From contig BOLA01000001.1 in assembly GCA_016861265.1 (NCBI GenBank), positions 203,569 through 267,568 on the forward strand: a stretch of 64,000 bases of DNA. The letters run 5' to 3'. The notes under the pieces were generated by a model. It saw nothing but the letters and a program-made list of their open reading frames with translations. It ran no database searches and was not told where the DNA came from. Made by a program: the position numbers and the translations under genes. This stretch comes from Patescibacteria group bacterium (GTDB lineage: Bacteria; Patescibacteriota; Dojkabacteria; J137). Of this stretch, positions 1-64,000 are shown one piece after another (the stretch's first letter is position 1; each line of letters begins with the position of its first letter).

Positions 1-72
1 GTAACCCAGCTTGTATCTATAATTTCTTCATTATTTTCTACTTGTGTATCTACAGAAGTTGGATCTGACATA
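1..72 (-). CDS. partial CDS, N-terminus only (reverse-complement reads MSDPTSVDTQVENNEEIIDTSWV...); hypothetical
   Basis: ATG at 70-72 on the minus strand with an open frame running off the window edge; not in the ORF track because it is truncated. Confidence 0.3.
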
Positions 73-94
73 GATTGCTTTTAAAAAGTTAATA

Positions 95-129
95 TAATCA
101 TATTATTTTCTTGTGAGCAGAATTGTCAA
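95..129 (-). promoter_or_regulatory. possible sigma70-like promoter for the minus-strand gene starting at 72
   Basis: minus strand reads TTGACA (plus 124-129), a 17-18 nt spacer, then TAATAT/ATAATA upstream of the ATG. Confidence 0.3.
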
Positions 130-130
130 T

Positions 131-152
131 AAAAAACCTCCCGAAAGGGAGG
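131..152 (-). terminator. rho-independent terminator of the rplU-rpmA operon
   Basis: stem CCTCCC-GAAA-GGGAGG at 137-152; on the minus strand it is followed by TTTTTT (plus 131-136), 25 nt downstream of the rpmA stop. Confidence 0.8.
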
Positions 153-176
153 TTTAAATTCTTAAATCAATTTGGC

Positions 177-470
177 TTATTCAGCCTTTGCCTCTTCTTC
201 TCTAACTGCCTCAGGTAAAATATCTACATATTTCTGAGTTCTCTTATAGCCAGTCATTCTTCTAAAGTGAACATAACCATCTTCTTTTGCGAATATGGTA
301 AAGTCTCTTCCTATTGAAGCATTTTTACCTGGGTAAAATTGTGATCCTCTTTGTCTAACAATAATTTCACCTGCGTTTACTTTTTGACCACCAAATCTTT
401 TAATACCAAGTCTCTTGCCTGGTACATCAACTGTTCTTTTTGCGGAACCTGTAGCTGCGGAATGTGCCAT
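177..470 (-). CDS. rpmA: 50S ribosomal protein L27
   Basis: 97 aa; N-terminal AHSAATGSAKRTVDVPGKRLGIKRFGG and IIVRQRG..GRDFTIFA match the L27 family signature. Confidence 0.95.
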   Translation of the reverse strand: MAHSAATGSAKRTVDVPGKRLGIKRFGGQKVNAGEIIVRQRGSQFYPGKNASIGRDFTIFAKEDGYVHFRRMTGYKRTQKYVDILPEAVREEEAKAE

Positions 471-489
471 ATATTAATAATTAACAGTA

Positions 490-804
490 TTAAAATTTAA
501 TAGATAACACTTTAAACTTTGTTACCTGTTTTCTAAATCCTCTTTTTCTTCTATATCTTGATTTTGCCTTGAAAATTCTACTTGTAACTTTTTCACCCTT
601 TTCATGACTTAAAACCTCAATTTCAACAGCAGCTTTATCTAAAACTGGTGCTCCAACTGAAATATCCGAACCTTCTCCAGCAGCTAAAACATCTGCTAGT
701 TTGATCTTTCCAACTTCAGCACTGAATTTTGGTAATTCATATTCTTTTCCTTCTTCAAGAGTGTATTGACTTCCACCCAATTTTATAATCGCAAATTTAC
801 TCAT
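490..804 (-). CDS. rplU: 50S ribosomal protein L21
   Basis: 104 aa; FAIIKLGGSQY start and the basic RYRRKRGFRKQ C-terminal region are typical of L21; adjacent to rpmA. Confidence 0.9.
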   Translation of the reverse strand: MSKFAIIKLGGSQYTLEEGKEYELPKFSAEVGKIKLADVLAAGEGSDISVGAPVLDKAAVEIEVLSHEKGEKVTSRIFKAKSRYRRKRGFRKQVTKFKVLSIKF

Positions 805-900
805 AATTTCTTAGTTAAAATAGCTCACGAATGATAATATAAAATCGACAAAAGTACAAGTGCAATTGAAAAAAACTTTGCATTAACATAGACTGTATTT

Positions 901-1674
901 ATGAGCAATTCCTACGAAATAGACAGTCTGAAAGACCTACTAAACTTTGACTATAAAACCGAAGATATTTATTCTGTTCAAGGCAGAATGAGAGCCCTAA
1001 TAGAGTACTACAAAATTAACTCGGAATTAGCCTGTTTGCGTGACTTTCTAAAAGTATACTGCCTAGTTACCGAAAAGGTTGTGGATTCAAGATTTCAGCA
1101 AGATAAATACTTCTCAAATGTAAGAGAATTAAATAAATTAGATGTAATCTTTTGCCACTATTACTTTAGAGCAGTAAAAGAATATGTAATGCATGGAGCA
1201 ACAATTTCCCCATGGGTTAATAGCTTTAGAATAAGCAGTGAACATAATGCTCCATTTATTAATGTTTTAATGGGTATAAATTCTCATATAAACGGAGATC
1301 TACCTATTTGTTTACTGGATATGAATTTTAAGAGTAAAGGTGACTTTGATAAAGTAAGTTCAATATTGTATGCAGTAATTCCTAGCGTATTAAGCTATTT
1401 AGCATTCGAACGAATGGACTTTTATGGAGCATTTGGACTGTTGGCAAAGAAATTTATTGAAGATGAGTTTAATACCCTTATAGTCAAATGGAGATCAAAT
1501 GCCTACAATAATTACAATAAATTGAAAAATTCCAAGAATACATCGAAGGATATTAAATTTATTAAAGAATCCACTGAAACCATTTCTGAAAACATATATA
1601 ATATCTTTAAAAATGAAGTTTTAAATCCTATAAATTTAATAAACGATCTAAATAAATTAGAAGTTATCTTATGA
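901..1674 (+). CDS. hypothetical protein
   Basis: 257-aa ORF at host-like codon usage; no motif I recognise. Confidence 0.5.
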   Translation: MSNSYEIDSLKDLLNFDYKTEDIYSVQGRMRALIEYYKINSELACLRDFLKVYCLVTEKVVDSRFQQDKYFSNVRELNKLDVIFCHYYFRAVKEYVMHGATISPWVNSFRISSEHNAPFINVLMGINSHINGDLPICLLDMNFKSKGDFDKVSSILYAVIPSVLSYLAFERMDFYGAFGLLAKKFIEDEFNTLIVKWRSNAYNNYNKLKNSKNTSKDIKFIKESTETISENIYNIFKNEVLNPINLINDLNKLEVIL

Positions 1675-2867
1675 CTTTAAGCCAAGACATACTTAGAAAA
1701 ATGCTGGAGCTACCGCACAGAATGGCGGGTACTACTTACGAACAGAAGGCAGCTGAATACATAAAAAATGTTTACGCCTACTTCGGTGTAACCGCAAAAG
1801 AAGTTCCTTCTTCTACTCTATCTCACAGTTTTCAAAACCACCTAATAATAAGTTTTGCATTAATAATGCTTACAATAGTGGTTAATTTTTTAGGAATAGC
1901 ATTAATAACAATTCCTTTATTTATATTTACAGTTCTTGTTTATTTAAGATTATTTAACTTGCCGTTTAGATTTTTTAAGAAGAGAACACAATCTCAAAAT
2001 ATTTATGCTGAAATACCTGCAAAAGACAAGCAAAAGTACACACTGGTTTTCACTAGTCACTACGATACAAGCGGCGATTTAGGCCCTCTGGTATCGATTT
2101 TAGGGCCAATATATAACTATATGCGTACATCCTCAGGGTTAAATATTCCTGAATACTTAAATAACGTACTAATTTTACCGAACTTATCTTTAGGATTAAC
2201 ATTGTTAGCACTATTCATTCCAGATAATTCCGCTAAGTTTTTCTTCGGCATTTTTGCGGCTATACCACTACTGACAGGGATTTTCTTCTTGAACAAGAGT
2301 AAAAAGAAACCTACACTGGGAGCCTACGATAACGGAGTAGGAACATCGTTATTAGTTGAACTTGCGGCGTTCTTTAATAAAAATCCGCTTGATAATACAA
2401 GACTGATTTTTGCAAATGTTGCAGCAGGAGAAACCTTAACAAGGGGAACTATACCATTGCTCAATTCACTAAACTTGGAAAAGGTTAATACATTTATTGT
2501 AGACCTTGAATGCATAGGTGAGGAACAACTTACACTAGTAAGTAGTGAGCCATCCTACCCTATTGGCTTACCTGTTCCTTTTGATTCAACATTCGAAGTA
2601 ATTGCAGATTTTGCCCAGGATTTTTTTCAGGATGATTTTAAGGTTGTTGACTCTCCATTACCTAGCGCAAACCAGGACCTAATTATAAATGGATATAGAG
2701 TCACGGCTATTGTTACTACTATGCCAAAAAATGGTTATCCTAAAAGGTTTCACTCCTCCAAGGACTATTTTGAGAGTATAAAATGGGATAAAGTAGAAAA
2801 TATTAGAGACTTTATTATCGGTTACTGTAGCTATTTTGATGATGTAAGCAAGGAAGTAATACTTTAA
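1671..2867 (+). CDS. membrane-anchored M28-family-like zinc peptidase (putative)
   Basis: TM helices at the N-terminus; FTSHYDT and AYDNGVGTSLLVELA resemble M28 aminopeptidase metal-binding motifs (H.D ... DNG.G..LLEL); 4-nt overlap with the upstream ORF. Confidence 0.5.
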   Translation: MTLSQDILRKMLELPHRMAGTTYEQKAAEYIKNVYAYFGVTAKEVPSSTLSHSFQNHLIISFALIMLTIVVNFLGIALITIPLFIFTVLVYLRLFNLPFRFFKKRTQSQNIYAEIPAKDKQKYTLVFTSHYDTSGDLGPLVSILGPIYNYMRTSSGLNIPEYLNNVLILPNLSLGLTLLALFIPDNSAKFFFGIFAAIPLLTGIFFLNKSKKKPTLGAYDNGVGTSLLVELAAFFNKNPLDNTRLIFANVAAGETLTRGTIPLLNSLNLEKVNTFIVDLECIGEEQLTLVSSEPSYPIGLPVPFDSTFEVIADFAQDFFQDDFKVVDSPLPSANQDLIINGYRVTAIVTTMPKNGYPKRFHSSKDYFESIKWDKVENIRDFIIGYCSYFDDVSKEVIL

Positions 2868-3847
2868 TATAGCGTTACTAAACAAATTTCCGCATCTGTA
2901 TTAATTCTTAACCTGCTGCCAGAATGTCCAATACCCTGAGATAGTAGCAGCTTTGTATTTTTGTTAATCTGGAATATACCTTTAGTTAACCATCTTCTTT
3001 TAGTAGGCATAGGAAGAACTGCTCCAATTATAGGCATATAAATCTGACCGGAATGATTATGGCCGCTCAGAATTAAATCTATATTGTCATTTTCTGAAAT
3101 AAAATCGATTACATCTGGGTTATGCGATAAAAGTATATTTACGGCGCCTTTCTCTGAACCTTCAAATGCCTTTTCAATATTAAATGTTTTTGAATATAGA
3201 TCAGGAATTCCTGCGATATTTAATTTAGTTCCGCTAATTGTTTGAATTGTATTATTGTTAATTAACAGTTGAATATTTGATTTTGAAAATGCATTAATAA
3301 ATTCTGTTGGAATATTATATTCGACCTTATCTTCTAGATACTCTGCATCGTGATTACCGTAAACTGCATAGACCCTCCCTTTTATATTTTTTAGTTGCTC
3401 TAATAGTTCCGGCTCTATGTCGTGAGTTAAAAAATCTCCTCCTAGCAATACTAAATCCTGATTTTGATTGTTAATTGTCTGAATAATCTTGTTAAGTCTT
3501 TTAGTGTTAGTACTCGCATATTCCTTGCCTACATGAAGATCGCTTACAAACAAGAATTGAACTTCTTTTTTTAGCCCTATATCGATTTTATATTCATTAA
3601 TTTTTATTCTATAAAACTTAATAAAAATGTAATAAAAAAAGAAGAGCTGTAATGAGAATAAAATTACTGAGAGTATAAGCAACTGCGATGAAAGAGAAAA
3701 AGCAAAAGTAATAAAGATTACAAATAACCCAGAAATCAATCCCGAGAAATCAATTGTAGGTCCCATTAACTTACGAAATCTTGCCATTGCACCTTTTCTT
3801 GGCATTAAAACAAGCTTATCTATATTTTCTTTTGAAAATCTATCCAT
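2864..3847 (-). CDS. membrane-anchored calcineurin-like metallophosphoesterase
   Basis: signature motifs DLHVG, GGDF, GNHD and SGHNHSG in order; N-terminal TM segments. Confidence 0.75.
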   Translation of the reverse strand: MDRFSKENIDKLVLMPRKGAMARFRKLMGPTIDFSGLISGLFVIFITFAFSLSSQLLILSVILFSLQLFFFYYIFIKFYRIKINEYKIDIGLKKEVQFLFVSDLHVGKEYASTNTKRLNKIIQTINNQNQDLVLLGGDFLTHDIEPELLEQLKNIKGRVYAVYGNHDAEYLEDKVEYNIPTEFINAFSKSNIQLLINNNTIQTISGTKLNIAGIPDLYSKTFNIEKAFEGSEKGAVNILLSHNPDVIDFISENDNIDLILSGHNHSGQIYMPIIGAVLPMPTKRRWLTKGIFQINKNTKLLLSQGIGHSGSRLRINTDAEICLVTLY

Positions 3848-3940
3848 AGTTTTTAGTGTGAACCAGGATATTTTATAGTTGTTTGAAGTTTATGTAAACA
3901 GAAAGTACATGGCGGGGGTGTTTATTCCCCGCCACATTTG

Positions 3941-3953
3941 CTGAATGAACTAC
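3941..3953. repeat. left 13-bp inverted repeat (CTGAATGAACTAC) at the island boundary; overlaps the stop codon of the 3950-5068 gene
   Basis: exact reverse-complement match to 8274-8286. Confidence 0.7.
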
Positions 3954-5068
3954 TGATTGAAGCAGGAACGAATCTCTGCTTCGCTGGGTAGGTCGTAGAA
4001 GTTGTATGTTAGTACCCCTTGATTTATTGCCCTATCCCGCTGATTCTCCATTCGATCATAAAATCCTACAGCCCACCAGAATGGACCATTGAACCCAAAA
4101 CTTTCGCCAAATTCCTGCATAAATTGACAGGTACCGGCGTAGTAACGAGTCTGTGCTGAGAAATCACGTCTTCCTCCATTGTTACCATTCCATGGTGTAA
4201 TGAAGGAACCAACCCGAGGAGTCACACCTACCTCCGCAAACATTATCGGCATATTGAGCCGATCGTGGTAACTGCGGAGATATGGTAACCACTCTTGCCA
4301 TGCATAGTAAATGTCCGTTGATGTGGCATCGTTGCCAATGCCATGTAGATCAAAGAACGCATCCACCATTAACACGTCAAGAGAAGGTGCAAACCCCGGT
4401 AACTCAGAAACTGGCGTCCAGTTCTTCGCGTATGTTACATTCCCGGAATACACTGCACGAACGCTCGCAATTAGCTGATTCCATCTATCGGTGTACCTTT
4501 GCTGGTCCTTATCAAGAGATTCCATCTCTGCACCGATAATTAACCCTAGCGCGCGTTCTTCTTCCGCTATCGCTGCATATTTAAGGATTAGGGCTCCGTA
4601 ATTGGCGAACCATTCGTCCAGTGCAGCATCGTTAAAATCACCACCCGGTACAATTGCACCTCGCCACGTCCCGGTTCTTTCGTCGTCTATGAGAGGCTTA
4701 AGCCAGACATAGTATCCTCTTGACCTTCCCTCCCGAAGAAAGATACGAATGTTTTCCTCGGATGGTGTAAGCAGAGGATCTTCATACAGAACCGTTGTTG
4801 TGGCTCCGTCTTGAAAGATCGGGAATGTAAAGATAATTGAGTTTACCCCCAATTCCCTACTATCAAGATCATCGAAAAACGCGACTGTATTGCCCTGCAT
4901 GGTAGTATCGTTCCCATACAGAACAACCGATATCCCTTTTTGATAGGGGATTTGCGTCCCGATTGGAATTGGATTGTACTCTTCTGTTGGAGGGCCTTCT
5001 TGGGCATTCACTGGCAATGGAGCCAGTGCGATCACCAGTAGAATTAGAATACTGAGAATCCTAAGCAT
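3950..5068 (-). CDS. secreted protein, putative glycoside hydrolase / polysaccharide-processing enzyme (TIM-barrel-like)
   Basis: cleavable signal peptide MLRILSILILLVIALAPLPVNAQE; aromatic- and acidic-rich; last gene of an operon with the GT2 synthase. The hydrolase call comes from context and composition only. Confidence 0.4.
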   Translation of the reverse strand: MLRILSILILLVIALAPLPVNAQEGPPTEEYNPIPIGTQIPYQKGISVVLYGNDTTMQGNTVAFFDDLDSRELGVNSIIFTFPIFQDGATTTVLYEDPLLTPSEENIRIFLREGRSRGYYVWLKPLIDDERTGTWRGAIVPGGDFNDAALDEWFANYGALILKYAAIAEEERALGLIIGAEMESLDKDQQRYTDRWNQLIASVRAVYSGNVTYAKNWTPVSELPGFAPSLDVLMVDAFFDLHGIGNDATSTDIYYAWQEWLPYLRSYHDRLNMPIMFAEVGVTPRVGSFITPWNGNNGGRRDFSAQTRYYAGTCQFMQEFGESFGFNGPFWWAVGFYDRMENQRDRAINQGVLTYNFYDLPSEAEIRSCFNQ

Positions 5069-5089
5069 TTGACCTCCAGAGGAGGGGTT

Positions 5090-6517
5090 TTACCCCTCCA
5101 TATTATCGCCCTTGTGATGTGTCTTCGACCAGCCTTGTGCAGCCTTGTTGGATTTCAGGAACTGATAGACTGCCACATAACCGGCTATTGAAATCAGCAG
5201 CCAGTAAAGTGGAGCAAACAGTCCCATTATCACATTCGAGTAGTTCTTCGTTCTGAATGCGGCAGTCTTAAGCATGTACACGTACATGTAGTTTCCCGCC
5301 GAGAAACAGAACATTGCCACGTAGAAAATAAGCGGAGGATAGAGCTGCTGAATAAACTCTGAGTGGGTAACAGCATAGATAGCCGTCATTCCCCAAAACA
5401 CAGGGTTTACCAGGTAAAGTACAAGCGGCGCACCAATAACGTACTGAAACCCGACAAAGCCTTTCCAACCAAGTTCTTGCTGAAGCCTGATTGGGTTACG
5501 CATATGTCGGAAGTACGTTTGGATAGCCCCCTTTATCCATCTACTCCGCTGTTTTACCATATCGAAAGCATTCTCGACAGCTTCTTCTGACGTGATCGAG
5601 TCGAGAACCAATGTGCTATAACCGAGTCTCGCAAACTTAACAGCGAGATCCATGTCTTCCGTTACGTTGAGGGAATCCCAACCTCCCACCTCGCGTATTG
5701 CACTAGTGAGAATGTAGTTGGAGGTTCCTCCAAGAGGTGACACCAACCCTAGTCGAGTTAGTCCGGGCAGCATTATTGAGAAATGCTGCAAGTAGTCCAG
5801 ATTCAACATCCTGGTAACCCAGGAACGATTAGCGTTTTGACTGAACGCAAGACGTGCCTGAACGCAGACCAGATGTGGATTATTGACCACTTCTCGGAAG
5901 TAGCTAACCATTGCCTTTCTGGGCTGCAATTTATCGGGCTTGTCTTCACTGTCAAATACGACGGTAAAATCGCTTCGCCAGTGAACGTAACCCTGGTCGA
6001 ACAGGTAGTTCATTGCCGCAGGTTTGGTCTTGGCCCCTCCTTTCGGACGAACAATAACCTTGAAATGCTTTGGAAGAGCAAGCTGAGTATATGCCTCGAT
6101 TGTGGCAAAATCCCCCTCTTCCAATACGATTAGAACCTGCATACGATTCTTCGGATAGTTCAGCTCCCATATGCTTTTAACAATTTGGCGAGCCACTGCT
6201 GGTTCCACATATGACGGAACAATCACGGTGATGTACGGAAATTCGTTAAGAGCTAATGCCTCTGAGTCATCAACTGCCACTAAGCTTCCTTCCTTCATGC
6301 CACTGACAGCGACAATGGAGGAAAATACGAACATTGAAGCGAAGAACAGTGTTGACAACGCTACGAATCCCTGCAAGTACTGTAGGAGTGTTAGCTGTAA
6401 CACCAACCCCAACATCACCGATCCTATACCCAGTGCAACAATGAAGCCCAGTTGAGACTTGCTCATACGAACTTCTGCACCAGGCCCGAATACTGCCCCC
6501 GAATTCAATTGATCCAT
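5090..6517 (-). CDS. processive family-2 glycosyltransferase (cellulose / PNAG / chitin-synthase-like polysaccharide synthase)
   Basis: N-terminal TMs, catalytic core with VVFDSEDKPD (DxD), GGTSNY, VTEDMDLA (TED) and QRSRWIKG (QxxRW), then C-terminal TM helices. Confidence 0.85.
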   Translation of the reverse strand: MDQLNSGAVFGPGAEVRMSKSQLGFIVALGIGSVMLGLVLQLTLLQYLQGFVALSTLFFASMFVFSSIVAVSGMKEGSLVAVDDSEALALNEFPYITVIVPSYVEPAVARQIVKSIWELNYPKNRMQVLIVLEEGDFATIEAYTQLALPKHFKVIVRPKGGAKTKPAAMNYLFDQGYVHWRSDFTVVFDSEDKPDKLQPRKAMVSYFREVVNNPHLVCVQARLAFSQNANRSWVTRMLNLDYLQHFSIMLPGLTRLGLVSPLGGTSNYILTSAIREVGGWDSLNVTEDMDLAVKFARLGYSTLVLDSITSEEAVENAFDMVKQRSRWIKGAIQTYFRHMRNPIRLQQELGWKGFVGFQYVIGAPLVLYLVNPVFWGMTAIYAVTHSEFIQQLYPPLIFYVAMFCFSAGNYMYVYMLKTAAFRTKNYSNVIMGLFAPLYWLLISIAGYVAVYQFLKSNKAAQGWSKTHHKGDNMEG

Positions 6518-6532
6518 GTTGTCTGCCTTGTC

Positions 6533-8233
6533 TTATTGCGCTAACTTGTAGATGTGATAGAGTTCGTTTTCAAAGACCAAGACGTAATGGTCAATGAAAG
6601 ATTGCTGATTCCGAACAGTTGTCCATACACGATCTTCAGCAAAACCGGAGTATGGGCCTCTCATTACAATCCACTCCATCTGATTTGCATATGGAGCGTT
6701 TAGAACTGGTTCCCAAAGTCGATATGTACCCTCGTAAGTTATGTTTCCAAGGTTAATACCGCTTAGGAACTGTAGCTGCTCATTTCCGTAGGCTTCCAAC
6801 AACATTGTCCCGTTATCGTAGTTATCACCCAGCCATTCAGCAGCCTCTATTTGAAGCTGGCTGAACACGTAGGATGATGCACGTTGTGGTTCGATTAGTG
6901 TTGTAATCCCCGGATCCTGAAACAGTGCAAACTGCGAGAAGAGTACACAACCTCCAACAATAACTGCCAGCACTCGGCTTCTCCTAACTAAGTAACCCAC
7001 CATTGGGGCCACAGTCAGAATTATGATGAGTGCAAAGCGAATGTTGTAGAGAGTGTCCTCTGTCTGCATAACCTGCATGGGTCTTTGACCTTTGTAGATC
7101 ATAAACCCGAAGAACGGGATCATCACCAATGGCAGTAACGGAGCAAATGATTCCCTACGCAATCTGGTTGAGACCACGTAAATGAATAGACCTATTACAG
7201 CCAATACAACCACCATGCCAATGGTATCCCAGATCCCCCACCCGTAGGTCAGGAAAGCAACCCTAAGGTTTCCAAACCCGGCTTCTCTTCCCGAAACCCA
7301 ATTGCTGGGTGAGGAATAGGTACCGTTTTGAAACTCCAAAGGGTTACCAAAGATTGTCATATTCCAGACAATCCAGCCTATGACTCCGGCTAGTGCAACA
7401 AAACCCCACTCAGCCAGATGTCCCACTAGGTCCCAGAAGCGCACTCTGTTGCGAAGTAACACGTATGTGTAGATAGCAGCTTCCGCCACCACAATTACCC
7501 ATCCTTCGTAACGGATGGTACACATAATCACGCTTGCTACTCCATTCCAGAAGAGCCACTTATGGTTTGACGGTTCCTTACAAAGTTTCCAGAACGTGTA
7601 CATCGACAGCAATACCCCAAAATACATGGGAATTTCCGTCATTGATGTACTTTGCAGATACAGTACGTTTGGGTTGAGCATCAATACCATCCATGCGATT
7701 ACAGCGGCATATGTGCTATTAGTCAGTTCAAAGACGAACTTGAACATGTAATAGCCCATGACCAAATAGCAGAACATGGATACTGCGATCATTCCCAAGC
7801 CATGCGAGTAAAAGACGTTAGTCCGCAAAACACCCACAGTAAGCAGGTAGAGAGTCGTACAAATACCAATTACCACCCACCGAAACAATACAGTCCAACC
7901 TTTAAGCAGTCGGCGAATTGCAACAATGGACAGAACCAGTCCAAGTGCCAAAAAGATCGATCCGTATATGGTGTTTGACCAGATATCGGAGCAAACCAAT
8001 GGCAGACTTGCCAAATGGGTCAACGGTAGCCATACTGCCCCTAGCTGTGCAAGCCCGGGTGATGTACTATCGCAAACCCTGCGAGCGATCAATAGATGTG
8101 CCTGTGTATCGAAGTGGAGAAATCCCACATCGTTAACAGTCACAAGGGTAAAGCATACTACCGACAGCAGAAATGCAACTGCCATCAGAGTAGGCACGAT
8201 CCTTCTGGGCATTTGCCCAATACCTTCATTCAT
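6533..8233 (-). CDS. polytopic integral membrane protein (about 12-14 TM; possible GT-C-fold glycosyltransferase or polymer export/modification protein)
   Basis: 566 aa with many hydrophobic helices; GGAGG Shine-Dalgarno 8 nt upstream of the ATG; first gene of the island operon. Confidence 0.55.
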   Translation of the reverse strand: MNEGIGQMPRRIVPTLMAVAFLLSVVCFTLVTVNDVGFLHFDTQAHLLIARRVCDSTSPGLAQLGAVWLPLTHLASLPLVCSDIWSNTIYGSIFLALGLVLSIVAIRRLLKGWTVLFRWVVIGICTTLYLLTVGVLRTNVFYSHGLGMIAVSMFCYLVMGYYMFKFVFELTNSTYAAVIAWMVLMLNPNVLYLQSTSMTEIPMYFGVLLSMYTFWKLCKEPSNHKWLFWNGVASVIMCTIRYEGWVIVVAEAAIYTYVLLRNRVRFWDLVGHLAEWGFVALAGVIGWIVWNMTIFGNPLEFQNGTYSSPSNWVSGREAGFGNLRVAFLTYGWGIWDTIGMVVVLAVIGLFIYVVSTRLRRESFAPLLPLVMIPFFGFMIYKGQRPMQVMQTEDTLYNIRFALIIILTVAPMVGYLVRRSRVLAVIVGGCVLFSQFALFQDPGITTLIEPQRASSYVFSQLQIEAAEWLGDNYDNGTMLLEAYGNEQLQFLSGINLGNITYEGTYRLWEPVLNAPYANQMEWIVMRGPYSGFAEDRVWTTVRNQQSFIDHYVLVFENELYHIYKLAQ

Positions 8234-8273
8234 TTTCAGAACCTCCTCAGGTCTGTTTTATGATTTTCTTATG

Positions 8274-8286
8274 TAGTTCATTCAGT
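8274..8286. repeat. right 13-bp inverted repeat (GTAGTTCATTCAG) at the island boundary, about 40 nt upstream of the operon start
   Basis: exact reverse complement of 3941-3953. Confidence 0.7.
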
Positions 8287-8464
8287 TGTAAACGAACCTG
8301 TGATGAACAAGATTCATTCACATTAGCGCTGATTTTACCATAAAACAGGTGTACATTGCTATATAAAAGCTATATAGGATAATTAAAGTACCCCTCCTAT
8401 TTTCTACTTGAAATTACAATACTAAAAGTTAGATAATCACGAGCTTACCCTTTTAAAAACTTTT

Positions 8465-9334
8465 ATGGATACATTAACAATACCCGACGGACTTGAAGTA
8501 GCGAGAGTTAAATCCGAGAAACTATCTGCAGAACCAAACTTTTTAGAGTATCTAGAATTTACCGACAGAAAGATTAATCAAATCTGCTACGAAGTTTTGC
8601 ACAATATTATAAAAGCAGTGGGAGAAGGCCGCACAGTGAATTTAATTGTCCCCTTGAACGGAGGTTTGCTTTTCTATAGAAAACTAATGGAATTGTTCAG
8701 CAATCTCGAACTTTCTACTAATGCATTAAACATTATTTTCTGTGATGAAGACGAAAGTGACAGATTACTTTTTTCACAGGAACCGTTAGATGTTACTAAT
8801 GCATACAACATTGTAATAGACGATATCTGGGATAAAGGAGGTACCGGAAGCGAAATAATCGAGGAGCTAAGAACATTTGGAGCCGTAGATACATTGGATT
8901 ATTTCGCATTCTGCCGAAAAGAAAGCTCTCCAACCCAGAACAATGGTGCCAGATTAGCAAATATGGATTCAGTAACTATATTCGAAGATAGGTGGTTACA
9001 CAACTGGGGAGGAATGAACAGCAGTCTTTTTAAAGATAGACCTAGGGTCACGGCACTAGAACGTACAAGTTTTCTGCCGCTCGTACCTTTACCTGAGTAC
9101 TTACAAGTAAAATTTAATACTCAAGATCCATTTACTGTTGATGCCTATATGGATTTGTTGACACAAACTAATTTAGCTGTAAACGGTGTAATACCTATTG
9201 AGGTATTTAACGATGTATTATTCCTTGAAGAAAACCCAAGTCTTGTAACAAGATTCGACTACATGACCAAACTACATGCAAGAATTGCTCAATCTATTGA
9301 AACTAGTAAAATAAAAGTGGATAGAGAAGGTTAA
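8465..9334 (+). CDS. phosphoribosyltransferase-fold (PRTase type I) domain protein
   Basis: NLIVPLNGGLLF and IVIDDIWDKGGTGSEI match the PRPP-binding loop pattern (V.DD..DTG.T). Confidence 0.5.
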   Translation: MDTLTIPDGLEVARVKSEKLSAEPNFLEYLEFTDRKINQICYEVLHNIIKAVGEGRTVNLIVPLNGGLLFYRKLMELFSNLELSTNALNIIFCDEDESDRLLFSQEPLDVTNAYNIVIDDIWDKGGTGSEIIEELRTFGAVDTLDYFAFCRKESSPTQNNGARLANMDSVTIFEDRWLHNWGGMNSSLFKDRPRVTALERTSFLPLVPLPEYLQVKFNTQDPFTVDAYMDLLTQTNLAVNGVIPIEVFNDVLFLEENPSLVTRFDYMTKLHARIAQSIETSKIKVDREG

Positions 9335-9346
9335 TAATCAAAATTT

Positions 9347-9375
9347 TTGTTAAAATCATTATAGATAAATATATA
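9347..9375 (+). promoter_or_regulatory. possible promoter for proS
   Basis: TTGTTA, 17 nt, TATATA; an AAGGA ribosome-binding site 2 nt before the ATG. Confidence 0.3.
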
Positions 9376-9389
9376 TTAACGACCCAAGG

Positions 9390-11084
9390 ATGAGATATTC
9401 TGCAATGTTTGGCAAAACACAGAAAGATGCACCAAGCGATGCAACACTGAGCTCGCACAAATTACTACATAAAGGAGGCTTTATTAGAGAGTCTACCGCA
9501 GGCAGATATTATATGTTGCCCTTGGGAATAAGAGTGCAGCAAAAAATAATTAATGTAATAAGAGAGGAAATGGATAAATCAGGCGCACAAGAGTTAATTA
9601 CTCCTGTTTTACATCCTTTAGAATTATGGCAAGAAACTAACAGAACAAATACAACAGGATTTGAGTTATCAGTTATTACTGATAGAAGAGGGGCTAAATT
9701 TGCGTTAGGTGGAACTGCAGAAGAGATGATGGTTGACTTAGTTAGGAAGTTTCAAATCAGCTATAAAGATCTACCATTTAACATTTATCAATTTTCTACT
9801 AAATTCAGAGACGAACTAAGAGCAAGAGGAGGACTATTAAGGGTGAGAGAATTTATAATGAAAGACGCGTATTCGTTTAGTACTGATGAAGATCAGTTCA
9901 AAGCTGAATACAAAAATATGTGGGAAACATATTTAAGGATTTATAGAAGATTAGGATTGGAACCATTGGTTGTAGAAGCTGATAATGGTTACATTGGAGG
10001 AGAGTATTGTCATGAATTTCAGGTTGAAAGTGAGATTGGAGAAGGAAAATTTTTTATAAGCGAAGACGGACAATACGTAGCTCATGAAGATGTAGCTAAA
10101 TTTATTGTAGAAGATAAAAATATTAACGAAGATCTAAAAGAGATGCAAGAGGTTGAAGCCATTCGAGGCAACACAATGGAAGATGGAGTAAAGCTACATG
10201 GCTTACCGGATTGGCAACAAATGAAAGATGTAATGTTTACCGATTCGGAAGGAAAACTTTACTTAGCTGTAATCAGAGGCGATTTAGACGTAAATAAAAC
10301 CAAGCTAGAGCACGTATTAAATAAAGTAGGACAACTAGACTCTGCAACTGAAGAACAGATTAGAGAAATAGGCAGCGAGCCTGGATTTATTTCACCAGTG
10401 GGTTTGGAAGGCAAAGTGTTCATAGTTACAGATAAATCAGTTAGAACTGTTCATAACTTTTACGGAGGCTCAAATAAAAAGCATAGAGATATTCTTAATA
10501 TTAATATAGATAGAGATTTTAAAGCTGACCTTGAAGCAGATATTGCATTAGCTCAAAATGGATTTGAATCTATTGATAGCCACGGAAAATTAATTGAGAA
10601 AAGAGGAATTGAAGTTGGAAATATTTTTCAGTTAGGTTATCACTATACTACATTAATGAACAACTCGACTTATACAGATGTAGATGGCGAACAAAAAAAA
10701 TATTATATGGGTTGTTATGGAATTGGAGTAGGTAGAACATTAGCAACAATTGTAGAAAAATACCACGATGATAAAGGTATTATCTGGCCAGAAGAAATAG
10801 CACCTTATACTGTCCATCTTATCGGCTTAAATCTTGAGGATGAAGCCATAAAGAGTAAAGCAGAAGCAATTTACCAAGTATTACAGAAAATGGGAGTAGA
10901 AGTGTTGTTTGACGATAGAACAGATACAATGGCTGGTGAAAAATTTGCAGATTCAGATTTAATAGGAATTCCCTATAGAGTTGTTGTTTCAAAAAGAACT
11001 GGTGAGGGAGTAGAGCTAAAATTAAGAAATCAAAAGGAATCTAAGAATATTTCCCTTGAGGAATTAGTGGAAACACTTAAGTAA
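9390..11084 (+). CDS. proS: prolyl-tRNA synthetase
   Basis: 564 aa; class II aaRS motifs; the N-terminal SHKLLHKGGFIRESTAGRYYMLPLGIRV region is typical of bacterial ProRS. Confidence 0.95.
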   Translation: MRYSAMFGKTQKDAPSDATLSSHKLLHKGGFIRESTAGRYYMLPLGIRVQQKIINVIREEMDKSGAQELITPVLHPLELWQETNRTNTTGFELSVITDRRGAKFALGGTAEEMMVDLVRKFQISYKDLPFNIYQFSTKFRDELRARGGLLRVREFIMKDAYSFSTDEDQFKAEYKNMWETYLRIYRRLGLEPLVVEADNGYIGGEYCHEFQVESEIGEGKFFISEDGQYVAHEDVAKFIVEDKNINEDLKEMQEVEAIRGNTMEDGVKLHGLPDWQQMKDVMFTDSEGKLYLAVIRGDLDVNKTKLEHVLNKVGQLDSATEEQIREIGSEPGFISPVGLEGKVFIVTDKSVRTVHNFYGGSNKKHRDILNINIDRDFKADLEADIALAQNGFESIDSHGKLIEKRGIEVGNIFQLGYHYTTLMNNSTYTDVDGEQKKYYMGCYGIGVGRTLATIVEKYHDDKGIIWPEEIAPYTVHLIGLNLEDEAIKSKAEAIYQVLQKMGVEVLFDDRTDTMAGEKFADSDLIGIPYRVVVSKRTGEGVELKLRNQKESKNISLEELVETLK

Positions 11085-11136
11085 TTGACCAAATTAACCT
11101 AATAAAGTTATTATCAAAGTAATTTAGTTAATACTT

Positions 11137-11616
11137 ATGTCACGCTTACCTGAACCCAAAGATAACATAGACCTATATAGATTTAGCCGGAGTAAATCGG
11201 GGAAATTAATACACACTTATATTGAAGCGGGCTTACTATCTAACGAAGATTTAAATAATCAAGATGTAATTGATTTTATAAATAATTCTGAACTTTGGAC
11301 ACTAACGGGATTATCAGTGGGCGACGAAGTCTTTATAGTTGATGATATTAATCCTAGACAAATGATTAGAGCAAAAGTTGTATACGCGGGAAGCTTTGTT
11401 ACCCTAGCATATAACGACAAGACTCTTGTTAACACCCCAGGAGTCAGCCTAAAGGCTAGACACTCATTTCCTAGAAATTTACTGCAAAGGGGTATACAAG
11501 CAGTACTACCTATGCATATAGACATTATTGATTTAGCCTCAACTCAAAAAATCTTCAGAGTTATAAATGAGGAAGTTGTCGAAAATAATGAGCCAAGATT
11601 TATATTGGAAGCTTAA
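11137..11616 (+). CDS. hypothetical protein
   Basis: 159-aa ORF; no recognisable domain. Confidence 0.45.
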   Translation: MSRLPEPKDNIDLYRFSRSKSGKLIHTYIEAGLLSNEDLNNQDVIDFINNSELWTLTGLSVGDEVFIVDDINPRQMIRAKVVYAGSFVTLAYNDKTLVNTPGVSLKARHSFPRNLLQRGIQAVLPMHIDIIDLASTQKIFRVINEEVVENNEPRFILEA

Positions 11617-13464
11617 TTACTTTCTAAAATTTACTAAAGATTTAGTATCTAATACCTCGAACTTATCCACATAGGTTCTCATCCACATTTCTGTAATAAA
11701 GACTCTCCAGAAGAATAAAACATCTCCCTTAATTTTATTTTCCAGAGCAAGTTTAAAGTTCTGTAGTACTAAGTCAGCCTTCCAAAACGGCCTGGATTTA
11801 AAAGTATCGGATTCGAATACATCTATAAACTTTTGTTGCCTTCGTTCTATCCATTCCCATTCAGGGTTTGTAAAACCAATTTTACTTCGTCTTAATCTGT
11901 TTTTCTCAGGAATTAGGCCTTTCATAGCTTCTCTATAGATATGTCTTGTCCAACCATTCTTTATCTTTTGATCAATAGGCAAATTAAAAATATATTCCAC
12001 AACCATGTGGTCGAAGAAAGGAACCCGGGACTCAAGAGAGTTCGCCATTGAATTCTTGTCTTCATACCTTAAAAGCGATGGTGTAGTCAAGGATGTAACG
12101 TCCTCAAACAATCTTTTATTTAGATTTCTAGTTGCCTGTGGTCTTATGAACTCAGTATTATTTGTATTTACAATCATCTGATTAGGATTGATTGTATTTT
12201 CTTTTTTGAGTTTTTGTATTAACTTATCCACAAAGAATTTAGTGTACAGATCTTTTCCTGCGACTGTTTCTCTGAATGCTTCCAGAACTTTTCCGTTATC
12301 GATTGCACTTTGCAAGTAGGTCATAAAGTAAGGAATATAACCGGCCAGAAGCTCATCGCCGCCTTGACCAGTTAGTAGTACAGTTACATGTTTTCTAGCT
12401 TCCCTCATTACCGTGTAGTAAGCATATGGTGCAGTACTAATTACAGGTTCTTCTTGAAAATATACCCAATTATCCATTTCATTCCAGAAGTTACCCACAT
12501 TTGGAGTCATTTTAATTGATTCAACTCCAGTAGCTTCCACAATATTGTCTATGTATTCTTCCTCGTTTATTGTTTCTCCCGGATGAACTGCGGAAAATGA
12601 GTAAAGTTTTGTATCAGGATGATTCTCTTTATATAATTTTGCTGCAATTGAAGTAATTCCACTTGAATCAAGTCCACCCGATAATGTTACTCCAACAGGT
12701 ACATCTGCTATTAAATGTAACTTTATTGCCTCAATAAAAATATCTCTAAACTCTTTCGAATATTCCGCATCTGATTTTTCTGAAGCAAACTTTGTTGAGT
12801 AAGTCGGATTCCAATACTTCTCTATTTGAAACTCTCCTGTATTATTAATTACCATATAGTGACCTGGCAGTAGTCTCTTTATATTCTTAAAAAATGTATC
12901 TTGATTTGTATCGTGAATTCTAGCAGTTAAAAATTTATACAGTGAATCCTGGTCAACTTCTCGATTAATATTAAATCCAGAGAGTAAACCCTTAATTTCT
13001 GATCCGAATACTACTCTACCGTCCACCTGAGTATAATATAGTGGTTTAATACCGAGTCTATCTCTTGCGATAAAGAGTTCATCCTTTTTCTTATTGTATA
13101 AAACAATCACAAACATTCCTCTTAAATGGTTTACTACTTTTTCACCCCATTCTTCGTACCCATGCGCAATAACTTCAGTATCAGATTCACTACTAAAGTT
13201 ATGGCCTAACTCTTCAAGCTCTTCTCGCAGTGCTTGATAATTATAAATCTCTCCATTATTCATTACCTGAATTGTTTTATCTTCGTTTGTTAGTGGATAT
13301 AGACCCATTGTAAGGTCAATAATTGCAAGTCTTCTATAACCCACCGAAAAATTATCATTCACTACTCTTCCACCGTCATCGGGACCTCGGTGAAATATAG
13401 ATTCAGTCATTTTATCTAGAGTTTGATTATCTGGTTTGCCCGAAAAGCCAACAATTCCGCACAT
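11617..13464 (-). CDS. asnB: asparagine synthetase (glutamine-hydrolysing)
   Basis: MCGIVGF Ntn-amidotransferase start and the SGGLDSS PP-loop. Confidence 0.9.
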   Translation of the reverse strand: MCGIVGFSGKPDNQTLDKMTESIFHRGPDDGGRVVNDNFSVGYRRLAIIDLTMGLYPLTNEDKTIQVMNNGEIYNYQALREELEELGHNFSSESDTEVIAHGYEEWGEKVVNHLRGMFVIVLYNKKKDELFIARDRLGIKPLYYTQVDGRVVFGSEIKGLLSGFNINREVDQDSLYKFLTARIHDTNQDTFFKNIKRLLPGHYMVINNTGEFQIEKYWNPTYSTKFASEKSDAEYSKEFRDIFIEAIKLHLIADVPVGVTLSGGLDSSGITSIAAKLYKENHPDTKLYSFSAVHPGETINEEEYIDNIVEATGVESIKMTPNVGNFWNEMDNWVYFQEEPVISTAPYAYYTVMREARKHVTVLLTGQGGDELLAGYIPYFMTYLQSAIDNGKVLEAFRETVAGKDLYTKFFVDKLIQKLKKENTINPNQMIVNTNNTEFIRPQATRNLNKRLFEDVTSLTTPSLLRYEDKNSMANSLESRVPFFDHMVVEYIFNLPIDQKIKNGWTRHIYREAMKGLIPEKNRLRRSKIGFTNPEWEWIERRQQKFIDVFESDTFKSRPFWKADLVLQNFKLALENKIKGDVLFFWRVFITEMWMRTYVDKFEVLDTKSLVNFRK

Positions 13465-13706
13465 AAAAGAAAGTTAATATTAATATTCCATAATACAATA
13501 TAGTTACTCAACGTGTACACCCTGCGCAATTTCATTCTTACCGGTTCTAAACTTCCAGATGTAGATAACAATTAAGAACCCTACAATAGGAATAATAATA
13601 ACAAGCGGATTAATATTTGAGTTCTGATCCTGTTGTTCTCACTACCCTCTGCGAATCCATTTTGATGAAAATACTTGGCTACAGCTTTATTCGTGATTTA
13701 TAGTAT

Positions 13707-13714
13707 TGTATAAT
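13707..13714 (+). promoter_or_regulatory. extended -10 element (TGTATAAT), candidate thrS promoter
   Basis: TGnTATAAT match about 120 nt upstream of the thrS ATG. Confidence 0.35.
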
Positions 13715-13837
13715 CGAACAAATGAAGAAATTAAGAATTGCCTTCACAACTACTACAACTACAACCCCATAAGGGGGTAAAATATCTACGTATAAAAATT
13801 CTATACACACTCATTTTAATTAACTATTAACCAATAT

Positions 13838-15592
13838 ATGGATAAAGACAATTTATATAAAATAAGGCATTCGGCAGAACACGTATTCGCACAGGCCGTA
13901 AAGGAATTGTATGGAGAGGACGTTCAACTAGCAGTTGCCCATATTTCCGATACAGGTTTTTCTAACGATGCAAAGTGGTCAGTAAAATTATCAGAGGACG
14001 ATTTTCCAAAGATTGAAAAAAAGATGCAAGAAATAATTGATGCTAACCTGCCAATTGTTCAAAAGGAAGTTACACGAGAGGAAGCTAAAGAAATGTTTAA
14101 AAATAATCCTTTCAAGCTAGAATGGATTGAGCAATGGGACGCGGCAGAAAAGACATTAACCGTTTACTGGACCGGAGATAAATATGTAGACTTCTGCAAA
14201 GGTCCACACGTAAATTCAACAGGTGAAATCAAAGCCTTTAAACTTTTAAGCGTTGCTGGAGCATACTGGAGAGGTGATGCAAACAATGAAATGTTAACAA
14301 GAGTTTATGGAACTGCTTTTGGCTCTAAAGCTGAACTAGATGAATACCTAAATTTATTAGAAGAAGCTAAAAATAGAGATCATAGAAAATTAGGAAAAGA
14401 ATTAGGTTTGTTTACATTCTCAGATCTTGTTGGTTCAGGATTACCAATGTTTACACCTAAGGGAACTTTTTTATGGCAAGAACTAGCTAGCTATTCTGAG
14501 TCTTTACAGAAGGCGGCTGGTTTTGAACAGGTAAAAATTCCTCATATAACAAAAACTGATTTATATAAAACTTCAGGACATTGGGATAAATTTGGTGATG
14601 AATTATTTTTAGTAAAAAGCCAGGAAACTGATGACCAGATGGTTTTAAAACCAATGAATTGTCCGCACCACACTCAAATTTATGCAAGTGCAAAAAGAAG
14701 CTATAGAGATTTACCTATTAGATATTACGAAACTACAACCAACTATAGAGACGAAAAAGCAGGTGAATTATCTGGATTATCAAGAGTTAGATCTTTAACT
14801 CAAGACGATGCTCACGTATTTTGTAGAATAGATCAAATTGAAGGTGAATTTACAATTATAATGGGAATGATTAAAAAGATGTATGCATCCTTAGGGCTAG
14901 AATTTAGGGCTAGACTTTCTTTTAGAGATCCTGAAACACCGGAAAAATATTTAGGCGATGAAGAGACTTGGGCAGAAGCACAAAGAACAATCGAAGATAT
15001 TGCTAAAAAATTAGAAGTTGACTACTTTGTAGCAATTGGCGAAGCAGCTATTTATGGGCCTAAAATCGATATTATGGTTAAAGATTCACTAGGGAGAGAA
15101 TGGCAATGTGCTACTGAACAATTGGACTTTATTCAGCCAACAAGATTCGGTCTTAAGTATACCGACTCAGATGGACAGGAAAAGACACCTGTAATGATTC
15201 ATAAAGCATTATTGGGTTCAGTTGAAAGATTCTTATCTGTTTACATTGAGCATACAGCTGGTAACTTTCCTGTATGGTTAAGTTATACACAAGTTGCAGT
15301 ATTACCTATTTCAGCAGAAAAACATGCTGATTATGCATACAAAATTAAAGATACGTTAAGAGCTGCAGGAATTAGAGCCGATGTTGACGATGCCAGCGAA
15401 ACATTAGGCAATAAAATTAGAAAGGCACAATCACAAAAAACACCTTATGTATTTGTTGTGGGAGATAAAGAAGTCGAGAACAATACAGTAAGCGTTAGAG
15501 CCAGAGGAGGAAAAGATTTAGGTGCAATGAGTGTAAATGATATTTCGGAAAGAATAAAACAAAAAATAGAAGACAAGTCCATGGACCTATAA
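13838..15592 (+). CDS. thrS: threonyl-tRNA synthetase (lacks the N-terminal TGS domain)
   Basis: HRKLGKELGLF, the class II core, and editing-domain RHSAEHVFAQAV near the N-terminus. Confidence 0.95.
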   Translation: MDKDNLYKIRHSAEHVFAQAVKELYGEDVQLAVAHISDTGFSNDAKWSVKLSEDDFPKIEKKMQEIIDANLPIVQKEVTREEAKEMFKNNPFKLEWIEQWDAAEKTLTVYWTGDKYVDFCKGPHVNSTGEIKAFKLLSVAGAYWRGDANNEMLTRVYGTAFGSKAELDEYLNLLEEAKNRDHRKLGKELGLFTFSDLVGSGLPMFTPKGTFLWQELASYSESLQKAAGFEQVKIPHITKTDLYKTSGHWDKFGDELFLVKSQETDDQMVLKPMNCPHHTQIYASAKRSYRDLPIRYYETTTNYRDEKAGELSGLSRVRSLTQDDAHVFCRIDQIEGEFTIIMGMIKKMYASLGLEFRARLSFRDPETPEKYLGDEETWAEAQRTIEDIAKKLEVDYFVAIGEAAIYGPKIDIMVKDSLGREWQCATEQLDFIQPTRFGLKYTDSDGQEKTPVMIHKALLGSVERFLSVYIEHTAGNFPVWLSYTQVAVLPISAEKHADYAYKIKDTLRAAGIRADVDDASETLGNKIRKAQSQKTPYVFVVGDKEVENNTVSVRARGGKDLGAMSVNDISERIKQKIEDKSMDL

Positions 15593-15598
15593 TCAAAA

Positions 15599-15622
15599 GG
15601 GCAGCCTAGGCTGCCCTTTTTT
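15599..15622 (+). terminator. rho-independent terminator after thrS (also serves the convergent gene)
   Basis: GGGCAGCCTAGGCTGCCC hairpin followed by TTTTTT. Confidence 0.8.
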
Positions 15623-15631
15623 ATAACTATA

Positions 15632-16255
15632 TTAAGCTTCTTTGGGTATAAGATTATTTAATCTGTACTCCATAAAGTTTCCGGCGTTAACTCTATCTAG
15701 AGTTTCTAAGAAAGCGACCTTTAAGGAATGGTAGTTAAAGTTATGACTTGAAAGATAACTTTCAATATTTAATATCCTACCTTCGGCAACTCCAGCTTTC
15801 AGGCCATTCTGACTCATAGCCTTTTTTGTCTGTGCAATATAGGCTTTCCTAAGCTTTATTATATCTGCCAATAAGTCTTCAATATCGGAACCGGAATATT
15901 GAGACATTAGATAATACCCGCCTCTATTATCTATTATTAATAGTCCTAATCTTCTTAGATAATCAAAAATATCTACATCCAAAGTTGCAATCATGTCAGC
16001 CGCTGACTGAACATCAGGGTTTGTTGTACCAGATGGAGTACCCAAAGCTCTATATTTAGCATTGGCAGCATAATCCATTTCTACTACCTCTGAATCCTTT
16101 ACAAATGTGTCAGCCATAAATATAGCCGAAGATGTTTCATTATCTATTTCGGGAAAGTCAGTGATAGAAAAACGTACAATAGGAGATTGCTCTTGAAAAC
16201 GAAGAATATTAGGTCTTCTTCCGCCACCCAGCTGATTCGGTTGTTCGAATGCCAT
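15632..16255 (-). CDS. hypothetical protein
   Basis: 207-aa ORF. Confidence 0.5.
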   Translation of the reverse strand: MAFEQPNQLGGGRRPNILRFQEQSPIVRFSITDFPEIDNETSSAIFMADTFVKDSEVVEMDYAANAKYRALGTPSGTTNPDVQSAADMIATLDVDIFDYLRRLGLLIIDNRGGYYLMSQYSGSDIEDLLADIIKLRKAYIAQTKKAMSQNGLKAGVAEGRILNIESYLSSHNFNYHSLKVAFLETLDRVNAGNFMEYRLNNLIPKEA

Positions 16256-16288
16256 AATTGTATTAATAACAAAGTTGTTTGGACTATT

Positions 16289-16297
16289 TTGGTATAA
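16289..16297 (+). promoter_or_regulatory. extended -10 (TGGTATAAT) candidate promoter for the dus gene
   Basis: perfect TGnTATAAT about 65 nt upstream of the ATG. Confidence 0.4.
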
Positions 16298-16360
16298 TCA
16301 ACACAGACAATTTTGTTATCAAAATGTACTCAATTATTCAAACAATAACAAATTTAAACA

Positions 16361-17404
16361 ATGATGTCAAACAAGAAAATACTAAATCTGGAATATCCCG
16401 TGTTGGGTCTATCTCCTATGGACGGAGTTACAGACTCTGCATACAGGTACATAACAAAGAAATATGGTAATCCTGACTTGATTTTTACAGAGTTTACAAA
16501 TGTAATTGGGTTGTCAGTTGCGGGACATCATGTGTTAAAGGATTTTCATTACGATAAATCTCAAAAACCTATTGTTGCTCAAATATATGGTAAGGACCCT
16601 GAATATTTCTATCATGCGGCTAAAATTGCTTGCGAGCTAAATTTTGACGCCGTAGATATAAACATGGGTTGCCCCGCTAAGAATGTAGCTTCAAGTGGAA
16701 GCGGTGCTGCATTAATAAAAACGCCTGAACTAGCAAAGGAAATAATTGCAGCCACAAAGGAAGGAGTAAGGCATTGGGTAGAAGACGGAAAATTAACAGG
16801 ACTACCTACTAAAACAAAAAACGCAATTAAGGCCTTGGAAAACGAGATTGGAATTGAACCCCACGAAAGACAAATGATTCCAGTTTCAGTTAAAACAAGG
16901 ATTGGGTTTTCGGAACCAATTACAGAACAATGGATTAGTACTGTTGCATCAATGAATCCGGCATGGATTAGTGTTCACGGAAGAACATTAAAACAAATGT
17001 ATTTGGGAGAAGCTAACTGGCTTGAGATAAAAAAGGCGGTCGAGATAACAGATATACCGGTACTAGCGAATGGGGATATAAAAACATACGATGATTACAA
17101 ACGAATTTTAGAAGTAACCGGAGCATTTGGTGCACTAATTGGAAGAGGATCCTATGGCAATCCCTGGATTTTTAAAGGAAGAAAATTTGAGGATGTTTCA
17201 TTAGAAGAGAAGATTAAAGTTCTAATCGAACATACAAGAAAATTCGTTGAATTGAATCCTGACCCAAAAGCATTTGTACAAATGAGAAAACATTTTGGGT
17301 GGTATATAAAAGGATTTGACGGAGCTAAAGAAACGAGAGAGGAACTAATGAGAGCTAATTCCACTGAAGAAGTTGAGCTTATACTTGGTGAATTTCTACA
17401 TTAA
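16361..17404 (+). CDS. dusB: tRNA-dihydrouridine synthase
   Basis: PMDGVTD and AQIYG...DINMGCPAKNV motifs of the Dus family. Confidence 0.9.
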   Translation: MMSNKKILNLEYPVLGLSPMDGVTDSAYRYITKKYGNPDLIFTEFTNVIGLSVAGHHVLKDFHYDKSQKPIVAQIYGKDPEYFYHAAKIACELNFDAVDINMGCPAKNVASSGSGAALIKTPELAKEIIAATKEGVRHWVEDGKLTGLPTKTKNAIKALENEIGIEPHERQMIPVSVKTRIGFSEPITEQWISTVASMNPAWISVHGRTLKQMYLGEANWLEIKKAVEITDIPVLANGDIKTYDDYKRILEVTGAFGALIGRGSYGNPWIFKGRKFEDVSLEEKIKVLIEHTRKFVELNPDPKAFVQMRKHFGWYIKGFDGAKETREELMRANSTEEVELILGEFLH

Positions 17405-17864
17405 TTTTCTTAAATGCTTCTGAGACCTTATCCCAGGACTTCTCTTCTATAAATTCTCTTATAGTTTTACAAAGTGAACTCTTTAATTCTCTTTCTGTTG
17501 GATTCTCAATTTTTTGAGCAGTATCCTCTAGTAGATTAAGCTGATCCATAATAAATTCGGTCTCAACATTTTCAAGCACCGGATTAAAGATTTTTTCGAA
17601 TGGAAGTTTAAATTCACTAAGCTTAGCTTTTAGTTTTTCCATAAAGCTAGGTAAGTCCTTCGAGGAATCAGCAACTGCATCTTCCAGTTCGCTGTACTGT
17701 GCCTCGCTTAGACTATTTTTTAAATCTCCGTCGAGCATGTCTAATACTGCAGATCTATATATCATACTTTCAATTTGAACTTCATCTTCCTCTGCTAAAT
17801 CAAGACCAACAATTTCAAATAAATCGTAGTCTAAAAGCGTCTTTTGTTGTTCTGAATTTTCCAT
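17379..17864 (-). CDS. hypothetical acidic protein (co-transcribed with the giant ORF)
   Basis: 161 aa; start abuts the stop of the 1312-aa ORF. Confidence 0.5.
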   Translation of the reverse strand: MENSEQQKTLLDYDLFEIVGLDLAEEDEVQIESMIYRSAVLDMLDGDLKNSLSEAQYSELEDAVADSSKDLPSFMEKLKAKLSEFKLPFEKIFNPVLENVETEFIMDQLNLLEDTAQKIENPTERELKSSLCKTIREFIEEKSWDKVSEAFKKINVEIHQV

Positions 17865-17865
17865 A

Positions 17866-20800
17866 TTATGCAGCTAATTTATTAATTTCTTCTTGTAAAG
17901 TAATTGGCAATACTCTTCTTCTTGGTGAAAGACCTCTTACATTCTCCTGATTAAATTTGTGCATGCTTACAATCTCAGCTCTCTTTTCCTTAGGCAATGC
18001 CGAACCTAATTTTGTAATAAAGAAGGTCAATTGCTTTGATATTGATGGGTTTACATACAAGTTAACGTACATTAGAACTCTTGACAAGGCCAATACTAAT
18101 CTATCTTGATCTTCTTCACTACCATTTTTTATTAACTTCTCTATTATTTCAAAGTTAGAGAATAAAATTTCGATTACAGGCTTTATTGCCTCACGAATCT
18201 GCGATGATTTTAATAAATTTACCGAAATTGATGTGGCTACTTTTTGATCTTTATTGCTTACAGCAAAAGGAGATTTCAATTTCTCGAATGCACCAAGCAC
18301 TATTAGACCTGCTGCTTCAATAGACTTTTTCTCACACAAGTCTCGAATTGCTTTAATATCTTTATTGAAAGCATCAAACTTTGCATTACCAGTTAATTGA
18401 GAATAAGATGTAACTCTACTATCTATTTCTTCTAGTATTTCTATATATGTTCTTGATGGTCTAAAGTAAGGCGGTTCAGTTTCAAGTAACTTTTGCATAA
18501 AATCCAAAACCTTCTTAAGATCGATCTCGTCATATCCTCTTTCAACTCCATGAACCAATAAATCAATAAATCTTGGAATCATATCTAGTACTTCAGTCTG
18601 CACCCTAAAGGTTAGTGGAGGATTCATGTTGAATGCATCAATAAATACAATCGAAGCATCAATTGATTTCTTTAGTTTGGTATCTAATTCTGCAACTCTA
18701 TCATTTGTTAGCAATGCTCCTGTTGGATCCACCTCACCGGCTTCGTCTTTAATATCTTCGTAGGCTTGATGGGCAGCGTTTTCTATCTTAACTTGCTGTT
18801 CGACAGTTGCTTTTTCCGCTACAACTGTGTCCACTACATCATAAAAGCCCTTAGCATTAACTCTATTTCGAGTAGCAAGATAGGCCATTATGTAATTTAA
18901 ATTATTAGCGTAATCGTTAGTATTGTTTCGAGTAACAGTATCTCTTAACCCTTCAAACATTTTTCTTGCTCTACCCTTTTTTTCGTTAACTCCCGCAAAT
19001 CTAATTAACTGATCTCTTTGTTCTGCTGGCAGTTGTTGAAATGTTGCACCAATAAAGTTTAATACATCGGCGTTCGCGAATGAATAGTCCACTGAGTCAT
19101 CGGTTTCGGTAGCAAGATCAATTAAGATCTCGTAGCCTGCAGGATCCTGCTTAGACCATAATGTAAGTACTTGAGTACATAGTTTAAATTTAACTCTATT
19201 ACTTACACTATTCCAAATACTCTTATTATCAATTATGAACAAAATAAAATCCTTCTCAGCATCTGATATTTGTAGAAATTTATCAGGATACATAGAATAC
19301 TGGTCAATTGCATACTCAACAATATTTTCAAACTCAGGTTGGGAAGAATAAATATCGAATAAAGGTCTGTTCGTAGAATATAGAGTTACTATCTCTGTTA
19401 AGCACTCCCCTCTTGGGGTAGAAAGTGCCTTGAACTTCTTAGCTAATCTAGATTCATACCATCTCTGCTCTCTTGCTTTTAGTGCGTCTAATCTGACTTC
19501 TATTCCATCTTCAGTCAGTATTTCTTTTTTACTTGCACCATAATTTTCTGATATATCCTCTAATTGATCTAATCTATCCTTCCACATTTCAAGCTTAATA
19601 ACACGAACATGTGGGGGCATAAGTGTTACCAGTTCTACAGAATCTAAAGACAATCTTAGGAAGTCATAGATACTTCTTTCTGTTCCTCTACTAACATCTA
19701 ATTCATCAACGAACTGATATAGTTCTTCAATTAGGTTAGCAACTGTGGCGTATGCTTCTGGATCAGTTTCTACTGCTTTTATAAGGAGTTTTACCGCTAT
19801 AGGATCTTTAATAATATCAGCTAATTTACGTACTCCCTTTTCAATACTTCTTTTGTCCTCACTTTCAACACTTTCTCGAGCTTTTTCTCTCCTTTTTTGA
19901 GCCTTAGTTGGTTCGGAATCAAAAGCAAATAATATTCTATAGTAGATATTCTTCTTTAGATTATTTACCTTTTGCTTCATTCTCTCCGCCTTACCCTCAG
20001 GTCGTAATCTATCAAGCACCAATTCCTTAATTTCTTCTAATTCACTTTCTATTTCCTGAGTTCCAAGTTTCTTTACCAAGTCAATTTGATAAGCTTTTTC
20101 TCTGTAGTATTCAAGCATGGCCGTTTCTCTGAGCAATAGAGTGATGACTAGAGTATCGTTGGCAGAATGGTTCTCAAAGAATTTATCAATAATTGCTTTT
20201 TTTTGTTCCTCAGAAAGTTTAAGTGCCTCTACTAATTCCGCTACTAATTCAATTTTGGCATCCTTATCTTTTTGAAATTCGTAACCATCAGCAGTAAGGT
20301 CTTCTAGATTAACACCTTTTACTTCACCACTATATAGATAGTGCATTAAATTGAATAGGTAGCTATCTTTTGGATCTGTTAAGTATCTTTCAATAAATAG
20401 TTTATAAACTGCAACTCTATCGTCTTTATCAAAGATTGATAGTGGAGCAAATGCTCCAACAGGAACGACCAATCGTACTATTCTCCTTATAGCCTTCTGT
20501 GTATCCTCATTTTGTGAAGTGGCTAATGTTGATTGCAAACCTGCAATTATTCTAGATGTAATACTTTTTAATAATACGTCGGTTAAAACCTCACTGATTA
20601 CAACATTATCTGTTTGTTTTAATCTATCTATGTAGTTTAATATATTAACTTGAATATCAACCCATTCTGTTTGAACAAAGTCAATTCGCAGACTAACTTG
20701 TCCCATGTACTCAACCAATGCGCTTATGTCTTCCTGGTTACCCGAATCTAGCACTCCTTCAATGTAAGGCTCTATGTATACAAAGATTTTTATAAGCTGA

Positions 20801-21804
20801 GCTGAGTTATCAAGTTTACCCGAAATACCCACAAGTTTAGCTACAAATTTAAATCCTCCAATCTTAATGGCAAATTCAATCAAGATTTTCCTATCACTTT
20901 CTGCAGTGGAATCATCTATAATTAAACTTCTCAATTTTGTCTCGAATATATTCTTGTAATGATCAATGTCTAAAGTTTTACCAATTACGGTGTATATTGT
21001 TTCTGCATTTGGTGAGCTTTCAATTCTGGAAATAAATACTATTAGCGTTGATAGCGGAAGACTATCAAGAATTGCCTCTCTTAAGGCGTCAACAATAAAC
21101 TCTGCTAGCCTTCTAGCTTCGATATTCGAAGTTATAATTTCCTTAAAGATTATGGAATATACACCTTCTATAACTGCACTATTTGAATCATCTACAGTTC
21201 TTAGCGTTCTAATAATATTGTGTAAATTATCTGCTCTTAGGCAACTATCTACAATTATCCTTGGCAATGCTGCAGATATTGCGTTTTTAGTGTCAGGATT
21301 AGTACCTAGTTGACTATCAACATTGTTAACCAGAGTTCCTAATATCTTGGTGTTATTACCACGAACAGTTTTTACCTGAAATTGCACAAAGATATCTGTT
21401 AGTACACTTACAAAAGTTGATTCGAAGTTCGGATTAGTTAATAGGACCTGGCAAAGCGGAGTTATTAGATTTGTATTGATAAAATCTGCAAGTTCTTCAC
21501 CTGGATAATCCAGATCAGCCATAAAAGCCGAAAGATTCTTTAATTTGTCTAATGCAGCTTGAACCTTATCAGGATCGCCTGAGCTTAATTCTTCCACAAT
21601 AATACTAAGATACTTTACTGCCGTTTCGTAGTTCTCTGCTTCACTCGGTTCAATAGGTTCATTTGGTTCTAAAGCAGCTTCAGGTTCATCTGCGCCAAAG
21701 CCTACAGGTAAAGCCATTGGCTCTGTCTTTACCGCCTGAATGGTCGGCTGACTTTCATCGGTTGTTTCTTCTGGATCTGGAGTAAAATTTTCTAGTGCGG
21801 CCAT
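17866..21804 (-). CDS. giant (1312 aa) acidic, largely alpha-helical protein of unknown function
   Basis: uninterrupted ORF at host-like composition, in an operon between sufB and the 161-aa ORF. Confidence 0.7.
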   Translation of the reverse strand: MAALENFTPDPEETTDESQPTIQAVKTEPMALPVGFGADEPEAALEPNEPIEPSEAENYETAVKYLSIIVEELSSGDPDKVQAALDKLKNLSAFMADLDYPGEELADFINTNLITPLCQVLLTNPNFESTFVSVLTDIFVQFQVKTVRGNNTKILGTLVNNVDSQLGTNPDTKNAISAALPRIIVDSCLRADNLHNIIRTLRTVDDSNSAVIEGVYSIIFKEIITSNIEARRLAEFIVDALREAILDSLPLSTLIVFISRIESSPNAETIYTVIGKTLDIDHYKNIFETKLRSLIIDDSTAESDRKILIEFAIKIGGFKFVAKLVGISGKLDNSAQLIKIFVYIEPYIEGVLDSGNQEDISALVEYMGQVSLRIDFVQTEWVDIQVNILNYIDRLKQTDNVVISEVLTDVLLKSITSRIIAGLQSTLATSQNEDTQKAIRRIVRLVVPVGAFAPLSIFDKDDRVAVYKLFIERYLTDPKDSYLFNLMHYLYSGEVKGVNLEDLTADGYEFQKDKDAKIELVAELVEALKLSEEQKKAIIDKFFENHSANDTLVITLLLRETAMLEYYREKAYQIDLVKKLGTQEIESELEEIKELVLDRLRPEGKAERMKQKVNNLKKNIYYRILFAFDSEPTKAQKRREKARESVESEDKRSIEKGVRKLADIIKDPIAVKLLIKAVETDPEAYATVANLIEELYQFVDELDVSRGTERSIYDFLRLSLDSVELVTLMPPHVRVIKLEMWKDRLDQLEDISENYGASKKEILTEDGIEVRLDALKAREQRWYESRLAKKFKALSTPRGECLTEIVTLYSTNRPLFDIYSSQPEFENIVEYAIDQYSMYPDKFLQISDAEKDFILFIIDNKSIWNSVSNRVKFKLCTQVLTLWSKQDPAGYEILIDLATETDDSVDYSFANADVLNFIGATFQQLPAEQRDQLIRFAGVNEKKGRARKMFEGLRDTVTRNNTNDYANNLNYIMAYLATRNRVNAKGFYDVVDTVVAEKATVEQQVKIENAAHQAYEDIKDEAGEVDPTGALLTNDRVAELDTKLKKSIDASIVFIDAFNMNPPLTFRVQTEVLDMIPRFIDLLVHGVERGYDEIDLKKVLDFMQKLLETEPPYFRPSRTYIEILEEIDSRVTSYSQLTGNAKFDAFNKDIKAIRDLCEKKSIEAAGLIVLGAFEKLKSPFAVSNKDQKVATSISVNLLKSSQIREAIKPVIEILFSNFEIIEKLIKNGSEEDQDRLVLALSRVLMYVNLYVNPSISKQLTFFITKLGSALPKEKRAEIVSMHKFNQENVRGLSPRRRVLPITLQEEINKLAA

Positions 21805-21824
21805 GTTATAAGAATAATATTATT

Positions 21825-23180
21825 TTAACCAACGCTGCCCTTCATAGACATACGTATAAGATCGTTCATCTCCATAGCATATTCCATTGGCAATTCTTTT
21901 GCAATAGGTTCTACAAAACCCGATACAATAAGACCACCCGCTTCTTCCTCGCTCAAACCTCTAGACATTAAGTAATACAACTGATTCTCCGAAACCTTGC
22001 TTACTGATGCTTCGTGCTCCACCCTAGAAAGTTTTTCATAAATTTCATTATACGGGTAAGTATCAGTTTGCGATATATCATCCATAATAAGGGCATCACA
22101 AACTACTTTTACTTTTGCATTTGTTGCGCCCTTAGTAACCTTAACTAAACCTCTGTAACTTGTTCTTCCACCATTCTTACATATTGATTTAGTAGTTATA
22201 ACTCCACTCGTATTTTTACCAATGTGAATCATTTTTGCACCACTGTCTAAATGTTGTTTTCCATCTGCTAATGCAATAGACAGTACTTCACCTTTCGAAT
22301 TATTGCCAGTTAATAAGACCGATGGGTATTTCATTGTTTTATAGGAGCCTAAATTGCAATCCACCCATTCAATTTTTGCATTTTCATAGGCAATACCTCT
22401 TTGTGTTACAAGGTTATAAACATTTTTAGACCAGTTTTGAATTGTGGTGTATCGTATTCTCGCTCCTTTTAAGGCTACCAACTCTATAACACCTGAATGT
22501 AGAACATCTGTTGAATACGTAGGAGCAGTACAGCCCTCAACGTATTGAACCTCGGCTCCCTCATCAGCAATAATTAATGTTCGTTCAAATTGCCCCAAGT
22601 TTTGAGTTTGTATATAAAAGTATGCCTGTAGCGGAATTTCTACCTTTACTCCTTTTGGAACATAAACAAAACTACCTCCGCTCCAACAAGCAGTGTTTAA
22701 TGCAGCATATTTATTGTCTGTTAAAGGCACTACTTTACCGAACCATTTCTTAAATAGTTCTGGATATTTTTGAATACCACTATCTGTGTCGGTAAAAATA
22801 ACTCCCTGACTCTCCCACTTTTCCTTCATTCGTCCATAAATAACTGAAGAGTCAAATTGAGTTTCGACTCCTGCTAAAAATTTTCTCTCAGCTTCGGGGA
22901 TTCTCAATTCTTCAAAGGTCCTTTTTACATCATCTGGAACCTCACTCCAATCCCTTTTCTTTTTCGATCCGGGAACTGCATAGAATTGAATATTATCATC
23001 CTTTAAATCGTCTAAATCAGCTCCCCATTTTGGTACAGGTCTTTCTATATAATGCTTGTAGGCCTTCAAACGAATCTCAAGCATCCAATCCGGTTCATTT
23101 TTATATTTAGAAATTGCAGTTACAACTTCTTCTGATAAACCAGGCTTCGATAATATTTTTATTGCTTCATCTATAGTCAT
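21825..23180 (-). CDS. sufB: Fe-S cluster assembly protein SufB
   Basis: the C-terminal half aligns to SufB throughout (YPSVLLTGNNSKGE, KMIHIGKNTSG, SYRGLVKV, EHEASVSKVSENQLYYLMSRGLSEEEA). Confidence 0.9.
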   Translation of the reverse strand: MTIDEAIKILSKPGLSEEVVTAISKYKNEPDWMLEIRLKAYKHYIERPVPKWGADLDDLKDDNIQFYAVPGSKKKRDWSEVPDDVKRTFEELRIPEAERKFLAGVETQFDSSVIYGRMKEKWESQGVIFTDTDSGIQKYPELFKKWFGKVVPLTDNKYAALNTACWSGGSFVYVPKGVKVEIPLQAYFYIQTQNLGQFERTLIIADEGAEVQYVEGCTAPTYSTDVLHSGVIELVALKGARIRYTTIQNWSKNVYNLVTQRGIAYENAKIEWVDCNLGSYKTMKYPSVLLTGNNSKGEVLSIALADGKQHLDSGAKMIHIGKNTSGVITTKSICKNGGRTSYRGLVKVTKGATNAKVKVVCDALIMDDISQTDTYPYNEIYEKLSRVEHEASVSKVSENQLYYLMSRGLSEEEAGGLIVSGFVEPIAKELPMEYAMEMNDLIRMSMKGSVG

Positions 23181-23237
23181 TATCCAATTTTACCATGTGG
23201 AATATTACAAAATTTATACTCGTATAAATAATTATAG

Positions 23238-24062
23238 TTACAGAAATCTTATTGGTATTGTTTGCAGAATTACCTCACTACCGTCCTTTGCACTGGAATA
23301 GTAGAATTCCCATGTTCCTGTTAATCCTTGCGCCGAAGATAAGTCATCCATTGAGATATCATAGCTAAAATCAGTAAAGCTAAGAAGCTGATCTGGAATG
23401 GTAATTGAATCAGAATAAATAATATTTCCATCGGAATCTTTTAATCTTATTTGCAATAAACCTTCGAACAATCCTTTTGCTTGTCCTCTAATTGCTAAAT
23501 CATTGCTGAACATTATCTGATTTTTTAATGGTGTGAATAACACAAGATTTTCGGATTCAGAATAACTCTCAAATTTAATGTCAACAGACACTTCGGTGGC
23601 TGGCTCTACGGAGCTAACAATGAGCTTTCCTTTTGTAGTATTCGGTGACATTAATACATCTAGTTGCGTCTGCCAGTTGTTAACTGAATCACTCACAGAT
23701 GTTAAAGAAACAGTACTTGAAGCCAATTTTGCATTTGTTTCGTCAAATAATTCAACTCTAATATTGTTAAATTGATAAGTAGCAGTTCCTTTTACATCGA
23801 TTTGTCCATTTACAATCTGCATCTCAGTTGGTTCACTTAATGTTATAGCAGGTTGAGTTGCAACTAAGCTATTTGGTGTAGAGTCTGTTACAGTTGTATC
23901 GGTTGTATTAACTTTATTGGTTCCTGTTGTTAAGCCTATATAGCCTATTACTACAACAATAAATCCTAAACAAAGAATTATTACTACTCCAATTAAAACG
24001 AGTGTAATAGTTGAGTTTTTATCTCTCGGGGTAATAGTTGGAGTTGTAGTGACATTTTCCAT
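23238..24062 (-). CDS. hypothetical membrane-anchored extracellular protein
   Basis: N-terminal TM followed by a Thr-rich region. Confidence 0.5.
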   Translation of the reverse strand: MENVTTTPTITPRDKNSTITLVLIGVVIILCLGFIVVVIGYIGLTTGTNKVNTTDTTVTDSTPNSLVATQPAITLSEPTEMQIVNGQIDVKGTATYQFNNIRVELFDETNAKLASSTVSLTSVSDSVNNWQTQLDVLMSPNTTKGKLIVSSVEPATEVSVDIKFESYSESENLVLFTPLKNQIMFSNDLAIRGQAKGLFEGLLQIRLKDSDGNIIYSDSITIPDQLLSFTDFSYDISMDDLSSAQGLTGTWEFYYSSAKDGSEVILQTIPIRFL

Positions 24063-24176
24063 AACACTATTTTAAAAGGTACTTAATACAATACTACCAG
24101 AAAAAGCCCTAATTATAAAACAGTCTTTAACAGTAGAATACAAAATGGTAATCTATTTACATATTATTAAAATGTT

Positions 24177-24602
24177 ATGTATATTTTTTACGCTATTCTG
24201 TCGGCCTTCTTTGCTGGATTGGTAACTTTATTTGCAAAATTAGGATTAAAAAACATAGACTCCACACTTGCTACTTCTATTCGAGCAGTTATCATGGCAG
24301 TATTTTTAGTAGGGATAGTGTTAATTACAAATAAAGTAAATATAGAGGGTATAAAAAGCATTGAAACTAAAGAATGGGTTCTAATTGCCTTGTCAGGGAT
24401 AGCAGGAGCCGTGTCGTGGATCTTCTATTTTATTGCCCTACAAAACTCAAAGGATAATACAACTCAGATTGCCGCACTAGACAAACTCAGTCTTGTATTT
24501 GTATTCATATTCTCTCTTTTATTTTTAAAAGAAAAACTAGATATTAAAGTTTTAGCGGGTGTAGTGCTTATGACGATAGGTGCTATACTGACTATTAAAT
24601 AA
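24177..24602 (+). CDS. EamA/DMT-family small membrane transporter (half-size)
   Basis: 141 aa with 4 TM helices and an EamA-like pattern. Confidence 0.55.
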   Translation: MYIFYAILSAFFAGLVTLFAKLGLKNIDSTLATSIRAVIMAVFLVGIVLITNKVNIEGIKSIETKEWVLIALSGIAGAVSWIFYFIALQNSKDNTTQIAALDKLSLVFVFIFSLLFLKEKLDIKVLAGVVLMTIGAILTIK

Positions 24603-24618
24603 AATTTAAAAATAAGTT

Positions 24619-25374
24619 ATGAATATAATTGTTTCTGGTTGGCCGGGAGTGGGACAGTCTACTTTGGCAATAATAATCGCAAAAACACTAAATTATAAAT
24701 TACTTCAAGGCTCTGCAACTTTCCGATACCTGGGGAGTCTAATTAACTTAGAAAACACAGGAGCAGATAGAATAAAAGCCGATGAACTTCTTGAGCCTAA
24801 TTGGGGGCCTATATTTGAGAAATACATGCAATGGATTGCTAACAACGAACAGCATGTTGTAACAGAAACAGACATTTCAGGGTTCTTCACAAAAGGCAAT
24901 AAAAATGTATATTCAGTGTTCCTGCAGGCGCCACAGGAAGTTAGAAAGTTAAGATTAGTCAAAGATGGACGACCCAACGATGTGGACTTTATTCAAAAAA
25001 GAGATGAATCTTTAGCCCAGACATATAAAGATTTATTCGGAGTAGACTTTTTAAATACAGAAAAAATTGAAGAAAATTATTCAAGACCGCTAAATAATTC
25101 GGAATTAACAATTGAACAGGAATTAAAAATTATTTATAAAGACTTATTAGAATTGAAGGCAATTACTGAAGAGGAGTTTAATACCTTGGCTAATAATGCA
25201 AAAGCTGAAGAAGAATTTTTTTGGGCAAACGGTAAGCAAGCTTTCTTGGATATATTAAATGAAAGAAGAAAATTGCCAATTGCTGCTGATATAATAAAAG
25301 ACATTATGCAGGTTTTCCCTAACGAAATACAAAATCTTCCACAGGAACTAAAAGATATACTGGCAAGAATTTAA
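24619..25374 (+). CDS. P-loop nucleotide / nucleoside kinase-like protein
   Basis: GWPGVGQSTL Walker A at the N-terminus. Confidence 0.5.
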   Translation: MNIIVSGWPGVGQSTLAIIIAKTLNYKLLQGSATFRYLGSLINLENTGADRIKADELLEPNWGPIFEKYMQWIANNEQHVVTETDISGFFTKGNKNVYSVFLQAPQEVRKLRLVKDGRPNDVDFIQKRDESLAQTYKDLFGVDFLNTEKIEENYSRPLNNSELTIEQELKIIYKDLLELKAITEEEFNTLANNAKAEEEFFWANGKQAFLDILNERRKLPIAADIIKDIMQVFPNEIQNLPQELKDILARI

Positions 25375-25952
25375 GGCAACTTAAGAAGTTGGCCGGGTAC
25401 AATTAAAGCTTGTTCCCCGTCAGGTAAGGTACCGATAGAATCTTTGTTAACCTCAAGAATTTTTAACCATTGATCGCCGCTTCCGTAATAGGCATTAGCT
25501 ATCTGCCATAAGGTATCTCCTAATTGTACAACATAAGTATTTTCTACAATGTCTCCCTCAGAATATTGTGTTGCATTCCAACTACCGGAATTACTAATGT
25601 ATTCTTGATTCTCTAAAGACTTTTTATAACCTTCTTGTGTATGTCCAGTTCTAACTGTCGAAATAGAAGACGTCATAGGGCCTGGGTTGTTTTCTGAGTT
25701 ATCATTTGTATCTACGGAAGGACTCTGGGGCACCTCTTGTATTGAAACACTAATGTCGTCTATTGGAAAGCTAACAGCAATTTGTGTATCGTCTTTTACT
25801 CTAAATATCGAATAGATTGAGATAAAAATAATGATAGGAAAAACCAAGAAGCCGATAGTAAAAAAAATTATATCCGGCTTTAGTTTTTGTTTAAATTTAC
25901 TATAATTCATACCTGATTTTAACAATAAGTTCTGAATACACAAAGTGAACAT
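25371..25952 (-). CDS. membrane-anchored LysM domain protein
   Basis: C-terminal YVVQLGDTLWQIANAYYG...LIVPGQLL LysM motif; N-terminal TM. Confidence 0.75.
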   Translation of the reverse strand: MFTLCIQNLLLKSGMNYSKFKQKLKPDIIFFTIGFLVFPIIIFISIYSIFRVKDDTQIAVSFPIDDISVSIQEVPQSPSVDTNDNSENNPGPMTSSISTVRTGHTQEGYKKSLENQEYISNSGSWNATQYSEGDIVENTYVVQLGDTLWQIANAYYGSGDQWLKILEVNKDSIGTLPDGEQALIVPGQLLKLP

Positions 25953-26050
25953 CTTAATTGATAGATTTTATAAGGTTTTTAGAGATTTTAACAGTTGAGT
26001 TTTAATCAATCTAATATTAAAATACAAGGATAAATTTATACTTTTTTTAT

Positions 26051-28831
26051 ATGAGTCAATTTAACCCTAAGGAATTTGAAAATAAATGGAAACAACAGTG
26101 GTTAAGTGAGAAACTCTATAAAACACCTACTGATAAAACTAAAAAGAAGTTCTATTCATTATATTCCTTTCCTTATCCATCCGGAGCAGGGCTTCATGTG
26201 GGGCACGTAGAAGGAATGGTGGCAAACGATATTGTAGCAAGATACTATAGAATGAAGGACTACAATGTTACTTTACCAATGGGATGGGATTCCTTTGGAT
26301 TACCTGCCGAAAACTACGCAATTAAAACTGGTATTCACCCTCATGACAGTACAGAGGAAGCCATAAAGACATTCATTGATCAAATCGACAGATTGGGTAT
26401 TTCAGTAGACTGGGACAAAGAAGTGGGAGCACATCGATCCGATTACTATAAATGGACTCAATGGATATTTCTACAGTTGTATAAAGCTGGAATTGCATAT
26501 AAGGCAGTTGCACCTGTAAACTGGTGCCCAAAAGATCAAACAGTACTAGCTAATGAGCAAGTTATTAATGGTCTATGCGAAAGATGCGATACCCCTGTTG
26601 AACAGAAGGAAATGAGTCAATGGTTCTTTAAAATTACTGACTATGCAGACAGACTTTATGATGATTTAGATAAAGTTGATTGGCCTCAAGGTACAAAGCA
26701 AATGCAAAGAAATTGGATAGGACGAAGTGAGGGGACCACCGTTAGATTTGCAGTCAATGCAGGTAGTAAACAAGTTAATAGCTTCGATATTTTTACTACA
26801 AGAGTAGATACAATATTTGGTTGTACATTTACTGGAATTGCACCAGAAAATAAAGTTTTAACTGAGATTAAAGAACATATTACAAACTGGCCGCAAGTCG
26901 AAGAATATATAACTCAAGCCAGAAATAAAACCGATCTTCAAAGACAAACTGAAAAAGATAAATCAGGTGTAAAGTTAGAAGGAGTAGTTGCTATAAATCC
27001 TTTTAATAGTAACGAGGTTCCTATTTATGTGGTTGACTATGTATTGAATACCTATGGAACAGGTTCAATAATGGCTGTTCCAGCACACGACGAAAGAGAC
27101 ATGGAGTTTGCACTTAAATACGATATTCCAATTATTCCAGTACTTAAACCTAAGAGTGAAGAATACATTTCTTATGTTTCAAGAAAGTGGAGTAATGACT
27201 TTAATAAATTCTTAAACCAAATTGCTGAATTTAACCCTATTTACCTTAAAAAAACACAGGAAGAAGTTCTATTTAAATTCAAAGCTGAATTTATAGATAA
27301 ATATATTGACTACGCATCCAAGAGTGTAGAAGGTAAATCTGCTTGGCACGATGCAGTTAGCGAATCCGAGGTTGTTGTAATATTTGGCTCAGACAAGGCT
27401 GAATTTAGTGGTGTAGATATCGCAAGAATTCCTAAGTTTATGTCAGACGAAAATATTTGGATAAAAATGAAAGACTTTGAGGAAAGCATAAGACAATATT
27501 CCAACATCTGGACCATGTATTACAATTCCGAATATAGAGAAAAGATATGCCCTGCTCTTACCGATGGCATTACAATAAACTCTGGTGATTTTAGCGATTT
27601 ATCGGCTGCAGATGCTGCCGTAAAAATGCAGGAATGGCTAAAGAGTAAAGAGCTTGGGAATAAAAAAACAAACTACAAACTAAGAGATTGGCTAGTTTCA
27701 AGACAAAGATACTGGGGTTGCCCTATTCCAATTGTTTACGATCCTGAAGGCAACGCACACGCTATCGATGAGAAAGACTTGCCCCTACTATTACCTACAG
27801 ATGTAGATTTTAAACCTACGGGCGAATCTCCCATTAAAAGCAGCGAAAGTTTTAAGAAACTTGCCGAAGAAAAATACGGAAAGGGATGGTACTTTGAAGC
27901 CGATACCATGGATACATTTGTAGATTCTAGTTGGTACTATTTCAGATTCACATCAACAGATGATCAGAATCAATGGGCTATAAGCGAAGAGATGAATTAC
28001 TGGCTACCAACAGACTTGTATATGATAGGCGCTGAGCATACAGTTCTGCACTTAATGTATTCAAGGTTCTTTACCAAATTCTTCTTTGATCAAGGAGTCA
28101 TAAACTTTGATGAACCTTTCTATAAAATGAGACACATGGGAACCATTTTAGGTCCTGATGGAAGAAAAATGAGTAAGAGATGGGGAAATGTAATAAACCC
28201 TAATGATGAAGTAGAAAAATACGGTGCAGATACCCTTAGAATGTATGAAATGTTCATGGGCCCGCTAGAAGAGCCTAAGCCATGGAACGACAGAACTGAG
28301 AGCGGTGTATTTAGATTCTTGTCGAAAGTATGGAACACCAATGCGAAAGTACAGGAAAATGTTCAGAAATCGGCAGAGCAAGCGAAGATTGTAAATAGAC
28401 TTGTAAAAAAGATTACCGATGACATTGAAATACTATCGTTTAATACTGCAGTAGCAAAATTCATGGAAACATTAAATTCTCTAAATGAATTCGACTCAAT
28501 TGATAAACAAGCATGGTTGACCTATGTAAAGGTATTAGCTCCTTTCGCACCATTTATTACTGAAGAACTATGGAATTTAAATGGTCAGCAAAGTACCATA
28601 CATACTCAATCCTGGCCGGAATATAATGCAGAAATCGATATTGAAGAACAAGTAACAATTGCGGTACAGGTAAATGGCAAATTAAGGGCCACATTTAACA
28701 TTGAATTTGATTCCCAGGAATCCAACGTGGTTGAGAAAGCAATGCAAATGGAGTCTATAAAGAAGTTTGTAACTACAGAACCTAAAAAAGTTATTTACAT
28801 AAAGAATAAACTATTAAATATTGTAGTTTAA
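26051..28831 (+). CDS. leuS: leucyl-tRNA synthetase
   Basis: HIGH motif (HVGH), KMSKR, and CP1 editing-domain motifs TTRVDTIFG and GTGSIMAVPAHDERD. Confidence 0.95.
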   Translation: MSQFNPKEFENKWKQQWLSEKLYKTPTDKTKKKFYSLYSFPYPSGAGLHVGHVEGMVANDIVARYYRMKDYNVTLPMGWDSFGLPAENYAIKTGIHPHDSTEEAIKTFIDQIDRLGISVDWDKEVGAHRSDYYKWTQWIFLQLYKAGIAYKAVAPVNWCPKDQTVLANEQVINGLCERCDTPVEQKEMSQWFFKITDYADRLYDDLDKVDWPQGTKQMQRNWIGRSEGTTVRFAVNAGSKQVNSFDIFTTRVDTIFGCTFTGIAPENKVLTEIKEHITNWPQVEEYITQARNKTDLQRQTEKDKSGVKLEGVVAINPFNSNEVPIYVVDYVLNTYGTGSIMAVPAHDERDMEFALKYDIPIIPVLKPKSEEYISYVSRKWSNDFNKFLNQIAEFNPIYLKKTQEEVLFKFKAEFIDKYIDYASKSVEGKSAWHDAVSESEVVVIFGSDKAEFSGVDIARIPKFMSDENIWIKMKDFEESIRQYSNIWTMYYNSEYREKICPALTDGITINSGDFSDLSAADAAVKMQEWLKSKELGNKKTNYKLRDWLVSRQRYWGCPIPIVYDPEGNAHAIDEKDLPLLLPTDVDFKPTGESPIKSSESFKKLAEEKYGKGWYFEADTMDTFVDSSWYYFRFTSTDDQNQWAISEEMNYWLPTDLYMIGAEHTVLHLMYSRFFTKFFFDQGVINFDEPFYKMRHMGTILGPDGRKMSKRWGNVINPNDEVEKYGADTLRMYEMFMGPLEEPKPWNDRTESGVFRFLSKVWNTNAKVQENVQKSAEQAKIVNRLVKKITDDIEILSFNTAVAKFMETLNSLNEFDSIDKQAWLTYVKVLAPFAPFITEELWNLNGQQSTIHTQSWPEYNAEIDIEEQVTIAVQVNGKLRATFNIEFDSQESNVVEKAMQMESIKKFVTTEPKKVIYIKNKLLNIVV

Positions 28832-28849
28832 TTAGGTTTTTTCAATTCT

Positions 28850-28904
28850 GAACTCGGACTTCACTTTTACTGCAAGTAATATAAGGTGAAGTCCGATTCG
28901 AGTT
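28850..28904 (+). terminator. long imperfect hairpin downstream of leuS (putative terminator or structured element)
   Basis: GAACTCGGACTTCAC pairs with GTGAAGTCCG(ATTC)GAGTT around a 21-nt loop; only a weak U-rich tail follows. Confidence 0.45.
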
Positions 28905-28944
28905 GTTGTATTCCCTTTCTAGCTCAACTTTTGGCCTTCTAGAC

Positions 28945-28969
28945 TTGCAAGTTACAAAAATGGTATAAT
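28945..28969 (+). promoter_or_regulatory. rnpB promoter with an extended -10 (TGGTATAAT)
   Basis: TTGCAA at 28945-28950 and TGGTATAAT at 28961-28969; the predicted start is about 7 nt downstream, matching the rnpB 5' end. Confidence 0.5.
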
Positions 28970-28977
28970 ATTTGTTA

Positions 28978-29442
28978 ACGGGGCCCACTCCAAAGAATCG
29001 CGTTTGGGTCTTAAGGCAACTTAAAAACCCAAATGAGGAAAGTCTGGACTCCATTGCGGTCTCGACTGGCAGTTCTGCTGCCGAGTTCAAGCTGTAAAAA
29101 GCTTTAATTTCGAGATAGACACCCTTAACTAAAAAGTAATTAAAAGGCCATGGTTTAAGAAGTAATTCAAGGGTTTTGGCCCGCTAAGCTTTATAGGTAT
29201 GGGCTGGGAGCAATCTTAGGGAGAAAAGGGCAACAGAGAACAAACAACCGACAGCTAGTTTAGTAATATGTACGTGATATTACTAATGCTAACTGAAGGT
29301 AAAGGTGAAAAGGTGGGGTAAGAGCCCACCGACTTTAGTAGTAATACTAAGGTGCAGGCAACCCCTGTCTGGAGCAACCAAATATTTGGGCAATAGATAA
29401 ATGATTCTTTAAACAGAATCCGGCTTATGGATGGACCCCCGT
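28978..29442 (+). ncRNA. rnpB: RNase P RNA (bacterial type A-like)
   Basis: universal motifs GAGGAAAGTCTGGACTCC (P4 5' strand), GGTGAAAAGGTGGGGTAAGAGCCCACC (P10-P12) and ACAGAATCCGGCTTAT (P4 3' strand) in the correct order; the ends are approximate. Confidence 0.85.
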
Positions 29443-29443
29443 T

Positions 29444-30088
29444 TTATAGACTCCAAAACCTTGTCAATCGCCAAGGAATTTCTAAAGGATAGGTTAATAC
29501 TTCGTATTTTATCTCATTCGCTAAAGTTTCGGCTCTGGCCAATTCAACTAAATCAAGTTTCAACAGTGGCTTAGCCTCAATTAATACTTGATTGAGTATT
29601 TTGTTATATGCCCAAATCCCATATATAACTAGGAATATATTAAGCATTAATACTAAATACCCTGCAGCAAGAATAACTGTTTGTATTGTGGGGAAAACAA
29701 AGAAGAGTATTAAACATAAAATCTGTGACAAGAATACAATAGACTGGTAGCTATAAATATTTCTAACTTCTTTTAATTTAGGATTGGTAAGTTTTAATTG
29801 AAATAATAACACTAGGTTACTGTACAGATCTTTTGCGTAAATTGATTTTTTACTGATAATTATTAGGTTATTCTCAGCAATACAAACATCATTAATTTCA
29901 TCGGAAGCTAAGATGTTTAAATTTGAATGCTTTTGCTGATACGCTTCAAGTATCTTATTAAACTCAATCTGCTCGCCTAGATAATAGCTATATTTCCTCC
30001 TTAAGCTTCTTTTCACACTGGAAGCGAAAATACCCATAAGGATTTGGGTAATTACTAAAAAAACGAATATAGCAAGAAACAGATACAT
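29444..30088 (-). CDS. hypothetical integral membrane protein
   Basis: 214 aa with several TM helices; convergent with rnpB. Confidence 0.5.
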   Translation of the reverse strand: MYLFLAIFVFLVITQILMGIFASSVKRSLRRKYSYYLGEQIEFNKILEAYQQKHSNLNILASDEINDVCIAENNLIIISKKSIYAKDLYSNLVLLFQLKLTNPKLKEVRNIYSYQSIVFLSQILCLILFFVFPTIQTVILAAGYLVLMLNIFLVIYGIWAYNKILNQVLIEAKPLLKLDLVELARAETLANEIKYEVLTYPLEIPWRLTRFWSL

Positions 30089-30128
30089 AAAATAATCTAA
30101 TCAAATCATTTTATCAAAATTTTAGGGA

Positions 30129-30581
30129 TTAAAGAGAAGCGTATTTATCAACAACTTTTTCTATCTCATTTATGTTTACTTCAGAATTGCCTATTACCTT
30201 TCCGTCTTGAACAAAAAGAACTACAGGTGCATACGAAGTAGACATGCTGTTAGCTAATTCACGATTAACTTCGATATCAGTTTCAATGAATTTAATATCT
30301 GAATATTTTTGTGCCGATAATTTGTATAAATTGGACATTGTCTGACAAGGTCCACACCAGCTTGAAGTAAAGAAGATGAAGTTTTTTCCAGATTCAATTT
30401 TATCTGCGATTTTACCTTCAAGTTTTTCGTAATTTGCTGGGATCTCTTTTACTACCGATGATGCAACAATATCTATTTTTAGAATTCCTGTTGCCAATGA
30501 TATTGCCACAATAAATAATCCTAACGCACTCACAATTGCAAAACTTTTTAGTGCAAACTTTCTTTTCTTTTTGGGTAACAT
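30129..30581 (-). CDS. membrane-anchored thioredoxin-family thiol-disulfide oxidoreductase
   Basis: N-terminal TM anchor; WCGPCQ active site. Confidence 0.75.
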   Translation of the reverse strand: MLPKKKRKFALKSFAIVSALGLFIVAISLATGILKIDIVASSVVKEIPANYEKLEGKIADKIESGKNFIFFTSSWCGPCQTMSNLYKLSAQKYSDIKFIETDIEVNRELANSMSTSYAPVVLFVQDGKVIGNSEVNINEIEKVVDKYASL

Positions 30582-30636
30582 TATAAATTTCTAAAATCTG
30601 GTGACATTTATTAGTATACCAGCATCAAGGTAAATA

Positions 30637-31896
30637 TCAAGATTTTTTGTAGAAAGTTGAGAAGAATTCTTTGAATGAAATTCTCTTGCTATACTCCAAT
30701 GCTCCGTACTCAAAGAGCTTAAAGGCAATTATTACAAAAACAATACAATATAACAACAAAGTAACAACTCCTAGAATAATCTCCGGCAATGTTAAAGCAC
30801 CTAGGGCGTTTCTGAATAGAAGCACAAAACTAGCAGTAAATGGAATAAAGCTAAATATTCTTGCAAGATCTCCAGATGGATCCGAAAGAATTATAGTAAT
30901 AAAGTAAATTGGAAATATAGATAAGATTACAAATATTGACGACATACTCTGAGCCTCTTTATATGTTGGACTAGCTGCTCCAACACCTACCATTGTGCAT
31001 GCTAGTATAAAGAAACCAGCGAATGTAAATACAACTCCCAATACAATCTGTCCTATTAACTGACCTAGAGTAATATTCAATGTTCCTAGAGTTGCTCCTA
31101 TGTTGGCAAATGCAGAGCCTTGTCCCCCGAGTAGGGTTGAGGTGGCCGCTAACCCAAGTAATGACAATACAGTCAGTAATAGTACTTGTGTAAATATTAC
31201 ACCTATTAAACCTATAATTTTGCCTAATATTAAATCTCGTGAAGAAATTGATGATAGTACAATCTCCATAACTCTATTTTCTTTTTCCTCGGAAACACTG
31301 AGTAACAAATAGTTAACGGCAAATGTGGTTAGCGTAAAGTAAATAACCAACGAAATTCCAGGAACAAGTAAATCGGATAAACTAAAGTTTGTTTCCTTTC
31401 CTTCTTTGTAGGTTTTAACCTGAAATTCCAGTTCTGAATTGTAGACAGAAATTTTATTAGGATCGCCGAGGTCGGCCAAGATGCTTTGCTTTAATAAATC
31501 CGTAGCTAACTTGTTATAAGATTCGTTAAGGAGTATTCCCTTATCCTGCGAATATATTTGAACACTCTTAGTCGAAACAATATCTGCAGGATAAAAAATT
31601 AATGCATCTGCAGTACCGTTTATAACTTCCGAGATACCTAATTCTAGATCTGTGGCCCTAACTATTTTCTCCGAATATACTTCGGGCTTTATATAATTTG
31701 TACTATCTATTATTAGAACCTTATTTGCATTTGCAGCTTCGTCCTTCAATTTTTCTTCAAGTTGCATTGAAGAATAGCCCGAAATAAAAGACACGACTAC
31801 AATAAATATAGGTAGAAATAATGTAGAAAGCCAAAACGATGGTTTTCTTACAACTTTTATATATTCTCGTTTTGCTACTATTAAACTTTTTTTCAT
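30637..31896 (-). CDS. ABC-2 family transporter permease
   Basis: N-terminal TM, large extracytoplasmic domain, C-terminal 5-6 TM bundle; overlaps the ATPase gene by 4 nt. Confidence 0.7.
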   Translation of the reverse strand: MKKSLIVAKREYIKVVRKPSFWLSTLFLPIFIVVVSFISGYSSMQLEEKLKDEAANANKVLIIDSTNYIKPEVYSEKIVRATDLELGISEVINGTADALIFYPADIVSTKSVQIYSQDKGILLNESYNKLATDLLKQSILADLGDPNKISVYNSELEFQVKTYKEGKETNFSLSDLLVPGISLVIYFTLTTFAVNYLLLSVSEEKENRVMEIVLSSISSRDLILGKIIGLIGVIFTQVLLLTVLSLLGLAATSTLLGGQGSAFANIGATLGTLNITLGQLIGQIVLGVVFTFAGFFILACTMVGVGAASPTYKEAQSMSSIFVILSIFPIYFITIILSDPSGDLARIFSFIPFTASFVLLFRNALGALTLPEIILGVVTLLLYCIVFVIIAFKLFEYGALEYSKRISFKEFFSTFYKKS

Positions 31897-32786
31897 TTGT
31901 TGTTCATAACTTTAATGAATATATCGTTTAACGAAGGAACATTTTCTTCGAGTCTATTTATTCTTATATTATCCGCCAAGTACTTGATTACTTCTTTTTG
32001 AGTCTTGCCGTTTTTAATAAATAATGTTGCCACGTTCTTATTAATTTTTGCAGAAAATAATTCATTCTCTTCTGGTAACTTACCTTCGAAACTAATATGT
32101 ATTGAATTATCAGAATATTTTTCTTTAACTTCAGATAAGTTTCCATATAAGGCAGCTCTACCATCTTTAATCATTAATAATCTGTCAGCAATTTTTTCGA
32201 CTTCTTCCATTTGATGGGTACTGAAGATAATAGTTGAACCAGAATTATTCAAGTCCATTAAAATTGATAGAAGCAATTCTCTATTCACTGGATCTAAACC
32301 TTTTGTAGGCTCATCTAAAATTAGAAGTTTTGGATTATTCATAACAGTTATTCCTAATTGAATTTTTTGCTGCTGTCCTGATGATAGTTTCTTTAACTCT
32401 GATTTTTCTTTATCTTCAAGATCAACCTTTGCCAAGTATTTTTTAGCATTATCTGTGGCCTCAACCTTTGTTAAACCCTTTAGTTGTCCAAAGTATACAA
32501 GTGTTTCTAAAACTCTGGAGGTTAGATACAGACCTCTTTCTTCGGGCAAGTAACCCAGATAAGCTGCCATTTCTGAACTATATACTTTGCCGTTAATTAG
32601 CAACTCTCCTTTATCGGCTTGATAAATATTGAGTAACGTTCTTATCGTTGTAGTTTTTCCACTTCCGTTAGCCCCTAGAAAGGCGAAGATTTCACCTTCA
32701 AATACTTCAAAATTTAAATCATCAATAACTTTCCTGTTACCAAAAGATTTACTAAAATTTTTAACAGAAATAACAGATTTACTCAT
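31893..32786 (-). CDS. ABC transporter ATP-binding protein
   Basis: Walker A GANGSGKTT, signature LSSGQQQK, Walker B LILDEPT. Confidence 0.9.
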   Translation of the reverse strand: MSKSVISVKNFSKSFGNRKVIDDLNFEVFEGEIFAFLGANGSGKTTTIRTLLNIYQADKGELLINGKVYSSEMAAYLGYLPEERGLYLTSRVLETLVYFGQLKGLTKVEATDNAKKYLAKVDLEDKEKSELKKLSSGQQQKIQLGITVMNNPKLLILDEPTKGLDPVNRELLLSILMDLNNSGSTIIFSTHQMEEVEKIADRLLMIKDGRAALYGNLSEVKEKYSDNSIHISFEGKLPEENELFSAKINKNVATLFIKNGKTQKEVIKYLADNIRINRLEENVPSLNDIFIKVMNNK

Positions 32787-32825
32787 AATTAGATTTTAGC
32801 TCTACTAAACAGAAGGGGCAAGATA

Positions 32826-33107
32826 TTAAAGATTTGGTGTCTTTACCACGAAAAATTCATAATTCTTATCTTGTGTTGAATCTACTGTTTTTAATTCTCC
32901 AAAGCCGGAATCGGAAATATATTCTTTAGCATTAATTGTAACCGAGTATACTGCTTTGGGTATATAAAATTTCGCAACTCCTGAACTATTAGTTTTACCA
33001 ATTGCTACAAGTGCTCTATTGCTATCTCTCAATTCAACAAATGCATTGTTTATGCCCGAACCAGATACCTTATCGATAATTTTTATCTTTATAAGCGGTT
33101 GTTCCAT
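32826..33107 (-). CDS. small protein with a carboxypeptidase-regulatory-like (transthyretin-like) beta-sandwich pattern; may be fused to the upstream 65-aa TM ORF through a frameshift
   Basis: KIIDKVSGSGINNAFVEL...SSGVAKFYIPKAVYSV pattern; the 33070-33267 ORF (TM helix) overlaps it by 38 nt in another frame. Confidence 0.4.
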   Translation of the reverse strand: MEQPLIKIKIIDKVSGSGINNAFVELRDSNRALVAIGKTNSSGVAKFYIPKAVYSVTINAKEYISDSGFGELKTVDSTQDKNYEFFVVKTPNL

Positions 33108-33362
33108 AAATTACTCCTTCATAGGACTCATAGAAGTTAAAATATGGCGGAGTAGTTTCGTCTGCTCGTAGACTAATAAAAACTATTGAAGCTACAAGAA
33201 AAAATAGAATAACCGAAACTATTTTTAAAGAAATTCTATTAATTTTTGAAGAAACTAATAAACCCATTTACACAATATAGTGAAATTTATTTAACATATC
33301 AATAAATTTATGTGTGTGCATAACTATGCTATATTAAAGAAAATAAATTTTAATAATTATTT

Positions 33363-33920
33363 ATGAAATTAATATTTGCAACATCTAATCAAAATAAAAT
33401 AAATGAAGTAAGCAGAATTCTTGGAAATAATCTTGAGATCGAAGGAACATCTTTAGAGATTGATGAAATTCAATCTATTGATCCCGTAAAAGTTGCAGAA
33501 GCAAAAGCAAAGGCATACTTTAATCAATTAAAGACACCATTAATTGTTGAGGATACATCTTTAAGTTTTAATGGTCTCAACGGCTTACCAGGTCCATACA
33601 TTAACGATTTTTCCAAAGCTCTAAGTAACAAAGGATTAATTGATCTTCTTTCAAGCACTGATAACAGACGAGCCGTAGCTCAAGTTACTTTCTGTTTGAT
33701 AGTTGATGAAAATAATATTCATACGTTTGAAGGAAAAGTTGAAGGAACTATTGCTAATCAGGAAAAAGGCACTAATGGTTTTGGTTGGGACCCAATATTT
33801 ATTCCGCTAGGACAGGAAAAAACATTTGCAGAAATGCAGGATTCAGAAAAAGACAACTACTCAATGCGGGCTAAAGCGTTATCTTTGTTGCAGCAGTATA
33901 TAAGCGCAAATCCGTTCTAA
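33363..33920 (+). CDS. rdgB: non-canonical purine NTP pyrophosphatase (RdgB/Ham1 family)
   Basis: MKLIFATSNQNKINE start and the GFGWDPIFIP motif. Confidence 0.9.
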   Translation: MKLIFATSNQNKINEVSRILGNNLEIEGTSLEIDEIQSIDPVKVAEAKAKAYFNQLKTPLIVEDTSLSFNGLNGLPGPYINDFSKALSNKGLIDLLSSTDNRRAVAQVTFCLIVDENNIHTFEGKVEGTIANQEKGTNGFGWDPIFIPLGQEKTFAEMQDSEKDNYSMRAKALSLLQQYISANPF

Positions 33921-33926
33921 CAAAAA

Positions 33927-33942
33927 CCCTCCTTTCGGAGGG
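33927..33942. terminator. bidirectional hairpin terminator CCCTCC-TTTC-GGAGGG between convergent genes
   Basis: perfect 6-bp GC-rich stem; a T-run on the minus-strand side (AAAAA at 33922-33926 on plus). Confidence 0.7.
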
Positions 33943-33947
33943 TTAAT

Positions 33948-34739
33948 CTACTCTATTCCAAAAATAACATTCAAATTTATCGATAACTCTAATTCTCCAG
34001 TTGATAGGCTGGTTGACTTAACACTATCAAATGATGCGCCTTCAGCATTATATGTAACAGGAGCCACTACACCAGTATTTACTGAGTAATCTGTAATACT
34101 AACGGGCTTAAGTAGTCTCACACCGGACAACCTGGATAATTCATCGGCCTTTTGTTTTGCTTTATTGTAGGCAAGTTCCCTCGCTTGATTGTATGCTTCT
34201 TCTTTGTTCTCGAGATCAAAACTAATAGATCCCATCTGAACTTTTTCAACAACAGAAACTTCGTCTATAATTTTTGTGGCCTTGGACGCCTTCTCATCTA
34301 ACCCCTTAATTTTTACAGTAACACCAATACTTGCTCTCTGACCTTTTATTTTACTACCTCCATTTACTGAATAGTCGTACTCAGGATAAATATTAAACTG
34401 TGATGTTTGAATATCTTTATCTTCTATACTATTTGCTCTAAGTATCCCTAGAACTTGGTTCATACGTTCGTTGACTTGTTGCAGAGCGATTGCAGAAGTA
34501 TCTGCAATTTCACTTACTGCGAATGTAATGGTTGCCATATCCGGAGTAACACTTACTCGCCCATCACCTGCAACTGTTATTGTATTTACTATTGCGCCAT
34601 TCTGTTCAACCGAAGTCCCCATATTACGGATATAAATAGGAGTGTTTAACAGTATTACTGCTAAAGCTACTACAGTTAAAACTGCAGCAAAAATTCCAAA
34701 GACAGCTATCAACTGACTTTTGGTTAACGACTGATTCAT
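33948..34739 (-). CDS. SIMPL / DUF541-family periplasmic protein (26-kDa immunogenic protein-like)
   Basis: ITVAGDGRVSVTPDMATITFAVSE near the N-terminus after a TM anchor. Confidence 0.75.
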   Translation of the reverse strand: MNQSLTKSQLIAVFGIFAAVLTVVALAVILLNTPIYIRNMGTSVEQNGAIVNTITVAGDGRVSVTPDMATITFAVSEIADTSAIALQQVNERMNQVLGILRANSIEDKDIQTSQFNIYPEYDYSVNGGSKIKGQRASIGVTVKIKGLDEKASKATKIIDEVSVVEKVQMGSISFDLENKEEAYNQARELAYNKAKQKADELSRLSGVRLLKPVSITDYSVNTGVVAPVTYNAEGASFDSVKSTSLSTGELELSINLNVIFGIE

Positions 34740-34756
34740 TTAATTAATAATAAAAA

Positions 34757-35440
34757 TTAATTCAACGCCGATTTTGCAATTTGATCTGCTTCATCCAGTA
34801 AGTCTACATCACCTGTTTCGATTGTTGCTGTACTTGCGCCGTCGGTTCCAAAACCTGGAAAGAACGAACCTACACATACCGAAAAGCTTGCAACTTCTTC
34901 TACAGTGAAGAATGGTTCACCTAAGTCTGAACAGTCAACACTAGATACATATCGCCAATTATTCTCTCCTTTTTCGGAATATCTTACCAAGTTAGTTCCC
35001 GAAATCTCCTTCCAGTCATGAGTCGATGCTTTTAAACCGTTAGGGAACCCATCCACTCCACCTAAAATTCTTGTGAATTTTAATGCCACACCGCTTTTTC
35101 TTAACGTATATTCATATTTAGATATTACCTTTCCATACTCGGGCTCATAGGCAAAGTCAGTACTCAATTTTGTATTTAACACGCCTACCCATGTGTTAGG
35201 GTATCTAATTTCGATTGATTGACCGTCATCTTTAAAGGTACTATCCGTGGAAGTTGTTGTTGGGACTTCAGGACAGGTTGGTGCTTCTTCAGCTACATTT
35301 GCCATACATGCAGACAGCTCTACATTCTTGATTTTTATTTCGTTCTGAGAGTTCATGTATAGTACTGCAAAGGTCGTTGTGGAAATTATCCCCGCCAAAA
35401 ATAAAATTCCTATACAACCTAATATAAGTATTCGCTTCAT
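34757..35440 (-). CDS. hypothetical secreted / membrane-anchored protein
   Basis: 227 aa with an N-terminal TM. Confidence 0.5.
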   Translation of the reverse strand: MKRILILGCIGILFLAGIISTTTFAVLYMNSQNEIKIKNVELSACMANVAEEAPTCPEVPTTTSTDSTFKDDGQSIEIRYPNTWVGVLNTKLSTDFAYEPEYGKVISKYEYTLRKSGVALKFTRILGGVDGFPNGLKASTHDWKEISGTNLVRYSEKGENNWRYVSSVDCSDLGEPFFTVEEVASFSVCVGSFFPGFGTDGASTATIETGDVDLLDEADQIAKSALN

Positions 35441-35505
35441 AATAAGACGTAAAAATTTAATCTTAATAGAAGTTTATGCGAAAGTTTGGGTAAAGTCCAA
35501 GGAAT

Positions 35506-36183
35506 TTAGTTTGAAGACACAGTCTGAAGTTCGTAGCTGCCTGGATTTATTATTCCAAATTTATTCAAAGGCCAGAGTCGGAAAATTACCTTACCTTGCA
35601 ACCACTCACGCTTTATAAAACCAATGTATCTGGAATCATTGCTTACTGCTCTATTATCCCCCATTACAAAGAATACATCTTGGTCTATTATTTTGTACCC
35701 ATTTACATCGGTCTCTTCCATTTGAACCTTATATTCTTGTCCTTCTTTTAAATTACCTGACTTTGTAAAAGTATTGTCTGGCAAATAATCTTCTACAAGA
35801 AGTTGCCCGTTAACGTATATTCTACCCTTTTCAATTTTAATTGTATCTCCTGGTAATCCGATTATTCTTTTTATCAAGGAACTACCCATGGTAGGCTTAA
35901 AGAAGACAATAACATCTCCTCTGTTATAGCCTAGGCCAAGTGACTTACCAATATCTGATTTGCTGAACCATTGCGGTAATCTATTTGTATACACTCTTTC
36001 GGTATTGTAAAACGTTGGCTCCATTGATGGTCCGTCTACCTCGCTAGGGGTTACAATGCTAAAAATTATAAATGAAAAAATAATAGCCAAAGTAACTGAT
36101 TGCAAGAAATCAATTAAGGCAGATTTTTCCTTTTTTTCACTGAATTCAGATTCAGCCTTATTTCCTTTGAATGGATTCTTCAT
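35506..36183 (-). CDS. lepB: signal peptidase I (paralog 2)
   Basis: S26 motifs DGPSMEPTF (catalytic Ser box), RIIGLPGD and GDNRAVSNDSRY. Confidence 0.85.
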   Translation of the reverse strand: MKNPFKGNKAESEFSEKKEKSALIDFLQSVTLAIIFSFIIFSIVTPSEVDGPSMEPTFYNTERVYTNRLPQWFSKSDIGKSLGLGYNRGDVIVFFKPTMGSSLIKRIIGLPGDTIKIEKGRIYVNGQLLVEDYLPDNTFTKSGNLKEGQEYKVQMEETDVNGYKIIDQDVFFVMGDNRAVSNDSRYIGFIKREWLQGKVIFRLWPLNKFGIINPGSYELQTVSSN

Positions 36184-36800
36184 TATTGATTATAGTTTAT
36201 TGTACCTGTCGGAATTAATCCGAATGTATCGAGTGGAAAGACTCTCAAGAAGACTTTACCCTTTAACCAGTCATTTCTAATAAAACCTAGGTATCTGGAA
36301 TCGTAACTCACAGGTCTATTGTCCCCCATCACAAAAACCGCACCTGGTGGGACTATCTGTGCTTCTCCTCCATCTTCTAAAAAATCACCTCCTTTAGTAT
36401 ACAATGCTGGAGGTAAATAGTCTTCAGAAATTAGTTGATCATTTAAGTAGACCTGACCGTCTCGGATTGCGATTTTATCTCCTGGCAAGGCAACTATTCT
36501 TTTAATAAATGCCGGGTAGTTTGGGATTTGCAGAACTACAACATCGCCTCTGTGGTATTCAAATCCGGTTGTTTTACCTATAGGAGTACCATTAAGCCAT
36601 TGAACCACTCTATTTGCGAAGTAAATTTGCTTAGTATAAAAATTAGGTTCCATCGATGGACCATCGACCTCGTTTGGGGAAATCACGAATAGATATAGAA
36701 TTATCCCAATCGATGTAAGTATTACCAATGATTGTAGTATTATAATAAACCAATTTTTTGGCTTTGGAGCAGGTTTTTCAAAGAAAGGATTTCCTTCCAT
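36183..36800 (-). CDS. lepB: signal peptidase I (paralog 1)
   Basis: DGPSMEPNF, RIVALPGD, GDNRPVSYDSRY; directly upstream of the second paralog. Confidence 0.85.
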   Translation of the reverse strand: MEGNPFFEKPAPKPKNWFIIILQSLVILTSIGIILYLFVISPNEVDGPSMEPNFYTKQIYFANRVVQWLNGTPIGKTTGFEYHRGDVVVLQIPNYPAFIKRIVALPGDKIAIRDGQVYLNDQLISEDYLPPALYTKGGDFLEDGGEAQIVPPGAVFVMGDNRPVSYDSRYLGFIRNDWLKGKVFLRVFPLDTFGLIPTGTINYNQ

Positions 36801-36900
36801 TTAATAGTAGTTAAAAGTGCTAATCTACTAACAATATCATAAAGATTTTTACAATTCTACACAACATTACTGGACTTGTGTGAATTTAAAGTAAACATAA

Positions 36901-36920
36901 AGGCACCCTTCGGGTGCCTT
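36901..36920 (-). terminator. hairpin terminator downstream of the FKBP gene
   Basis: AGGCACCC-TTCG-GGGTGCCT stem-loop 19 nt past the stop. Confidence 0.6.
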
Positions 36921-36938
36921 TAAAAATTTAAAGAAATC

Positions 36939-37394
36939 TTAGTTCTTGAATTCTAGTAATTCGATTTCAAAGTATAAATCTGAATTTGCTGGAATTGAAC
37001 CATAATCTTGTGAGCCATATCCTAATGTTGGAGGTACAGAAAGCTTTCTAACCTCTCCTACCTTCATACCTAATACGCCTTGACTCCAACCTTCAATCAC
37101 TCCCTGACCAACTGTAAATTCAAATGGGGTTCCTCTATCTCTAGAGCTGTCAAATTTAGAGCCATCTGCAAATGTACCCACATAATGTACACTAATCTTA
37201 TCACCTGTCTGAACCTGTCTATCCCCTGTACCCTGAGTTACTGTTTCTGACTTTAGTTCACTTAGATTAGATGTGGATGTAGTTGTTGTATCGTTTTGAA
37301 TTCTTGAATTTTCCACTGGTTTTCCTGTAAAAAATAATATACCAACTAAAAATACTATTACTATTAATGCTGCGACAATTGATTTATTTTCCAT
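36939..37394 (-). CDS. FKBP-type peptidyl-prolyl cis-trans isomerase, membrane-anchored
   Basis: [63 protein letters not shown] core. Confidence 0.85.
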
Positions 37395-37601
37395 AAAAAT
37401 ATTCTTAAAATAGTCAAAATATAATAATTTGAAAGTTCGATTTGGGCAAGAGGAATTTTAGTAGAGCTAGAATACTGCCGCGCACAGCTATAGAGCAGAT
37501 ATATATTTAACCCAGACTTTTCAAATCTCAAAGTATAAATCTGTATTAGAAAACCTTTGATTTCTGTGGTAAAATTCCAAGTCATTTTTAAAAGAAGAAT
37601 T

Positions 37602-39500
37602 ATGTATATAAAGCCCGAACAATCAAAGATAAGAAACATTGCAATAATCGCTCACGTTGACCATGGAAAGACAACCCTTGTAGATGCTTTTCTTAAACAA
37701 ACACATGTTTTTAGAGATAATCAGGAAGAAATGGGACAGGAAATGATCCTTGATTCTGGTGATCTTGAAAGAGAAAAAGGCATTACTATTAAGGCAAAAA
37801 ATATATCAATCAGGTATAGAGGCTATAAAATTAATATTATCGATACTCCTGGTCACGCTGATTTTGGAGGTGAAGTTGAAAGAACACTTAACATGGCGGA
37901 TGGATGCCTACTTTTAGTAGATGCCCAGGAAGGCCCAAAACCTCAAACTAAATTTGTGCTTAAAAAGGCCCTAGAAATGGGTTTAAAGCCAATGGTTGTA
38001 ATTAATAAAATTGACAAGAAATTTAGCGACCCTCAAAAGGTTTTAGACAAGGTTCAAGATTTATTCCTACTTTTAGCTACTGAAGACAGCCAGCTGGAAT
38101 TTCCAGTATTCTATGCAATAGGAAGAGAGGGAAAAGTATTTACCCAATTACCCGAAGGCGACCTTACCGTGGCAAATTCAATAGAAGGAGACATGACTCC
38201 AATTCTTGACGCAATCGTAAACGATTTCCCGGCACCACAAGGTGACGAAAAGGAGCCTTTACAGATGCTTGTTACCAGTTTAGATTACGACCAACATTTG
38301 GGCCGACTGCTAGTAGGCAAAATAAAAAGAGGAACTGTAAAAATTGACGATTCAATTGTGATTCTTCACAACGATACTGCAGAATCCGGAAAAGACACAG
38401 GGAAGATAAAAGGAATAAAGGTAAAGGAAGGTTTAAGTTACGAGGATGTACAAACTGCATCTGCCGGTGAAATTGTTGCAATATCTGGTATCGAGTCAAC
38501 GGCAATAGGAGGAACGCTATGTATATCTAGTCACGTAGAAAGCTTGCCTACTATAAAGATTACTAATCCTTCAGTTCAAATTAAATTCGAAGCCAATACC
38601 TCTCCATTTATGGGTAAGGAAGGTAAATTTGTAACTGCTAAACAATTACAAACAAGAATAGAAAAGGAAGCCGAATTGAATATTTCCCTAAAAATTACGA
38701 AAGGCGATGCGGGAAGTTACTATGTTGCAGGAAGAGGTGAACTACAGCTTGCAATTTTAATAGAAACAATGAGACGAGAAGGTTATGAATTTCAAATTAG
38801 AAAACCTGAAGTGGTTTTTGCTGAAAAAGATGGTGTAAAACAAGAGCCTTTAGAAGAAGTTATAATTGAAGTTCCAGACACATATCAAGGAACAGTACAA
38901 TCCGCACTTAGCGAAAGAAAAGCTGAGCTACAAGATATGGAAGTTGAAAATGGGCAGGTTAAATTCACTTACAAGATTCTAACCAGAAAATTGCTTGGTT
39001 TAAGAAATCAATTATTAACAGCTACCAAAGGTAATATTGTAATGAATAACTATCTTGTTGATTATGTTCCTGTTACTACTATTGAACCAAACTATAGAAG
39101 AGGAGTTTTAATCTCTATGGAAACAGGTACAGCAATGGGATATTCATTAAATACAATTCAAGAAAGAGGTGACTTGTTTATAGAACCCGGAACAAAAGTC
39201 TACGAAGGTATGATTATTGGTCTAAATAAATTTGATTTAGATCTAGAAGTTAACCCTGTTAAGGAGAGACAAAAGTCAGCCGTTAGAATGAAGCACGATG
39301 AAATAACCCAGACTGTACTAAAAGCTATAAAACCCGTTACATTAGAATATGCCTTATTATTCTTAAATGACGATGAATTACTTGAAGTAACTCCAGAAAA
39401 TTTAAGATTGAGAAAACAATATCTTACTAAGACTCAAAGAGATTGGTCAAAAAGAAAGAACCTAAACGACGTTGCAAAACGAGAAATGGGTTTAATATAA
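37602..39500 (+). CDS. typA: translational GTPase TypA/BipA
   Basis: IRNIAIIAHVDHGKTTLVD G1 motif and BipA-specific C-terminal region; the conserved N-terminus begins at the second Met, so the track's 37557 start is probably a 15-codon over-extension. Confidence 0.9.
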   Translation: MYIKPEQSKIRNIAIIAHVDHGKTTLVDAFLKQTHVFRDNQEEMGQEMILDSGDLEREKGITIKAKNISIRYRGYKINIIDTPGHADFGGEVERTLNMADGCLLLVDAQEGPKPQTKFVLKKALEMGLKPMVVINKIDKKFSDPQKVLDKVQDLFLLLATEDSQLEFPVFYAIGREGKVFTQLPEGDLTVANSIEGDMTPILDAIVNDFPAPQGDEKEPLQMLVTSLDYDQHLGRLLVGKIKRGTVKIDDSIVILHNDTAESGKDTGKIKGIKVKEGLSYEDVQTASAGEIVAISGIESTAIGGTLCISSHVESLPTIKITNPSVQIKFEANTSPFMGKEGKFVTAKQLQTRIEKEAELNISLKITKGDAGSYYVAGRGELQLAILIETMRREGYEFQIRKPEVVFAEKDGVKQEPLEEVIIEVPDTYQGTVQSALSERKAELQDMEVENGQVKFTYKILTRKLLGLRNQLLTATKGNIVMNNYLVDYVPVTTIEPNYRRGVLISMETGTAMGYSLNTIQERGDLFIEPGTKVYEGMIIGLNKFDLDLEVNPVKERQKSAVRMKHDEITQTVLKAIKPVTLEYALLFLNDDELLEVTPENLRLRKQYLTKTQRDWSKRKNLNDVAKREMGLI

Positions 39501-39527
39501 AAATAAAATTATAATAGTGTTCAAAGG

Positions 39528-39560
39528 GCTCCAGCCGTAGGCTGGAGCTCTTTATTTATT
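39528..39560 (+). terminator. rho-independent terminator after typA
   Basis: GCTCCAGCC-GTAG-GCTGGAGC followed by TCTTTATTTATT. Confidence 0.8.
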
Positions 39561-39650
39561 GCAATATTAAACAATAATAACTTATAGTAAAAATCTTCTT
39601 TTTTTGTATAAATTTAGGAATATAATCAATTTATTCCTACTTTTTATAGC

Positions 39651-40229
39651 GTGGTTATGGCTAATATTGCTCCAGAACTGGAAATGCAATCACCTTTATC
39701 AGAAGATTTAGATCAGATAAGCCCGGAAACCTTAGTACAAATGCTTACTAACTTTGACGATACAACTCTAGGTGCAACACTTACTCCATTGGCAGGTAGA
39801 TTAGCCGAGAGTCCCGAGATAGCAGCACAATTTATAGATAGTATTATCAAAGAGGCCATAAATTTAGGCATAGATTTATCTCCAACACTCGGTGTGCTAT
39901 TGGAACAAAGACTAATGCAAGTAAAGCTGCCTAATAACAGCATTGAGGAAATTTTAAACGAATTAGCACAAAATCAAGACGATTTAATCCAATTCTTCAA
40001 ACAACTTGATGTAGAGGTTCAAAGACAAATGGGTGCGTTGTATATATACCTGCAAATTAATAGAGGCATTAGCGTAGATGATTACTTTCAGATTGCAAAA
40101 AAACTTAACCTACCCAAATTGCCTAGACAATTATGGGATGTTAGGCGATTTGGAGTATCAAATATGGGAAAAATGAATAGTGAGGTTCCAGCTAATTTAG
40201 ATTACACACCAGACATTCGCGAGGCTTAA
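39651..40229 (+). CDS. hypothetical acidic protein
   Basis: 192-aa ORF. Confidence 0.45.
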   Translation: MVMANIAPELEMQSPLSEDLDQISPETLVQMLTNFDDTTLGATLTPLAGRLAESPEIAAQFIDSIIKEAINLGIDLSPTLGVLLEQRLMQVKLPNNSIEEILNELAQNQDDLIQFFKQLDVEVQRQMGALYIYLQINRGISVDDYFQIAKKLNLPKLPRQLWDVRRFGVSNMGKMNSEVPANLDYTPDIREA

Positions 40230-40281
40230 TTGTCAATTTTAGAATTTACTAATATACTTTAATAGCTATTAGTAAATTCTA

Positions 40282-40713
40282 ATGTTTAAGAATGGAGTCA
40301 GTAAAGACTACCAAACGACAGAAGAATCGGTAATTAGTTTTATAGTTACCCGCTTTAGCGACCCCGAACCCAACTTTCCTCTTAGCAGAAACGTAATTCT
40401 TAATATATTTAATAAAGAATTTTTATATAAACTAATTGCATATTCGCTTGAAATTGCTGAAGGTTACAGACCTAGTAAAGAGTCAATATTAGAAGTATTA
40501 GACAAATGGTCTGTACCGATAATGTCTATTTACTATTTGCTTGGAATGATTGCTAGTTATAAAAAAGGCTTAAGAGTTGAGCTAACTGATATAGAAAAAT
40601 TTAACTTAGGCTATGACTATATTCCAACCTATTTTAAATCTGAAGAATACAGGCACTTAGAATTAATAAAGAGTTGCTTAACACGGCTTACCAATTATTT
40701 ATTTGAATTATAA
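40282..40713 (+). CDS. hypothetical protein
   Basis: 143-aa ORF. Confidence 0.45.
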   Translation: MFKNGVSKDYQTTEESVISFIVTRFSDPEPNFPLSRNVILNIFNKEFLYKLIAYSLEIAEGYRPSKESILEVLDKWSVPIMSIYYLLGMIASYKKGLRVELTDIEKFNLGYDYIPTYFKSEEYRHLELIKSCLTRLTNYLFEL

Positions 40714-41007
40714 TTAAACAAGAGTAACTTCAAATGCCCCGTCTTGGCCATTAAAATAGCCGGCTTGCTTGAATTCTTTAACTTCCCTACTCTTTTTTAA
40801 TAATTTACTTACCAAAGGCCTTACTACATAGCCCTTGCCAGTAACAATTAAAATTCTTTTGTAACCAAGAAAGTTACAATCCTGAATAAACTCTATTAAA
40901 TATTTCTCAATTTCATACGGATTTAACACTCCCAGATTATGATAATCAAAAGTGGCTTGAGGTAAAAAATCATTCTCAAATTTTATATGGTTACTAGCCT
41001 TTTTCAT
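40714..41007 (-). CDS. Smr-domain protein
   Basis: DYHNLGVL...RILIVTGKGY...KLLK pattern of the Smr / MutS2 C-terminal nuclease domain. Confidence 0.65.
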   Translation of the reverse strand: MKKASNHIKFENDFLPQATFDYHNLGVLNPYEIEKYLIEFIQDCNFLGYKRILIVTGKGYVVRPLVSKLLKKSREVKEFKQAGYFNGQDGAFEVTLV

Positions 41008-41063
41008 TAATTAAATTCTTAATGATATACTCAAGTTATACAAATAAATTTTAACAAAAGATT

Positions 41064-41318
41064 ATGCCACAAATTCATCCCGATGAAGAGACAAAAAATA
41101 GAATAAAAAACCTAAGTATTGTAGGTAAGGCATTAGGTGAGGAAACAAACGAAAACAAAGGAACTACTAACGCCTTTTTAGCAAAGACTTCACTTAATGA
41201 GTTCGAAGCTGGAATAAAAAAACTAGACTTAGATCCTCAAAGCATGGATGGAATGCAGCATTTAATAAGGCTATTGCATAAATTAATTGATCAGAAAATG
41301 GGACAAATATCTGCATGA
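41064..41318 (+). CDS. small hypothetical protein (overlaps the response regulator by 4 nt)
   Basis: 84-aa ORF translationally coupled to the response regulator. Confidence 0.4.
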   Translation: MPQIHPDEETKNRIKNLSIVGKALGEETNENKGTTNAFLAKTSLNEFEAGIKKLDLDPQSMDGMQHLIRLLHKLIDQKMGQISA

Positions 41319-41986
41319 ACATATTGGTTGTTGAAGATGAAAATTCAATTAGAGAAATAGAGACTGCTTATCTAAAAAAAGCTGGTTTTAATGTATTCGA
41401 GGCTGAAAATGGAGCAAAAGCTTTAAGTCTATTCGAGAAATTAAATATTGAACTGGTAGTGTTAGACATAAATATACCAGGTATCGACGGCATTACCGTA
41501 TGTAAAAGAATTCGTTCCAAATCAAATATACCTATAATTATGGTTACGGCCAGGGTTGAAGATCAAGATGAACTAATTGGACTCGAGTGCGGAGCCGATG
41601 ACTACCTTAAGAAACCATTTAATCCTGCAATATTGGTAGCCAGAGTGAAATCATTATTAAAGAGAACTTCAAATGCCGTTTTAGCTAACAAGTATATGCA
41701 AATAGACGAAGAAAAGCAGCAGGTAAAAGTAATGGAAAAACTAATTGAACTAACAACAACCGAATTTAATATACTCACCACCTTATTTAAAAATCCTGGG
41801 AAGGTATTTGATAGAGAGAACATAATTCTAAAAGCCTACAATGATTTTGGGAGTAGCGATATTTTAGATAGAACAGTCGATGTTCATATAAAAAATATTA
41901 GAAAAAAGCTAAAGGTAACAGAAGACCTACCTGAATTTATACTTACTGTAATTGGTAAGGGCTATAAATTTAATGATTCATTATGA
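41315..41986 (+). CDS. OmpR/PhoB-family response regulator
   Basis: receiver motifs (VVEDE ... VLDINIPGIDG ... K) and a winged-helix C-terminus. Confidence 0.9.
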   Translation: MNILVVEDENSIREIETAYLKKAGFNVFEAENGAKALSLFEKLNIELVVLDINIPGIDGITVCKRIRSKSNIPIIMVTARVEDQDELIGLECGADDYLKKPFNPAILVARVKSLLKRTSNAVLANKYMQIDEEKQQVKVMEKLIELTTTEFNILTTLFKNPGKVFDRENIILKAYNDFGSSDILDRTVDVHIKNIRKKLKVTEDLPEFILTVIGKGYKFNDSL

Positions 41987-43092
41987 ATATAAAATCGGGA
42001 GTTAAAAGAGTAACCTCAAAAACTTCAGTTAAAATATTTGCCGGTATTTTTCTTATTACTGCTATTGTACTTGCATATATTAGTATATTTGCAATTACCA
42101 CAGCTCAGAGCGAGTTCCAAAGTGCAACAATACGTTTTATTGACGGAAATCTGTTCCTAGTAAAACAATCTCCCGTAGCACCAGTTGAAGTAATCAGGAA
42201 ACAATTTAATGATTCACTATTTAATACATTATTTTTTGCTGGGGCATTAGGACTACTTATGTCTCTAATAGCAGGAACAATCTTCTCGATAATAATTACC
42301 CAGCCTTTAAGAGAATTAAGAGTTGGAATTGAGAATTTAAAGAAAAGTAGATTCAAAGATAAGCTGGTCAAGACTGGTGAAAGCGAGTTTGACCAGGTAA
42401 TAGAAGAATTTAACGACCTTGCAACTGAATTGGAATACCAAGAAATACTAAGGAAGGATCTGATCTCTGATGTGGCTCACGAGTTAAAAACACCAATTAC
42501 CGCTTTAAGTGGGCAAATACAAGGCATGATAGACGGAGTCTTTGAACCTGATGCAAAGAGATTAAATACTACCCTTGAGGAAGTTCAAAGATTGAACAAT
42601 CTTATTGATATGTTGTACGAATACACCAAACTACGCACCAAGCTACCAAACAAGAAGGATGAAGAGGTTAATCTACACGATCTTGTAGAGGAAGCAAGAA
42701 CAACCATAGGAAGTAAGTTAGATGATAATAAAATTAAATTGGTAAATAATATTGAAGAAAAGGAGGTCATAAAGACAGATAAATACTTAATGCATAGGGT
42801 TTTAATAAATATTATTGATAATGCAGTAAAATATTCTAAGGGTACTGAAATTGTAATAAATAGGGACGGTAATAAAATAACCATTAATGACAACGGAATT
42901 GGAATTCCTAAAGAAGATATTAAAAAGATTTTTGAAAGGTTTTATAGAGTTGAGAAATCTCGAAATCGATCAACCGGCGGACTTGGTTTGGGACTTGCGA
43001 TAGTTAAGGAAATAATTGAGGTGCTAGGAGGAGATATTGAGGCAAAAAATAATGAGAATGGTAAAGGTGTAAGTTTTATTATTAAAATTTAG
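41983..43092 (+). CDS. sensor histidine kinase
   Basis: two N-terminal TMs, H-box HELKTPIT, N-box NAVKYS, G1 DNGIGIP, G2 GGLGLGLAIVK. Confidence 0.9.
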   Translation: MNIKSGVKRVTSKTSVKIFAGIFLITAIVLAYISIFAITTAQSEFQSATIRFIDGNLFLVKQSPVAPVEVIRKQFNDSLFNTLFFAGALGLLMSLIAGTIFSIIITQPLRELRVGIENLKKSRFKDKLVKTGESEFDQVIEEFNDLATELEYQEILRKDLISDVAHELKTPITALSGQIQGMIDGVFEPDAKRLNTTLEEVQRLNNLIDMLYEYTKLRTKLPNKKDEEVNLHDLVEEARTTIGSKLDDNKIKLVNNIEEKEVIKTDKYLMHRVLINIIDNAVKYSKGTEIVINRDGNKITINDNGIGIPKEDIKKIFERFYRVEKSRNRSTGGLGLGLAIVKEIIEVLGGDIEAKNNENGKGVSFIIKI

Positions 43093-43228
43093 ATAGATTC
43101 TTCACACATTCTTCATAGAACTTCACTATGATTTAATTAATGGAATATTGTACCTTTACTCTACCTGAGGTTATCAGGAATTAATTAAATACAAAAATAA
43201 AAGGTTACCTTTCCAGAAAAGTTTATTT

Positions 43229-43531
43229 TTGAACTTTTTAACTATGAAGAAAAGACAAATTATTGTAACAACGGCTGTAGCAGCGACTGCTGCAGTTTCA
43301 TCTGTATTACCTATATATTCAGTAGCTGCTCAGGCTAACGTCAACACTATTGAAAAAGCGGCCGACTATTTGGGTGTTGAATCCAAAGAACTTCTAGATG
43401 CTTTCAAGAGAGCGAGAATAGAGGTAGTTGAGGATAAAATAAAAAATGGATTAATAGATTCCAAAGCTGGTATTGAGTTAATTCACAAAATAGAAGATGC
43501 TGATGACTTCTATGTACTTCCAAAAGTATAA
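43229..43531 (+). CDS. small secreted hypothetical protein
   Basis: 100 aa with a signal peptide. Confidence 0.45.
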   Translation: MNFLTMKKRQIIVTTAVAATAAVSSVLPIYSVAAQANVNTIEKAADYLGVESKELLDAFKRARIEVVEDKIKNGLIDSKAGIELIHKIEDADDFYVLPKV

Positions 43532-43540
43532 CGTTTAATA

Positions 43541-43565
43541 AAGCAGCCCAAAGGGCTGCTTTATT
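43541..43565. terminator. bidirectional hairpin terminator
   Basis: AAGCAGCCC-AAA-GGGCTGCTT with T-runs on both strands. Confidence 0.75.
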
Positions 43566-43567
43566 AG

Positions 43568-44350
43568 CTAAAACTTTATTGAGGAAGCAATTCTTTCTAT
43601 AATACTTTTTGCAGTTTCTTCTCTATATTCACCTTGTGGTATTAAAGTTATCTTGCTGAAGTTTCTATTCTTAGTCTTTGATATATACAATACCAAACTC
43701 TTTTTTTGACCAAATACTCTTGCATTTCCACTATCGGCTGTAATTTCATTCATATTAAGTAAGAGAGTTGCCTGTACGTTATTACTTAGGGTAAAACTTT
43801 CTGATTTTACATTCAATGAATCCTCAGGCTTTAGAAAGTCTAATTCCTTCTGTATCCAAGATTTTAAGTCTTCTGGTTCACCTCCAGGGTAGTTAGTAAA
43901 TAAAGGGAATCCTAACTGCAGCTTATAGCTTTCTCCCATTTCATCACCCGAAAAGATGGTAATACCATCAGAAGCTCCTACAGTAGTTTCAATAAACGCC
44001 GATGGTAACTGCAGACTCCATACAACATTGTTATTAATCTTTATTTCCCTTAGTGCCCATTTGGACTGAATCGTATCTGTGTCGCTTACTTCTACAGTAT
44101 CGTTGGGTGTATTTGTTGTATTACTAACTTGAGAAAGCTTTTGTAACTGAGAAAGGGATATTAAGACATATACAATTATTCCTGTTGCAAGAATAACAAA
44201 TACACTTGTAGCCAAATAAAAGAAGTTATTCTCCTTTTTTGGCGAGTAAACCATCGTCTTAATCCTCTTATTCTGAATAGAATTTGTTGTTGATTTAGGC
44301 AAGGAAAATGGACTCGTTTTGGTTTCAATTTTTCTTGGTAAGTGATCCAT
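43568..44350 (-). CDS. hypothetical membrane-anchored protein
   Basis: 260 aa with an N-proximal TM. Confidence 0.5.
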   Translation of the reverse strand: MDHLPRKIETKTSPFSLPKSTTNSIQNKRIKTMVYSPKKENNFFYLATSVFVILATGIIVYVLISLSQLQKLSQVSNTTNTPNDTVEVSDTDTIQSKWALREIKINNNVVWSLQLPSAFIETTVGASDGITIFSGDEMGESYKLQLGFPLFTNYPGGEPEDLKSWIQKELDFLKPEDSLNVKSESFTLSNNVQATLLLNMNEITADSGNARVFGQKKSLVLYISKTKNRNFSKITLIPQGEYREETAKSIIERIASSIKF

Positions 44351-44444
44351 AACTTTGAAAACTTTATTACATTACATTATTATTTAATCTATCAGAAAAG
44401 TAAATCATATAAAATTTTACTTTAAATGATAGAATCGTAAGAAT

Positions 44445-45201
44445 ATGCGATCAAACAATACCAAAGGAATAATTTATAGAATTTATAGTTCTGGGCAATC
44501 CGATAAAATAATCCATTTAATTGATAGTGAGGGTGCCAAAAATACTCTTCTCGCTAAAGGTGCCAAGAAAAGTACCAGTAGAAAATCTCATTCAATTGAG
44601 CTCTGTAATCAAGTAGAAGCCAAGTCTTTAGAGGGTTATCAAATTCCTATCATTACCGAAATAAAGGTTATTAATGAGTTTCTTCGGTGGAAGAAAGATA
44701 ATCTCGGAATGCTAGTAATTCAGCTATTTTGTGAAGTTATTGATAAACTCTGCTACGAAAACAATAAAGATAAAGATTTATTCTATATTTTTTTTAATGC
44801 TTTAAGTAACTACAATTCCAACCTATTACTTGTAACTAATGCCTTTTTGCTTAAAGCTATATGGCATACAGGCAGTATTGCGTCTATAAATACCAATGCG
44901 CTTACCGGCCAGCCCTTGAGCCCTGATAATATATTCTACTGCCACCAGCTGCGGATATGTAGCCAAAGAGGACTTGGCTAGAAATATAGAGCTAATTGGT
45001 GAATCGGTCTCGGCTAAAATTGCTAAAGGACAGAAATACCTAATCGAACACCCAATTGCCGACAGCAATAATCTAATAATGGAACCATCGGAATTATTAA
45101 AAATGCTTCAAATTAACCTTGATTGGTTTGAAATTATTACGGAACAAAGGTTAAAATCAAAAGGTATAATATTAAGTTTAGTTGGCAAATTACATAAATA
45201 A
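44445..45201 (+). pseudogene. recO: DNA repair protein RecO, split by an apparent +1 frameshift near 44975 (178-aa N-terminal ORF plus 75-aa C-terminal ORF)
   Basis: N-terminal OB-fold region GIIYRIYSSGQSDKIIHLIDSEGAKNTLLAKGAKKSTSRKS matches the RecO family; the two ORFs overlap by 8 nt in different frames and together span a RecO-like length. Confidence 0.55.
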
Positions 45202-45203
45202 AT

Positions 45204-47147
45204 ATGAAAGTTCTATACTCCCAGTTAAAGAAGTACTTACCTGAATTATCAGCATCCGCAAAGGATGTTGCCAACGTATTTACAATGACTGGTTTTATGC
45301 TGGATAAATTCATAGAAGTCGACTACAACGGGCAAAAAGACTACTTTCTTGATCTTGAAGTTAGACAAAACAGAGCCGATTCCTTTGGTGTATTGGGACT
45401 AGCAAGGGAACTTTCCGCTTATTACAAAATACCTCTAAAATACCCTGAATATAATATAAGCCTTGGAGGGAACACCTATAAATTACCTATTACAATTAGC
45501 GCAAAGGAAGCTGTAAAAAGAGTTCAGGCTGTAAAGCTTATAGACCTAGAAATAAAAGAATCTCCTGAATGGTTAAAAGATTACCTAAGTCTATACGATA
45601 TTAACAGTATTAATAATTTAGTAGATCTAACCAACTATGTAATGATTGAAACCGGACATGCTTCTCATGTGTTTGATACTGACTTGGTAGGTGATGCCCT
45701 TACGTGGGAAGTTAATAACGGTAAATACCCTAAAATGACTACTTTAAACGGTCAAGAAGTAGAACTTACAGCCGATAGTCTGCTAATTACAGACGGGAAA
45801 AGACCTCTATCGCTTAGCTTTATTGGTGGAAAAGACGATGCCGTTACAAATAGTACAAAAAAGGTGATTATTGAAATGGCAGTCTATAACGGTACATTGG
45901 TAAGACGAAATGCAAGAGACCTAAAAATAGTAACTGAGGCAGGTACAAGATTAGAGAAATTCATGGATCCTAACTCAATACCGCAGGCATTCGAATGGTT
46001 AATAAGTTTAATACTTGAAAATTGCGGAGGGACTATTGTTTCTGAATTATTTGATGAATACATTCAAATTACTCCTGAAATTGAAATTAACGTAGACTTG
46101 GACAAGGTTCAACAGGTGGCCGGCATTCCCATTACTTACACTGAATCCAAGGAATACTTAAAAAATTTAGGATTTAAAATAATAGCTGACAATAATAATT
46201 CTGTAAAAGTACTAAGACCGGTTAATAGGCTCGATATTGAAACACAACAGGATGCATTCGAAGAAATTATTAGAATGAAAGGCTTCAATAATATTCCGTC
46301 AAATTATTTAACAACGCAAGTGGTAAAAGATATTACACCTACAAGAATTTACTTAATGGATAATATAACCAATTGTTTAGCAACCAACGGTCTAGACGAA
46401 GTAAGATCGTGGGTCTTAGTAGACCAAAAATCCAATGATCTAACAAGATTTATAGATTGGGATGCTATAAGAGTTACAAACTCAATAAACGAAGAAGTAC
46501 CTTTTTTAAGACAATCTATTGCCGTAAGCTTATTAGGACAAGCCCAAACATATATAAAAAATAATATTGCTCCTATTGAATTATTCGAAATAGGAAAAAT
46601 ATTTGGTAAAAAGGAAGGAACTTATACGGAAATAAACTCACTGGGTATGTTAATAGCTAATAATAATATTAACTACTTAAAGCTTAAACTTGAAAGTCTT
46701 ATACGTTACCTGGGAATGGATAAAATTGAGTATATAAAAGATGCTAATCCTCCAAGATCTTCACACCCGTTAACTAGTTGGCAAATTAGAATTGAGAACC
46801 AGGTTGTGGGAGTTATTTATATTACAAACAAGAATGAGTTCGTAGAAGCAAGTGTAGCTGAAATTAATATTGATTTAATAGATTCCATAATTAATAAGAA
46901 CAAAAAAAGCTCAACTCAAGAAGTAACTCAAAAGATTGTAACTCTAGATGCTAATGTTAATTTGGCACAAGATGTGGATGTTAACTCATTTGTGCTTAAC
47001 AAATTAGAATCGGTAGGGGCTCATCTGTGGTCATGGGAATTGATTGATCAATTCAAATCGGACTCAGACATAAAATATACAGTAAGAGTCAGTTATGTTA
47101 ATCTAAGCGACACCTCCGCCAAAGAGCTGCACGCTAAACTATTCTAA
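45204..47147 (+). CDS. pheT: phenylalanyl-tRNA synthetase beta subunit (short form without the N-terminal tRNA-binding domain)
   Basis: B3/4 and B5 region SPEWLKDYLSLYDINSINNLVDLTNYVMIETGHASHVFD is characteristic of PheT. Confidence 0.8.
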   Translation: MKVLYSQLKKYLPELSASAKDVANVFTMTGFMLDKFIEVDYNGQKDYFLDLEVRQNRADSFGVLGLARELSAYYKIPLKYPEYNISLGGNTYKLPITISAKEAVKRVQAVKLIDLEIKESPEWLKDYLSLYDINSINNLVDLTNYVMIETGHASHVFDTDLVGDALTWEVNNGKYPKMTTLNGQEVELTADSLLITDGKRPLSLSFIGGKDDAVTNSTKKVIIEMAVYNGTLVRRNARDLKIVTEAGTRLEKFMDPNSIPQAFEWLISLILENCGGTIVSELFDEYIQITPEIEINVDLDKVQQVAGIPITYTESKEYLKNLGFKIIADNNNSVKVLRPVNRLDIETQQDAFEEIIRMKGFNNIPSNYLTTQVVKDITPTRIYLMDNITNCLATNGLDEVRSWVLVDQKSNDLTRFIDWDAIRVTNSINEEVPFLRQSIAVSLLGQAQTYIKNNIAPIELFEIGKIFGKKEGTYTEINSLGMLIANNNINYLKLKLESLIRYLGMDKIEYIKDANPPRSSHPLTSWQIRIENQVVGVIYITNKNEFVEASVAEINIDLIDSIINKNKKSSTQEVTQKIVTLDANVNLAQDVDVNSFVLNKLESVGAHLWSWELIDQFKSDSDIKYTVRVSYVNLSDTSAKELHAKLF

Positions 47148-47160
47148 ATATTTAAACAAA

Positions 47161-47185
47161 AAAGGGATCTTTCGATCCCTTTTTT
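47161..47185. terminator. bidirectional rho-independent terminator
   Basis: GGGATC-TTTC-GATCCC flanked by A-run and T-run. Confidence 0.85.
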
Positions 47186-47199
47186 GTTAGTTCTTACTA

Positions 47200-48516
47200 T
47201 TAATTTTTAATAGTAACACTAATAGTTCCCGTTTGATTGTCAGGAGTTTTATCTACCCATAATTTGTAATCTGTTTTCTTGCTTAATTCTAATCTGTATT
47301 TTGCTGTTCCATTCTCAAAGGAAAGTAAATCTACTTTAACAAGTGTAGCTCCGGCAGTTGTGGCTCCAGTTTTTGCCTCAATATCATCCAGCGTAAGAGA
47401 AGTCTTGTTATTTGCAGTCATAACTTCCTGGGTTAAGTTAGAAACCTCTACCATTAAGTACGTTTTGCCTGCAGTTGTTGTATCGTAATATGCAGTAGCA
47501 TTTGGTACATTATTATCTCCAATTACACCGGTTTGTGCCCATGAAAATTCATATGAACTTCCATAATTATCAAAATAATAAACATTATGTGCAAGCTTAT
47601 TGTCTGTAACTGAGCTAACTACGTATTGTTTATTCTGAGAAAATTCATTATTCAAATGAGGTGCCTTTGGTTTATCTACATTAGTAGTTGAGTTGTTTGT
47701 GGTTGTCGAATTATTGGTAGTTGTAGTCGTGTTTGTAGTTGTTGTAGGCGTGGTTGTTGTTTCTGGTTTAGCTAACTCTGTATTAGTTTTAAAGTCAAAT
47801 ACAAGGTTATCTCCATCTTTTTTAACAGAATACTTAACACCATCTTTAAACATAACTACAAAGCTATTGTTAGTCGAAACGTATCTTATTTCTGAAACAA
47901 TATCGTTTATAGTCTCATCTTCTTTTAATGTTTCTGCAACACTGCCTAGTGTTTCAAATGCTATGGTTAATTTATTTCCTACTGAATCAAAATTTACTGT
48001 AGTTTTTGGTAATTTTTTATCCGAAGTATTTAAATCGAAAGTTAATCTAGCAAATGTTGCATATCTTAAATAAGAGATCTTATCTAGAGATGTCTGCTCT
48101 TCTGTCGCAGTGGAGTCTCCTAAAGTAACAATTGCTGAATCAACATAATCTGCGTTTTTAACTACATTTACCGCAGAAGAATCTGCTAAAGGTGATACCG
48201 AAACAATATATGCACTAGAAATAGTTTCTGTTGTAGTATTAGTTGTATTTGTTTCGTTGGTAGTACTATTCTGATTCATCACAGAATTCCTTACTAATAA
48301 TGCAGCTACTACACCGATTACAATAATAACTGCAATAAATATAATAATTCGCAATGAATTTCCGTCACCTTCCATATCTCGTATTTCAGTGAATCGGGTT
48401 CTATCCAGCTTAGCTGGATCGACAGTACTTGTTCGTACCGGTCTTGCTGCCAGCAATGGTGATTCCTCTATCATAGAGTCATCCATTGGCATTTCTTTCT
48501 TTCGAGGTGCCATCAT
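47200..48516 (-). CDS. membrane-anchored surface protein with a Thr/Asn-rich low-complexity linker
   Basis: N-terminal TM; TTTPTTTTNTTTTTNNSTTTNNSTTN tract. Confidence 0.55.
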   Translation of the reverse strand: MMAPRKKEMPMDDSMIEESPLLAARPVRTSTVDPAKLDRTRFTEIRDMEGDGNSLRIIIFIAVIIVIGVVAALLVRNSVMNQNSTTNETNTTNTTTETISSAYIVSVSPLADSSAVNVVKNADYVDSAIVTLGDSTATEEQTSLDKISYLRYATFARLTFDLNTSDKKLPKTTVNFDSVGNKLTIAFETLGSVAETLKEDETINDIVSEIRYVSTNNSFVVMFKDGVKYSVKKDGDNLVFDFKTNTELAKPETTTTPTTTTNTTTTTNNSTTTNNSTTNVDKPKAPHLNNEFSQNKQYVVSSVTDNKLAHNVYYFDNYGSSYEFSWAQTGVIGDNNVPNATAYYDTTTAGKTYLMVEVSNLTQEVMTANNKTSLTLDDIEAKTGATTAGATLVKVDLLSFENGTAKYRLELSKKTDYKLWVDKTPDNQTGTISVTIKN

Positions 48517-48609
48517 ATAGATACAGTAAAAAAATTAATTAACCCCTTTTTTAGGGTAAGCCTTTGGCTTAAAGTGCTAAAAACAGTATAGAGTCCCTTA
48601 ATACTCAAA

Positions 48610-49365
48610 TCAAGTATTTGATTTAATTAAGTTACCGCCACTCATTTCATGAACAAATGTTGGGTTCAAGTATTCCAATGCTCTATCATAATGTGTGATT
48701 ATCACTAATGCGCAATTAGGATTCATTTCCTTAAAAGTAGCTATACCTTCAAATACTTCTTTTACGGAATTCCTATCTAGCCCAGAATCTATTTCGTCAA
48801 GAAAAACATATTTGGGTTCGATTACCAGCATTTGTAAAATCTCGGTCTTCTTTTTTTCTCCTCCTGAAAAACCCTCATTTAAATTTCTAGATAGTAAATG
48901 TTTTGGGTAATTAATAATGTTTGCTTTTTCCTCTAATAATTTTTTAAATTTAAATACACTAATTTGCTCCTCCTTAGGTAGTCGTGAATTATAAATAAGT
49001 CTAAGATAATTTGTTAATGCTACTCCCGGAATTTCAACGGGATATTGATTTGCTAAAAACAATCCTAATAAAGATCTCTGGTCAGTATCCATTTCGGTTA
49101 AGTCAAATATATTATCTTCTAGTAATTCGGAATCAATTTTACTCAAAATATATTCGGAATAGATTTCGTTTTTTATTTGAACTTTACCACTTGTAATAGA
49201 AAACATAGGATTTCCCATCAATGTGTTTACCAAGGTACTTTTACCCGAGCCATTATTCCCGTTCAATAAATGAATTTCTCCTGGATTAATTGTTAAGTTC
49301 AATCCGTGTATTATCTCCTTATTGCCATCAGTTAGGGCAACCTTTAAGTCCTGTATATTAAGCAT
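48610..49365 (-). CDS. sufC: Fe-S cluster assembly ATPase SufC
   Basis: GNNGSGKSTL Walker A and SufC-type signature LSGGEKKKTEILQMLVIEPKYVFLDEIDSGLD. Confidence 0.9.
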   Translation of the reverse strand: MLNIQDLKVALTDGNKEIIHGLNLTINPGEIHLLNGNNGSGKSTLVNTLMGNPMFSITSGKVQIKNEIYSEYILSKIDSELLEDNIFDLTEMDTDQRSLLGLFLANQYPVEIPGVALTNYLRLIYNSRLPKEEQISVFKFKKLLEEKANIINYPKHLLSRNLNEGFSGGEKKKTEILQMLVIEPKYVFLDEIDSGLDRNSVKEVFEGIATFKEMNPNCALVIITHYDRALEYLNPTFVHEMSGGNLIKSNT

Positions 49366-49532
49366 TTTTTATAATTTTAAACAGATAATTTTAGCAATAA
49401 ATCGAGTTTTAGCCCAATTTATATAAATACTACATGAGTAATAAGTTCTGCAACCCTTTATAGATCTATTTAGGGCTCTTTGACACGTCTTATAATTTCT
49501 GCAATACTGTGAAGAGTTTAAACTAATAATAA

Positions 49533-50699
49533 ATGACTAAGAATAGAAAACTGCTAATAGCAATTCTTATTATTGCCACTATAGTATTGGCTGGAATAAG
49601 CATAGTAATTAGTACGGCAATTAATAATAATAACCTTCAAAGCCAGACTGGAGCACAGACCAATCCAATTCTTGCCAACTGCAATAGCTCTACCAATACT
49701 TGTACCATACCATCGGGAGTATGTAACCCATCTAAGGTTTATGTCCACTTTTGCAGTGAACTGAAAAAAGATAACGAAAAGTGTGTGTCTACTAATCCAA
49801 TCGAAATACCAGTGAGTCCAGTGGCCTCCGGAAGTGCAGTAAATTTAAATGACTACCTTGGTAACGTAACTTGTGGAACAGTACAAATGTATCTTGAGCT
49901 TGAGAATTCAGGAGTAAACTCACTAGGGGCATGCGGCACAACTGTAAAGAAGTTTTCAGCAGCTTGCGGAGCTGGAACAAATACACCTGTATCGTTCCCA
50001 GCTTCATTTCCAAATGGAACAAACAACACTGGTACTAACACAGGAACAAATACTAATACCGGAAATAATACAAATAATAATGGGACCACCCAATTGGCTG
50101 ACCCTCAATTTAGAATTACAAATTCATATGCTGCGACCTGCGAAGCTTCTGGGGACGCTCTGTTAAAATATACAATCAGTATTAGTAATATTAGTACAGT
50201 TAGCGGAACAATTACTAAAGTGGAAGAAGTCATTGATACAAGTTTAATTTCTAATGGAATCATTCCAACTAATGTAAGTAATAACGGAACGACTGCAAGC
50301 AATAAAATTACATGGGCAGAAACTTCAGCAGAAAGAACGTATAATGCTAACCAAACAAAGACACTAAACTACGAAATTCGAATTCCTAAAGCCAAATTAG
50401 CAACATTTCAAAATGGAACAAGTTCAAACGCCACTGTAACATACAATACAAGCAACACCACTGGCAATACAAATACATTCGCATTACTTTCAAAACATTC
50501 ATGCGTAATTCAGACAACAAATACAAATACACCTAGTCAAAACACTAATACACTGCCTAATACTGCACTTGTCGATGATTTTAAGCTATTACTAATTGGT
50601 GCAGCGTTCATATTAGTTGCAATTCTGATTTTTAGATTTCAAATTGGAGAGGATATGGTAGCAAATTTACTAGGAAGCAAATATAGAAGAAAAAATTAA
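49533..50699 (+). CDS. surface protein, paralog A: signal anchor, Cys-containing N-domain, Asn/Thr-rich repeat-like region, C-terminal LPNTA motif plus TM plus basic tail
   Basis: N-terminal KLLIAILIIATIVLAGISIV; C-terminal LPNTALVDDFKLLLIGAAFILVAILIFRFQ...RRKN. Confidence 0.6.
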   Translation: MTKNRKLLIAILIIATIVLAGISIVISTAINNNNLQSQTGAQTNPILANCNSSTNTCTIPSGVCNPSKVYVHFCSELKKDNEKCVSTNPIEIPVSPVASGSAVNLNDYLGNVTCGTVQMYLELENSGVNSLGACGTTVKKFSAACGAGTNTPVSFPASFPNGTNNTGTNTGTNTNTGNNTNNNGTTQLADPQFRITNSYAATCEASGDALLKYTISISNISTVSGTITKVEEVIDTSLISNGIIPTNVSNNGTTASNKITWAETSAERTYNANQTKTLNYEIRIPKAKLATFQNGTSSNATVTYNTSNTTGNTNTFALLSKHSCVIQTTNTNTPSQNTNTLPNTALVDDFKLLLIGAAFILVAILIFRFQIGEDMVANLLGSKYRRKN

Positions 50700-50756
50700 T
50701 ACTTCAAATTGACATACCTTATAAATTTTGAAATACTGACTTAAATTAACTTTACA

Positions 50757-53090
50757 GTGGACCAACCTATGTCGAACAGAAAAAAGATTACCTTAGCAAT
50801 ATTGATTTTTCTTACTGCGATTCTCGCAGGTGTAAGTATTTATGTAACTGTAAAGTTACAAGAAAGCCAGGCTCCCACCGAAACAGGAGCATTTACTGGT
50901 GCTGGATTTACTAATTGTTGCGGTACCGGAATTGGTTGTTCGGGTGGAGGTTCTACCTGTCCTGCACATAAATGTAGCGGAACAAGTTGTAGTGGTTCGG
51001 CTGTAAAAATGTTTAAGTGTACTGGAAGACATAATGAATGTGGAGGTGGAGGTGCTACACCATTCTGGGAAAACAATGGATTCACAGGTGGAGAATCTGT
51101 TCCTACTGGAGAATGCGGAATTACTGTACAAATCGATGTGTTTAATAGTGCATCATACGGTAGCGGTATGATTGACTACATTGTTTACTACACTGGGGAT
51201 TGTAATCAAACTACTCCAAAATATAAATGTAGCAATAACTCTTGCGTAAGAGACGATGCAAATGGAACATATACAAGTTCAAATTGTAATAATCAATGTA
51301 GTGCACCTAAGAAAGTTGCATGCGGAGAAAGATGCAATACGGATGCAGATTGTAAAGGAGCTGCAAATGGAGGAACAACAGTTTGTAGAGATGAAGGTGG
51401 TGGTGTAAAAAAATGTGCAAATGTATTCTGCCCTGTGGGAAAAACAATACCTGGAGCAAACTGTGATTGTTCGGCAGGAAGAGTCTGCGGACAAACATGC
51501 AATGCTAGCGTAGGTTTATGTGCAGATGGAAAATCGACTTGTAGATACATAGTTGGTCCATCATGTACAACCTCAAGACCTAATGTTGCAGATACTACCT
51601 ATTGCGTACCGACATCTGGAGCTGGTGCCAGCCAATTAACTACTGCAAAATGTGTAGACAGAGATCAATACAATAGTTATGTGCTATTAAATGGACAAAA
51701 TCCAACACCTGCACAAATTCAACAATTATGTAATTTAACAATACAAACTACTTGCTATAAATGTACTGACCCTACAAATGATGGAAATACTTGTACTAGT
51801 CAAACAGTAAGCGGAACATCTTGTCCTACAGGATGGACTACAAATTCAGTTTGTTCGGCAGCTGCTCCTGGCGGTGCATGTCCTGTCGAAATACCAAAGA
51901 TTACATGTTATCGATGTACAACTGGAACATTAGATGGTAATGCCTGTGAAAATCAGCAATTTGATGGAACATCTTGCCCAACAGGCTGGACTAATAACTC
52001 AAATTGCGGTGCTGCAGCTACAGGTGGCGCATGTCCTGTCGAGACTCCTACAGTAAGTGCTGCTGCTGCTTGTGTTAGTAATACTAATCAAGTAACAGTT
52101 ACATGGAATGCTGTAACTGGTGACAATAGTCAATATGTAGTAGATATTAGTGATTCAAACACATTTGCAACAAATTTTTATCATAAAGCAGTAACATCTG
52201 GTACAACTACAACAGCACCTAATGGATTTACTGCTGCTACTGGCGGTACTGGAGCTCCATTAACAACACTTGACCCTGCAAAGACTTACTATGTAAGAGT
52301 TGCTTATACTGCAATAAATAATTTATATAGTAATACAGCTACAGTATCTACATTAACTTGTACTGAACCCACAATTCAATGTTATAGATGTACAGTAGGT
52401 GCAACAGATGCAAATGCCTGTGAAAATCAACAATTCAACGGAACATCTTGCCCAACGGGTTGGACTTCGAATTCAAACTGTGCTGCTGCAGCCACGGGAG
52501 GTGCTTGCCCTGTAGAAGTAGCTTGCGGTGCAACTTGTAACGATACAAATAATTTATGTCCTCAAGGTCATACTTGTAATGCAGGAGTGTGTAAGCTTAA
52601 CACTTGCTTAACACCAGGGAATTGTTCCGATAATACATGTACGCCAACTGTCCCTGTTTGCGGATCAACATGTTCAACAAATGCCCAGTGTCCAAATAAT
52701 CATAGTTGTACTGCGGGTAAGTGTGTACTAAACGGATGCACAAGTTCTACATGTACAAATGGTTGTGTACCGTTATGTGGCGGTCCATGCGGAACAAACA
52801 ATGATTGTCCAAATAATCATAGTTGTACTGCCGGTAAATGTGTACTAAACGGATGTACAGCAACAACTTGTACAAATGGTTGTAGTGTAATTCCAGTAAT
52901 TCCTGAGACTGCAATTGAAGATGACGCTAGATTATTACTAATAGGAGCTCTATTTATAATCGGAGGTTACCTATCAATGAAATTTGGATTAGGAAGTAAA
53001 ACTAATTTCTTAACAAATATGTATAGTAGTATGACATCTAGCTATGAAGATAAGGCTGAAAGAAAATTGAAAGAAAAAGCTGAGAAGTAA
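50757..53090 (+). CDS. large Cys-rich modular surface protein, paralog B: 3x 46-aa six-Cys repeat, FN3-like insert, 2x 26-aa Cys repeat, C-terminal IPETA motif plus TM plus basic tail
   Basis: N-terminal anchor nearly identical to paralog A; nucleotide-level direct repeats inside the gene; C-terminal IPETAIEDDARLLLIGALFIIGGYLSMKFG. Confidence 0.7.
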   Translation: MDQPMSNRKKITLAILIFLTAILAGVSIYVTVKLQESQAPTETGAFTGAGFTNCCGTGIGCSGGGSTCPAHKCSGTSCSGSAVKMFKCTGRHNECGGGGATPFWENNGFTGGESVPTGECGITVQIDVFNSASYGSGMIDYIVYYTGDCNQTTPKYKCSNNSCVRDDANGTYTSSNCNNQCSAPKKVACGERCNTDADCKGAANGGTTVCRDEGGGVKKCANVFCPVGKTIPGANCDCSAGRVCGQTCNASVGLCADGKSTCRYIVGPSCTTSRPNVADTTYCVPTSGAGASQLTTAKCVDRDQYNSYVLLNGQNPTPAQIQQLCNLTIQTTCYKCTDPTNDGNTCTSQTVSGTSCPTGWTTNSVCSAAAPGGACPVEIPKITCYRCTTGTLDGNACENQQFDGTSCPTGWTNNSNCGAAATGGACPVETPTVSAAAACVSNTNQVTVTWNAVTGDNSQYVVDISDSNTFATNFYHKAVTSGTTTTAPNGFTAATGGTGAPLTTLDPAKTYYVRVAYTAINNLYSNTATVSTLTCTEPTIQCYRCTVGATDANACENQQFNGTSCPTGWTSNSNCAAAATGGACPVEVACGATCNDTNNLCPQGHTCNAGVCKLNTCLTPGNCSDNTCTPTVPVCGSTCSTNAQCPNNHSCTAGKCVLNGCTSSTCTNGCVPLCGGPCGTNNDCPNNHSCTAGKCVLNGCTATTCTNGCSVIPVIPETAIEDDARLLLIGALFIIGGYLSMKFGLGSKTNFLTNMYSSMTSSYEDKAERKLKEKAEK
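51753..52518 (+). repeat. three copies of a 138-nt (46-aa) intragenic module, C[YK][KR]CT..G..D.NACENQQF.GTSCPTGWT.NS.C.AAA.GGACPVE
   Basis: copies at about 51753-51890, 51906-52043 and 52381-52518, roughly 80-85% nucleotide identity by eye. Confidence 0.75.
52689..52883 (+). repeat. two copies of a 78-nt (26-aa) module, CPNNHSCTAGKCVLNGCT..TCTNGC
   Basis: 52689-52766 and 52806-52883, near-identical. Confidence 0.75.
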
Positions 53091-53094
53091 AACT

Positions 53095-53119
53095 AAACCC
53101 TCCGAAAGGAGGGTTTTTT
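53095..53119. terminator. strong bidirectional rho-independent terminator
   Basis: AAA-CCCTCC-GAAA-GGAGGG-TTTTTT; the same stem as the 33927 terminator in the opposite orientation. Confidence 0.9.
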
Positions 53120-53591
53120 AATCTACCTTAAGAGAATTCCCATTGACTCTAAGCCAATTCCTGTATGTTAAGTAGTCAGGCATTACTTTTTGTACAACAA
53201 GCCAAAATGCTTTCGAGTGATTCATTTCCACTGTGTGAGATAATTCATGTACAATTACGTAATCTAATACCTTTTGGGGACCAAGAATTAATTTCCAATT
53301 AAAGTTTAGATTCTTCTCACTTGAGCAACTCCCCCATCTAGTGCTCTGCTCTCTAATACTTATTTTCTTGAATTCAAAGTTATTTTCTTTAGCCAACATT
53401 TTGGTTCTGTCGGTTATTATCTTGCGGGAATATTCCTTAAGCCAATCCTCAAAAATTGTTTTGGGATGCTTTCTACTGTCCTCAGCCTGAAAAATTGTAA
53501 TAGAATTACTTCCTATAACCACCTTATCCTTTATAAATCTTTTGGGCGAAACGACAACGCTATATTGCTTCTCTAAAATTGATACTTGCAT
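53118..53591 (-). CDS. YgjP-like / DUF45 (M48-related) zinc metallohydrolase
   Basis: HELSHTVEMNHSKAFWLVVQKVMPDY matches the DUF45 HExxH...NHS..FW motif. Confidence 0.75.
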   Translation of the reverse strand: MQVSILEKQYSVVVSPKRFIKDKVVIGSNSITIFQAEDSRKHPKTIFEDWLKEYSRKIITDRTKMLAKENNFEFKKISIREQSTRWGSCSSEKNLNFNWKLILGPQKVLDYVIVHELSHTVEMNHSKAFWLVVQKVMPDYLTYRNWLRVNGNSLKVD

Positions 53592-53593
53592 GG

Positions 53594-55591
53594 CTAATAT
53601 TTTATCACGGGTTTACCAAATAAATTTATCTTACTTAACTTCTTTTTTAATGACTTGTGAATTGCCTTCCTAGCCCTAATGACTTCTGTAATTAGTACAA
53701 TCAAAATAACTAAATAACCAAGTAATATTAGATAAGTTCTCGATTCATCAGTTGGGTACTGCTTAGGCAATAACGAACTGTCCTTTTGAGGGAATGAAGT
53801 CGGATAACTTACTGCCATGAATTCCGAAAGCACGTTTGGAAAGTAATATTCATTGGCAATGACTCTGAATGCGCCTCTATAATAGTCAACTACCCCTATT
53901 ATATTTAGTATTGTGCCCTTTTTAAGCTCTATTAAATTTGCTGGACCATAAAAATAAACACTAAAAGTGTCATTGCTTAACCTCACCCTTACTCTATTCG
54001 AATAAACCTGATCTACTACTGCAGAAATGGCTACAAGTTTACCGATATCACTTGTCTCGGGATTAAACAAATTTAAAGCTACTGGTGCAGGGTCTATATA
54101 ATCGATTATCTCAATATTAGCAGGATTAATTTCAATATTTTTAGCACCATTTTTAGTTACAACTTTAGCCTTAATTAGCGAGAATGTATTTAATAAATCT
54201 CGATCGAGCATTGTAGTTAATTTTGCTTTTATTCTCATGGTGTTATCTTCAAGGAATGCATATTTATCGACTGAACCAATTATATTTGCCTTGAGCATAA
54301 ATTCAGTTCCTCCCTGTAAGGAATTAATATCCAAAATAGTATAGAACGGAAATTCAAGATTGTTCTTTGAATTTACAAAACGATTTTCTCCCTTTGGAGT
54401 CGGAGACATTAAAATAAAAGTTTCTTCTGAAAATACTCCATTCTCAAATTTCCTACCAACGGATTGAGACGTACTAACTTGTGTATAAGAGAATTTATTG
54501 ATCTGATTACCGTTTATATCAAATAAATAAATCGAATCTCCGGAATTATTTAAGCTTATTGTAAGATCCTCTTCGTAAACTACATAGTACTCCCTTGGAG
54601 CGATTGTTACATCGGGCAGAAGCGATTTCCGATTAGTTACACCAGTGGATGTTTTTTCTTCTATTACATAATCTTTTAGATTAATAGAATGAGAATCATT
54701 ATTATAAATTTCAATCCACTCGTCGTCTCCACTTTCAGGACTCGGGTAAACTTCAGTAATAACAACTTTATTTGTAATATTGTTTTGAATATTTATCCTC
54801 ATACTTTCAGAATTTATTGTTTGGTCATCGTATTTTAATTCTAATTTAACTGAATCTGAGTAGACTGTATTAAACTTATGAGGTGAACTAATTGGATTAT
54901 TATTCTTATCTGTCCATTTTTCGGATATAGGAGATTGAGTTATGGTAGGAATAAATCTAAAGTAGATATCCTTACCTATGAATGATGATAATGTATCGGT
55001 CCATACCACTGAGTCTAGTGAAAATTCGATTCTCGGAGGATTTATTGGGATAACTGTATAAGAAATAGGAATATTAAAACAGGTGCTTATACTAACTGAA
55101 TTGTATAGCCCAACCGTGTTGTAAATGGAGCTCAATAAGTTTCCACACAAAGGTCCATCTAATTCCCAAGCCACACCCTCTTTTGAATCTCCATAGCTTA
55201 ATTCATAAACTAATACTCCATTGTTAAATAACTGTAATTTTCCATAATCATTGAAAAGAGCAAGTTTTCCATTCCCAATAGAAATACCATTACTTATTTG
55301 TAGGGTAGTCAAGTCTTCTGCTATAACAAAATACGAATTGGGATTTATTTGGCTATCTGGAATAATAATTTTCTTACTGCTACCACTCTGAGAAGTATTT
55401 ATAAAATAGGCATTAACTAATTGAGCTGCCGAACTGCTTGTATTATAAATTTCAATGTATTCTTTTCCCGTGTCAGTACCTACTGCATCTGGCAACAATT
55501 CATTAATAATTAGATTAGTGTCAGCACTTAAATGTATAGAAAAAAGATAAGGGATTAAAATAAAAATAGAAAAAAGAAAGGTAGCCTTCAT
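53594..55591 (-). CDS. secreted protein with two lamin-tail domains (LTD) and a C-terminal TM anchor
   Basis: signal peptide; LIINELLPDAVGTDTGKEYIEIYN and VVITEVYPSPESGDDEWIEIYNN LTD signatures; C-terminal YPTDESRTYLILLGYLVILIVLI followed by a basic tail. Confidence 0.65.
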   Translation of the reverse strand: MKATFLFSIFILIPYLFSIHLSADTNLIINELLPDAVGTDTGKEYIEIYNTSSSAAQLVNAYFINTSQSGSSKKIIIPDSQINPNSYFVIAEDLTTLQISNGISIGNGKLALFNDYGKLQLFNNGVLVYELSYGDSKEGVAWELDGPLCGNLLSSIYNTVGLYNSVSISTCFNIPISYTVIPINPPRIEFSLDSVVWTDTLSSFIGKDIYFRFIPTITQSPISEKWTDKNNNPISSPHKFNTVYSDSVKLELKYDDQTINSESMRINIQNNITNKVVITEVYPSPESGDDEWIEIYNNDSHSINLKDYVIEEKTSTGVTNRKSLLPDVTIAPREYYVVYEEDLTISLNNSGDSIYLFDINGNQINKFSYTQVSTSQSVGRKFENGVFSEETFILMSPTPKGENRFVNSKNNLEFPFYTILDINSLQGGTEFMLKANIIGSVDKYAFLEDNTMRIKAKLTTMLDRDLLNTFSLIKAKVVTKNGAKNIEINPANIEIIDYIDPAPVALNLFNPETSDIGKLVAISAVVDQVYSNRVRVRLSNDTFSVYFYGPANLIELKKGTILNIIGVVDYYRGAFRVIANEYYFPNVLSEFMAVSYPTSFPQKDSSLLPKQYPTDESRTYLILLGYLVILIVLITEVIRARKAIHKSLKKKLSKINLFGKPVIKY

Positions 55592-55651
55592 AAAGTTTTT
55601 TTAATAATTTACTTTAAGAATGCTACCTATAAATTCTTACAAAATTCTGAC

Positions 55652-56158
55652 TTATTTCTTTAAGAATGCAACAACCTTGTCAAGCTGAACTCTAACTGAT
55701 GCAGGTAATTTATCAGGTGTATAATAAACCTGAATAACTCCACCAACAGTGTTCCAAATAACCATTCCTACAACACCCCATACAAATGCACCAATAAACC
55801 AACCTATATAATCAGCTAAACCTGGGGTATAGTAAACTCCAAAAAAGCTTACTCTAGCAAATAGTAATCCATTCAATACGGATGCTACGCCGCCTCCAAA
55901 TCCGGATACTAAGCCAGCTATTACTCCTGTTACTACAGTATGTTTTATTACATCAGGTAATTTCTCTTTACTTCCACCCACTGTTGATACTACAACATAA
56001 CCTGAGGCTACACCTACTACCCAGTTTAATAAGCTGAAGAAAATACCTAAAATAGGAATTACTCCTAAAAGGTTCAATACAGCAGATGCTGCACCAAAAA
56101 CGAATCCTGCTTTTACGACAGGCTTAGGGAAAAGCTCTGAAGACTTTGCTTCGTTCAT
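55652..56158 (-). CDS. small Gly-rich 4-TM membrane protein
   Basis: 168-aa ORF, first gene of a minus-strand three-gene operon. Confidence 0.5.
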   Translation of the reverse strand: MNEAKSSELFPKPVVKAGFVFGAASAVLNLLGVIPILGIFFSLLNWVVGVASGYVVVSTVGGSKEKLPDVIKHTVVTGVIAGLVSGFGGGVASVLNGLLFARVSFFGVYYTPGLADYIGWFIGAFVWGVVGMVIWNTVGGVIQVYYTPDKLPASVRVQLDKVVAFLKK

Positions 56159-56289
56159 ATTTTGCTAGTAATAATTTAAGTTAATCTGAGTTTAAATCTT
56201 ATTGAATATCAAGTCAACCAGGAATATCTATAGCTGATAAATAAAACCTGGTGTTATAATTTACTAAATGAAGAATTTAGGGGGCTATA

Positions 56290-56568
56290 ATGATTATCCG
56301 ATCACTCAAGTATCTAATTCTTCTGGCTCTTACTCTGGGGTGGTTCTACATGAGCCTTCCATCAATGATGTTGCTGGTTATTGGACCTTACTACGTAATC
56401 AACAACTGGATGGGAGGCAGTATACCGCTCACAATTCTGTTCTTTGATGGTTGGGTAGCAGCAATGTTACTGCTTGTAAAACCTCTATTGCGAGCAGATG
56501 CAAAGGTAAGAGCAATCAATGAAGCGGCAAGAAAACGCACCGAAAAAGGTGCTCTTGCCAAGAACTAG
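56290..56568 (+). CDS. small membrane protein (somewhat higher GC)
   Basis: 92 aa with 2-3 TM helices. Confidence 0.4.
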   Translation: MIIRSLKYLILLALTLGWFYMSLPSMMLLVIGPYYVINNWMGGSIPLTILFFDGWVAAMLLLVKPLLRADAKVRAINEAARKRTEKGALAKN

Positions 56569-56583
56569 GGGGCGCATGCCCCC
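56568..56583. terminator. GC hairpin (GGGGGC-GCAT-GCCCCC) between convergent genes
   Basis: 6-bp GC stem with weak U-tracts. Confidence 0.4.
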
Positions 56584-56596
56584 ATTCCTTCTATAT

Positions 56597-56995
56597 TCAA
56601 TCTACAAAGTTTTTACTTGCTTCCTGAAACATGGCATCGTGAGCTTTTTCTCTCATCATTGCGGTTTCAAAAGCTTTAATTGCTTTGTGTCTTTCTTCTT
56701 CAGACAGTTCAGTATCTGCTTTGGCTTCTTCAATCATTCTTGGATACATTTCATCTATTTCATCTTGTTCACCTGATGCAGCTGCATCAATATTTTCCTT
56801 TGTACTCTTTACAAATCCCATAGCCAATAAATGGTTAATACCATGAATTGTTTCCGCTCCTGCAGCTTCCTCAAATAATTGCGCTACTTCTGGATGGCCT
56901 TGTTCCATAGCTCTTTGGGCAAAAGCCATGTACTTTAACCTGGCAAAAGCCTCGCCCTGTGCAGCTTTCATTAAATTATCTGCTGTTTTTGACAT
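56597..56995 (-). CDS. rubrerythrin / ferritin-like diiron four-helix-bundle protein
   Basis: paired E...E..H motifs (EAFARLKY ... EAAGAETIHGINHL ... E.E.H). Confidence 0.65.
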   Translation of the reverse strand: MSKTADNLMKAAQGEAFARLKYMAFAQRAMEQGHPEVAQLFEEAAGAETIHGINHLLAMGFVKSTKENIDAAASGEQDEIDEMYPRMIEEAKADTELSEEERHKAIKAFETAMMREKAHDAMFQEASKNFVD

Positions 56996-57042
56996 AATAG
57001 AAAAGTAAGAATTATTAACTCATTATACATCTGTAGCATTAA

Positions 57043-58197
57043 TTGTATAATTCTTACATGAAAGATCTAAATATATACTTCCACATACCATACTGCAAAG
57101 CAAAGTGCCGATTCTGCAGTTTTTATGTAATTCCCGGTAGAAAATCCAGACTAGAGGAATACTTTAAAGCTCTTCAAAAAGAAATAGTTGATCATAAGCA
57201 TACATTACAAAATTATAATATTAGAACTATATATGTTGGAGGAGGAACACCCTCCTTAGTAGACTCACCTTATGTAGTAGAAGTTATAAATACAATAAAA
57301 AGTAATTTTAATATTGATTCGTTTTGTGAAATCTCTATTGAAACAAATCCAGAAACAATAACTCTGGAAAAGATTGAAGACTACCTATCAGTCGGCGTGA
57401 ACAGAATTAGCATTGGACTACAGTCAACAGATGATCAGATTTTAAAATTTATGGGAAGGCTGTATACCTTTGACGAATTTAAAGAAAGATACGAAATAGT
57501 AAAAAATAGTGCTATTAGCAATATAAATCTAGATTTAATATTTGGTATACCGGGACTGACACTGGAACTGTGGCAACAGACACTCGAAAAAACAATTGAA
57601 CTTGAACCGAAACATATTTCTACTTACTCTTTAGAAATTGATCCGGATTCTATTTTCGGTTATCTAGAAAAACGTGGAAGATTCAAAAGAATGGACGATA
57701 ACCTTGACAGGAAAATGTATAAACTTTCTAAGAAAGTCTTGAACAATAGTGAATTCTTTCAATACGAAATTTCGAATTTTGCAGCTAATGGTTATGAATG
57801 CAAACATAACTTAAATATATGGAAAGGACAAGACTATATAGGTTTTGGAGCGTCATCACACTCAAGAATAAACAATATGAGATACAATAATATTAACAGT
57901 CTTGAAAAATATATTGATTTAATTAATACAGGTCAAAGTCCTAAGGAAAATATTAGTGAGTTGAGCACTAACGATTTATTGAACGAAAGAATTATTTTAA
58001 ATTTAAGAACTAATCGAGGTATTAACCTTGATCAAATAAATAGTGAATTTGACTCAGAAATTACTTCAAATTTAAACTCAAATATAGATGGACTTTTACA
58101 ACAAAAATTAATTAAAATAGAAAAGAATTATTTATCTCTGACTTCAAAAGGTCAGGATTTAGAAAATTATGTTAATTTGCAGCTAGTAAACATATGA
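57043..58197 (+). CDS. hemW: radical SAM HemW/HemN-like protein (heme chaperone / coproporphyrinogen oxidase family)
   Basis: YCKAKCRFCSF CxxxCxxC motif near the N-terminus and the HemN C-terminal domain. Confidence 0.85.
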   Translation: MYNSYMKDLNIYFHIPYCKAKCRFCSFYVIPGRKSRLEEYFKALQKEIVDHKHTLQNYNIRTIYVGGGTPSLVDSPYVVEVINTIKSNFNIDSFCEISIETNPETITLEKIEDYLSVGVNRISIGLQSTDDQILKFMGRLYTFDEFKERYEIVKNSAISNINLDLIFGIPGLTLELWQQTLEKTIELEPKHISTYSLEIDPDSIFGYLEKRGRFKRMDDNLDRKMYKLSKKVLNNSEFFQYEISNFAANGYECKHNLNIWKGQDYIGFGASSHSRINNMRYNNINSLEKYIDLINTGQSPKENISELSTNDLLNERIILNLRTNRGINLDQINSEFDSEITSNLNSNIDGLLQQKLIKIEKNYLSLTSKGQDLENYVNLQLVNI

Positions 58198-59759
58198 CAC
58201 AAGATCCTATTCTGGATATTTTTAGAGAATACGAATACGAAGATGAGATTGAAGCCCTAGCAGCCATTGGAGAATCTACTGCGAATATGGCTTATTTTAA
58301 GAGGGAAAGCAGGCGAACCGAGGAAGATGTTGCATTTACCAGAGCTTTGTATAGTGCAGCAGATGCTCGAAGGGTTCTAAAATATTCTGCTGAAAATCTT
58401 CAGAATGCAGCGTTCAGGAATTTAAAACCAATCGCAGAATCAGAGTCAATAACCGATTTTGTGATAGAAAGAGTTTCTGCACTTAATCCTGTACACAAAA
58501 GATTATTCGAAACCAAACAAGAGCTTCAGCAACTGGATGCAAAAATTATTTCAGAATTAAATTTCTCCGCGAAAGATTTTATAGAAACATTTTTCCGTGA
58601 AGAAAGAGATCCTTCGAAGATTGTTAACGCAATTAAATTAGTTCTTGAGAACAATAATTTAGATACTAGCTCACCTGAGGTTAAACAGATAAAATACAAA
58701 AATGAAGGAAGAAGAATATTCAGTTCCCCTCTGCTTCAGGAATTTATAAAGATCTATCTAGAATATCTGGCCCTAGAGGACTTAATTAAAGTTGTAATCA
58801 GTCAGACACTAGATTCATTAAAGGTGGGTGCATCCTTAGATGAGCAGTTAATATATATTGACCTAGTTTTTGACTATTTAACTGACCCAACCGATCCTCA
58901 ACCTGTACTACCAGAAACAATTGATTACGTTTTAGATATATTCTTGGATTATGTAAAAGATGCCAAATTCATTTATAACCCTGATCTTACAATTGATCCC
59001 ACACCTGCTGGAAATATTGTATATGCCACACTAAGAGGCAACGAAGAAAGATTACTAGCCTACGAACAACGATTCGGTGAGTTGAATTTAAATTTGTTTG
59101 TAAAATTAAAAAGAATTGAATCTCTAATTAAAAACACCGACGAAAACAAACAACTGGCAGAAAGACGAAGAAAAGCTGAAAACATGGAAGCCACAATGTC
59201 GGAAATAGAGATGATCTTTACAACCATTGGACTCTCTACCGATAGAATGGAAAAGATATTTAAATCAATTCCTGCTAACCGATTAAAAAATGAAGTTGAT
59301 AGTTTTCAAAGAATAAGCGATTATAGAGATTTAATAACCTTTACTACATATTTACTGAGCTTTATGGAAGGAAAATTCGAATACTTTCATGCATTTGACC
59401 GCCACAGTCAATCAGTAAGCCAAACCAAAATGCTTAACCTATTTGCAAGAGACGCTACCAGAACAGTGCATGGAATTTTCTCTGATGACCTTTTTATGGG
59501 AAGAGCATTTGTTTCTAGTCGAGAAAGACTATTAGAGATATTAAGTGCCAAAATTGATCGTTCTAAGCCCTACTCTGACTATATAGATATTGAATTCCCC
59601 GAAGAAGTCGGTGATGTATACAAAAGATATAGAGACAAATCAGGAAATGATAGGATAGTTAAGGTAGGTAGAACTAAGAAAGTTAGGATTTCCATTAACC
59701 ATGTACCTGGCTGGACTCCAAAGCAGTCCATTATTAGCATTTACCCACTAGGAGAATAA
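58194..59759 (+). CDS. hypothetical protein (start overlaps the hemW-like gene by 4 nt)
   Basis: 521-aa ORF. Confidence 0.5.
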   Translation: MTQDPILDIFREYEYEDEIEALAAIGESTANMAYFKRESRRTEEDVAFTRALYSAADARRVLKYSAENLQNAAFRNLKPIAESESITDFVIERVSALNPVHKRLFETKQELQQLDAKIISELNFSAKDFIETFFREERDPSKIVNAIKLVLENNNLDTSSPEVKQIKYKNEGRRIFSSPLLQEFIKIYLEYLALEDLIKVVISQTLDSLKVGASLDEQLIYIDLVFDYLTDPTDPQPVLPETIDYVLDIFLDYVKDAKFIYNPDLTIDPTPAGNIVYATLRGNEERLLAYEQRFGELNLNLFVKLKRIESLIKNTDENKQLAERRRKAENMEATMSEIEMIFTTIGLSTDRMEKIFKSIPANRLKNEVDSFQRISDYRDLITFTTYLLSFMEGKFEYFHAFDRHSQSVSQTKMLNLFARDATRTVHGIFSDDLFMGRAFVSSRERLLEILSAKIDRSKPYSDYIDIEFPEEVGDVYKRYRDKSGNDRIVKVGRTKKVRISINHVPGWTPKQSIISIYPLGE

Positions 59760-59778
59760 TAGATGTTATAATTATTAT

Positions 59779-60174
59779 ATGTTTACAGATTTAAATACAA
59801 TGACAGATGATTCAGAGGGAGTTGTTTTAGAACATTTCACTAATAGGAATTCATTAAACCAGATAATAAGCCGTCTAGCAATATTATCGGGAGGATCCTA
59901 CGATGATTTCATAGCTACAGAGGTAGCCAGAATACTTGAAGACACCCAAGCCAGAGATAGTCTATTGCAGGATCTTAAGGGAATTATTGACTCTTCCGAG
60001 AGATATGGTCTTACATATTTAATAGGTAGACTTGAGGACTTCCCTGGTATTGAGACGGGTTTTGAAACCACACCAAACATTCAAATTAACCCTACTGATT
60101 CAGCAGAAAATAATAGAGCTAGGGTTGTTTATCAGCTTGTTTTGGATTTATATCAAAGACTGTCTGTTTCCTGA
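59779..60174 (+). CDS. hypothetical protein
   Basis: 131-aa ORF. Confidence 0.45.
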   Translation: MFTDLNTMTDDSEGVVLEHFTNRNSLNQIISRLAILSGGSYDDFIATEVARILEDTQARDSLLQDLKGIIDSSERYGLTYLIGRLEDFPGIETGFETTPNIQINPTDSAENNRARVVYQLVLDLYQRLSVS

Positions 60175-61076
60175 AACCAATTCTTGGGCACAGCTTTGAA
60201 GACAAGTTCCTCTCCACTCATATTCTTAATCTTAAGTGTGTGGGAATGTAGAAGCACTCTATTATATGGCACTCCATTATATAAGGTATCGCCTACTATA
60301 GGATATCCTAAACTTGCCAAGTGCACTCTAATTTGGTGAGTTCTTCCTGTATGTGGAATAACTCTTAGCTGGCTAAATTCATATTCGCCCATTTGTAAGT
60401 TTTTCTGGAAGAAAATATCAGTTTCGGCATACTCATTTTTTAATGAGTCTATTGCAACCCTATACCTAAAACCTTCCGGACTCTTGCCTATAAAACCACT
60501 AATTTTAATAAATGTCTGGCCTCTTAACTCATCATTAAAGTCACCTTTAACAACTGCCCAATACTCTTTAGCTACCTCTCTTTTCTTGAATTGCCTTGAA
60601 TAGAAGTTATGACTTTCAAGATTTTTACTGAATAGAATTACACCCGAAGTCTCTTTATCTAATCTATTCACTGGCCTTATTCTACTAAACGGGCTATCAC
60701 TATTTTGAATATGATATATTAGCCCATTCATTAAAGTATCGTTTAGATGATTATAGGATGGGTGTACTACTACGCCCTCCGCTTTATTAACCACAATGAT
60801 ATCGTCATCTTCGAATAGAATGTCTAATTCCATTTTTACAGGCTCAATCTCTGTAATTGTTGTCTGCGCTATATAATCCTTTAGCGCCTGTTCGTCAAAG
60901 GTTATTAGATCGCCTTCAACTAATATCTTATTGAATTTTGTGAATTCCCCGTTGACCTTTACTACCTTACTTAAGATAAGTTTTTTGACTGTGGATCTAG
61001 ATAAGGTCGGATAAACAATGCCAATATAAGAATCTAGTCTAGTTCTTTTTTTTAGATTTTCTGCTTTAATTTCCAT
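60153..61076 (-). CDS. rluD: RluA-family 23S rRNA pseudouridine synthase (RluD-like)
   Basis: N-terminal S4 domain and the HRLDKETSGVILFSK catalytic-Asp motif. Confidence 0.9.
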   Translation of the reverse strand: MEIKAENLKKRTRLDSYIGIVYPTLSRSTVKKLILSKVVKVNGEFTKFNKILVEGDLITFDEQALKDYIAQTTITEIEPVKMELDILFEDDDIIVVNKAEGVVVHPSYNHLNDTLMNGLIYHIQNSDSPFSRIRPVNRLDKETSGVILFSKNLESHNFYSRQFKKREVAKEYWAVVKGDFNDELRGQTFIKISGFIGKSPEGFRYRVAIDSLKNEYAETDIFFQKNLQMGEYEFSQLRVIPHTGRTHQIRVHLASLGYPIVGDTLYNGVPYNRVLLHSHTLKIKNMSGEELVFKAVPKNWFQETDSL

Positions 61077-61155
61077 AATCGAATTATACTATTAACTGGC
61101 AATGTACACCTAAATTTACTATAGTATAAATATTTAATTTATTTGTCCTTATATC

Positions 61156-62376
61156 ATGGATATTCAACAGAATACTGGTTCATTGGCACAACCGGTTACA
61201 ACTACACCCGAAGTAGAAGTAAAAATGCCTAAACGAAGAAATAAAGCCTGGATTTATGTAGGTATTACTGCAGGATTAATTGCATTAATAGCCCTTACCG
61301 TAGCCATAACTATATTATTAACTGGTAAAAAAGATTCTACAAACGGGACGGTTGATCAAAATATTGTAAGCTCTCCTAACCAAGAAACGTTACCTGAACA
61401 AGAAACTCCTGCTGAAAAGACTAAGGATATTAGCTTTGATATTAATACCTCAGTTTGGAATGGGAGTAAATCAATTAATGTAAATTTAGTAGTACCTGAA
61501 GACAGTACATATATTCAGGAAAATTCTAGTCATATACTTGGCTATAGAATAATTAACGGCGCTAACTCAATGTATGTGTTTATCCCTTACGAATCTATGC
61601 CTACAGCCTATACATCACTTACGGTTGTTGGGGCAAATTCACAATTTGGGACAATATCAAGATTTACAACATCTGTAGAAACAGATAAGAATACATATAT
61701 GTATACTACAAATGATAACTTAAATGGTATATGTAAGTCGCCAGAGGGAATGTATGGCTACAGTGAACCTTGTGGAGAAAGATTTATGGGAACTGCAAAT
61801 GGAGAATATATATTTATAAGCTGTCCAACTACTTCTAAAGACTTTTGCGATAAGGCAGTTCTAAGCATTAATGTTAAAACAACTGTAGTTGAGGAAAGTA
61901 CAAAATCAATTTCAGCCGAAATCGACTTTGGGGAATGGATGTCGCAGACAGTTCAAAAATTCGAAGTTGCTAACGTTCCGATGAATGCAACGTATACCCA
62001 AGTAAGTGAACAAGGGAACAGAGTAAAGGGTTATAGAATTCAAAATGAAAATTTTAGTTTACTATTATATTATCCATACGAAAGCTTTCCAGGACAAATT
62101 CTTTCTGAAGAAGGTAATATTACTAACGAACAATTTGGCACTATAAAAAGACTTAAGTTCAAAGATGCTGGTGATAATAGTTACTATGTAAACCAGACCA
62201 ATTATTTTGATTGCAGCGAGATAAATGTAAGCGGCTGGGAAGGCAAATGTGCCGGCTTCTTTATGAAAGAAAGCGATGGAACAAATGGTGAACATATATT
62301 TGCGATTTGTGAAAAAGGTTTCGAAACTTGCGACAAGATTATCGCTACATTAAAAGTCTCTTCCAGACAATTGTAA
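61156..62376 (+). CDS. membrane-anchored extracellular protein with two tandem roughly 130-aa Cys-containing repeat domains
   Basis: internal duplication GYRI.N.......PYES.P ... QFGTI.R ... C ... GE.IF..C...F..CDK. Confidence 0.55.
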   Translation: MDIQQNTGSLAQPVTTTPEVEVKMPKRRNKAWIYVGITAGLIALIALTVAITILLTGKKDSTNGTVDQNIVSSPNQETLPEQETPAEKTKDISFDINTSVWNGSKSINVNLVVPEDSTYIQENSSHILGYRIINGANSMYVFIPYESMPTAYTSLTVVGANSQFGTISRFTTSVETDKNTYMYTTNDNLNGICKSPEGMYGYSEPCGERFMGTANGEYIFISCPTTSKDFCDKAVLSINVKTTVVEESTKSISAEIDFGEWMSQTVQKFEVANVPMNATYTQVSEQGNRVKGYRIQNENFSLLLYYPYESFPGQILSEEGNITNEQFGTIKRLKFKDAGDNSYYVNQTNYFDCSEINVSGWEGKCAGFFMKESDGTNGEHIFAICEKGFETCDKIIATLKVSSRQL

Positions 62377-62385
62377 TTACCAAGG

Positions 62386-63840
62386 CTAGAGTCTTCTTCG
62401 GATTCTAGCCTTTGTTTCTGTCATAAATGCATGTTTTAGCCAGTCAAGACTAACATTATCTTTCTTTTGAATTATTATTTCGACAACATCTCCAGTTTGT
62501 AAGACATAATCCATACTTACCATTTTACCGTTGACCTTTGCACCTATGTATTTATAGCCAATATCTGTATGTATTCTGAATGCAAAATCAATTGGGGTTG
62601 ATCCTTTGTCGAGTCTAATAACCAATCCTTTAGGCGTGAATACAAAAACACTATCTGCAAATAGTTTTATTCTATATTTATCATTACCCTTTTCCTGCCA
62701 CTTTAATAGATCCTCTGTTAGTGTAAAATTACCATTTTCACCTTTTGACTTTAGTTTATATAAAACATGACTTGCCGGTCCATATTCATTGTACTCGTGC
62801 ATTTCCATGGTCCTTATCTGAAGCTCAAGAGTAGTATCCATGTAATTAAGTAGTAAATGTATTGACTTATAACCGTTTGGTTTTGGGTTTGAGATATAGT
62901 CATTAAATTCTTCTGGTTTAATACCGTATTTAGACTGTACTAAGCCCAATACCATATAACATTCCTCTACCGTATTGACTATTACCCTTGCTGCGTAAAT
63001 ATCGAATAGATTCCTAACTAGTTCAGGTGTGAGTTCAGTATTATCTGTTAAGAATTTCCTTTTAATCTTTAGATATGCACTGTAGATTCCTTTTTTTCTA
63101 ACCTGTATAGGGTGACAGTTAATATTATATTGCTTAAGCATGTTAGTAATTTCCTGTTCAAATGTACTAAAGATATTCTGCGAACTCTTAAAATAATTCT
63201 CTATTTGATCGGTAATTATTTTATATTCCTTTGGTTTTAATATTTTGAAGGCTTGTTCCTCTATTAATGACTGCACTATTCCTAATCCTAGGTATTCAGC
63301 TAAAGGTCCATATATCTTTAGTGCTCTTTCGGCTGCTCTTTTTTGTTTTTCTTCAGATAAAGAACTTATATTTAGTAGACTGTGAAGCTTTTCAAGTAGT
63401 CTTACTATTAAAATTCTCACATCTTCTGTTGCATTAAAGATAAGCTTCTTAAAATTCTCCATATCCAGGTGCTCATCGTCAATTTCTACATTTTGTGAAA
63501 GTTTTCTAATATGGGACAGTCCATCTACAATAAAGGCAACGTCTGTACCAAATTGCTTATCGATTTCATTCATAGAAACAGGAGATCGCTCCAGAACATC
63601 GTGAAGTATTGCAGCAACTACCGATACTACATCTAAATTCAGCTCTGCTACATATTTTGCAACTGTAAGAACATGTGAAATTTGAGTTTCTCCAGATATT
63701 CTTAGTGAATCTGTATGTACACTAAGTGCGTATTTATAAGCCGCAGTAATTAAATCCATTTCCTTTGGATCCAAGTCTTTTGGAAGAAAACTCTTAAGCT
63801 CCTCCAGTGTATTTATGGCCGTAAGATCAAAATTATGCAT
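62386..63840 (-). CDS. rel: RelA/SpoT-family (p)ppGpp synthetase/hydrolase (short form: HD, synthetase and TGS domains, no ACT)
   Basis: HD motif AAILHDVLE, synthetase YKSIHLLLNY...ELQIRTMEMHEYNEYGPASH, and a TGS domain. Confidence 0.9.
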   Translation of the reverse strand: MHNFDLTAINTLEELKSFLPKDLDPKEMDLITAAYKYALSVHTDSLRISGETQISHVLTVAKYVAELNLDVVSVVAAILHDVLERSPVSMNEIDKQFGTDVAFIVDGLSHIRKLSQNVEIDDEHLDMENFKKLIFNATEDVRILIVRLLEKLHSLLNISSLSEEKQKRAAERALKIYGPLAEYLGLGIVQSLIEEQAFKILKPKEYKIITDQIENYFKSSQNIFSTFEQEITNMLKQYNINCHPIQVRKKGIYSAYLKIKRKFLTDNTELTPELVRNLFDIYAARVIVNTVEECYMVLGLVQSKYGIKPEEFNDYISNPKPNGYKSIHLLLNYMDTTLELQIRTMEMHEYNEYGPASHVLYKLKSKGENGNFTLTEDLLKWQEKGNDKYRIKLFADSVFVFTPKGLVIRLDKGSTPIDFAFRIHTDIGYKYIGAKVNGKMVSMDYVLQTGDVVEIIIQKKDNVSLDWLKHAFMTETKARIRRRL

Positions 63841-63879
63841 GCCCTATAATTACAAGTACACTTATTTTAACAGAACTAG

Positions 63880-64000
63880 TCAATTAGTCTGAGTCTCTTT
63901 TGAAAATTTTACGAATACGAAATAAAGAAGTACAGGCAGAGCCGCTATCGAAGTAATTGAGAAGGCGATACTTGAATTGAACCTATCGATTAAAGCTCCC
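63880..64000 (-). CDS. partial CDS, C-terminus only (...LPVLLYFVFVKFSKETQTN*); hydrophobic
   Basis: open minus-strand frame from the window edge to a TGA at plus 63880-63882. Confidence 0.3.
   Translation of the reverse strand, partial: GALIDRFNSSIAFSITSIAALPVLLYFVFVKFSKETQTN

Follow-up and report, generated by a model that had tools for sequence, protein, structure and literature searches.

A probable replaceable surface-glycan operon of Dojkabacteria, with complementary arms that may close its mRNA end to end

Three minus-strand genes form an island of raised G+C content in the window (the whole 64-kb stretch of DNA analysed here, from an uncultivated Candidatus Dojkabacteria-like member of the CPR/Patescibacteria). 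We read them, with a probability of roughly 60%, as a replaceable surface-glycan operon that is swapped by recombination in its flanks, and whose mRNA would be closed by a helix between its 5' and 3' untranslated regions. Long ago the cassette would have entered the lineage between genes for a metallophosphoesterase and a phosphoribosyltransferase (PRT)-like protein, and at that locus it would have persisted as deeply diverged alleles, which strains may exchange whole through homologous recombination in the conserved flanks.

Judged from its predicted products, the block is a tight three-gene operon for a PMT-like GT-C transferase, a BcsA/PgaC-like GT2 synthase and a secreted GH113 enzyme, all on the minus strand. 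The first gene (6533-8233) encodes a putative polytopic membrane glycosyltransferase of 566 aa, of the GT-C superfamily (PMT/ArnT-like). Its match to Pfam PMT (E = 3.4e-4) is under the gathering score; five of seven orthologues match PMT (best E = 3e-6) and one matches PMT_2 (E = 1.2e-7), and a sequence search of the PDB gave no relative. The second gene (5090-6517, 475 aa) is assigned to the processive GT2 beta-glycan synthases (BcsA/PgaC/NodC type) on the basis of matches to Pfam Glyco_tranf_2_3 and Glyco_trans_2_3 and of QRSRW and TED motifs with transmembrane segments on either side. It also matches NCBIfam PgaC_IcaA and CelA, both under their cut-offs, and BcsA in the PDB (4hg6/4p00, E about 1e-5). 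The third (3950-5068, 372 aa) specifies a glycoside hydrolase of family GH113 (Pfam E = 9.5e-38) with a predicted N-terminal signal peptide (...PVNA|QE), whose PDB relatives are the endo-beta-1,4-mannanases 7dv7, 4cd6 and 3civ (E about 1e-16). From the presence of GH113 and PMT it is tempting to guess that the polymer might be a beta-1,4-mannan-like glycan. Of the two conserved flanking genes, that for the metallophosphoesterase on the left (2864-3847, minus strand) has its own promoter-like site at 3870-3898, while the PRT-like gene on the right (8465-9334, plus strand; promoter-like site at 8408-8437) is transcribed divergently from the cassette and encodes a lineage-specific protein with only 10 relatives among 5.8 billion proteins.

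The block is compositionally foreign. In 400-nt windows GC climbs from 0.30-0.33 at 3201-4000 to 0.46-0.49 at 4001-8200 and is back to 0.34 by 8201-8600; no 1-kb bin outside the block exceeds 0.40 anywhere in the 64 kb. The abrupt rise across the three genes reported in the initial annotation is confirmed, though over 3947-8390 it reaches 46-48% (30-39% in the rest of the window) and not the 50% or so first given. Third codon positions tell the same story: GC3 of the three genes is 0.45, 0.52 and 0.50, with z-scores of +5.4, +7.7 and +7.1 relative to 0.269 +/- 0.033 for 50 other genes in the window, and GC1 and GC2 are likewise elevated. Cassette alleles have a GC of about 0.25-0.45 at four-fold degenerate sites, with most values at 0.32-0.45; in the flanks the range is 0.13-0.26. 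Silent sites among the alleles are close to saturation, their four-fold-site identity being 0.21-0.35 against a saturation expectation of 0.24-0.28, while flank genes retain 0.79-0.88 between the window strain and the near-conspecific L023. Since the silent-site excess is kept in every allele despite this near saturation, it is not the scar of a recent import, and appears instead to be a maintained property of the cassette.

In no fewer than six diverged lineages of Dojkabacteria the cassette sits at a single fixed place, and locus and gene order are the same in L006-L008/L015, L009, L010-L012, L016/L023/L025 and L029. The metallophosphoesterase gene adjoins it at every occupied locus. The empty site that the initial annotation proposed to look for exists in two lineages: in Dojkabacteria BIN12 (L013/L014), and also in L018, which is more distant, the metallophosphoesterase gene directly adjoins the PRT-like gene. 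Elsewhere the same three genes lie at different loci (in L027, and in L028 beside tRNA-Lys), and the GT-C and GT2 pair is found also in an actinomycete of 72% GC. Together with the foreign composition, these observations indicate that the horizontal origin first proposed is real, and that horizontal exchange is real as well. The acquisition was not recent, however: relatives carry the genes at the same locus, yet still without host-like composition; the cassette proteins have diverged about as far as those encoded by variable genes in the flanks (M28, Metallophos and PRT); and silent sites are, as described above, close to saturation. On this evidence the cassette is old at its present locus. 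In a star-like neighbour-joining tree the empty BIN12 lineage is nested among cassette carriers. The locus shows no integrase or tRNA association. The accompanying premise that acquisitions are rare in such genomes is outdated, up to 13% of genome length in Patescibacteria having been attributed to horizontal transfer (PMC12455944).

Comparison with L023 locates the edges of what is replaced. Over 5.4 kb of flank the two strains are 96.4% identical (the same value holds for L024 over 3.8 kb), and the bins covering 3501-3900 and 8401-8900 are 99-100% identical; within the cassette, identity drops to 0.39-0.72 per 100-nt bin, about 60% overall and just 58% for GT2. The breakpoints can be placed at base level at 3946/3947 and about 8391, so that the allele-specific unit (3947-8390, minus strand) takes in the three genes, their promoter and leader, and the inner portion of the 3' arm described below. 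Three contigs from separate samples (L004, L024 and L026) end exactly at 3946, as expected where co-existing alleles fork the assembly graph. Independent Logan assemblies match both junctions at 100% identity (L003 spans 2639-4019 and L005 spans 8113-11883), so the island is not an assembly chimera. Such sharp breakpoints between near-identical flanks show that alleles have been replaced here, as at O-antigen and capsule loci.

Near the two edges lies a perfect 13-bp inverted repeat, its left arm CTGAATGAACTAC at 3941-3953 and the exact reverse complement at 8273-8285, one nucleotide away from the 8274-8286 originally listed. Read in the sense of the mRNA (minus strand), the 3' arm is GUAGUUCAUUCAG and overlaps the GH113 stop codon (TAG, the complement of 3950-3952); the 5' arm, CUGAAUGAACUAC, belongs to the leader and precedes the GT-C start codon (ATG at 8233) by 40-52 nt. 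It stands about 27 nt ahead of the Shine-Dalgarno sequence GGAGG (8242-8246, minus strand), which is read from the sequence and kept in all alleles. These relations to stop codon and ribosome-binding site had been correctly noted. Contrary to what had been supposed, the repeat does not delimit the variable block: the left breakpoint falls inside the left arm, whose outer 6 nt (3941-3946) belong to the conserved flank, and the right one lies about 105 nt beyond the right arm. Perfect inverted repeats 12 nt or longer, with arms no more than 10 kb apart, number 99 in the window itself, where the arm motif occurs at chance level. When the two intergenic regions are shuffled by mononucleotide, a match of at least 13 nt arises about 0-1 times in 300 trials, and the chance expectation of about 1e-4 first offered was too optimistic for the window taken alone. 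The repeat is convincing only when other alleles are brought into the comparison.

That comparison shows a perfect complement of 13-16 nt, different in sequence from allele to allele, at homologous positions in all five complete alleles. The 3' arm starts no more than 3 nt from the stop codon in the six alleles where it is visible, overlapping the stop by 1-4 nt in five and following it by 3 nt in L023. When a 16-pair helix is laid across the alleles, 87.5% of cells are paired and eight of the 16 pairs change on both sides. None of 500 shuffles reaches any of five measures, and slid registers are 24-49% paired, although this control overstates significance, as only five independent alleles carry both arms and they share ancestry. 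Conservation extends over the outer 8 nt AACTGAAT of both arms, while the inner 7 nt are allele-specific and compensated; even the arms of the two near-conspecific strains differ at 7 of 13 positions. Each complete cassette locus has exactly two copies of the motif, with no further copy in the 10-kb flanks, which shows that it is not a motif scattered through the genome. Covariation of this kind points to selection for base pairing, and the inverted repeat is in all likelihood a functional element of the operon.

It follows from the same covariation that the arms are not decaying transposon ends. The initial proposal of a once-mobile, recently acquired cassette whose 13-bp repeats remain after loss of the transposase would account for the atypical GC, the empty sites in relatives and the copies at other loci in L027 and L028. 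It is nevertheless extremely improbable: decay would lose complementarity, which is here kept through eight compensated positions; arms and boundaries of the variable block do not coincide; sequences compared across alleles reveal no target-site duplications at the cassette edges; the copies at other loci lack the arms; and the cassette is old where it stands. L027 and L028 also tell against the closing-helix reading, since their cassette copies work with no arms of this kind. Also very improbable is that a DNA-binding regulator uses the arms as a pair of operators, in the leader and at the end of the operon, with looping of the intervening DNA, or that the repeat is a pure coincidence. The conserved outer 8 nt of both arms would suit operators, but a shared regulator leaves the compensated inner 7 nt unexplained, especially between near-conspecific strains; and common as 13-nt inverted repeats are in so AT-rich a window, the return of the repeat at homologous positions in five alleles, together with the shuffles, excludes coincidence.

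A more serious competitor, though still an unlikely one, is that the arms are sites for a site-specific recombinase encoded in trans, which would flip the operon relative to an outside promoter and so switch a surface glycan ON and OFF. Control of phase-variable surface polysaccharides by DNA inversion is familiar from Bacteroides and from fim/hin-type systems. RNA helices usually show some wobble, whereas all 70 paired cells here are Watson-Crick, with neither G-U pairs nor one-sided changes, and the pattern therefore also fits a need for identical arms at the DNA level. A fixed outer half beside a covarying inner half could then be a protein-binding element next to a crossover that requires identity, and the predicted promoter lies just outside the 5' arm. 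Yet all 13 contigs (from at least 10 samples) that show one or more cassette-flank junctions have a single orientation, and within 10 kb of the cassette no annotated locus has a Pfam match to a transposase or recombinase. A second, inverted binding element is absent after the variable part, so that the arms do not resemble a complete tyrosine-recombinase core site; near-conspecific strains would be expected to share a recombinase, but their arms differ; and contigs break at the allele fork at 3946, not at the inner arm boundary 3953/3954 that inversion predicts.

Several predicted signals surround the arms. An extended -10 element TGGTAAAAT is predicted from conservation at 8332-8340 (minus strand): a TATAAT or TAAAAT box stands at the equivalent position in all five alleles, about 47-52 nt upstream of the 5' arm, and is preceded by the TG in four of them, L023 having TAGTATAAT. 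A consensus promoter scan did not list this box because the scan requires a -35 element. There is a weaker promoter-like match, TTTACA-18-GAAAAT, at 8263-8292, with a -10 that is not conserved in other alleles; were it real, the 5' arm would fall within the promoter spacer and would not be part of the RNA. Where the leader RNA is predicted to begin, an RNAalifold consensus of five leaders gives a hairpin (8299-8322, minus strand) with a 12-pair stem, four pairs of which are maintained through two-sided changes. It is followed, directly 5' of the arm, by the box CAGGTTCGTTTACAA (8286-8300, minus strand), the most conserved leader segment in the five-allele alignments. The arm itself is locally unpaired and, taken with the -10 box and the 5' hairpin, this is consistent with a transcribed arm. 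Six nt after the 3' arm comes a GC-rich hairpin (3910-3934, minus strand; -22.5 kcal/mol, z = -3.5), present in all alleles with differing, compensating stem sequences. It is a putative terminator or 3' stabiliser, though no clean U-run follows it and the terminator scan did not list it.

The account that we favour for these features is the closing helix. In the predicted tricistronic mRNA of 4.4 kb, one arm would lie in a 5' leader of roughly 95 nt, and the other would overlap the last stop codon or directly follow it, with the 3' hairpin coming next; pairing as a helix of 13-16 bp (-18 to -23 kcal/mol), they would close the mRNA end to end. Minimum-free-energy folds of the predicted mRNAs (4.38-4.49 kb) contain this helix in all five alleles, with 13/13, 13/13, 11/13, 16/16 and 14/14 pairs (the window allele forms 13/13 in an mRNA of 4420 nt), although folding of this kind is unreliable for RNAs of 4 kb and takes no account of ribosomes. 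The duplex energies are -18.2 to -23.4 kcal/mol. By analogy with hbs mRNA, the helix would keep ribonucleases from attacking the AU-rich leader and the 3' end as soon as the transcript is full-length; as the arm starts within 3 nt of the last stop, a ribosome terminating there would open it. The same covariation would be expected if the 3' arm and terminator hairpin were freed as a 3'-UTR-derived small RNA that paired with leaders of other operon mRNAs in a feedback, and the layout, with a stable hairpin 1-6 nt beyond the arm, is that of a seed and a terminator hairpin. Sequence alone cannot separate pairing in trans from pairing in cis, but no internal promoter or processing site is known and the full-length folds already favour the cis helix, so that this alternative is judged quite unlikely.

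Hypervariable surface-polysaccharide loci are exchanged by flank recombination in E. coli and Salmonella (O-antigen rfb) and in S. pneumoniae (cps, between dexB and aliA). The cassette resembles them in its fixed slot between conserved genes, diverged alleles within a species, sharp breakpoints, glycosyltransferase cargo and a GC content persistently unlike that of the genome. It differs in having three genes only, synthase-type and without Wzx/Wzy or an ABC transporter; in that its alleles all hold the same three orthologues and not different gene sets; and in that its GC deviates upward, in an AT-rich, reduced CPR genome. The combination of a membrane-embedded GT2 (QxxRW and TED motifs) and, encoded next to it, a secreted glycoside hydrolase recalls BcsA with BcsZ (cellulose) and PgaC with PgaB (PNAG), but here the hydrolase belongs to GH113, the beta-mannanase family, and not to GH8 or GH153, the third gene is for a PMT-like GT-C transferase, and no PilZ/c-di-GMP module or co-polymerase was detected. 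As in invertons (fimS, the hin segment, Bacteroides capsule promoters), short perfect repeats bracket a segment linked to a surface glycan, with a promoter just outside; here, however, the segment would be a whole 4.3-kb operon and not a promoter, none of the 13 contigs is flipped, no recombinase was found nearby, and arm sequence differs between near-conspecific strains. The genomic islands of Patescibacteria (PMC12455944) are likewise compositionally atypical and sporadic among relatives; the cassette differs in lacking an integrase or tRNA at its locus and in being old and allele-polymorphic, not a recent insertion. For the putative helix, the nearest parallels are the hbs mRNA of B. subtilis, where a 14-bp 5'/3'-UTR interaction modulates RNase Y cleavage (PMC5737220), and icaR of S. 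aureus, where the 3'-UTR pairs with the Shine-Dalgarno region, blocks initiation and makes an RNase III substrate (PMC3868564). The cassette helix differs from both in spanning a tricistronic RNA of ~4.4 kb (theirs are monocistronic, ~0.4-1 kb), in a 3' arm that abuts the last stop codon, in its CPR host, and in resting on allele covariation, not experiment; the Shine-Dalgarno sequence is the target in icaR but not here. What all three would share is a short helix (14 bp in hbs, 13-16 bp in the cassette) that joins the leader to sequence directly preceding the terminator hairpin in one and the same RNA. Like its counterpart in hbs, the 5' partner of the cassette helix sits in an AU-rich leader, off the Shine-Dalgarno sequence.

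The three genes of the cassette (3947–8390, minus strand) are separated by gaps of only 15 and 21 nt. The GT-C gene (6533..8233) encodes a polytopic protein of 566 aa, for which matches to PMT and PMT_2 were obtained in five to six of seven members, orthologues included (best E-values 3e-6 and 1.2e-7). Profile and sequence searches with GT-C found nothing in the PDB, and it has no relative among the IMG/VR viral contigs, so that nothing points to carriage by phage. The GT2 protein (5090..6517; 475 aa) carries the motifs QRSRW, TED and DSED, as read in translation, of which QRSRW and TED are those of the processive beta-glycan synthases, and it thus agrees with the membrane enzyme of synthase-dependent exopolysaccharide systems, a processive GT2 in which D,D,D,QxxRW and TED motifs are expected. 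Its family matches are of the BcsA/PgaC type, and since every NCBIfam match lies far below the equivalog cut-off GT2 is not PgaC or BcsA itself. The third gene (3950..5068) encodes a GH113-family hydrolase (Pfam E = 9.5e-38) with a signal peptide, which matches solved endo-beta-1,4-mannanases at E ~1e-16, and this supplies the operon-encoded cognate glycoside hydrolase or lyase of such systems. Together the three genes read as a synthase-type surface-glycan operon, whose product, to judge from the enzyme families, may be a surface-exposed, antigenically variable glycan; that it is beta-mannan-like is only a guess.

The GC content, in windows of 400 nt, climbs from 0.30–0.33 to 0.46–0.49 across approximately 3900 to 8300 and then declines again, and in the rest of the 64-kb window it is 0.30–0.39, with no further kilobase above 0.40. 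The GC3 values of the three cassette genes are 0.45, 0.52 and 0.50, compared to 0.269 ± 0.033 for 50 other genes of the window (z = +5.4 to +7.7). The compositional island noticed in the initial annotation is therefore real, and its origin as an assembly chimera is ruled out because both of its junctions are 100% identical in two independent assemblies (L003 and L005). Genomic islands have already been described in Patescibacteria (PMC12455944), and the cassette shares with them a composition unlike that of the host (GC 0.46–0.48 against 0.30–0.39). At the annotated loci there is no Pfam match to an integrase or transposase within 10 kb of the cassette, and neither a tRNA gene nor direct repeats were found at its locus in the window.

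The cassette is flanked on the left by a metallophosphoesterase gene (Metallophos, 2864..3847, minus strand) and on the right by a lineage-specific phosphoribosyltransferase-like gene (PRT-like, 8465..9334, plus strand), and the sole named genome that carries one of the latter is the Candidatus Dojkabacteria MAG BIN12. The Dojkabacteria, formerly candidate division WS6, belong to the CPR. Loci for comparison were obtained mostly via exact-protein look-ups, scans for the PRT-like gene having given one locus among genome contigs and two among metagenome contigs. Several lineages have in common the order PRT-like, GT-C, GT2, GH113, Metallophos, M28, DUF5995, L21, L27, the cassette being found with the same gene order at the same locus in L006–L008/L015, L009, L010–L012, L016/L023/L025 and L029. 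Between lineages the cassette proteins are 54–74% identical, against 54–79% for the variable flank proteins (M28, Metallophos and PRT), and in every lineage GC3 is 0.39–0.52 in the cassette and 0.13–0.31 in the flanks. The cassette is old at its present locus. Its occurrence is nevertheless patchy, as in genomic islands, with empty sites in two lineages, BIN12 (L013/L014) and the more distant L018, where Metallophos adjoins PRT and the GC bump is absent; the neighbour-joining tree of flank proteins is star-like and does not separate gain from loss in BIN12.

All three genes are also found at two unrelated loci, in L027 after hrcA-grpE-dnaK and in L028, from a host of 47% GC, at 160 nt from a tRNA-Lys gene, and in both the GC content of the cassette is again above that of its surroundings. 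The tRNA-Lys gene of L028 (10586–10660) lies downstream of GH113; tRNA genes are classic integration landmarks of islands. In the actinomycete Nonomuraea gerenzanensis (72% GC; NZ_LT559118, 8392144–8393664 and downstream) there is a GT-C and GT2 pair, 32% (over 98% of the protein) and 37% identical respectively to those of the window, followed by a short-chain dehydrogenase gene; GH113 is absent from the neighbourhood, and the record, an 11.85-Mb 'plasmid', is hardly annotated. The presence of cassette genes at unrelated loci and in an actinomycete implies that the cassette has been horizontally mobile on long time-scales.

Two further differences between the lineages were seen in the neighbouring genes. 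The prolyl-tRNA synthetase gene that adjoins the PRT-like gene has two forms, which occupy the same position (window 9390–11084; L006:5861–7108; L013:10896–12143); the long one (564 aa, with an editing domain) is found in the window, L009, L010, L018 and L023, and the short one (415 aa, lacking that domain) in L006 and BIN12. Long and short forms are about 47% identical, and the short forms of L006 and BIN12 80%. Since the sharing of the short form conflicts with the kinship of the flank genes, in which L006 is closest to L009, it looks from these comparisons as if this essential gene has been replaced in place. In BIN12 the M28 peptidase gene directly follows L21 (L013:7216–8915) and DUF5995, which lies between L21 and M28 in the window, L009, L010 and L023, is seemingly missing.

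A near-conspecific strain type is represented by two contigs, L023 (163 kb, from another sample) and L024, whose flanks match those of the window at 96.4% identity, over 5.4 kb in L023 and 3.8 kb in L024. In 100-nt bins, identity between window and L023 is 99–100% at 3501–3900 and at 8401–8900 and only 0.39–0.72 in between, the cassettes being overall about 60% identical in nucleotide sequence. The left breakpoint (3946/3947) lies within the left arm of the 13-nt inverted repeat, so that the hairpin beyond the 3' end of the operon falls in flank sequence common to both strains. The right breakpoint (~8391) is upstream of the predicted promoter of the operon and 105 nt past the right arm. The GT2 proteins of these two near-conspecific strains have just 58% amino-acid identity, and all alleles are roughly equidistant (52–80%). 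Such conserved flanks around alleles deeply diverged between close relatives are the signature of a hypervariable locus, at which alleles would be exchanged by recombination in the flanks, and in this the cassette resembles O-antigen and capsule-like loci. Three contigs from different samples (L004, L024 and L026) all end at 3946, as is expected where window-type and L023-type alleles fork the assembly graph; the shared ends probably reflect co-existing alleles in those samples, no one of which gave both. The Metallophos gene is a mosaic in its identity to L023 (84–88% at 2901–3400, 99–100% at 3501–3900), and there is a similar dip in the right flank (88% at 9001–9100), a pattern suggestive of recombination tracts on either side of the cassette. 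Most descriptions of strains that swap surface-glycan cassettes at a fixed locus come from pathogens; such swapping would appear to operate also at strain level in ultra-small, uncultivated CPR bacteria, whose cell surface is where they meet hosts and phages.

Among cassette alleles, the window and L023 included, identity at the 4-fold sites of conserved residues is 0.21–0.35, where 0.24–0.28 is expected at saturation; the corresponding identity for the flank genes of window and L023 is 0.79–0.88. By standard amelioration reasoning the difference in GC would have been erased over such divergence. In the Dojkabacteria, however, GC at 4-fold sites is about 0.25–0.45 in cassette alleles (mostly 0.32–0.45) and 0.13–0.26 in the flanks, and in hosts of 33%, 38% and 47% GC that of the cassette follows the host with a positive offset. 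With silent sites near saturation and the GC excess present in all alleles, the island is not one that arrived recently and has yet to ameliorate. The excess thus appears, from the alleles compared, to be maintained rather than fading, and possibilities, not an explanation, can be offered for it. It may stem from selection on mRNA structure or codon choice, or from repeated import from unseen GC-richer carriers. GC-biased gene conversion was judged unlikely since the crossover flanks are not GC-enriched. Silent-site GC some 0.2 above that of the host despite saturation contradicts the usual expectation of amelioration, and it follows that atypical composition is no reliable clock for recent transfer.

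The inverted repeat at the ends of the operon, CTGAATGAACTAC in the window, was correctly reported in the initial annotation as a perfect 13-nt match, with the right arm placed one base off: the arms are at 3941–3953 and 8273–8285, one overlapping the last stop codon and the other 40–52 nt before the start codon of the first gene. A lone 13-nt inverted repeat is weak evidence here, since perfect inverted repeats of 12 nt or more within 10 kb number 99 in this AT-rich window. The comparison of alleles, by exact-complement counts and ungapped scoring, is more telling. Both ends are available for five alleles, and in each of these the longest perfect complement linking the upstream sequence with that following GH113 measures 13–16 nt and lies at homologous positions, 41–57 nt before the GT-C ATG and at most 3 nt from the stop codon, with a gap of 1–6 nt between the 3' arm and a GC-rich hairpin. 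The sequences themselves differ, the 5' arm being CTGAATGAACTAC in the window, CTGAATAGAATGA in L023, ACTGAATAGAATC in L006, AACTGAATAGAATCGT in L009 and AAGTGAATAGAAAC in L010; L029, which lacks the 5' end, contributes a matching 3' arm only. When covariation was scored on fixed-register segments of 16+16 nt, 87.5% of cells were paired and eight pairs changed on both sides, while registers slid out of place were 24–49% paired and none of 500 shuffles reached any of these measures. Complementarity between leader and 3' end is thus beyond chance, as in known 5'/3'-UTR interactions, and the repeat as a coincidence is poorly supported; so too is its reading as two operators. Each complete cassette locus contains the arm motif exactly two times, with no further occurrence in the flanks, and the motif is not enriched in the window. 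Four near-matches to CTGAATAGAAT within 225 nt (window 60596–60821) lie inside a gene and are probably a coding-sequence coincidence, a repeat search there having given only a weak 24-nt direct repeat.

These features also bear on what the arms are not. Transposon ends would coincide with the ends of the exchanged block, whose breakpoints are instead at 3946/3947 and ~8391; they would move with their cargo, and the cassettes of L027 and L028 have no arms; and they would be accompanied by a target duplication and a transposase, where direct repeats around the arms are absent from all alleles and the cassette codes only for three glycan enzymes. A decayed transposon, in which the arms would be relics of mobility, is therefore poorly supported, arms that do not bound the variable block counting against it together with the lack of target duplications and mobility genes. 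A dif/Xer-type module was likewise rejected, there being no 28-bp XerC-spacer-XerD layout and no similarity past 13–16 nt. The interpretation of the cassette as recent and once mobile, the latter a possibility raised in the initial annotation, was consequently only partly right, the age of the cassette at its locus and the mismatch of arms and breakpoints telling against it; the comparisons indicate that the inverted repeat is functional and not a transposon end. For those scanning genomes, the lesson is that an island can have inverted repeats at its two ends without being a mobile element. Inverted repeats do bracket a segment in an inverton, a site-specific inversion switch that would here act on the whole operon, and the helix has no G-U pairs, as would also be the case if the arms had to be identical as DNA. 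This is nevertheless unlikely: the orientation is the same in all 13 contigs in which a junction of cassette and flank can be seen (assemblies report the majority state), there is no recombinase within 10 kb of the cassette at any annotated locus, near-conspecific strains have different bases at 7 of the 13 arm positions, and contigs break at the allele fork and not at the inner boundary of an arm.

The arms are better accommodated in RNA. A -10 box (TATAAT/TAAAAT), which in four alleles is preceded by TG as in an extended -10, is present in all five about 47–52 nt upstream of the 5' arm; next come a hairpin, at what is predicted to be the 5' end, and a conserved box, CAGGTTCGTT. Extended as CAGGTTCGTT(T/A)A(C/A)AA at 8286–8300 and homologous positions of L006, L009, L010 and L023, this box is more conserved than any other non-coding part of the cassette; it lies directly 5' of the arm, which is itself locally unpaired, and has no match in Rfam. 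Indeed nothing credible was found with Rfam 15 in 3800–8500, at the gathering threshold or at E ≤ 10, the only family in the window being bacterial RNase P RNA class A at 28980–29443 (141 bits). The hairpin after the 3' arm has a folding energy of -22.5 kcal/mol (z = -3.5). From the -10 box, the short gaps between genes and the 3' hairpin, both arms are predicted to lie on one mRNA of ~4.4 kb. The arm duplexes amount to -18 to -23 kcal/mol, and an end-to-end helix forms in the minimum-free-energy folds of all five predicted full-length mRNAs (4.38–4.49 kb), with 13/13, 13/13, 11/13, 16/16 and 14/14 pairs. By analogy with known 5'/3'-UTR interactions, such a helix might protect the leader and 3' end of completed transcripts, and ribosomes terminating at the adjacent stop codon could open it. 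On sequence alone, a helix in cis is indistinguishable from the action in trans of a small RNA derived from the 3'-UTR.

It is tempting to suggest that the end-to-end helix, under selection, acts as one package with the 5' hairpin, the 3' hairpin and the maintained GC to give a 'closed-loop' polycistronic mRNA, a proposal to which we would tentatively give a probability of about 0.3. GC enrichment would make the 4.4-kb RNA more structured and bring its ends together, only full-length transcripts of the glycan operon would be licensed to be stably expressed in the AT-rich cell of a CPR bacterium, and the package would travel with each allele during swaps. If true, this would be the first covariation-supported long-range 5'-3' closure of an mRNA in bacteria across a multi-gene operon, and would supply a selective reason why a transferred block never adopts the base composition of its host. 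The locus is of interest for the swapping of glycan-operon alleles in a CPR lineage, for operon-spanning 5'-3' complementarity backed by covariation, and for a silent-site GC excess that resists amelioration; natural compensatory evolution over a 4.4-kb operon also offers a clean system for the effects of mRNA closure. Bacterial 5'/3'-UTR interactions have so far been found in very few mRNAs, which are short and experimentally studied. The nearest precedents for the arm helix of the cassette are the hbs mRNA of B. subtilis, in which a 14-bp 5'/3'-UTR interaction modulates cleavage by RNase Y (PMC5737220), and icaR of S. aureus, with 5'-3' pairing within the mRNA (PMC3868564), the helix described here being known from sequence and predicted folds.

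Follow-up and report, generated by a model that had tools for sequence, protein, structure and literature searches.

A probable xagBCD-type surface polysaccharide operon of ancient foreign origin in a Dojkabacteria bacterium

The xag genes of Xanthomonas are required for a biofilm polysaccharide, and the biofilm that depends on them is dispersed by the beta-1,4-mannanase ManA (PMC3609779, PMC8042644). A cluster of the order bcsB-xagB-xagC-xagD has been described in stalk-forming iron oxidisers, among which an xagB-like gene was annotated automatically as a (beta-)monoglucosyl-diacylglycerol synthase (PMC4643136). A Clostridioides difficile locus that pairs a BcsA-like gene with a gene of family GH113 has been predicted independently to direct a ManNAc-rich polymer, and the characterised GH113 enzymes all cleave beta-mannosidic bonds (PMC7710045).

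We report here on three adjoining genes from a Dojkabacteria (CPR) bacterium that belong to the widespread and already named xagBCD-like family. Our reading, which we hold to be probable, is that the trio is an anciently acquired, vertically kept and self-contained operon of the xagBCD type for a synthase-dependent surface polysaccharide, with a beta-mannan-type polymer as the probable product. We know of no biochemically characterised member of this family, so the polymer, the processivity of the synthase and the reaction of its membrane partner are all put forward as predictions from related sequences and structures.

Layout, composition and age of the locus

The trio was confirmed at positions 3950-8233, on the minus strand, of the window, i.e. 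the whole 64-kb stretch of DNA that was analysed. Its three ORFs are tightly spaced, with intergenic gaps of 15 and 21 nt, and in the direction of reading they are predicted to encode a 566-aa GT-C-fold membrane glycosyltransferase, probably XagC-like (6533..8233), a 475-aa XagB-like membrane-embedded GT2 synthase (5090..6517) and a 372-aa secreted GH113-family glycoside hydrolase, probably XagD-like (3950..5068). GGAGG-type ribosome-binding sites are located upstream of the first and third genes, with a GAGGAGG sequence directly preceding the start codon (ATG, 8233). An AT-rich region of 231 nt precedes the first gene and contains a weak sigma-70-like site (TTTACA-18-GAAAAT, 8263..8292, minus strand, 9/12 matches) that we treat as a promoter candidate only, because promoter-like sites are no commoner in this region than in shuffles. 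At the other end, 13 nt past the GH113 stop codon, a GC-rich hairpin with an 11-bp stem (3907..3937, minus strand; RNA fold dG -19.5 kcal/mol, z -3.74 vs shuffles) is followed by a U-rich stretch and is likely to be the intrinsic terminator of the operon. Co-transcription of the trio would be consistent with these two elements. Between strains, the partner gene differs at 99 nucleotides and 11 amino acids and the GT2 gene at 18 nucleotides and 1 amino acid, and the related loci L003, L004 and L006 keep the gene order at a protein divergence of 44-66%; the small numbers of amino-acid relative to nucleotide differences and the kept order indicate that the genes are functional.

The original prediction had regarded the trio as the imported cargo of an island in a minimal bacterium. 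The host does belong to the CPR, and the composition of the trio is foreign: its GC content is 0.46-0.47, against 34% in the rest of the window, where 1.5-kb intervals average 0.344 (sd 0.019, maximum 0.40), and the GC step at the trio is sharp and far past chance. The idea of a recent or mobile island did not hold, since the 64-kb window has no integrase or tRNA gene, no direct repeats flank the trio, and two other species have diverged copies (proteins only 55-66% identical) at the syntenic position. The divergence of the trio across the species is on par with that of the faster-evolving flanking genes. Four-fold degenerate sites are saturated, which, with the syntenic position of the diverged trio, argues for an ancient import followed by vertical inheritance.

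The three predicted proteins

The 475-aa protein carries the motifs DSED (residues 189-192), TED (286-288) and QRSRW (323-327) and matches the Pfam families Glyco_tranf_2_3 (E 1.7e-18) and Glyco_trans_2_3 (E 2.3e-14), and Pfam and NCBIfam searches gave no PilZ or MshEN match; a GT2 enzyme with processive-synthase motifs and no PilZ domain was what had been predicted. Its AF2 model (pLDDT 91.4) has a GT-A domain between two N-terminal helices and a bundle of helices at the C terminus, together with an interface helix. Foldseek places it closest to hyaluronan synthases, BcsA, chitin synthases and CesA (E 6e-15 to 1e-8), with PcManGT also among the top matches. BcsA also aligns by sequence (E 4e-6) over residues 70-390, including the helices that follow QxxRW. 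QxxRW-type GT2 enzymes also include non-processive lipid glycosyltransferases; the modelled fold and the motifs of this protein are those of membrane-embedded processive synthases rather than of a non-processive lipid or teichoic-acid type, and they support that assignment and suggest processive synthesis.

The 566-aa protein had been suspected of being a GT-C enzyme with 14 transmembrane segments. Its AF2 model (pLDDT 91.3, pTM 0.90) has ~14 helices in the membrane region and then a C-terminal extracytoplasmic alpha/beta domain (~residues 444-566), and its top 36 Foldseek matches in the PDB are all GT-C enzymes (STT3/OST, DPY19, ArnT, AftA, ALG12, Pmt4 and PglB), which supports the suspected fold; the Pfam PMT score of 20.7 bits is under the cut-off of 22.7. 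Asp42, in the first outer loop, is invariant, and around residues 97-155 the protein has a clade-specific insertion of ~50 aa that forms two helices. Homologues carry PMT_2 matches and GtrB/GtrA fusions: in those that are 30-36% identical, a GtrB-like GT2 is part of the same protein, in some cases together with a GtrA flippase. GT-C enzymes classically receive their polyprenyl-phosphate sugars from such a GtrB-like GT2 and GtrA, and as the 64-kb window has no nucleotide-sugar, GtrB-like or GtrA gene, the donor for the GT-C enzyme must be encoded elsewhere.

The presence of the en-bloc transferases STT3 and PglB among the best structural matches might point to a ligase. The GT2 would then build and export a chain that starts from a polyprenyl-(di)phosphate primer, the partner would hand the finished chain as a whole to an acceptor (protein, lipid or wall), as an oligosaccharyltransferase or O-antigen ligase does, and the GH113 enzyme would set chain length. 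A trio of this kind would be self-sufficient without a GtrB-like gene, and the near-universal adjacency and the gene fusions described below would suit a hand-over mechanism. We nevertheless find this rather improbable: partners of the same subfamily fused to GtrB-like and GtrA domains indicate a monosaccharide-phosphate-lipid donor, and by Foldseek score STT3 and PglB are not set apart from DPY19, ArnT and Pmt4, which transfer monosaccharides.

The 372-aa protein, described at first as a secreted hydrolase-like protein, begins with a Sec-type signal peptide (MLRILSILILLVIALAPLPVNA followed by QE) and matches Pfam GH113 with 130.6 bits (E 9.5e-38). The beta-1,4-mannanases 7dv7, 4cd6 and 3civ of the PDB align to it (E 1e-16 to 1e-15), with both catalytic glutamates conserved (acid/base E181, nucleophile E279) and its GCEM and FMEVG corresponding to GAEM and FAEVG in the mannanases. 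These alignments support a secreted carbohydrate-active enzyme of the beta-mannanase family GH113.

Relatives in other phyla and the proposed pathway

Members of the GT2 family occur at no fewer than 599 loci in species genomes, and 80 species loci were sampled. An iterated profile search, with zero stray matches in control DNA, placed a GT-C partner near the GT2 gene, mostly adjoining it, in 55 (E<=1e-30) to 70 (E<=1e-5) of the 80, and Pfam PMT_2 or PMT was matched independently by 7 of 10 sampled partners. In Chloroflexota, the GT2 and the membrane part of the partner also occur joined in single ORFs. About 20 of the sampled loci have BcsB-like genes flanking the GT2 gene, and many GT2 relatives have an N-terminal c-di-GMP-binding MshEN domain, whereas the trio has neither; the lack of a BcsB-like subunit would be in keeping with a cell envelope of one membrane. 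No non-Dojkabacteria member is more than 40% identical to the trio. GT2 homologues 38% identical to the one in the window bear the JGI label XagB, and the gammaproteobacterial loci L040 and L068 have the order BcsB-like, GT2, partner, GH113, so that, judged by gene order and labels, the partner and the hydrolase probably correspond to XagC and XagD.

We propose that the GT2 would reside in the cell membrane, where its cytosolic GT-A domain would add sugar units from a nucleotide sugar with inversion, giving beta linkages, and that the chain would be extruded through its own helix bundle as in BcsA, hyaluronan synthase and PgaC; the fold match is an observation, the processivity a prediction. 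The partner would decorate the emerging chain on the outside of the membrane, most likely from a polyprenyl-phosphate-linked sugar; a role in capping or anchoring the chain seems less likely. Its GT-C fold, conserved first-loop Asp and near-universal adjacency are observations, and the donor and acceptor are suggested by the homologue fusions. The secreted GH113 enzyme might trim or release the polymer, by analogy with BcsZ, PslG and PssZ in other systems. A secreted polymer of this kind might, as the original prediction suggested, affect attachment or biofilm formation.

GT-C enzymes need lipid-linked donors, and in a trio that has no separate GtrB-like gene the GT2 itself could supply them. 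It would then be a non-processive enzyme making a glycolipid or polyprenyl-phosphate sugar for transfer by the GT-C to an envelope acceptor, on the model of GtrB/GtrC or CsbB/YfhO, and the GH113 would have an unrelated role in trimming or scavenging. The automatic annotation of the iron-oxidiser gene mentioned above (PMC4643136) and the weak Glyco_transf_21 (ceramide glucosyltransferase) Pfam matches of many GT2 homologues lean this way. Such surface glycosylation appears unlikely to us, as the GT2 fold is nearest to channel-forming synthases, and the donor synthases GtrB and DPMS are of the PF00535 type. Moreover, the GT-C of Actinomycetota loci comes with a GtrB-like domain of its own in one protein, and an XagB-like GT2 still adjoins it, so that the two GT2 enzymes are not redundant; the family is accompanied by BcsB-like subunits, MshEN domains and polymer hydrolases; and xagB mutants lose the biofilm polysaccharide phenotype (PMC3609779).

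The polymer of the proposed synthase was left unnamed by the original prediction. A beta-1,4-linked, mannose-configured backbone (mannan, glucomannan or ManNAc-type) is now most likely, a reading drawn from the GH113 gene of the trio and from ManC-type genes in four related loci (L049, a bona fide ManC, and L091, L028 and L031). The recurrence of GH113 beside this GT2 family outside Dojkabacteria and the ManNAc-rich polymer predicted for the C. difficile locus (PMC7710045) point the same way. The link to mannose is not universal in the family, given that GH113 genes stand beside the GT2 in nine of the 80 non-clade loci, from four phyla, and ManC in four. The same machinery could possibly make a beta-glucan, cellulose-like or GlcNAc backbone, with a GH113 specificity new to the family, although we doubt it. 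Among NCBIfam models, the GT2 scores best with PgaC_IcaA, which aligns end to end, and with CelA; weak GH5 'Cellulase'-type hydrolases replace GH113 in seven related loci; and the use of GDP-mannose or of a UDP-sugar is indistinguishable from the motifs. Against this stand the scores themselves (62.6 bits vs a cut-off of 422 for PgaC_IcaA, 50 vs 699 for CelA), the ManC genes, the uniform action of characterised GH113 enzymes on beta-mannosidic bonds (PMC7710045) and the dispersal of the xag-dependent biofilm by a mannanase (PMC8042644).

Comparison with described systems

Like BcsA-BcsB-BcsZ, the trio pairs a membrane synthase of translocation-channel fold, bearing the D, DxD, TED and QxxRW motifs, with a cognate secreted hydrolase (the endo-hydrolase BcsZ in Bcs), and relatives from other phyla have a BcsB-like subunit. 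It differs from that system by a GT2 that has no PilZ domain and scores far under the cut-offs of the CelA and BcsA models, by a GT-C protein in place of BcsB and by a hydrolase of GH113 rather than GH8. The compact architecture of the GT2 (~450-500 aa) is shared with PgaC-PgaD and IcaA-IcaD, the PNAG systems, and with class I hyaluronan synthases, which are its best structural matches; unlike the PNAG systems, the trio has a GT2 far below the PgaC_IcaA cut-off and no PgaD, IcaD or deacetylase.

In GtrA/GtrB/GtrC, CsbB-YfhO and GacI-GacL a GT-C enzyme acts on a polymer outside the membrane (PMC13390465), and homologues of the trio partner are fused to the GtrB-like and GtrA components of such systems. 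The trio is unlike them in that neither its operon nor the 64-kb window has a GtrB-like or GtrA gene and in that the GT2 beside the partner appears to belong with the channel-forming synthases rather than with GtrB. The C. difficile locus, for which a ManNAc exopolysaccharide was predicted (PMC7710045), has the synthase-GH113 pair in common with the trio and differs by its WecB and CE4 genes. E. coli NfrB, which like Listeria Pss makes a ManNAc polymer, shares a C-terminal W-x-K-T-x-H motif with the GT2 and can be aligned over residues 151-475, but at no more than 21% identity (E 0.03), and it has a C-terminal MshEN domain. The C. difficile, NfrB and Listeria Pss systems have no described GT-C partner.

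The xagABCD and bcsB-xagBCD clusters, known from Xanthomonas and from Ferriphaselus and Mariprofundus, where they are candidates for stalk formation, differ from the trio in its order of partner, GT2 and GH113, its lack of XagA and BcsB-like genes and its CPR host. They are like it in the XagB-labelled GT2 homologues, in a gene order published for bcsB-xagB-xagC-xagD (PMC4643136) that is matched by L040 and L068, and in a Xanthomonas biofilm polysaccharide that is dispersed by a beta-1,4-mannanase (PMC3609779, PMC8042644).

The probable three-gene operon and its predicted products

Three co-oriented ORFs were called on the minus strand of the window between positions 3950 and 8233, exactly where the original prediction had placed a synthase-dependent exopolysaccharide module. 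They encode proteins of 566 aa (6533-8233), 475 aa (5090-6517) and 372 aa (3950-5068) and are separated by gaps of 15 and 21 nt. Co-transcription of the trio is likely on the grounds of these short gaps, a 231-nt AT-rich upstream region in which a GAGGAGG ribosome-binding site is accompanied by a single weak promoter-like site, and a GC-rich hairpin located 3' of the trio (3907-3937; dG -19.5 kcal/mol, z -3.7).

The 475-aa protein, referred to here as the GT2, matches the Pfam families Glyco_tranf_2_3 and Glyco_trans_2_3 and carries the motifs E133/D136, DSED189-192, TED286-288 and QRSRW323-327, which are invariant across a 33-sequence family alignment and line up with the motifs of BcsA (the alignment with the Rhodobacter enzyme spans residues 70-390, E 4e-6). 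By this motif set the protein would belong among the membrane-embedded processive GT2 synthases of the BcsA/HAS/PgaC/chitin synthase type. Its AF2 model (pLDDT 91.4) consists of two N-terminal helices, a GT-A domain, an interface helix and a C-terminal bundle, and the best structural matches in the PDB are hyaluronan synthases, BcsA, the archaeal membrane mannosyltransferase PcManGT, chitin synthases and plant CesAs, with TM-scores of ~0.55-0.60 against the hyaluronan synthases, BcsA, chitin synthases and CesA. The helices that flank the GT-A domain in the model are thus predicted to be those of a channel-forming membrane GT2 synthase. Searches with Pfam and NCBIfam models detected no PilZ or MshEN domain in this protein, and the motifs, the model and the Pfam matches together confirm the predicted complete motif set between transmembrane bundles, with no PilZ domain.

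Several known synthases were considered as possible identities for the GT2 and rejected. It is not the cellulose synthase BcsA proper, since it lacks PilZ, scores far below the cut-offs for CelA (50 bits vs 699) and PRK11498 (37 vs 992), and belongs to an operon without a BcsB-like gene. Nor is it the PNAG synthase PgaC/IcaA (62.6 bits vs a cut-off of 422.3), its neighbours being a GT-C enzyme and a GH113 hydrolase. The NCBIfam scores for the NodC and EpsU synthases are far under their cut-offs, and the ManNAc-polymer synthase NfrB of E. coli is a remote rather than a close relative (only 21% identity, E 0.03).

A sequence search of the PDB with the 566-aa protein, the presumptive partner of the GT2, returned no significant match, and the score of this protein on Pfam PMT (20.7 bits) is under the cut-off of 22.7. 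The AF2 model (pLDDT 91.3) is more informative: the top 36 Foldseek matches in the PDB (E 6e-6 to 0.2) consist entirely of GT-C enzymes, among them STT3/OST, DPY19, ArnT, AftA, ALG12, Pmt4, PglB, EmbC and AftB, and the protein is therefore predicted to have a multi-helix membrane domain of GT-C architecture, which bears out the suggestion that it might be a GT-C glycosyltransferase. A conserved acidic residue in the first outer loop is a trait of GT-C enzymes, and D42 of this protein is such a residue: it does not vary among 34-36 homologues and belongs to the motif D-x-x-(A/S)-H-L...R-R-V...G-x-x-Q-L-G-x-V-W-L-P. Homologues also share an invariant residue set in the extracytoplasmic C-terminal domain. 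Many of the homologues carry PMT_2, which like PMT is a model of the GT39/GT83-like enzymes, and seven of ten sampled partners independently matched PMT_2 or PMT in Pfam, three of them above the cut-off. Partners of the Dojkabacteria clade also contain an extra segment of ~50 aa with two helices (residues ~97-155) that is absent from the homologues in loci L007 and L009. The partner family profile matches positions 117-164 of the window protein twice, which suggests that a transmembrane hairpin has been duplicated within the protein.

The 372-aa protein has a Sec signal peptide and matches Pfam GH113 with 130.6 bits, vs a cut-off of 27, so that the expectation of a secreted, hydrolase-like protein has held up well. 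Residues E181 and E279 align with the acid/base and the nucleophile of solved GH113 beta-1,4-mannanases, and by its sequence the protein is clearly a GH113 member with the catalytic Glu pair of clan GH-A. Its identity to characterised GH113 enzymes is low (alignment E 1e-16 to 1e-13), and a beta-1,4-mannanase or mannosidase activity is what its family membership would predict.

Neighbourhoods of the wider GT2 family

The close relatives of the GT2 form a small clade, 52-60% identical, in which every member is accompanied by the same trio. Outside this clade the family is very large and no more than 40% identical: a scan of GTDB species genomes, one genome per species, detected at least 599 loci, with no relative above 40% among the matches listed. 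The family is distributed over Actinomycetota, Chloroflexota, several Patescibacteria, Proteobacteria, Bacteroidota and Bacillota. Many of its members are labelled "glycosyltransferase XagB" by JGI, and many have an N-terminal MshEN domain of the kind that binds c-di-GMP.

To survey the neighbourhoods, all ORFs of the fetched loci were translated and searched with profiles. Of 80 species loci, 55 contain a GT-C partner at E<=1e-30 and 70 do so at E<=1e-5, mostly adjoining the GT2, and the partner profile gave no stray matches in control loci or elsewhere in the window. A strict regular expression for the N-terminal motif recovered one subfamily of the partners; the other subfamily is supported by Pfam PMT_2 matches. 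The linkage extends to fusion in four Chloroflexota loci, where one ORF encodes both the GT2 and the partner's membrane part. These fused ORFs encode 958-996 aa (L045 6209-9085, L047 7629-10505, L053 4256-7243 and L071 7737-10727) and have a GH113 gene immediately upstream. Many partner homologues, from Actinomycetota and Saccharimonadales, are fused instead to a GtrB-like GT2 and in some cases also to a GtrA flippase, and these are one-polypeptide forms of a three-component glycosylation system, situated beside the synthase. Examples of the GtrB-like fusions are found in L024 (5065-7509), L025 (1148-3946), L041, L042 and L054 and among the proteins P0134-P0240, and the 972-aa Saccharimonadales protein P0138 combines the partner with both GtrB-like and GtrA parts.

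Other neighbours of the family include GH113 genes close to the GT2 in nine loci that do not belong to the Dojkabacteria clade, weak GH5-like hydrolases in seven loci, BcsB-like genes in about twenty and ManC-type genes in four, one of them a bona fide ManC (L049) and another, in L091, scoring 241 bits on GMP_PMI. Little weight is given to a precomputed GH5_mannosidase label in L009, for which Pfam returned only weak "Cellulase" matches. The L091 locus lies on a conjugative plasmid, pEF60063-1 of Geobacillus stearothermophilus, where ManC-like, BcsB, MshEN-GT2 and GT39-family genes stand in a row (2982-9719) with transposase and integrase genes at its flanks; the system is mobile in this version. 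In L006 the trio is found beside genes (12742-17842) for a GSDH-PKD-DUF1349 protein and a Big_1-like protein, which are 59% and 53% identical to proteins encoded by neighbouring genes in the Actinomycetota locus L024 (1112-4447 and 9212-11380), far above the 31-39% identity of the core genes of the same two loci. A GSDH-type protein recurs in seven loci and may be an accessory component.

These associations bear on what the GT2 does. The BcsB-like, glycoside hydrolase and MshEN genes and domains that accompany its relatives lend contextual support to a putative role in processive polymer synthesis and export. The GT2 could alternatively be a non-processive lipid glycosyltransferase that feeds the GT-C enzyme; this is disfavoured by the fold matches, which point elsewhere, by the BcsB, MshEN and hydrolase context of the family, and by the Actinomycetota loci, in which a separate GtrB-like domain exists alongside the XagB-like GT2. 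As the survey shows, the xagB-like GT2 family, with at least 599 loci in species genomes, is usually accompanied by a partner of GT-C fold, sometimes with a fused module for supply of polyprenyl-phosphate sugar, and mannan-type hydrolases or ManC are often among its neighbours.

Foreign composition and the age of the module

The ThrRS encoded in the window shares 76-78% identity with proteins listed under Candidatus Dojkabacteria, which identifies the host as a CPR/Patescibacteria bacterium. Against this background the module is compositionally foreign, with a GC content of 46-47% and GC3 of 0.45-0.52, vs 30-37% and 0.14-0.31 for the flanking genes, and the step is sharp at both ends and more than 6 sd from the rest of the window (mean 0.344, sd 0.019). 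The nearest outside relatives have DNA of 57% GC (L007) and 66% GC (L024, Actinomycetota). Actinomycetota or Chloroflexota would be the expected donor lineage.

Of the traits of a mobile island, composition is the only one that the module displays. There is no integrase or transposase gene near it, the neighbours being housekeeping genes, no flanking direct repeats were found, and the 64-kb window contains no tRNA gene. Moreover, two other assemblies (L003 and L004/L005) contain the trio in unchanged order and with the same genes around it: ThrRS, AsnB, ProRS and a PRT-like gene to one side and Metallophos, M28, DUF5995, L21 and L27 to the other. The trio proteins in L003 and L004 are only 55-66% identical to those of the window, a level that agrees with the faster-evolving flanking genes (54-70%); ProRS and AsnB reach 80-88% and ThrRS 86% (window vs L003), and the three genomes are roughly equidistant from each other in module and flanks alike. 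The part of the original prediction that saw an import in the foreign composition stands, and the part that made the module the cargo of a recent or mobile island does not; the import is real and ancient, and the trio has been inherited vertically since.

The GC of the module is still 43-47%, vs 29-35% in the flanks, across the window, L003 and L004, even with four-fold degenerate sites (window vs L003) saturated in both. Selection that holds synonymous GC high may contribute but is not required. By a rough calculation, about one substitution per site per lineage would leave about one third of the original GC excess, and the composition fits, as a rough estimate, amelioration that is half complete after acquisition from a donor very rich in GC (GC3 near 0.9) shortly before the species split. 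GC4 is 0.34-0.46 in the module (window 3950-8233, L003 8274-12612, L004 8312-12558) and 0.05-0.27 in the flanks, or 0.13-0.23 with the PRT-like gene excluded.

More distant Dojkabacteria do not provide a clean "empty site". In L093 (10001-14129) and L094 (10001-14302) the ThrRS gene is one gene away from L21 (and L27 in L094), and ~11 kb of window-lineage genes, including ProRS, the trio, Metallophos and M28, are absent from this interval; the module is missing there, yet the region is rearranged.

At the shorter range of a same-species contig (L001, 94.6% nucleotide identity), the partner gene has 99 nucleotide and 11 amino-acid differences and the GT2 gene 18 nucleotide differences and 1 amino-acid difference. 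The trio genes are under strong purifying selection and in use. The identity to L001 is mosaic, ranging from 85% to 100% by 500-nt bins over window positions 1-16514, which suggests frequent homologous recombination within the population.

Elsewhere in the window, the sole Rfam match is a bacterial class A RNase P RNA (28980-29443, plus strand, 141 bits). Two long ORFs have no Pfam match: one of 1312 aa (17866-21804, minus strand) and one of 777 aa with a GTG start (50757-53090, plus strand), the latter in a mild GC bump (0.40) and adjoining a gene for a 665-aa protein with Lamin Tail Domains.

A possible polymer pathway and its likeness to known systems

The GT2 of the trio would polymerise and export a beta-linked chain (GT2 enzymes are inverting), probably with a mannose-configured backbone. 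The GT-C enzyme would act on the emerging chain at the outer face of the membrane, with a polyprenyl-phosphate sugar synthesised by enzymes encoded elsewhere in the genome as its donor, and the GH113 protein would trim or release the product. No nucleotide-sugar or donor-supply genes were found in the 64-kb window. The same genes could serve other schemes, in which the GT-C enzyme ligates a finished chain en bloc, or the polymer is a glucan or a GlcNAc polymer.

Our broadest proposal joins several such steps, and we regard it as rather unlikely to be correct: that GT2 and GT-C proteins constitute a large class of synthase systems in which the GT-C enzyme takes the place of BcsB, PgaD or Alg44 as obligate co-subunit, in some cases fused to the synthase, and branches the chain at the channel exit; that their product would be a bacterial beta-mannan-type polymer, the first from a cellulose-synthase-like enzyme; and that in Dojkabacteria it would be a surface glycan for attachment to host cells. 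If true, the pairing would define a distinct synthase class that makes bacterial beta-mannan, and the significance of the system would rise.

CPR bacteria, whose genomes are very small, are believed to live attached to other cells, and to our knowledge little has been reported on their surface polymers. The window would supply a complete polymer-export operon, maintained by selection and long kept after import from a GC-rich donor, and this retention suggests that the polymer matters to the organism. Except for the mobile island, the interpretation originally placed on these genes is largely right.

The trio is probably a new, CPR-borne member of the xagBCD-like systems, a known kind that is biochemically uncharacterised. 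The Rhizobium glucomannan synthase GmsA is a candidate member of the GT2 family. In loci L040 and L068 the order BcsB-like, GT2, partner, GH113 is that of the bcsB-xagB-xagC-xagD cluster carried by stalk-forming iron oxidisers (PMC4643136), and from this gene order and the JGI labels we provisionally read the Dojkabacteria trio as xagC-, xagB- and xagD-like genes. The Dojkabacteria version differs in that the BcsB-like subunit, MshEN and PilZ are all missing; the first of these absences would fit a single-membrane envelope, and the lack of c-di-GMP domains suggests that there is no c-di-GMP control. It also differs from the GtrA/GtrB/GtrC three-component system, which supplies GtrB and GtrA with its GT-C enzyme: neither a GtrB-like donor synthase nor a GtrA flippase was detected among the window ORFs with a GtrB-like domain and the GtrB-plus-GtrA N-terminal region of P0138 as queries. 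In Xanthomonas, xagABCD is required for a biofilm polysaccharide (PMC3609779) and the beta-1,4-mannanase ManA disperses the biofilm (PMC8042644), and a C. difficile locus with BcsA-like, GH113 and WecB genes has been predicted independently to make a ManNAc-rich polymer (PMC7710045). The family associations described above yield a model, concrete and open to testing, that applies both to the Xag polysaccharide of Xanthomonas biofilms and to the candidate stalk polysaccharide of the iron-oxidising bacteria.

Follow-up and report, generated by a model that had tools for sequence, protein, structure and literature searches.

Two adjacent genes encode proteins A and B on the forward strand of a 64-kb stretch of DNA, here called the window, from a Candidatus Dojkabacteria/WS6-like bacterium. 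The proteins have their ends in common, a basic and hydrophobic leader at the N-terminus and, at the C-terminus, [L/I]PxTA followed by I/L-x-DD, a hydrophobic helix of 16 residues and a basic tail. Both reading frames and the leader and tail strings quoted in an earlier, sequence-only reading of this DNA were found as described. The resemblance goes beyond chance, i.e., the tails of A and B share 16 of 32 residues in a BLASTP alignment (E = 5e-8). The elements upstream of the two genes are nearly identical as well. The promoter-like site of A matches the consensus at 10/12 positions and has an extended -10 TG. Downstream of B a hairpin terminator carries T-runs on both strands. Protein B probably starts at ATG 50769 and not at the listed GTG 50757, because its orthologs begin with MSNRKK and the resulting 773 aa equal the length of P0013. 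The features are collected in Table 1.

Table 1. Features of genes A and B and of their products (window coordinates)
Feature	Position	Strand	Remark
Promoter-like site 5' of A: TTGACA, 17-nt spacer, TG-n-AATACT	49480..49508	+	consensus match only
Protein A, 388 aa	49533..50699	+	ORF
A, N-terminal hydrophobic segment LLIAILIIATIVLAGISIVI, aa 7-26	49551..49610	+	after basic MTKNRK
A, LPNTA pentapeptide, aa 341-345	50553..50567	+	putative sortase cleavage site T344/A345
A, acidic pair D348-D349	50574..50579	+	
A, 16-residue hydrophobic helix LLLIGAAFILVAILIF, aa 352-367	50586..50633	+	
A, short cytoplasmic tail RFQIGEDMVANLLGSKYRRKN	50634..50696	+	21 aa, 5 K/R
Promoter-like site 5' of B: TTGACA, 17-nt spacer, TG-n-AATACT	50709..50737	+	consensus match only
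Protein B, 773 aa, from ATG 50769	50769..53090	+	ORF opens at GTG 50757
B, N-terminal hydrophobic segment ITLAILIFLTAILAGVSIYVTV, aa 7-28	50787..50852	+	
B, three 45-aa Cys modules CY[KR]CT..CPTGW..NS.C..GGACPV	51753-51887, 51906-52040, 52380-52514	+	regex on translation
B, three ~27-aa modules CG..C..CP..H.C..G.C.LN.C	52524-52607, 52659-52739, 52776-52856	+	
B, IPETA pentapeptide, aa 711-715	52899..52913	+	putative cleavage site T714/A715
B, acidic pair D718-D719	52920..52925	+	
B, 16-residue hydrophobic helix LLLIGALFIIGGYLSM, aa 722-737	52932..52979	+	
B, 36-residue cytoplasmic extension KFGLGSKTNFLTNMYSSMTSSYEDKAERKLKEKAEK	52980..53087	+	
B, conserved [FY]E-basic end	53043-53087	+	tail terminating YEDKAERKLKEKAEK
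Bidirectional hairpin terminator between B and convergent YgjP-like gene	53095..53116	.	9-bp stem, 5 GC pairs

Shared ends and divergent passengers

The leaders of A and B consist of a basic n-region and a hydrophobic segment of 20-22 residues, which is long enough for a signal anchor; that of A may serve as a Sec leader or as a signal anchor. In B a conserved LQESQAP..TGA follows the hydrophobic segment. The leader site QTGA/Q is conserved and may be the position of a cleavage. The leader type M..R[RK]KI..ILL.LT..LAG.S is common across the family of tail-bearing proteins described below, one of which (P0052) has a textbook cleavable leader. A type IV pilin leader was rejected since the G-F-T-L-x-E site is absent.

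The regions between the ends had been called completely different in the sequence-only reading. For most of their length A and B are indeed unrelated; the exception is a stretch of about 50 residues past the leader, comprising the first Cys motif, which is homologous. A profile-profile comparison of the two ortholog families aligns the N-terminal 76 columns with a probability of 97% (E = 2.4e-11).

In A the leader is followed by a small Cys-containing N-domain, a T/N-rich linker, an Ig-like beta-sandwich and a short version of the sorting tail. The AlphaFold model has a mean pLDDT of 56, and the beta-sandwich (residues 190-320) reaches about 80. A Foldseek search with this model returned generic Ig-like adhesin and pilin matches only, at a TM of about 0.2 (EbpB basal pilin, Cna, ACE19, integrins, transglutaminase). 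Because of the low-confidence model and these low TM values we do not claim membership in a pilin or adhesin family; the Foldseek hits say no more than Ig-like beta-sandwich. A weak DUF4349 match in A, below cut-off, was left unused. Protein B combines its leader with a Cys-rich modular ectodomain (74 Cys), an FN3-like region and a long version of the sorting tail. The 45-aa Cys modules, which also occur in B orthologs, flank the FN3-like region (span 51753..52514). The fn3 match itself is weak (E = 0.0022), falls under the cut-off and was not used.

The pentapeptides are located 48 residues (LPNTA, A) and 63 residues (IPETA, B) from the C-terminal end. Twelve orthologs of A share 48-99% identity with it, and P0045, a distant ortholog with 33% identity over the full length, possesses LPNTG and a long tail. 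L341, P342 and T344 of A are invariant in 13 orthologs, P712 and T714 of B in 12 B-family sequences.

A family of C-terminal tails

Within the window a six-frame scan finds the tail motif confined to the ORFs of A and B. The neighboring lamin-tail-domain (LTD) protein was considered as a third member and rejected for want of an LPxT motif, in spite of its basic tail and C-terminal helix. Two adjacent carriers in 64 kb could suggest a recent tandem duplication or a chance resemblance devoid of a sorting function. The motif is, however, not restricted to these two genes. When 1.84 billion representative proteins were searched with a profile of the tail, 34 more matched it at their C-terminus; they are diverse and come from Dojkabacteria, Saccharibacteria and other metagenomic contigs. 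Further, most of the sequence of A has no relation to that of B, and the separate ortholog series of A and B each keep the tail down to 33-48% identity. Duplication or chance is thus highly improbable, and the variable-passenger family proposed from the sequence is borne out. Other queries were less productive. A gappy full-tail alignment returned a single fragment, as the gap-rich profile and the word index lost sensitivity, and a scan with back-translated IPNTGI.DD gave three loci in genomes and four in metagenomes, too few for neighborhood enrichment.

The 35 non-redundant tails reveal what is conserved. P and T are invariant in 35/35. The first position holds I, L or V; T is followed exclusively by A (15), G (12) or S (8). 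The distance from the first motif residue to the start of a hydrophobic run, 15-18 residues long, is 8-13 residues in all 35. D occupies the two positions of the acidic pair in 22/35 and 26/35, and a G at the fifth helix position is nearly invariant. K or R follows the helix immediately, and the tails contain 5-17 K/R versus 2-10 D/E. Passengers and helix residues vary freely. A plain anchor would not be expected to combine invariant P and T and A, G or S after T with variable passengers, whereas a site recognized by an enzyme would. Tail proteins encoded on one contig also tend to have the same residue after T, A/A in the window, in L001 and in L022, G/G in L019; in this small sample that agrees with a single enzyme specificity in each organism.

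The tails thus have the layout of a sortase cell-wall sorting signal that was read from the sequence: a pentapeptide near the C-terminus, a hydrophobic segment and a basic tail. The attribute non-canonical, given to the motif at the same time, can hardly be kept. LPNTA is cleaved experimentally in Bacillus anthracis by the class D sortase SrtC (sortase C) in the substrates BasH/BasI (PMC3208642). Orthologs have canonical motifs: P0004 and P0045 carry LPNTG, P0030 carries LPVTG and numerous others IPNTG. Among 45 tails, TIGR01167 matched 13 (best E = 1.8e-5) and PF00746 matched 7 (best E = 4.6e-5), and these LPXTG models were the only recurrent matches. Finally, the A ortholog MBE0573473.1 (Candidatus Dojkabacteria) bears the NCBI name LPXTG cell wall anchor domain-containing protein. 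A and B themselves match neither TIGR01167 nor PF00746 and remain under every curated cut-off; the best related model for A is NF053819 (15.7 bits vs a cut-off of 47). Models for PEP-CTERM, GlyGly-CTERM, PGF-CTERM and MYXO-CTERM had no match to A, B or the 45 tails at E <= 10. With zero matches, signals of the PEP-CTERM or GlyGly-CTERM type were ruled out.

The putative sortase and the cytoplasmic extension

In agreement with the sequence-only reading, Pfam searches of 47 ORFs and a motif scan detected no sortase, exosortase or rhombosortase in the window. The sole loose match to [TS][LIV].[TS]C in a six-frame scan for TLxTC-like motifs, SISTC at residue 170 of the lamin-tail-domain protein, is not credible. 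The flanks of the related loci L001-L019 contain no sortase according to a motif scan and to phmmer, for which S. aureus SrtA was run against all ORFs of the 19 loci and the window. Precomputed Pfam tables, available for loci with gene tables, show no sortase at a distance of up to 10 kb from the family members examined. Tail genes have a conserved synteny with PheT, a 440-aa unknown protein, an ABC ATPase, YgjP and an LTD protein. Neither the window nor about 330 kb of related loci yielded a sortase, so that the link to this enzyme is an inference.

The matches to LPXTG models, the NCBI name, the canonical orthologs and the LPNTA precedent together make a sortase-dependent signal, presumably served by a sortase encoded elsewhere in this genome, the best reading. 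We consider it probable, if by no means certain, that A and B are surface proteins which a CPR bacterium exports by Sec and which carry a lineage-specific LPXTG-type cell-wall sorting signal. The protein would be exported by Sec via its N-terminal leader, which may be removed. The 16-residue helix and the basic juxtamembrane residues would then stop transfer and hold [L/I]PxT-A just outside the membrane. A housekeeping sortase could cut between T and A (T/G or T/S in relatives) and move the ectodomain onto a peptidoglycan precursor, so that it would become wall-linked, and helix plus cytoplasmic tail would stay in the membrane as a C-peptide. More than half of the CPR genomes encode a member of a sortase family (PMC6744442), and WWE3 and TM7 were reported to possess sortases together with proteins predicted to be sorted (PMC3812714). 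The supplements of Meheust 2019 give no sortase prevalence for Dojkabacteria, and no paper among those searched reports a sortase activity demonstrated biochemically in a CPR bacterium. Also counted against the sorting signal are the lack of a sortase nearby, the scores of A and B under the cut-offs and the cytoplasmic tails, which with 17-55 residues and a conserved terminal motif are far longer than those of textbook signals. The N-terminal hydrophobic segment of 20-22 residues, too, could be an uncleaved anchor.

The motif might instead be recognized by a different CPR-specific intramembrane or juxtamembrane protease or transpeptidase which has escaped recognition and reads [LI]PxT[GAS]IxDD plus helix, analogous to the exosortase, archaeosortase, rhombosortase and myxosortase systems. 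I-x-DD, the 16-residue helix with its near-invariant G and the juxtamembrane [YF][KR]-x-x-G exceed the LPXTG models, which match but a minority of the tails, and no sortase was placed in the same genome. Against this, the motif lies inside the range of known sortases (LPxTG, LPxTA), the models of those other systems are without a match, and the neighborhoods of tail genes examined hold no conserved candidate enzyme gene. We regard such an enzyme as improbable.

A particular feature is the cytoplasmic extension, which the sequence-only reading does not mention. It comprises 35-55 residues and ends in a conserved [F/Y]E-basic motif in 25 of the 28 non-redundant long tails, in 17 of these 25 at 13-18 residues from the C-terminal end. 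When the sequences are shuffled with their composition preserved, the mean is 7.4, and 0/2000 shuffles attain 25. The extension is present in B and missing from A and its close orthologs, which keep LPxT[ASG]; A, whose tail retains the juxtamembrane [RK]-F-x-I-G, has lost it. No curated model covers this region. It looks like the sole atypical, apparently new element of these tails.

Conservation of the [FY]E-basic end so far beyond chance favors a permanent membrane anchor, because a disposable stop-transfer signal needs none. Here the helix would never be cleaved, A and B would be type I or doubly anchored proteins, the conserved tail would bind an intracellular partner, and [LI]PxT[GAS] would be a structural element of a stalk or what remains of an ancestral sortase signal. 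The lack of a sortase near any locus examined agrees with this, as does the patchy detection of sortases outside Microgenomates (PMC6744442), and C-terminal helices of Saccharibacteria pilus proteins have been read as membrane anchors (bioRxiv 10.64898/2026.03.03.709456). Yet an anchor leaves unexplained why P, T and a small residue after T persist in tails which are otherwise 25-40% identical. A and its close orthologs dispensed with the cytoplasmic motif and kept LPxT[ASG]. The same motif also occurs with classical short basic tails, e.g., [IL]PNT[GA]I.D in a Saccharibacteria MAG (L007) and in a 413-aa paralog of L020. We deem a permanent anchor rather unlikely, and prefer the sortase-dependent signal.

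Tentatively, the extension may be a second functional module grafted onto the sortase signal, docking the precursor or the C-peptide to a cytoplasmic partner. The proposed module has three parts, the juxtamembrane [YF][KR]-x-x-G, an amphipathic stretch and a terminal (P)[FY]E-x3-E-x2-basic helix. If so, surface-protein display would be coupled to localization, quality control or signaling inside the cell, and the bipartite sorting/signaling tail would be a CPR-specific device for which no counterpart has been described.

CPR/Patescibacteria spend their lives attached to other microbes. Their surface proteins probably make the contact with the host, and the way in which these are displayed is hardly understood. 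The sorting tail allows candidate surface-displayed proteins of Dojkabacteria, Saccharibacteria and relatives to be listed at little cost; most members of the family currently have no Pfam or NCBIfam annotation. It also suggests a testable sortase specificity, [IL]PxT[GAS]-I-x-DD. Beyond the cytoplasmic extension, the one element that may hide new biology, a textbook Gram-positive mechanism is extended to a group in which it was already suspected.

Comparison with known systems

The tails share with the LPXTG signal (TIGR01167/PF00746) their place at the very C-terminal end of secreted proteins with varied passengers and the order of the parts, a pentapeptide with invariant P and T, a hydrophobic helix and a basic tail. 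They differ in that position 1 holds I as often as L and position 5 holds A or S as often as G, in the conserved I-x-D-D after the motif, and in a cytoplasmic part of 17-55 instead of about 5-10 residues, mostly with an [FY]E-basic helix at its end. In Gram-positive cocci a YSIRK/GS-type signal peptide is paired with LPXTG. [quoted passage not shown] NF058670 (LPxTATN) weakly matches the LPxTA-plus-helix region of 12/45 tails at about 14 bits versus a cut-off of 32 (14.1 bits for the tail of A, none for B). With A-L-V or A-I-E in place of A-T-N the tails are not members.

LPNTA of B. anthracis BasH/BasI is exactly the motif of A (IPETA in B), and Ala at position 5 is compatible with a sortase. 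However, these substrates are linked to sporulation and have a dedicated sortase, the likeness to A and B is limited to the pentapeptide, and no class D sortase gene lies near the tail-family members examined. A further parallel concerns the fragment which would remain in the membrane. The window also holds a two-component system at 41315-43092. The C-peptides of Streptococcus gordonii are short and lack a conserved cytoplasmic domain, in contrast to the long tails described here. As summarized in PMC11326707, the two-component system SGO_1180 of S. gordonii senses the membrane-retained C-peptide of LPXTG adhesins, a precedent for information residing in the membrane fragment left after sortase cleavage.

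The ends of proteins A and B

The adjacent surface proteins A and B, both encoded on the + strand, carry a common C-terminal tail: an [L/I]PxTA-like motif, an acidic pair, a hydrophobic helix and a basic cytoplasmic part. The strings which the sequence-only reading had quoted for these tails are exactly present, and the tails share 16 of 32 positions (E = 5e-8). In six frames of the window the tail motif is confined to these two ORFs. Aligning the ortholog-family profiles of A and B matches the N-terminal 76 columns (97% probability, E = 2.4e-11). Therefore, the leader, i.e., the N-terminal basic/hydrophobic segment, and the first Cys motif are common to both proteins, beyond the hydrophobic anchor. 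The hydrophobic stretch of the leader comprises 20-22 residues and may be cleaved. Outside this stretch and the tail A and B are unrelated. The earlier claim of completely different passengers thus holds for most of the length and fails at the first Cys motif. A possesses a T/N-rich linker and a predicted beta-sandwich domain (residues 190-320, pLDDT ~80; the remainder of the model is poor). B contains 74 cysteines, three 45-residue modules (CYRCT...CPTGW...GGACPV), an FN3-like stretch and three 27-residue modules (CG..C..CP..H.C).

The second of two possible start codons is probably the real start of B because all orthologs begin with MSNRKK. Almost identical promoter-like elements are located 25-32 bp upstream of the start codons of A and B. 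Judged by these elements, the genes seem to be driven separately from duplicated promoters rather than as a simple operon.

Features of the window and of related contig loci (L-numbers)
Feature	Position	Strand	Remarks
Protein A	49533-50699	+	388 aa
Protein B, mechanical ORF start	GTG 50757	+	MDQPMSNRKK, 777 aa
Protein B, probable real start	ATG 50769	+	MSNRKK, 773 aa
Promoter-like elements 5' of A and B	49480-49508 and 50709-50737		TTGACA, 17-nt spacer with CTTATAA, TG-n-AATACT
Bidirectional hairpin terminator	53095-53116		
T/N-rich protein	47200-48516	-	438 aa; N-terminal membrane anchor; between PheT and ABC ATPase
LTD protein	53594-55591	-	665 aa; two lamin-tail domains; N-terminal signal; C-terminal helix and basic tail
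Tandem signal peptidase I (S26) genes	35506-36183 and 36183-36800	-	
Thioredoxin-fold protein	30129-30581	-	150 aa; adjoins ABC-2 transporter
GC-rich island	4001-8000		GC 0.46-0.47 vs ~0.34 elsewhere
Largest ORF of the window	17866-21804	-	1312 aa
A-like/B-like pair, L019	1146-4726		
A-like/B-like pair, L022	596-4378		
Cluster of four paralogs, L020	8760-16370		order of tails: short, long, none, long

The genomic neighbourhood

The window (GC ~34%) encodes housekeeping genes of the reduced-genome type, i.e., PheT, ProS, ThrS, SufB/C, RecO and RNase P RNA. Relatives, among them a 234-kb contig and GCA_030834985.1, have conserved the succession PheT / 440-aa unknown / SufC-like ATPase / A / B / YgjP-like / LTD protein. 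The T/N-rich 438-aa protein has the same position in relatives and no match in Pfam or NCBIfam. The LTD protein, which adjoins B in relatives too, lacks an LPxT motif; it is probably a surface protein with a plain membrane anchor. The A and B homologs P0012 (48% identity to the window protein) and P0018 (63%) belong to 90%-identity clusters with members labelled Candidatus Dojkabacteria (WS6) at NCBI. The GC values carried in WS6 genome names of the taxonomy span 33-39%. Taken together, the window stems from a CPR/Patescibacteria bacterium, with Dojkabacteria as the most likely group. The A ortholog P0078 (CAG0943313.1) from the 234-kb contig ERZ795108 NODE_51 (L001) is filed under 'Candidatus Brocadiaceae bacterium'. 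Since the synteny is of the Dojkabacteria type, this is probably a CPR contig mis-binned into an anammox MAG.

Three further features of the window deserve mention. Two S26 signal peptidase genes in tandem are notable given the reduced genome, and the pair bears on the question of cleavage of the unusual long leaders in the tail family. The thioredoxin-fold protein may act outside the cytoplasm as a disulfide oxidoreductase; in that case it would matter for the cysteine-laden ectodomain of B. The GC-rich island encodes a GH113-like glycoside hydrolase, a family-2 glycosyltransferase and a weak PMT-like membrane glycosyltransferase; possibly, these are envelope or glycan genes gained by horizontal transfer.

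The tail family

Occurrence of the motif in these two genes only, as a simple recent duplication, had been named as the refuting case. Chance and private duplication are themselves refuted by a wider tail family: searching 1.84 billion representatives with a 48-position tail profile (E <= 1e-3) returned 35 matches, 34 of them C-terminal, in host proteins of 163-1289 aa. The passengers are mostly without annotation (DUF11 in 4, DUF4215 in 2), and the carriers include two Candidatus Saccharibacteria MAGs. P0037 was rejected as a false positive with repeated hydrophobic stretches. Most family members share a leader of the type M..R[RK]KI..ILL.LT..LAG.S...QAP...A.

All 12 orthologs of A (identity 48-99%) keep L-P-x-T-[ASG], the helix and F[RK]-x-x-I-G. 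The B orthologs and paralogs P0013-P0023 and P0030 carry the same tail, with LPVTG, LPNTA and LPNTS among the variants. In 35 non-redundant tails, P at position 2 and T at position 4 are invariant (35/35 each). Position 1 is I (19), L (15) or V (1), position 5 is A (15), G (12) or S (8), and position 6 is mostly I (25; V 6, L 3). The acidic pair is D in 22/35 and 26/35, respectively. A hydrophobic helix of 15-18 residues with a near-invariant G is followed by K/R, then [FY]-x-[ILFV]-G, and the cytoplasmic part comprises 17-55 residues.

The pairing of A and B recurs on the distant metagenomic contigs L019 and L022, where an A-like gene of ~400 aa precedes a Cys-rich B-like one of ~770-810 aa, both tail-bearing. 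The two tails of L022 are ~78% identical (IPNTAIFDDERAN...). Within a contig tails are alike and the residue after T is usually the same; in this small sample, this fits one enzyme specificity per organism, and gene conversion could also produce the likeness.

Cytoplasmic extension and probable sorting signal

The stretch behind the helix measures 34-55 residues in the 28 non-redundant long tails. An [FY]E motif is present in 25 of these, in 17 at 13-18 residues from the C-end, typically as (P)[FY]EE..hE..h.KK.KK. Composition-preserving shuffles yielded 7.4 +/- 2.2, and 0/2000 reached 25. The long extension is present in B (SSYEDKAERKLKEKAEK). It has been lost from A and the orthologs close to A; the more distant P0045 still has it. 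Neither Pfam nor NCBIfam contains a model for this conserved extension, the unusual and possibly new element of the tails. If the helix were a permanent membrane anchor and the cytoplasmic tail functional, the extension would be accounted for, yet the invariant LPxT[GAS] would be left unexplained, and also the short-tailed members. Such classical short tails with [IL]PNT[GA]I.D are found in a Saccharibacteria protein of locus L007 (...QIPNTGIFDDGGLAILPLAIGLLLVVVGARLRGEAKKGKP) and, in L020, in the paralog adjoining two long-tailed proteins.

The invariant P and T and the small residue after T constitute a sortase recognition and cleavage footprint; therefore we read the tails as sortase-type signals. 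The curated models which recurrently match are LPXTG-anchor models only: TIGR01167 matches 13/45 tails (best E = 1.8e-5), PF00746 7/45 (best E = 4.6e-5) and the sortase-substrate subfamily NF053819 10/45; the LPxTATN model matches 12/45 weakly. A and B themselves remain below all cut-offs. The PEP-CTERM, GlyGly-CTERM, PGF-CTERM and MYXO-CTERM models do not match the tails. A CPR-specific processing enzyme of another kind is possible, yet the conserved neighbourhoods contain no pointer to one. As to its kind, the sortase-like reading is supported, and a sortase mechanism is somewhat more likely than not.

As stated earlier, the window has no sortase: a Pfam search of 47 ORFs, a regex for the active site and a look at the ORFs without annotation yielded none. 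None was found in the flanks of L001-L019 (~222 kb scanned) or in precomputed Pfam/gene tables of related contigs. This would fit a single housekeeping sortase gene at another place of the genome (~1 Mb); the link between sortase and tails in this genome we infer. Over half of CPR genomes are reported to encode sortases (PMC6744442), and for WWE3 and TM7 sortases with predicted substrates were reported (PMC3812714).

To call the motif non-canonical, as initially proposed, was an overstatement. In B. anthracis, LPNTA has been shown to serve as a sortase motif (PMC3208642), P0045, a full-length ortholog of A at 33% identity, has a canonical LPNTG, and the A ortholog MBE0573473.1 is already named 'LPXTG cell wall anchor domain-containing protein' by NCBI. 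The tails are a variant, specific to CPR bacteria, of the LPXTG-type signal, and existing annotation already captures it in part.
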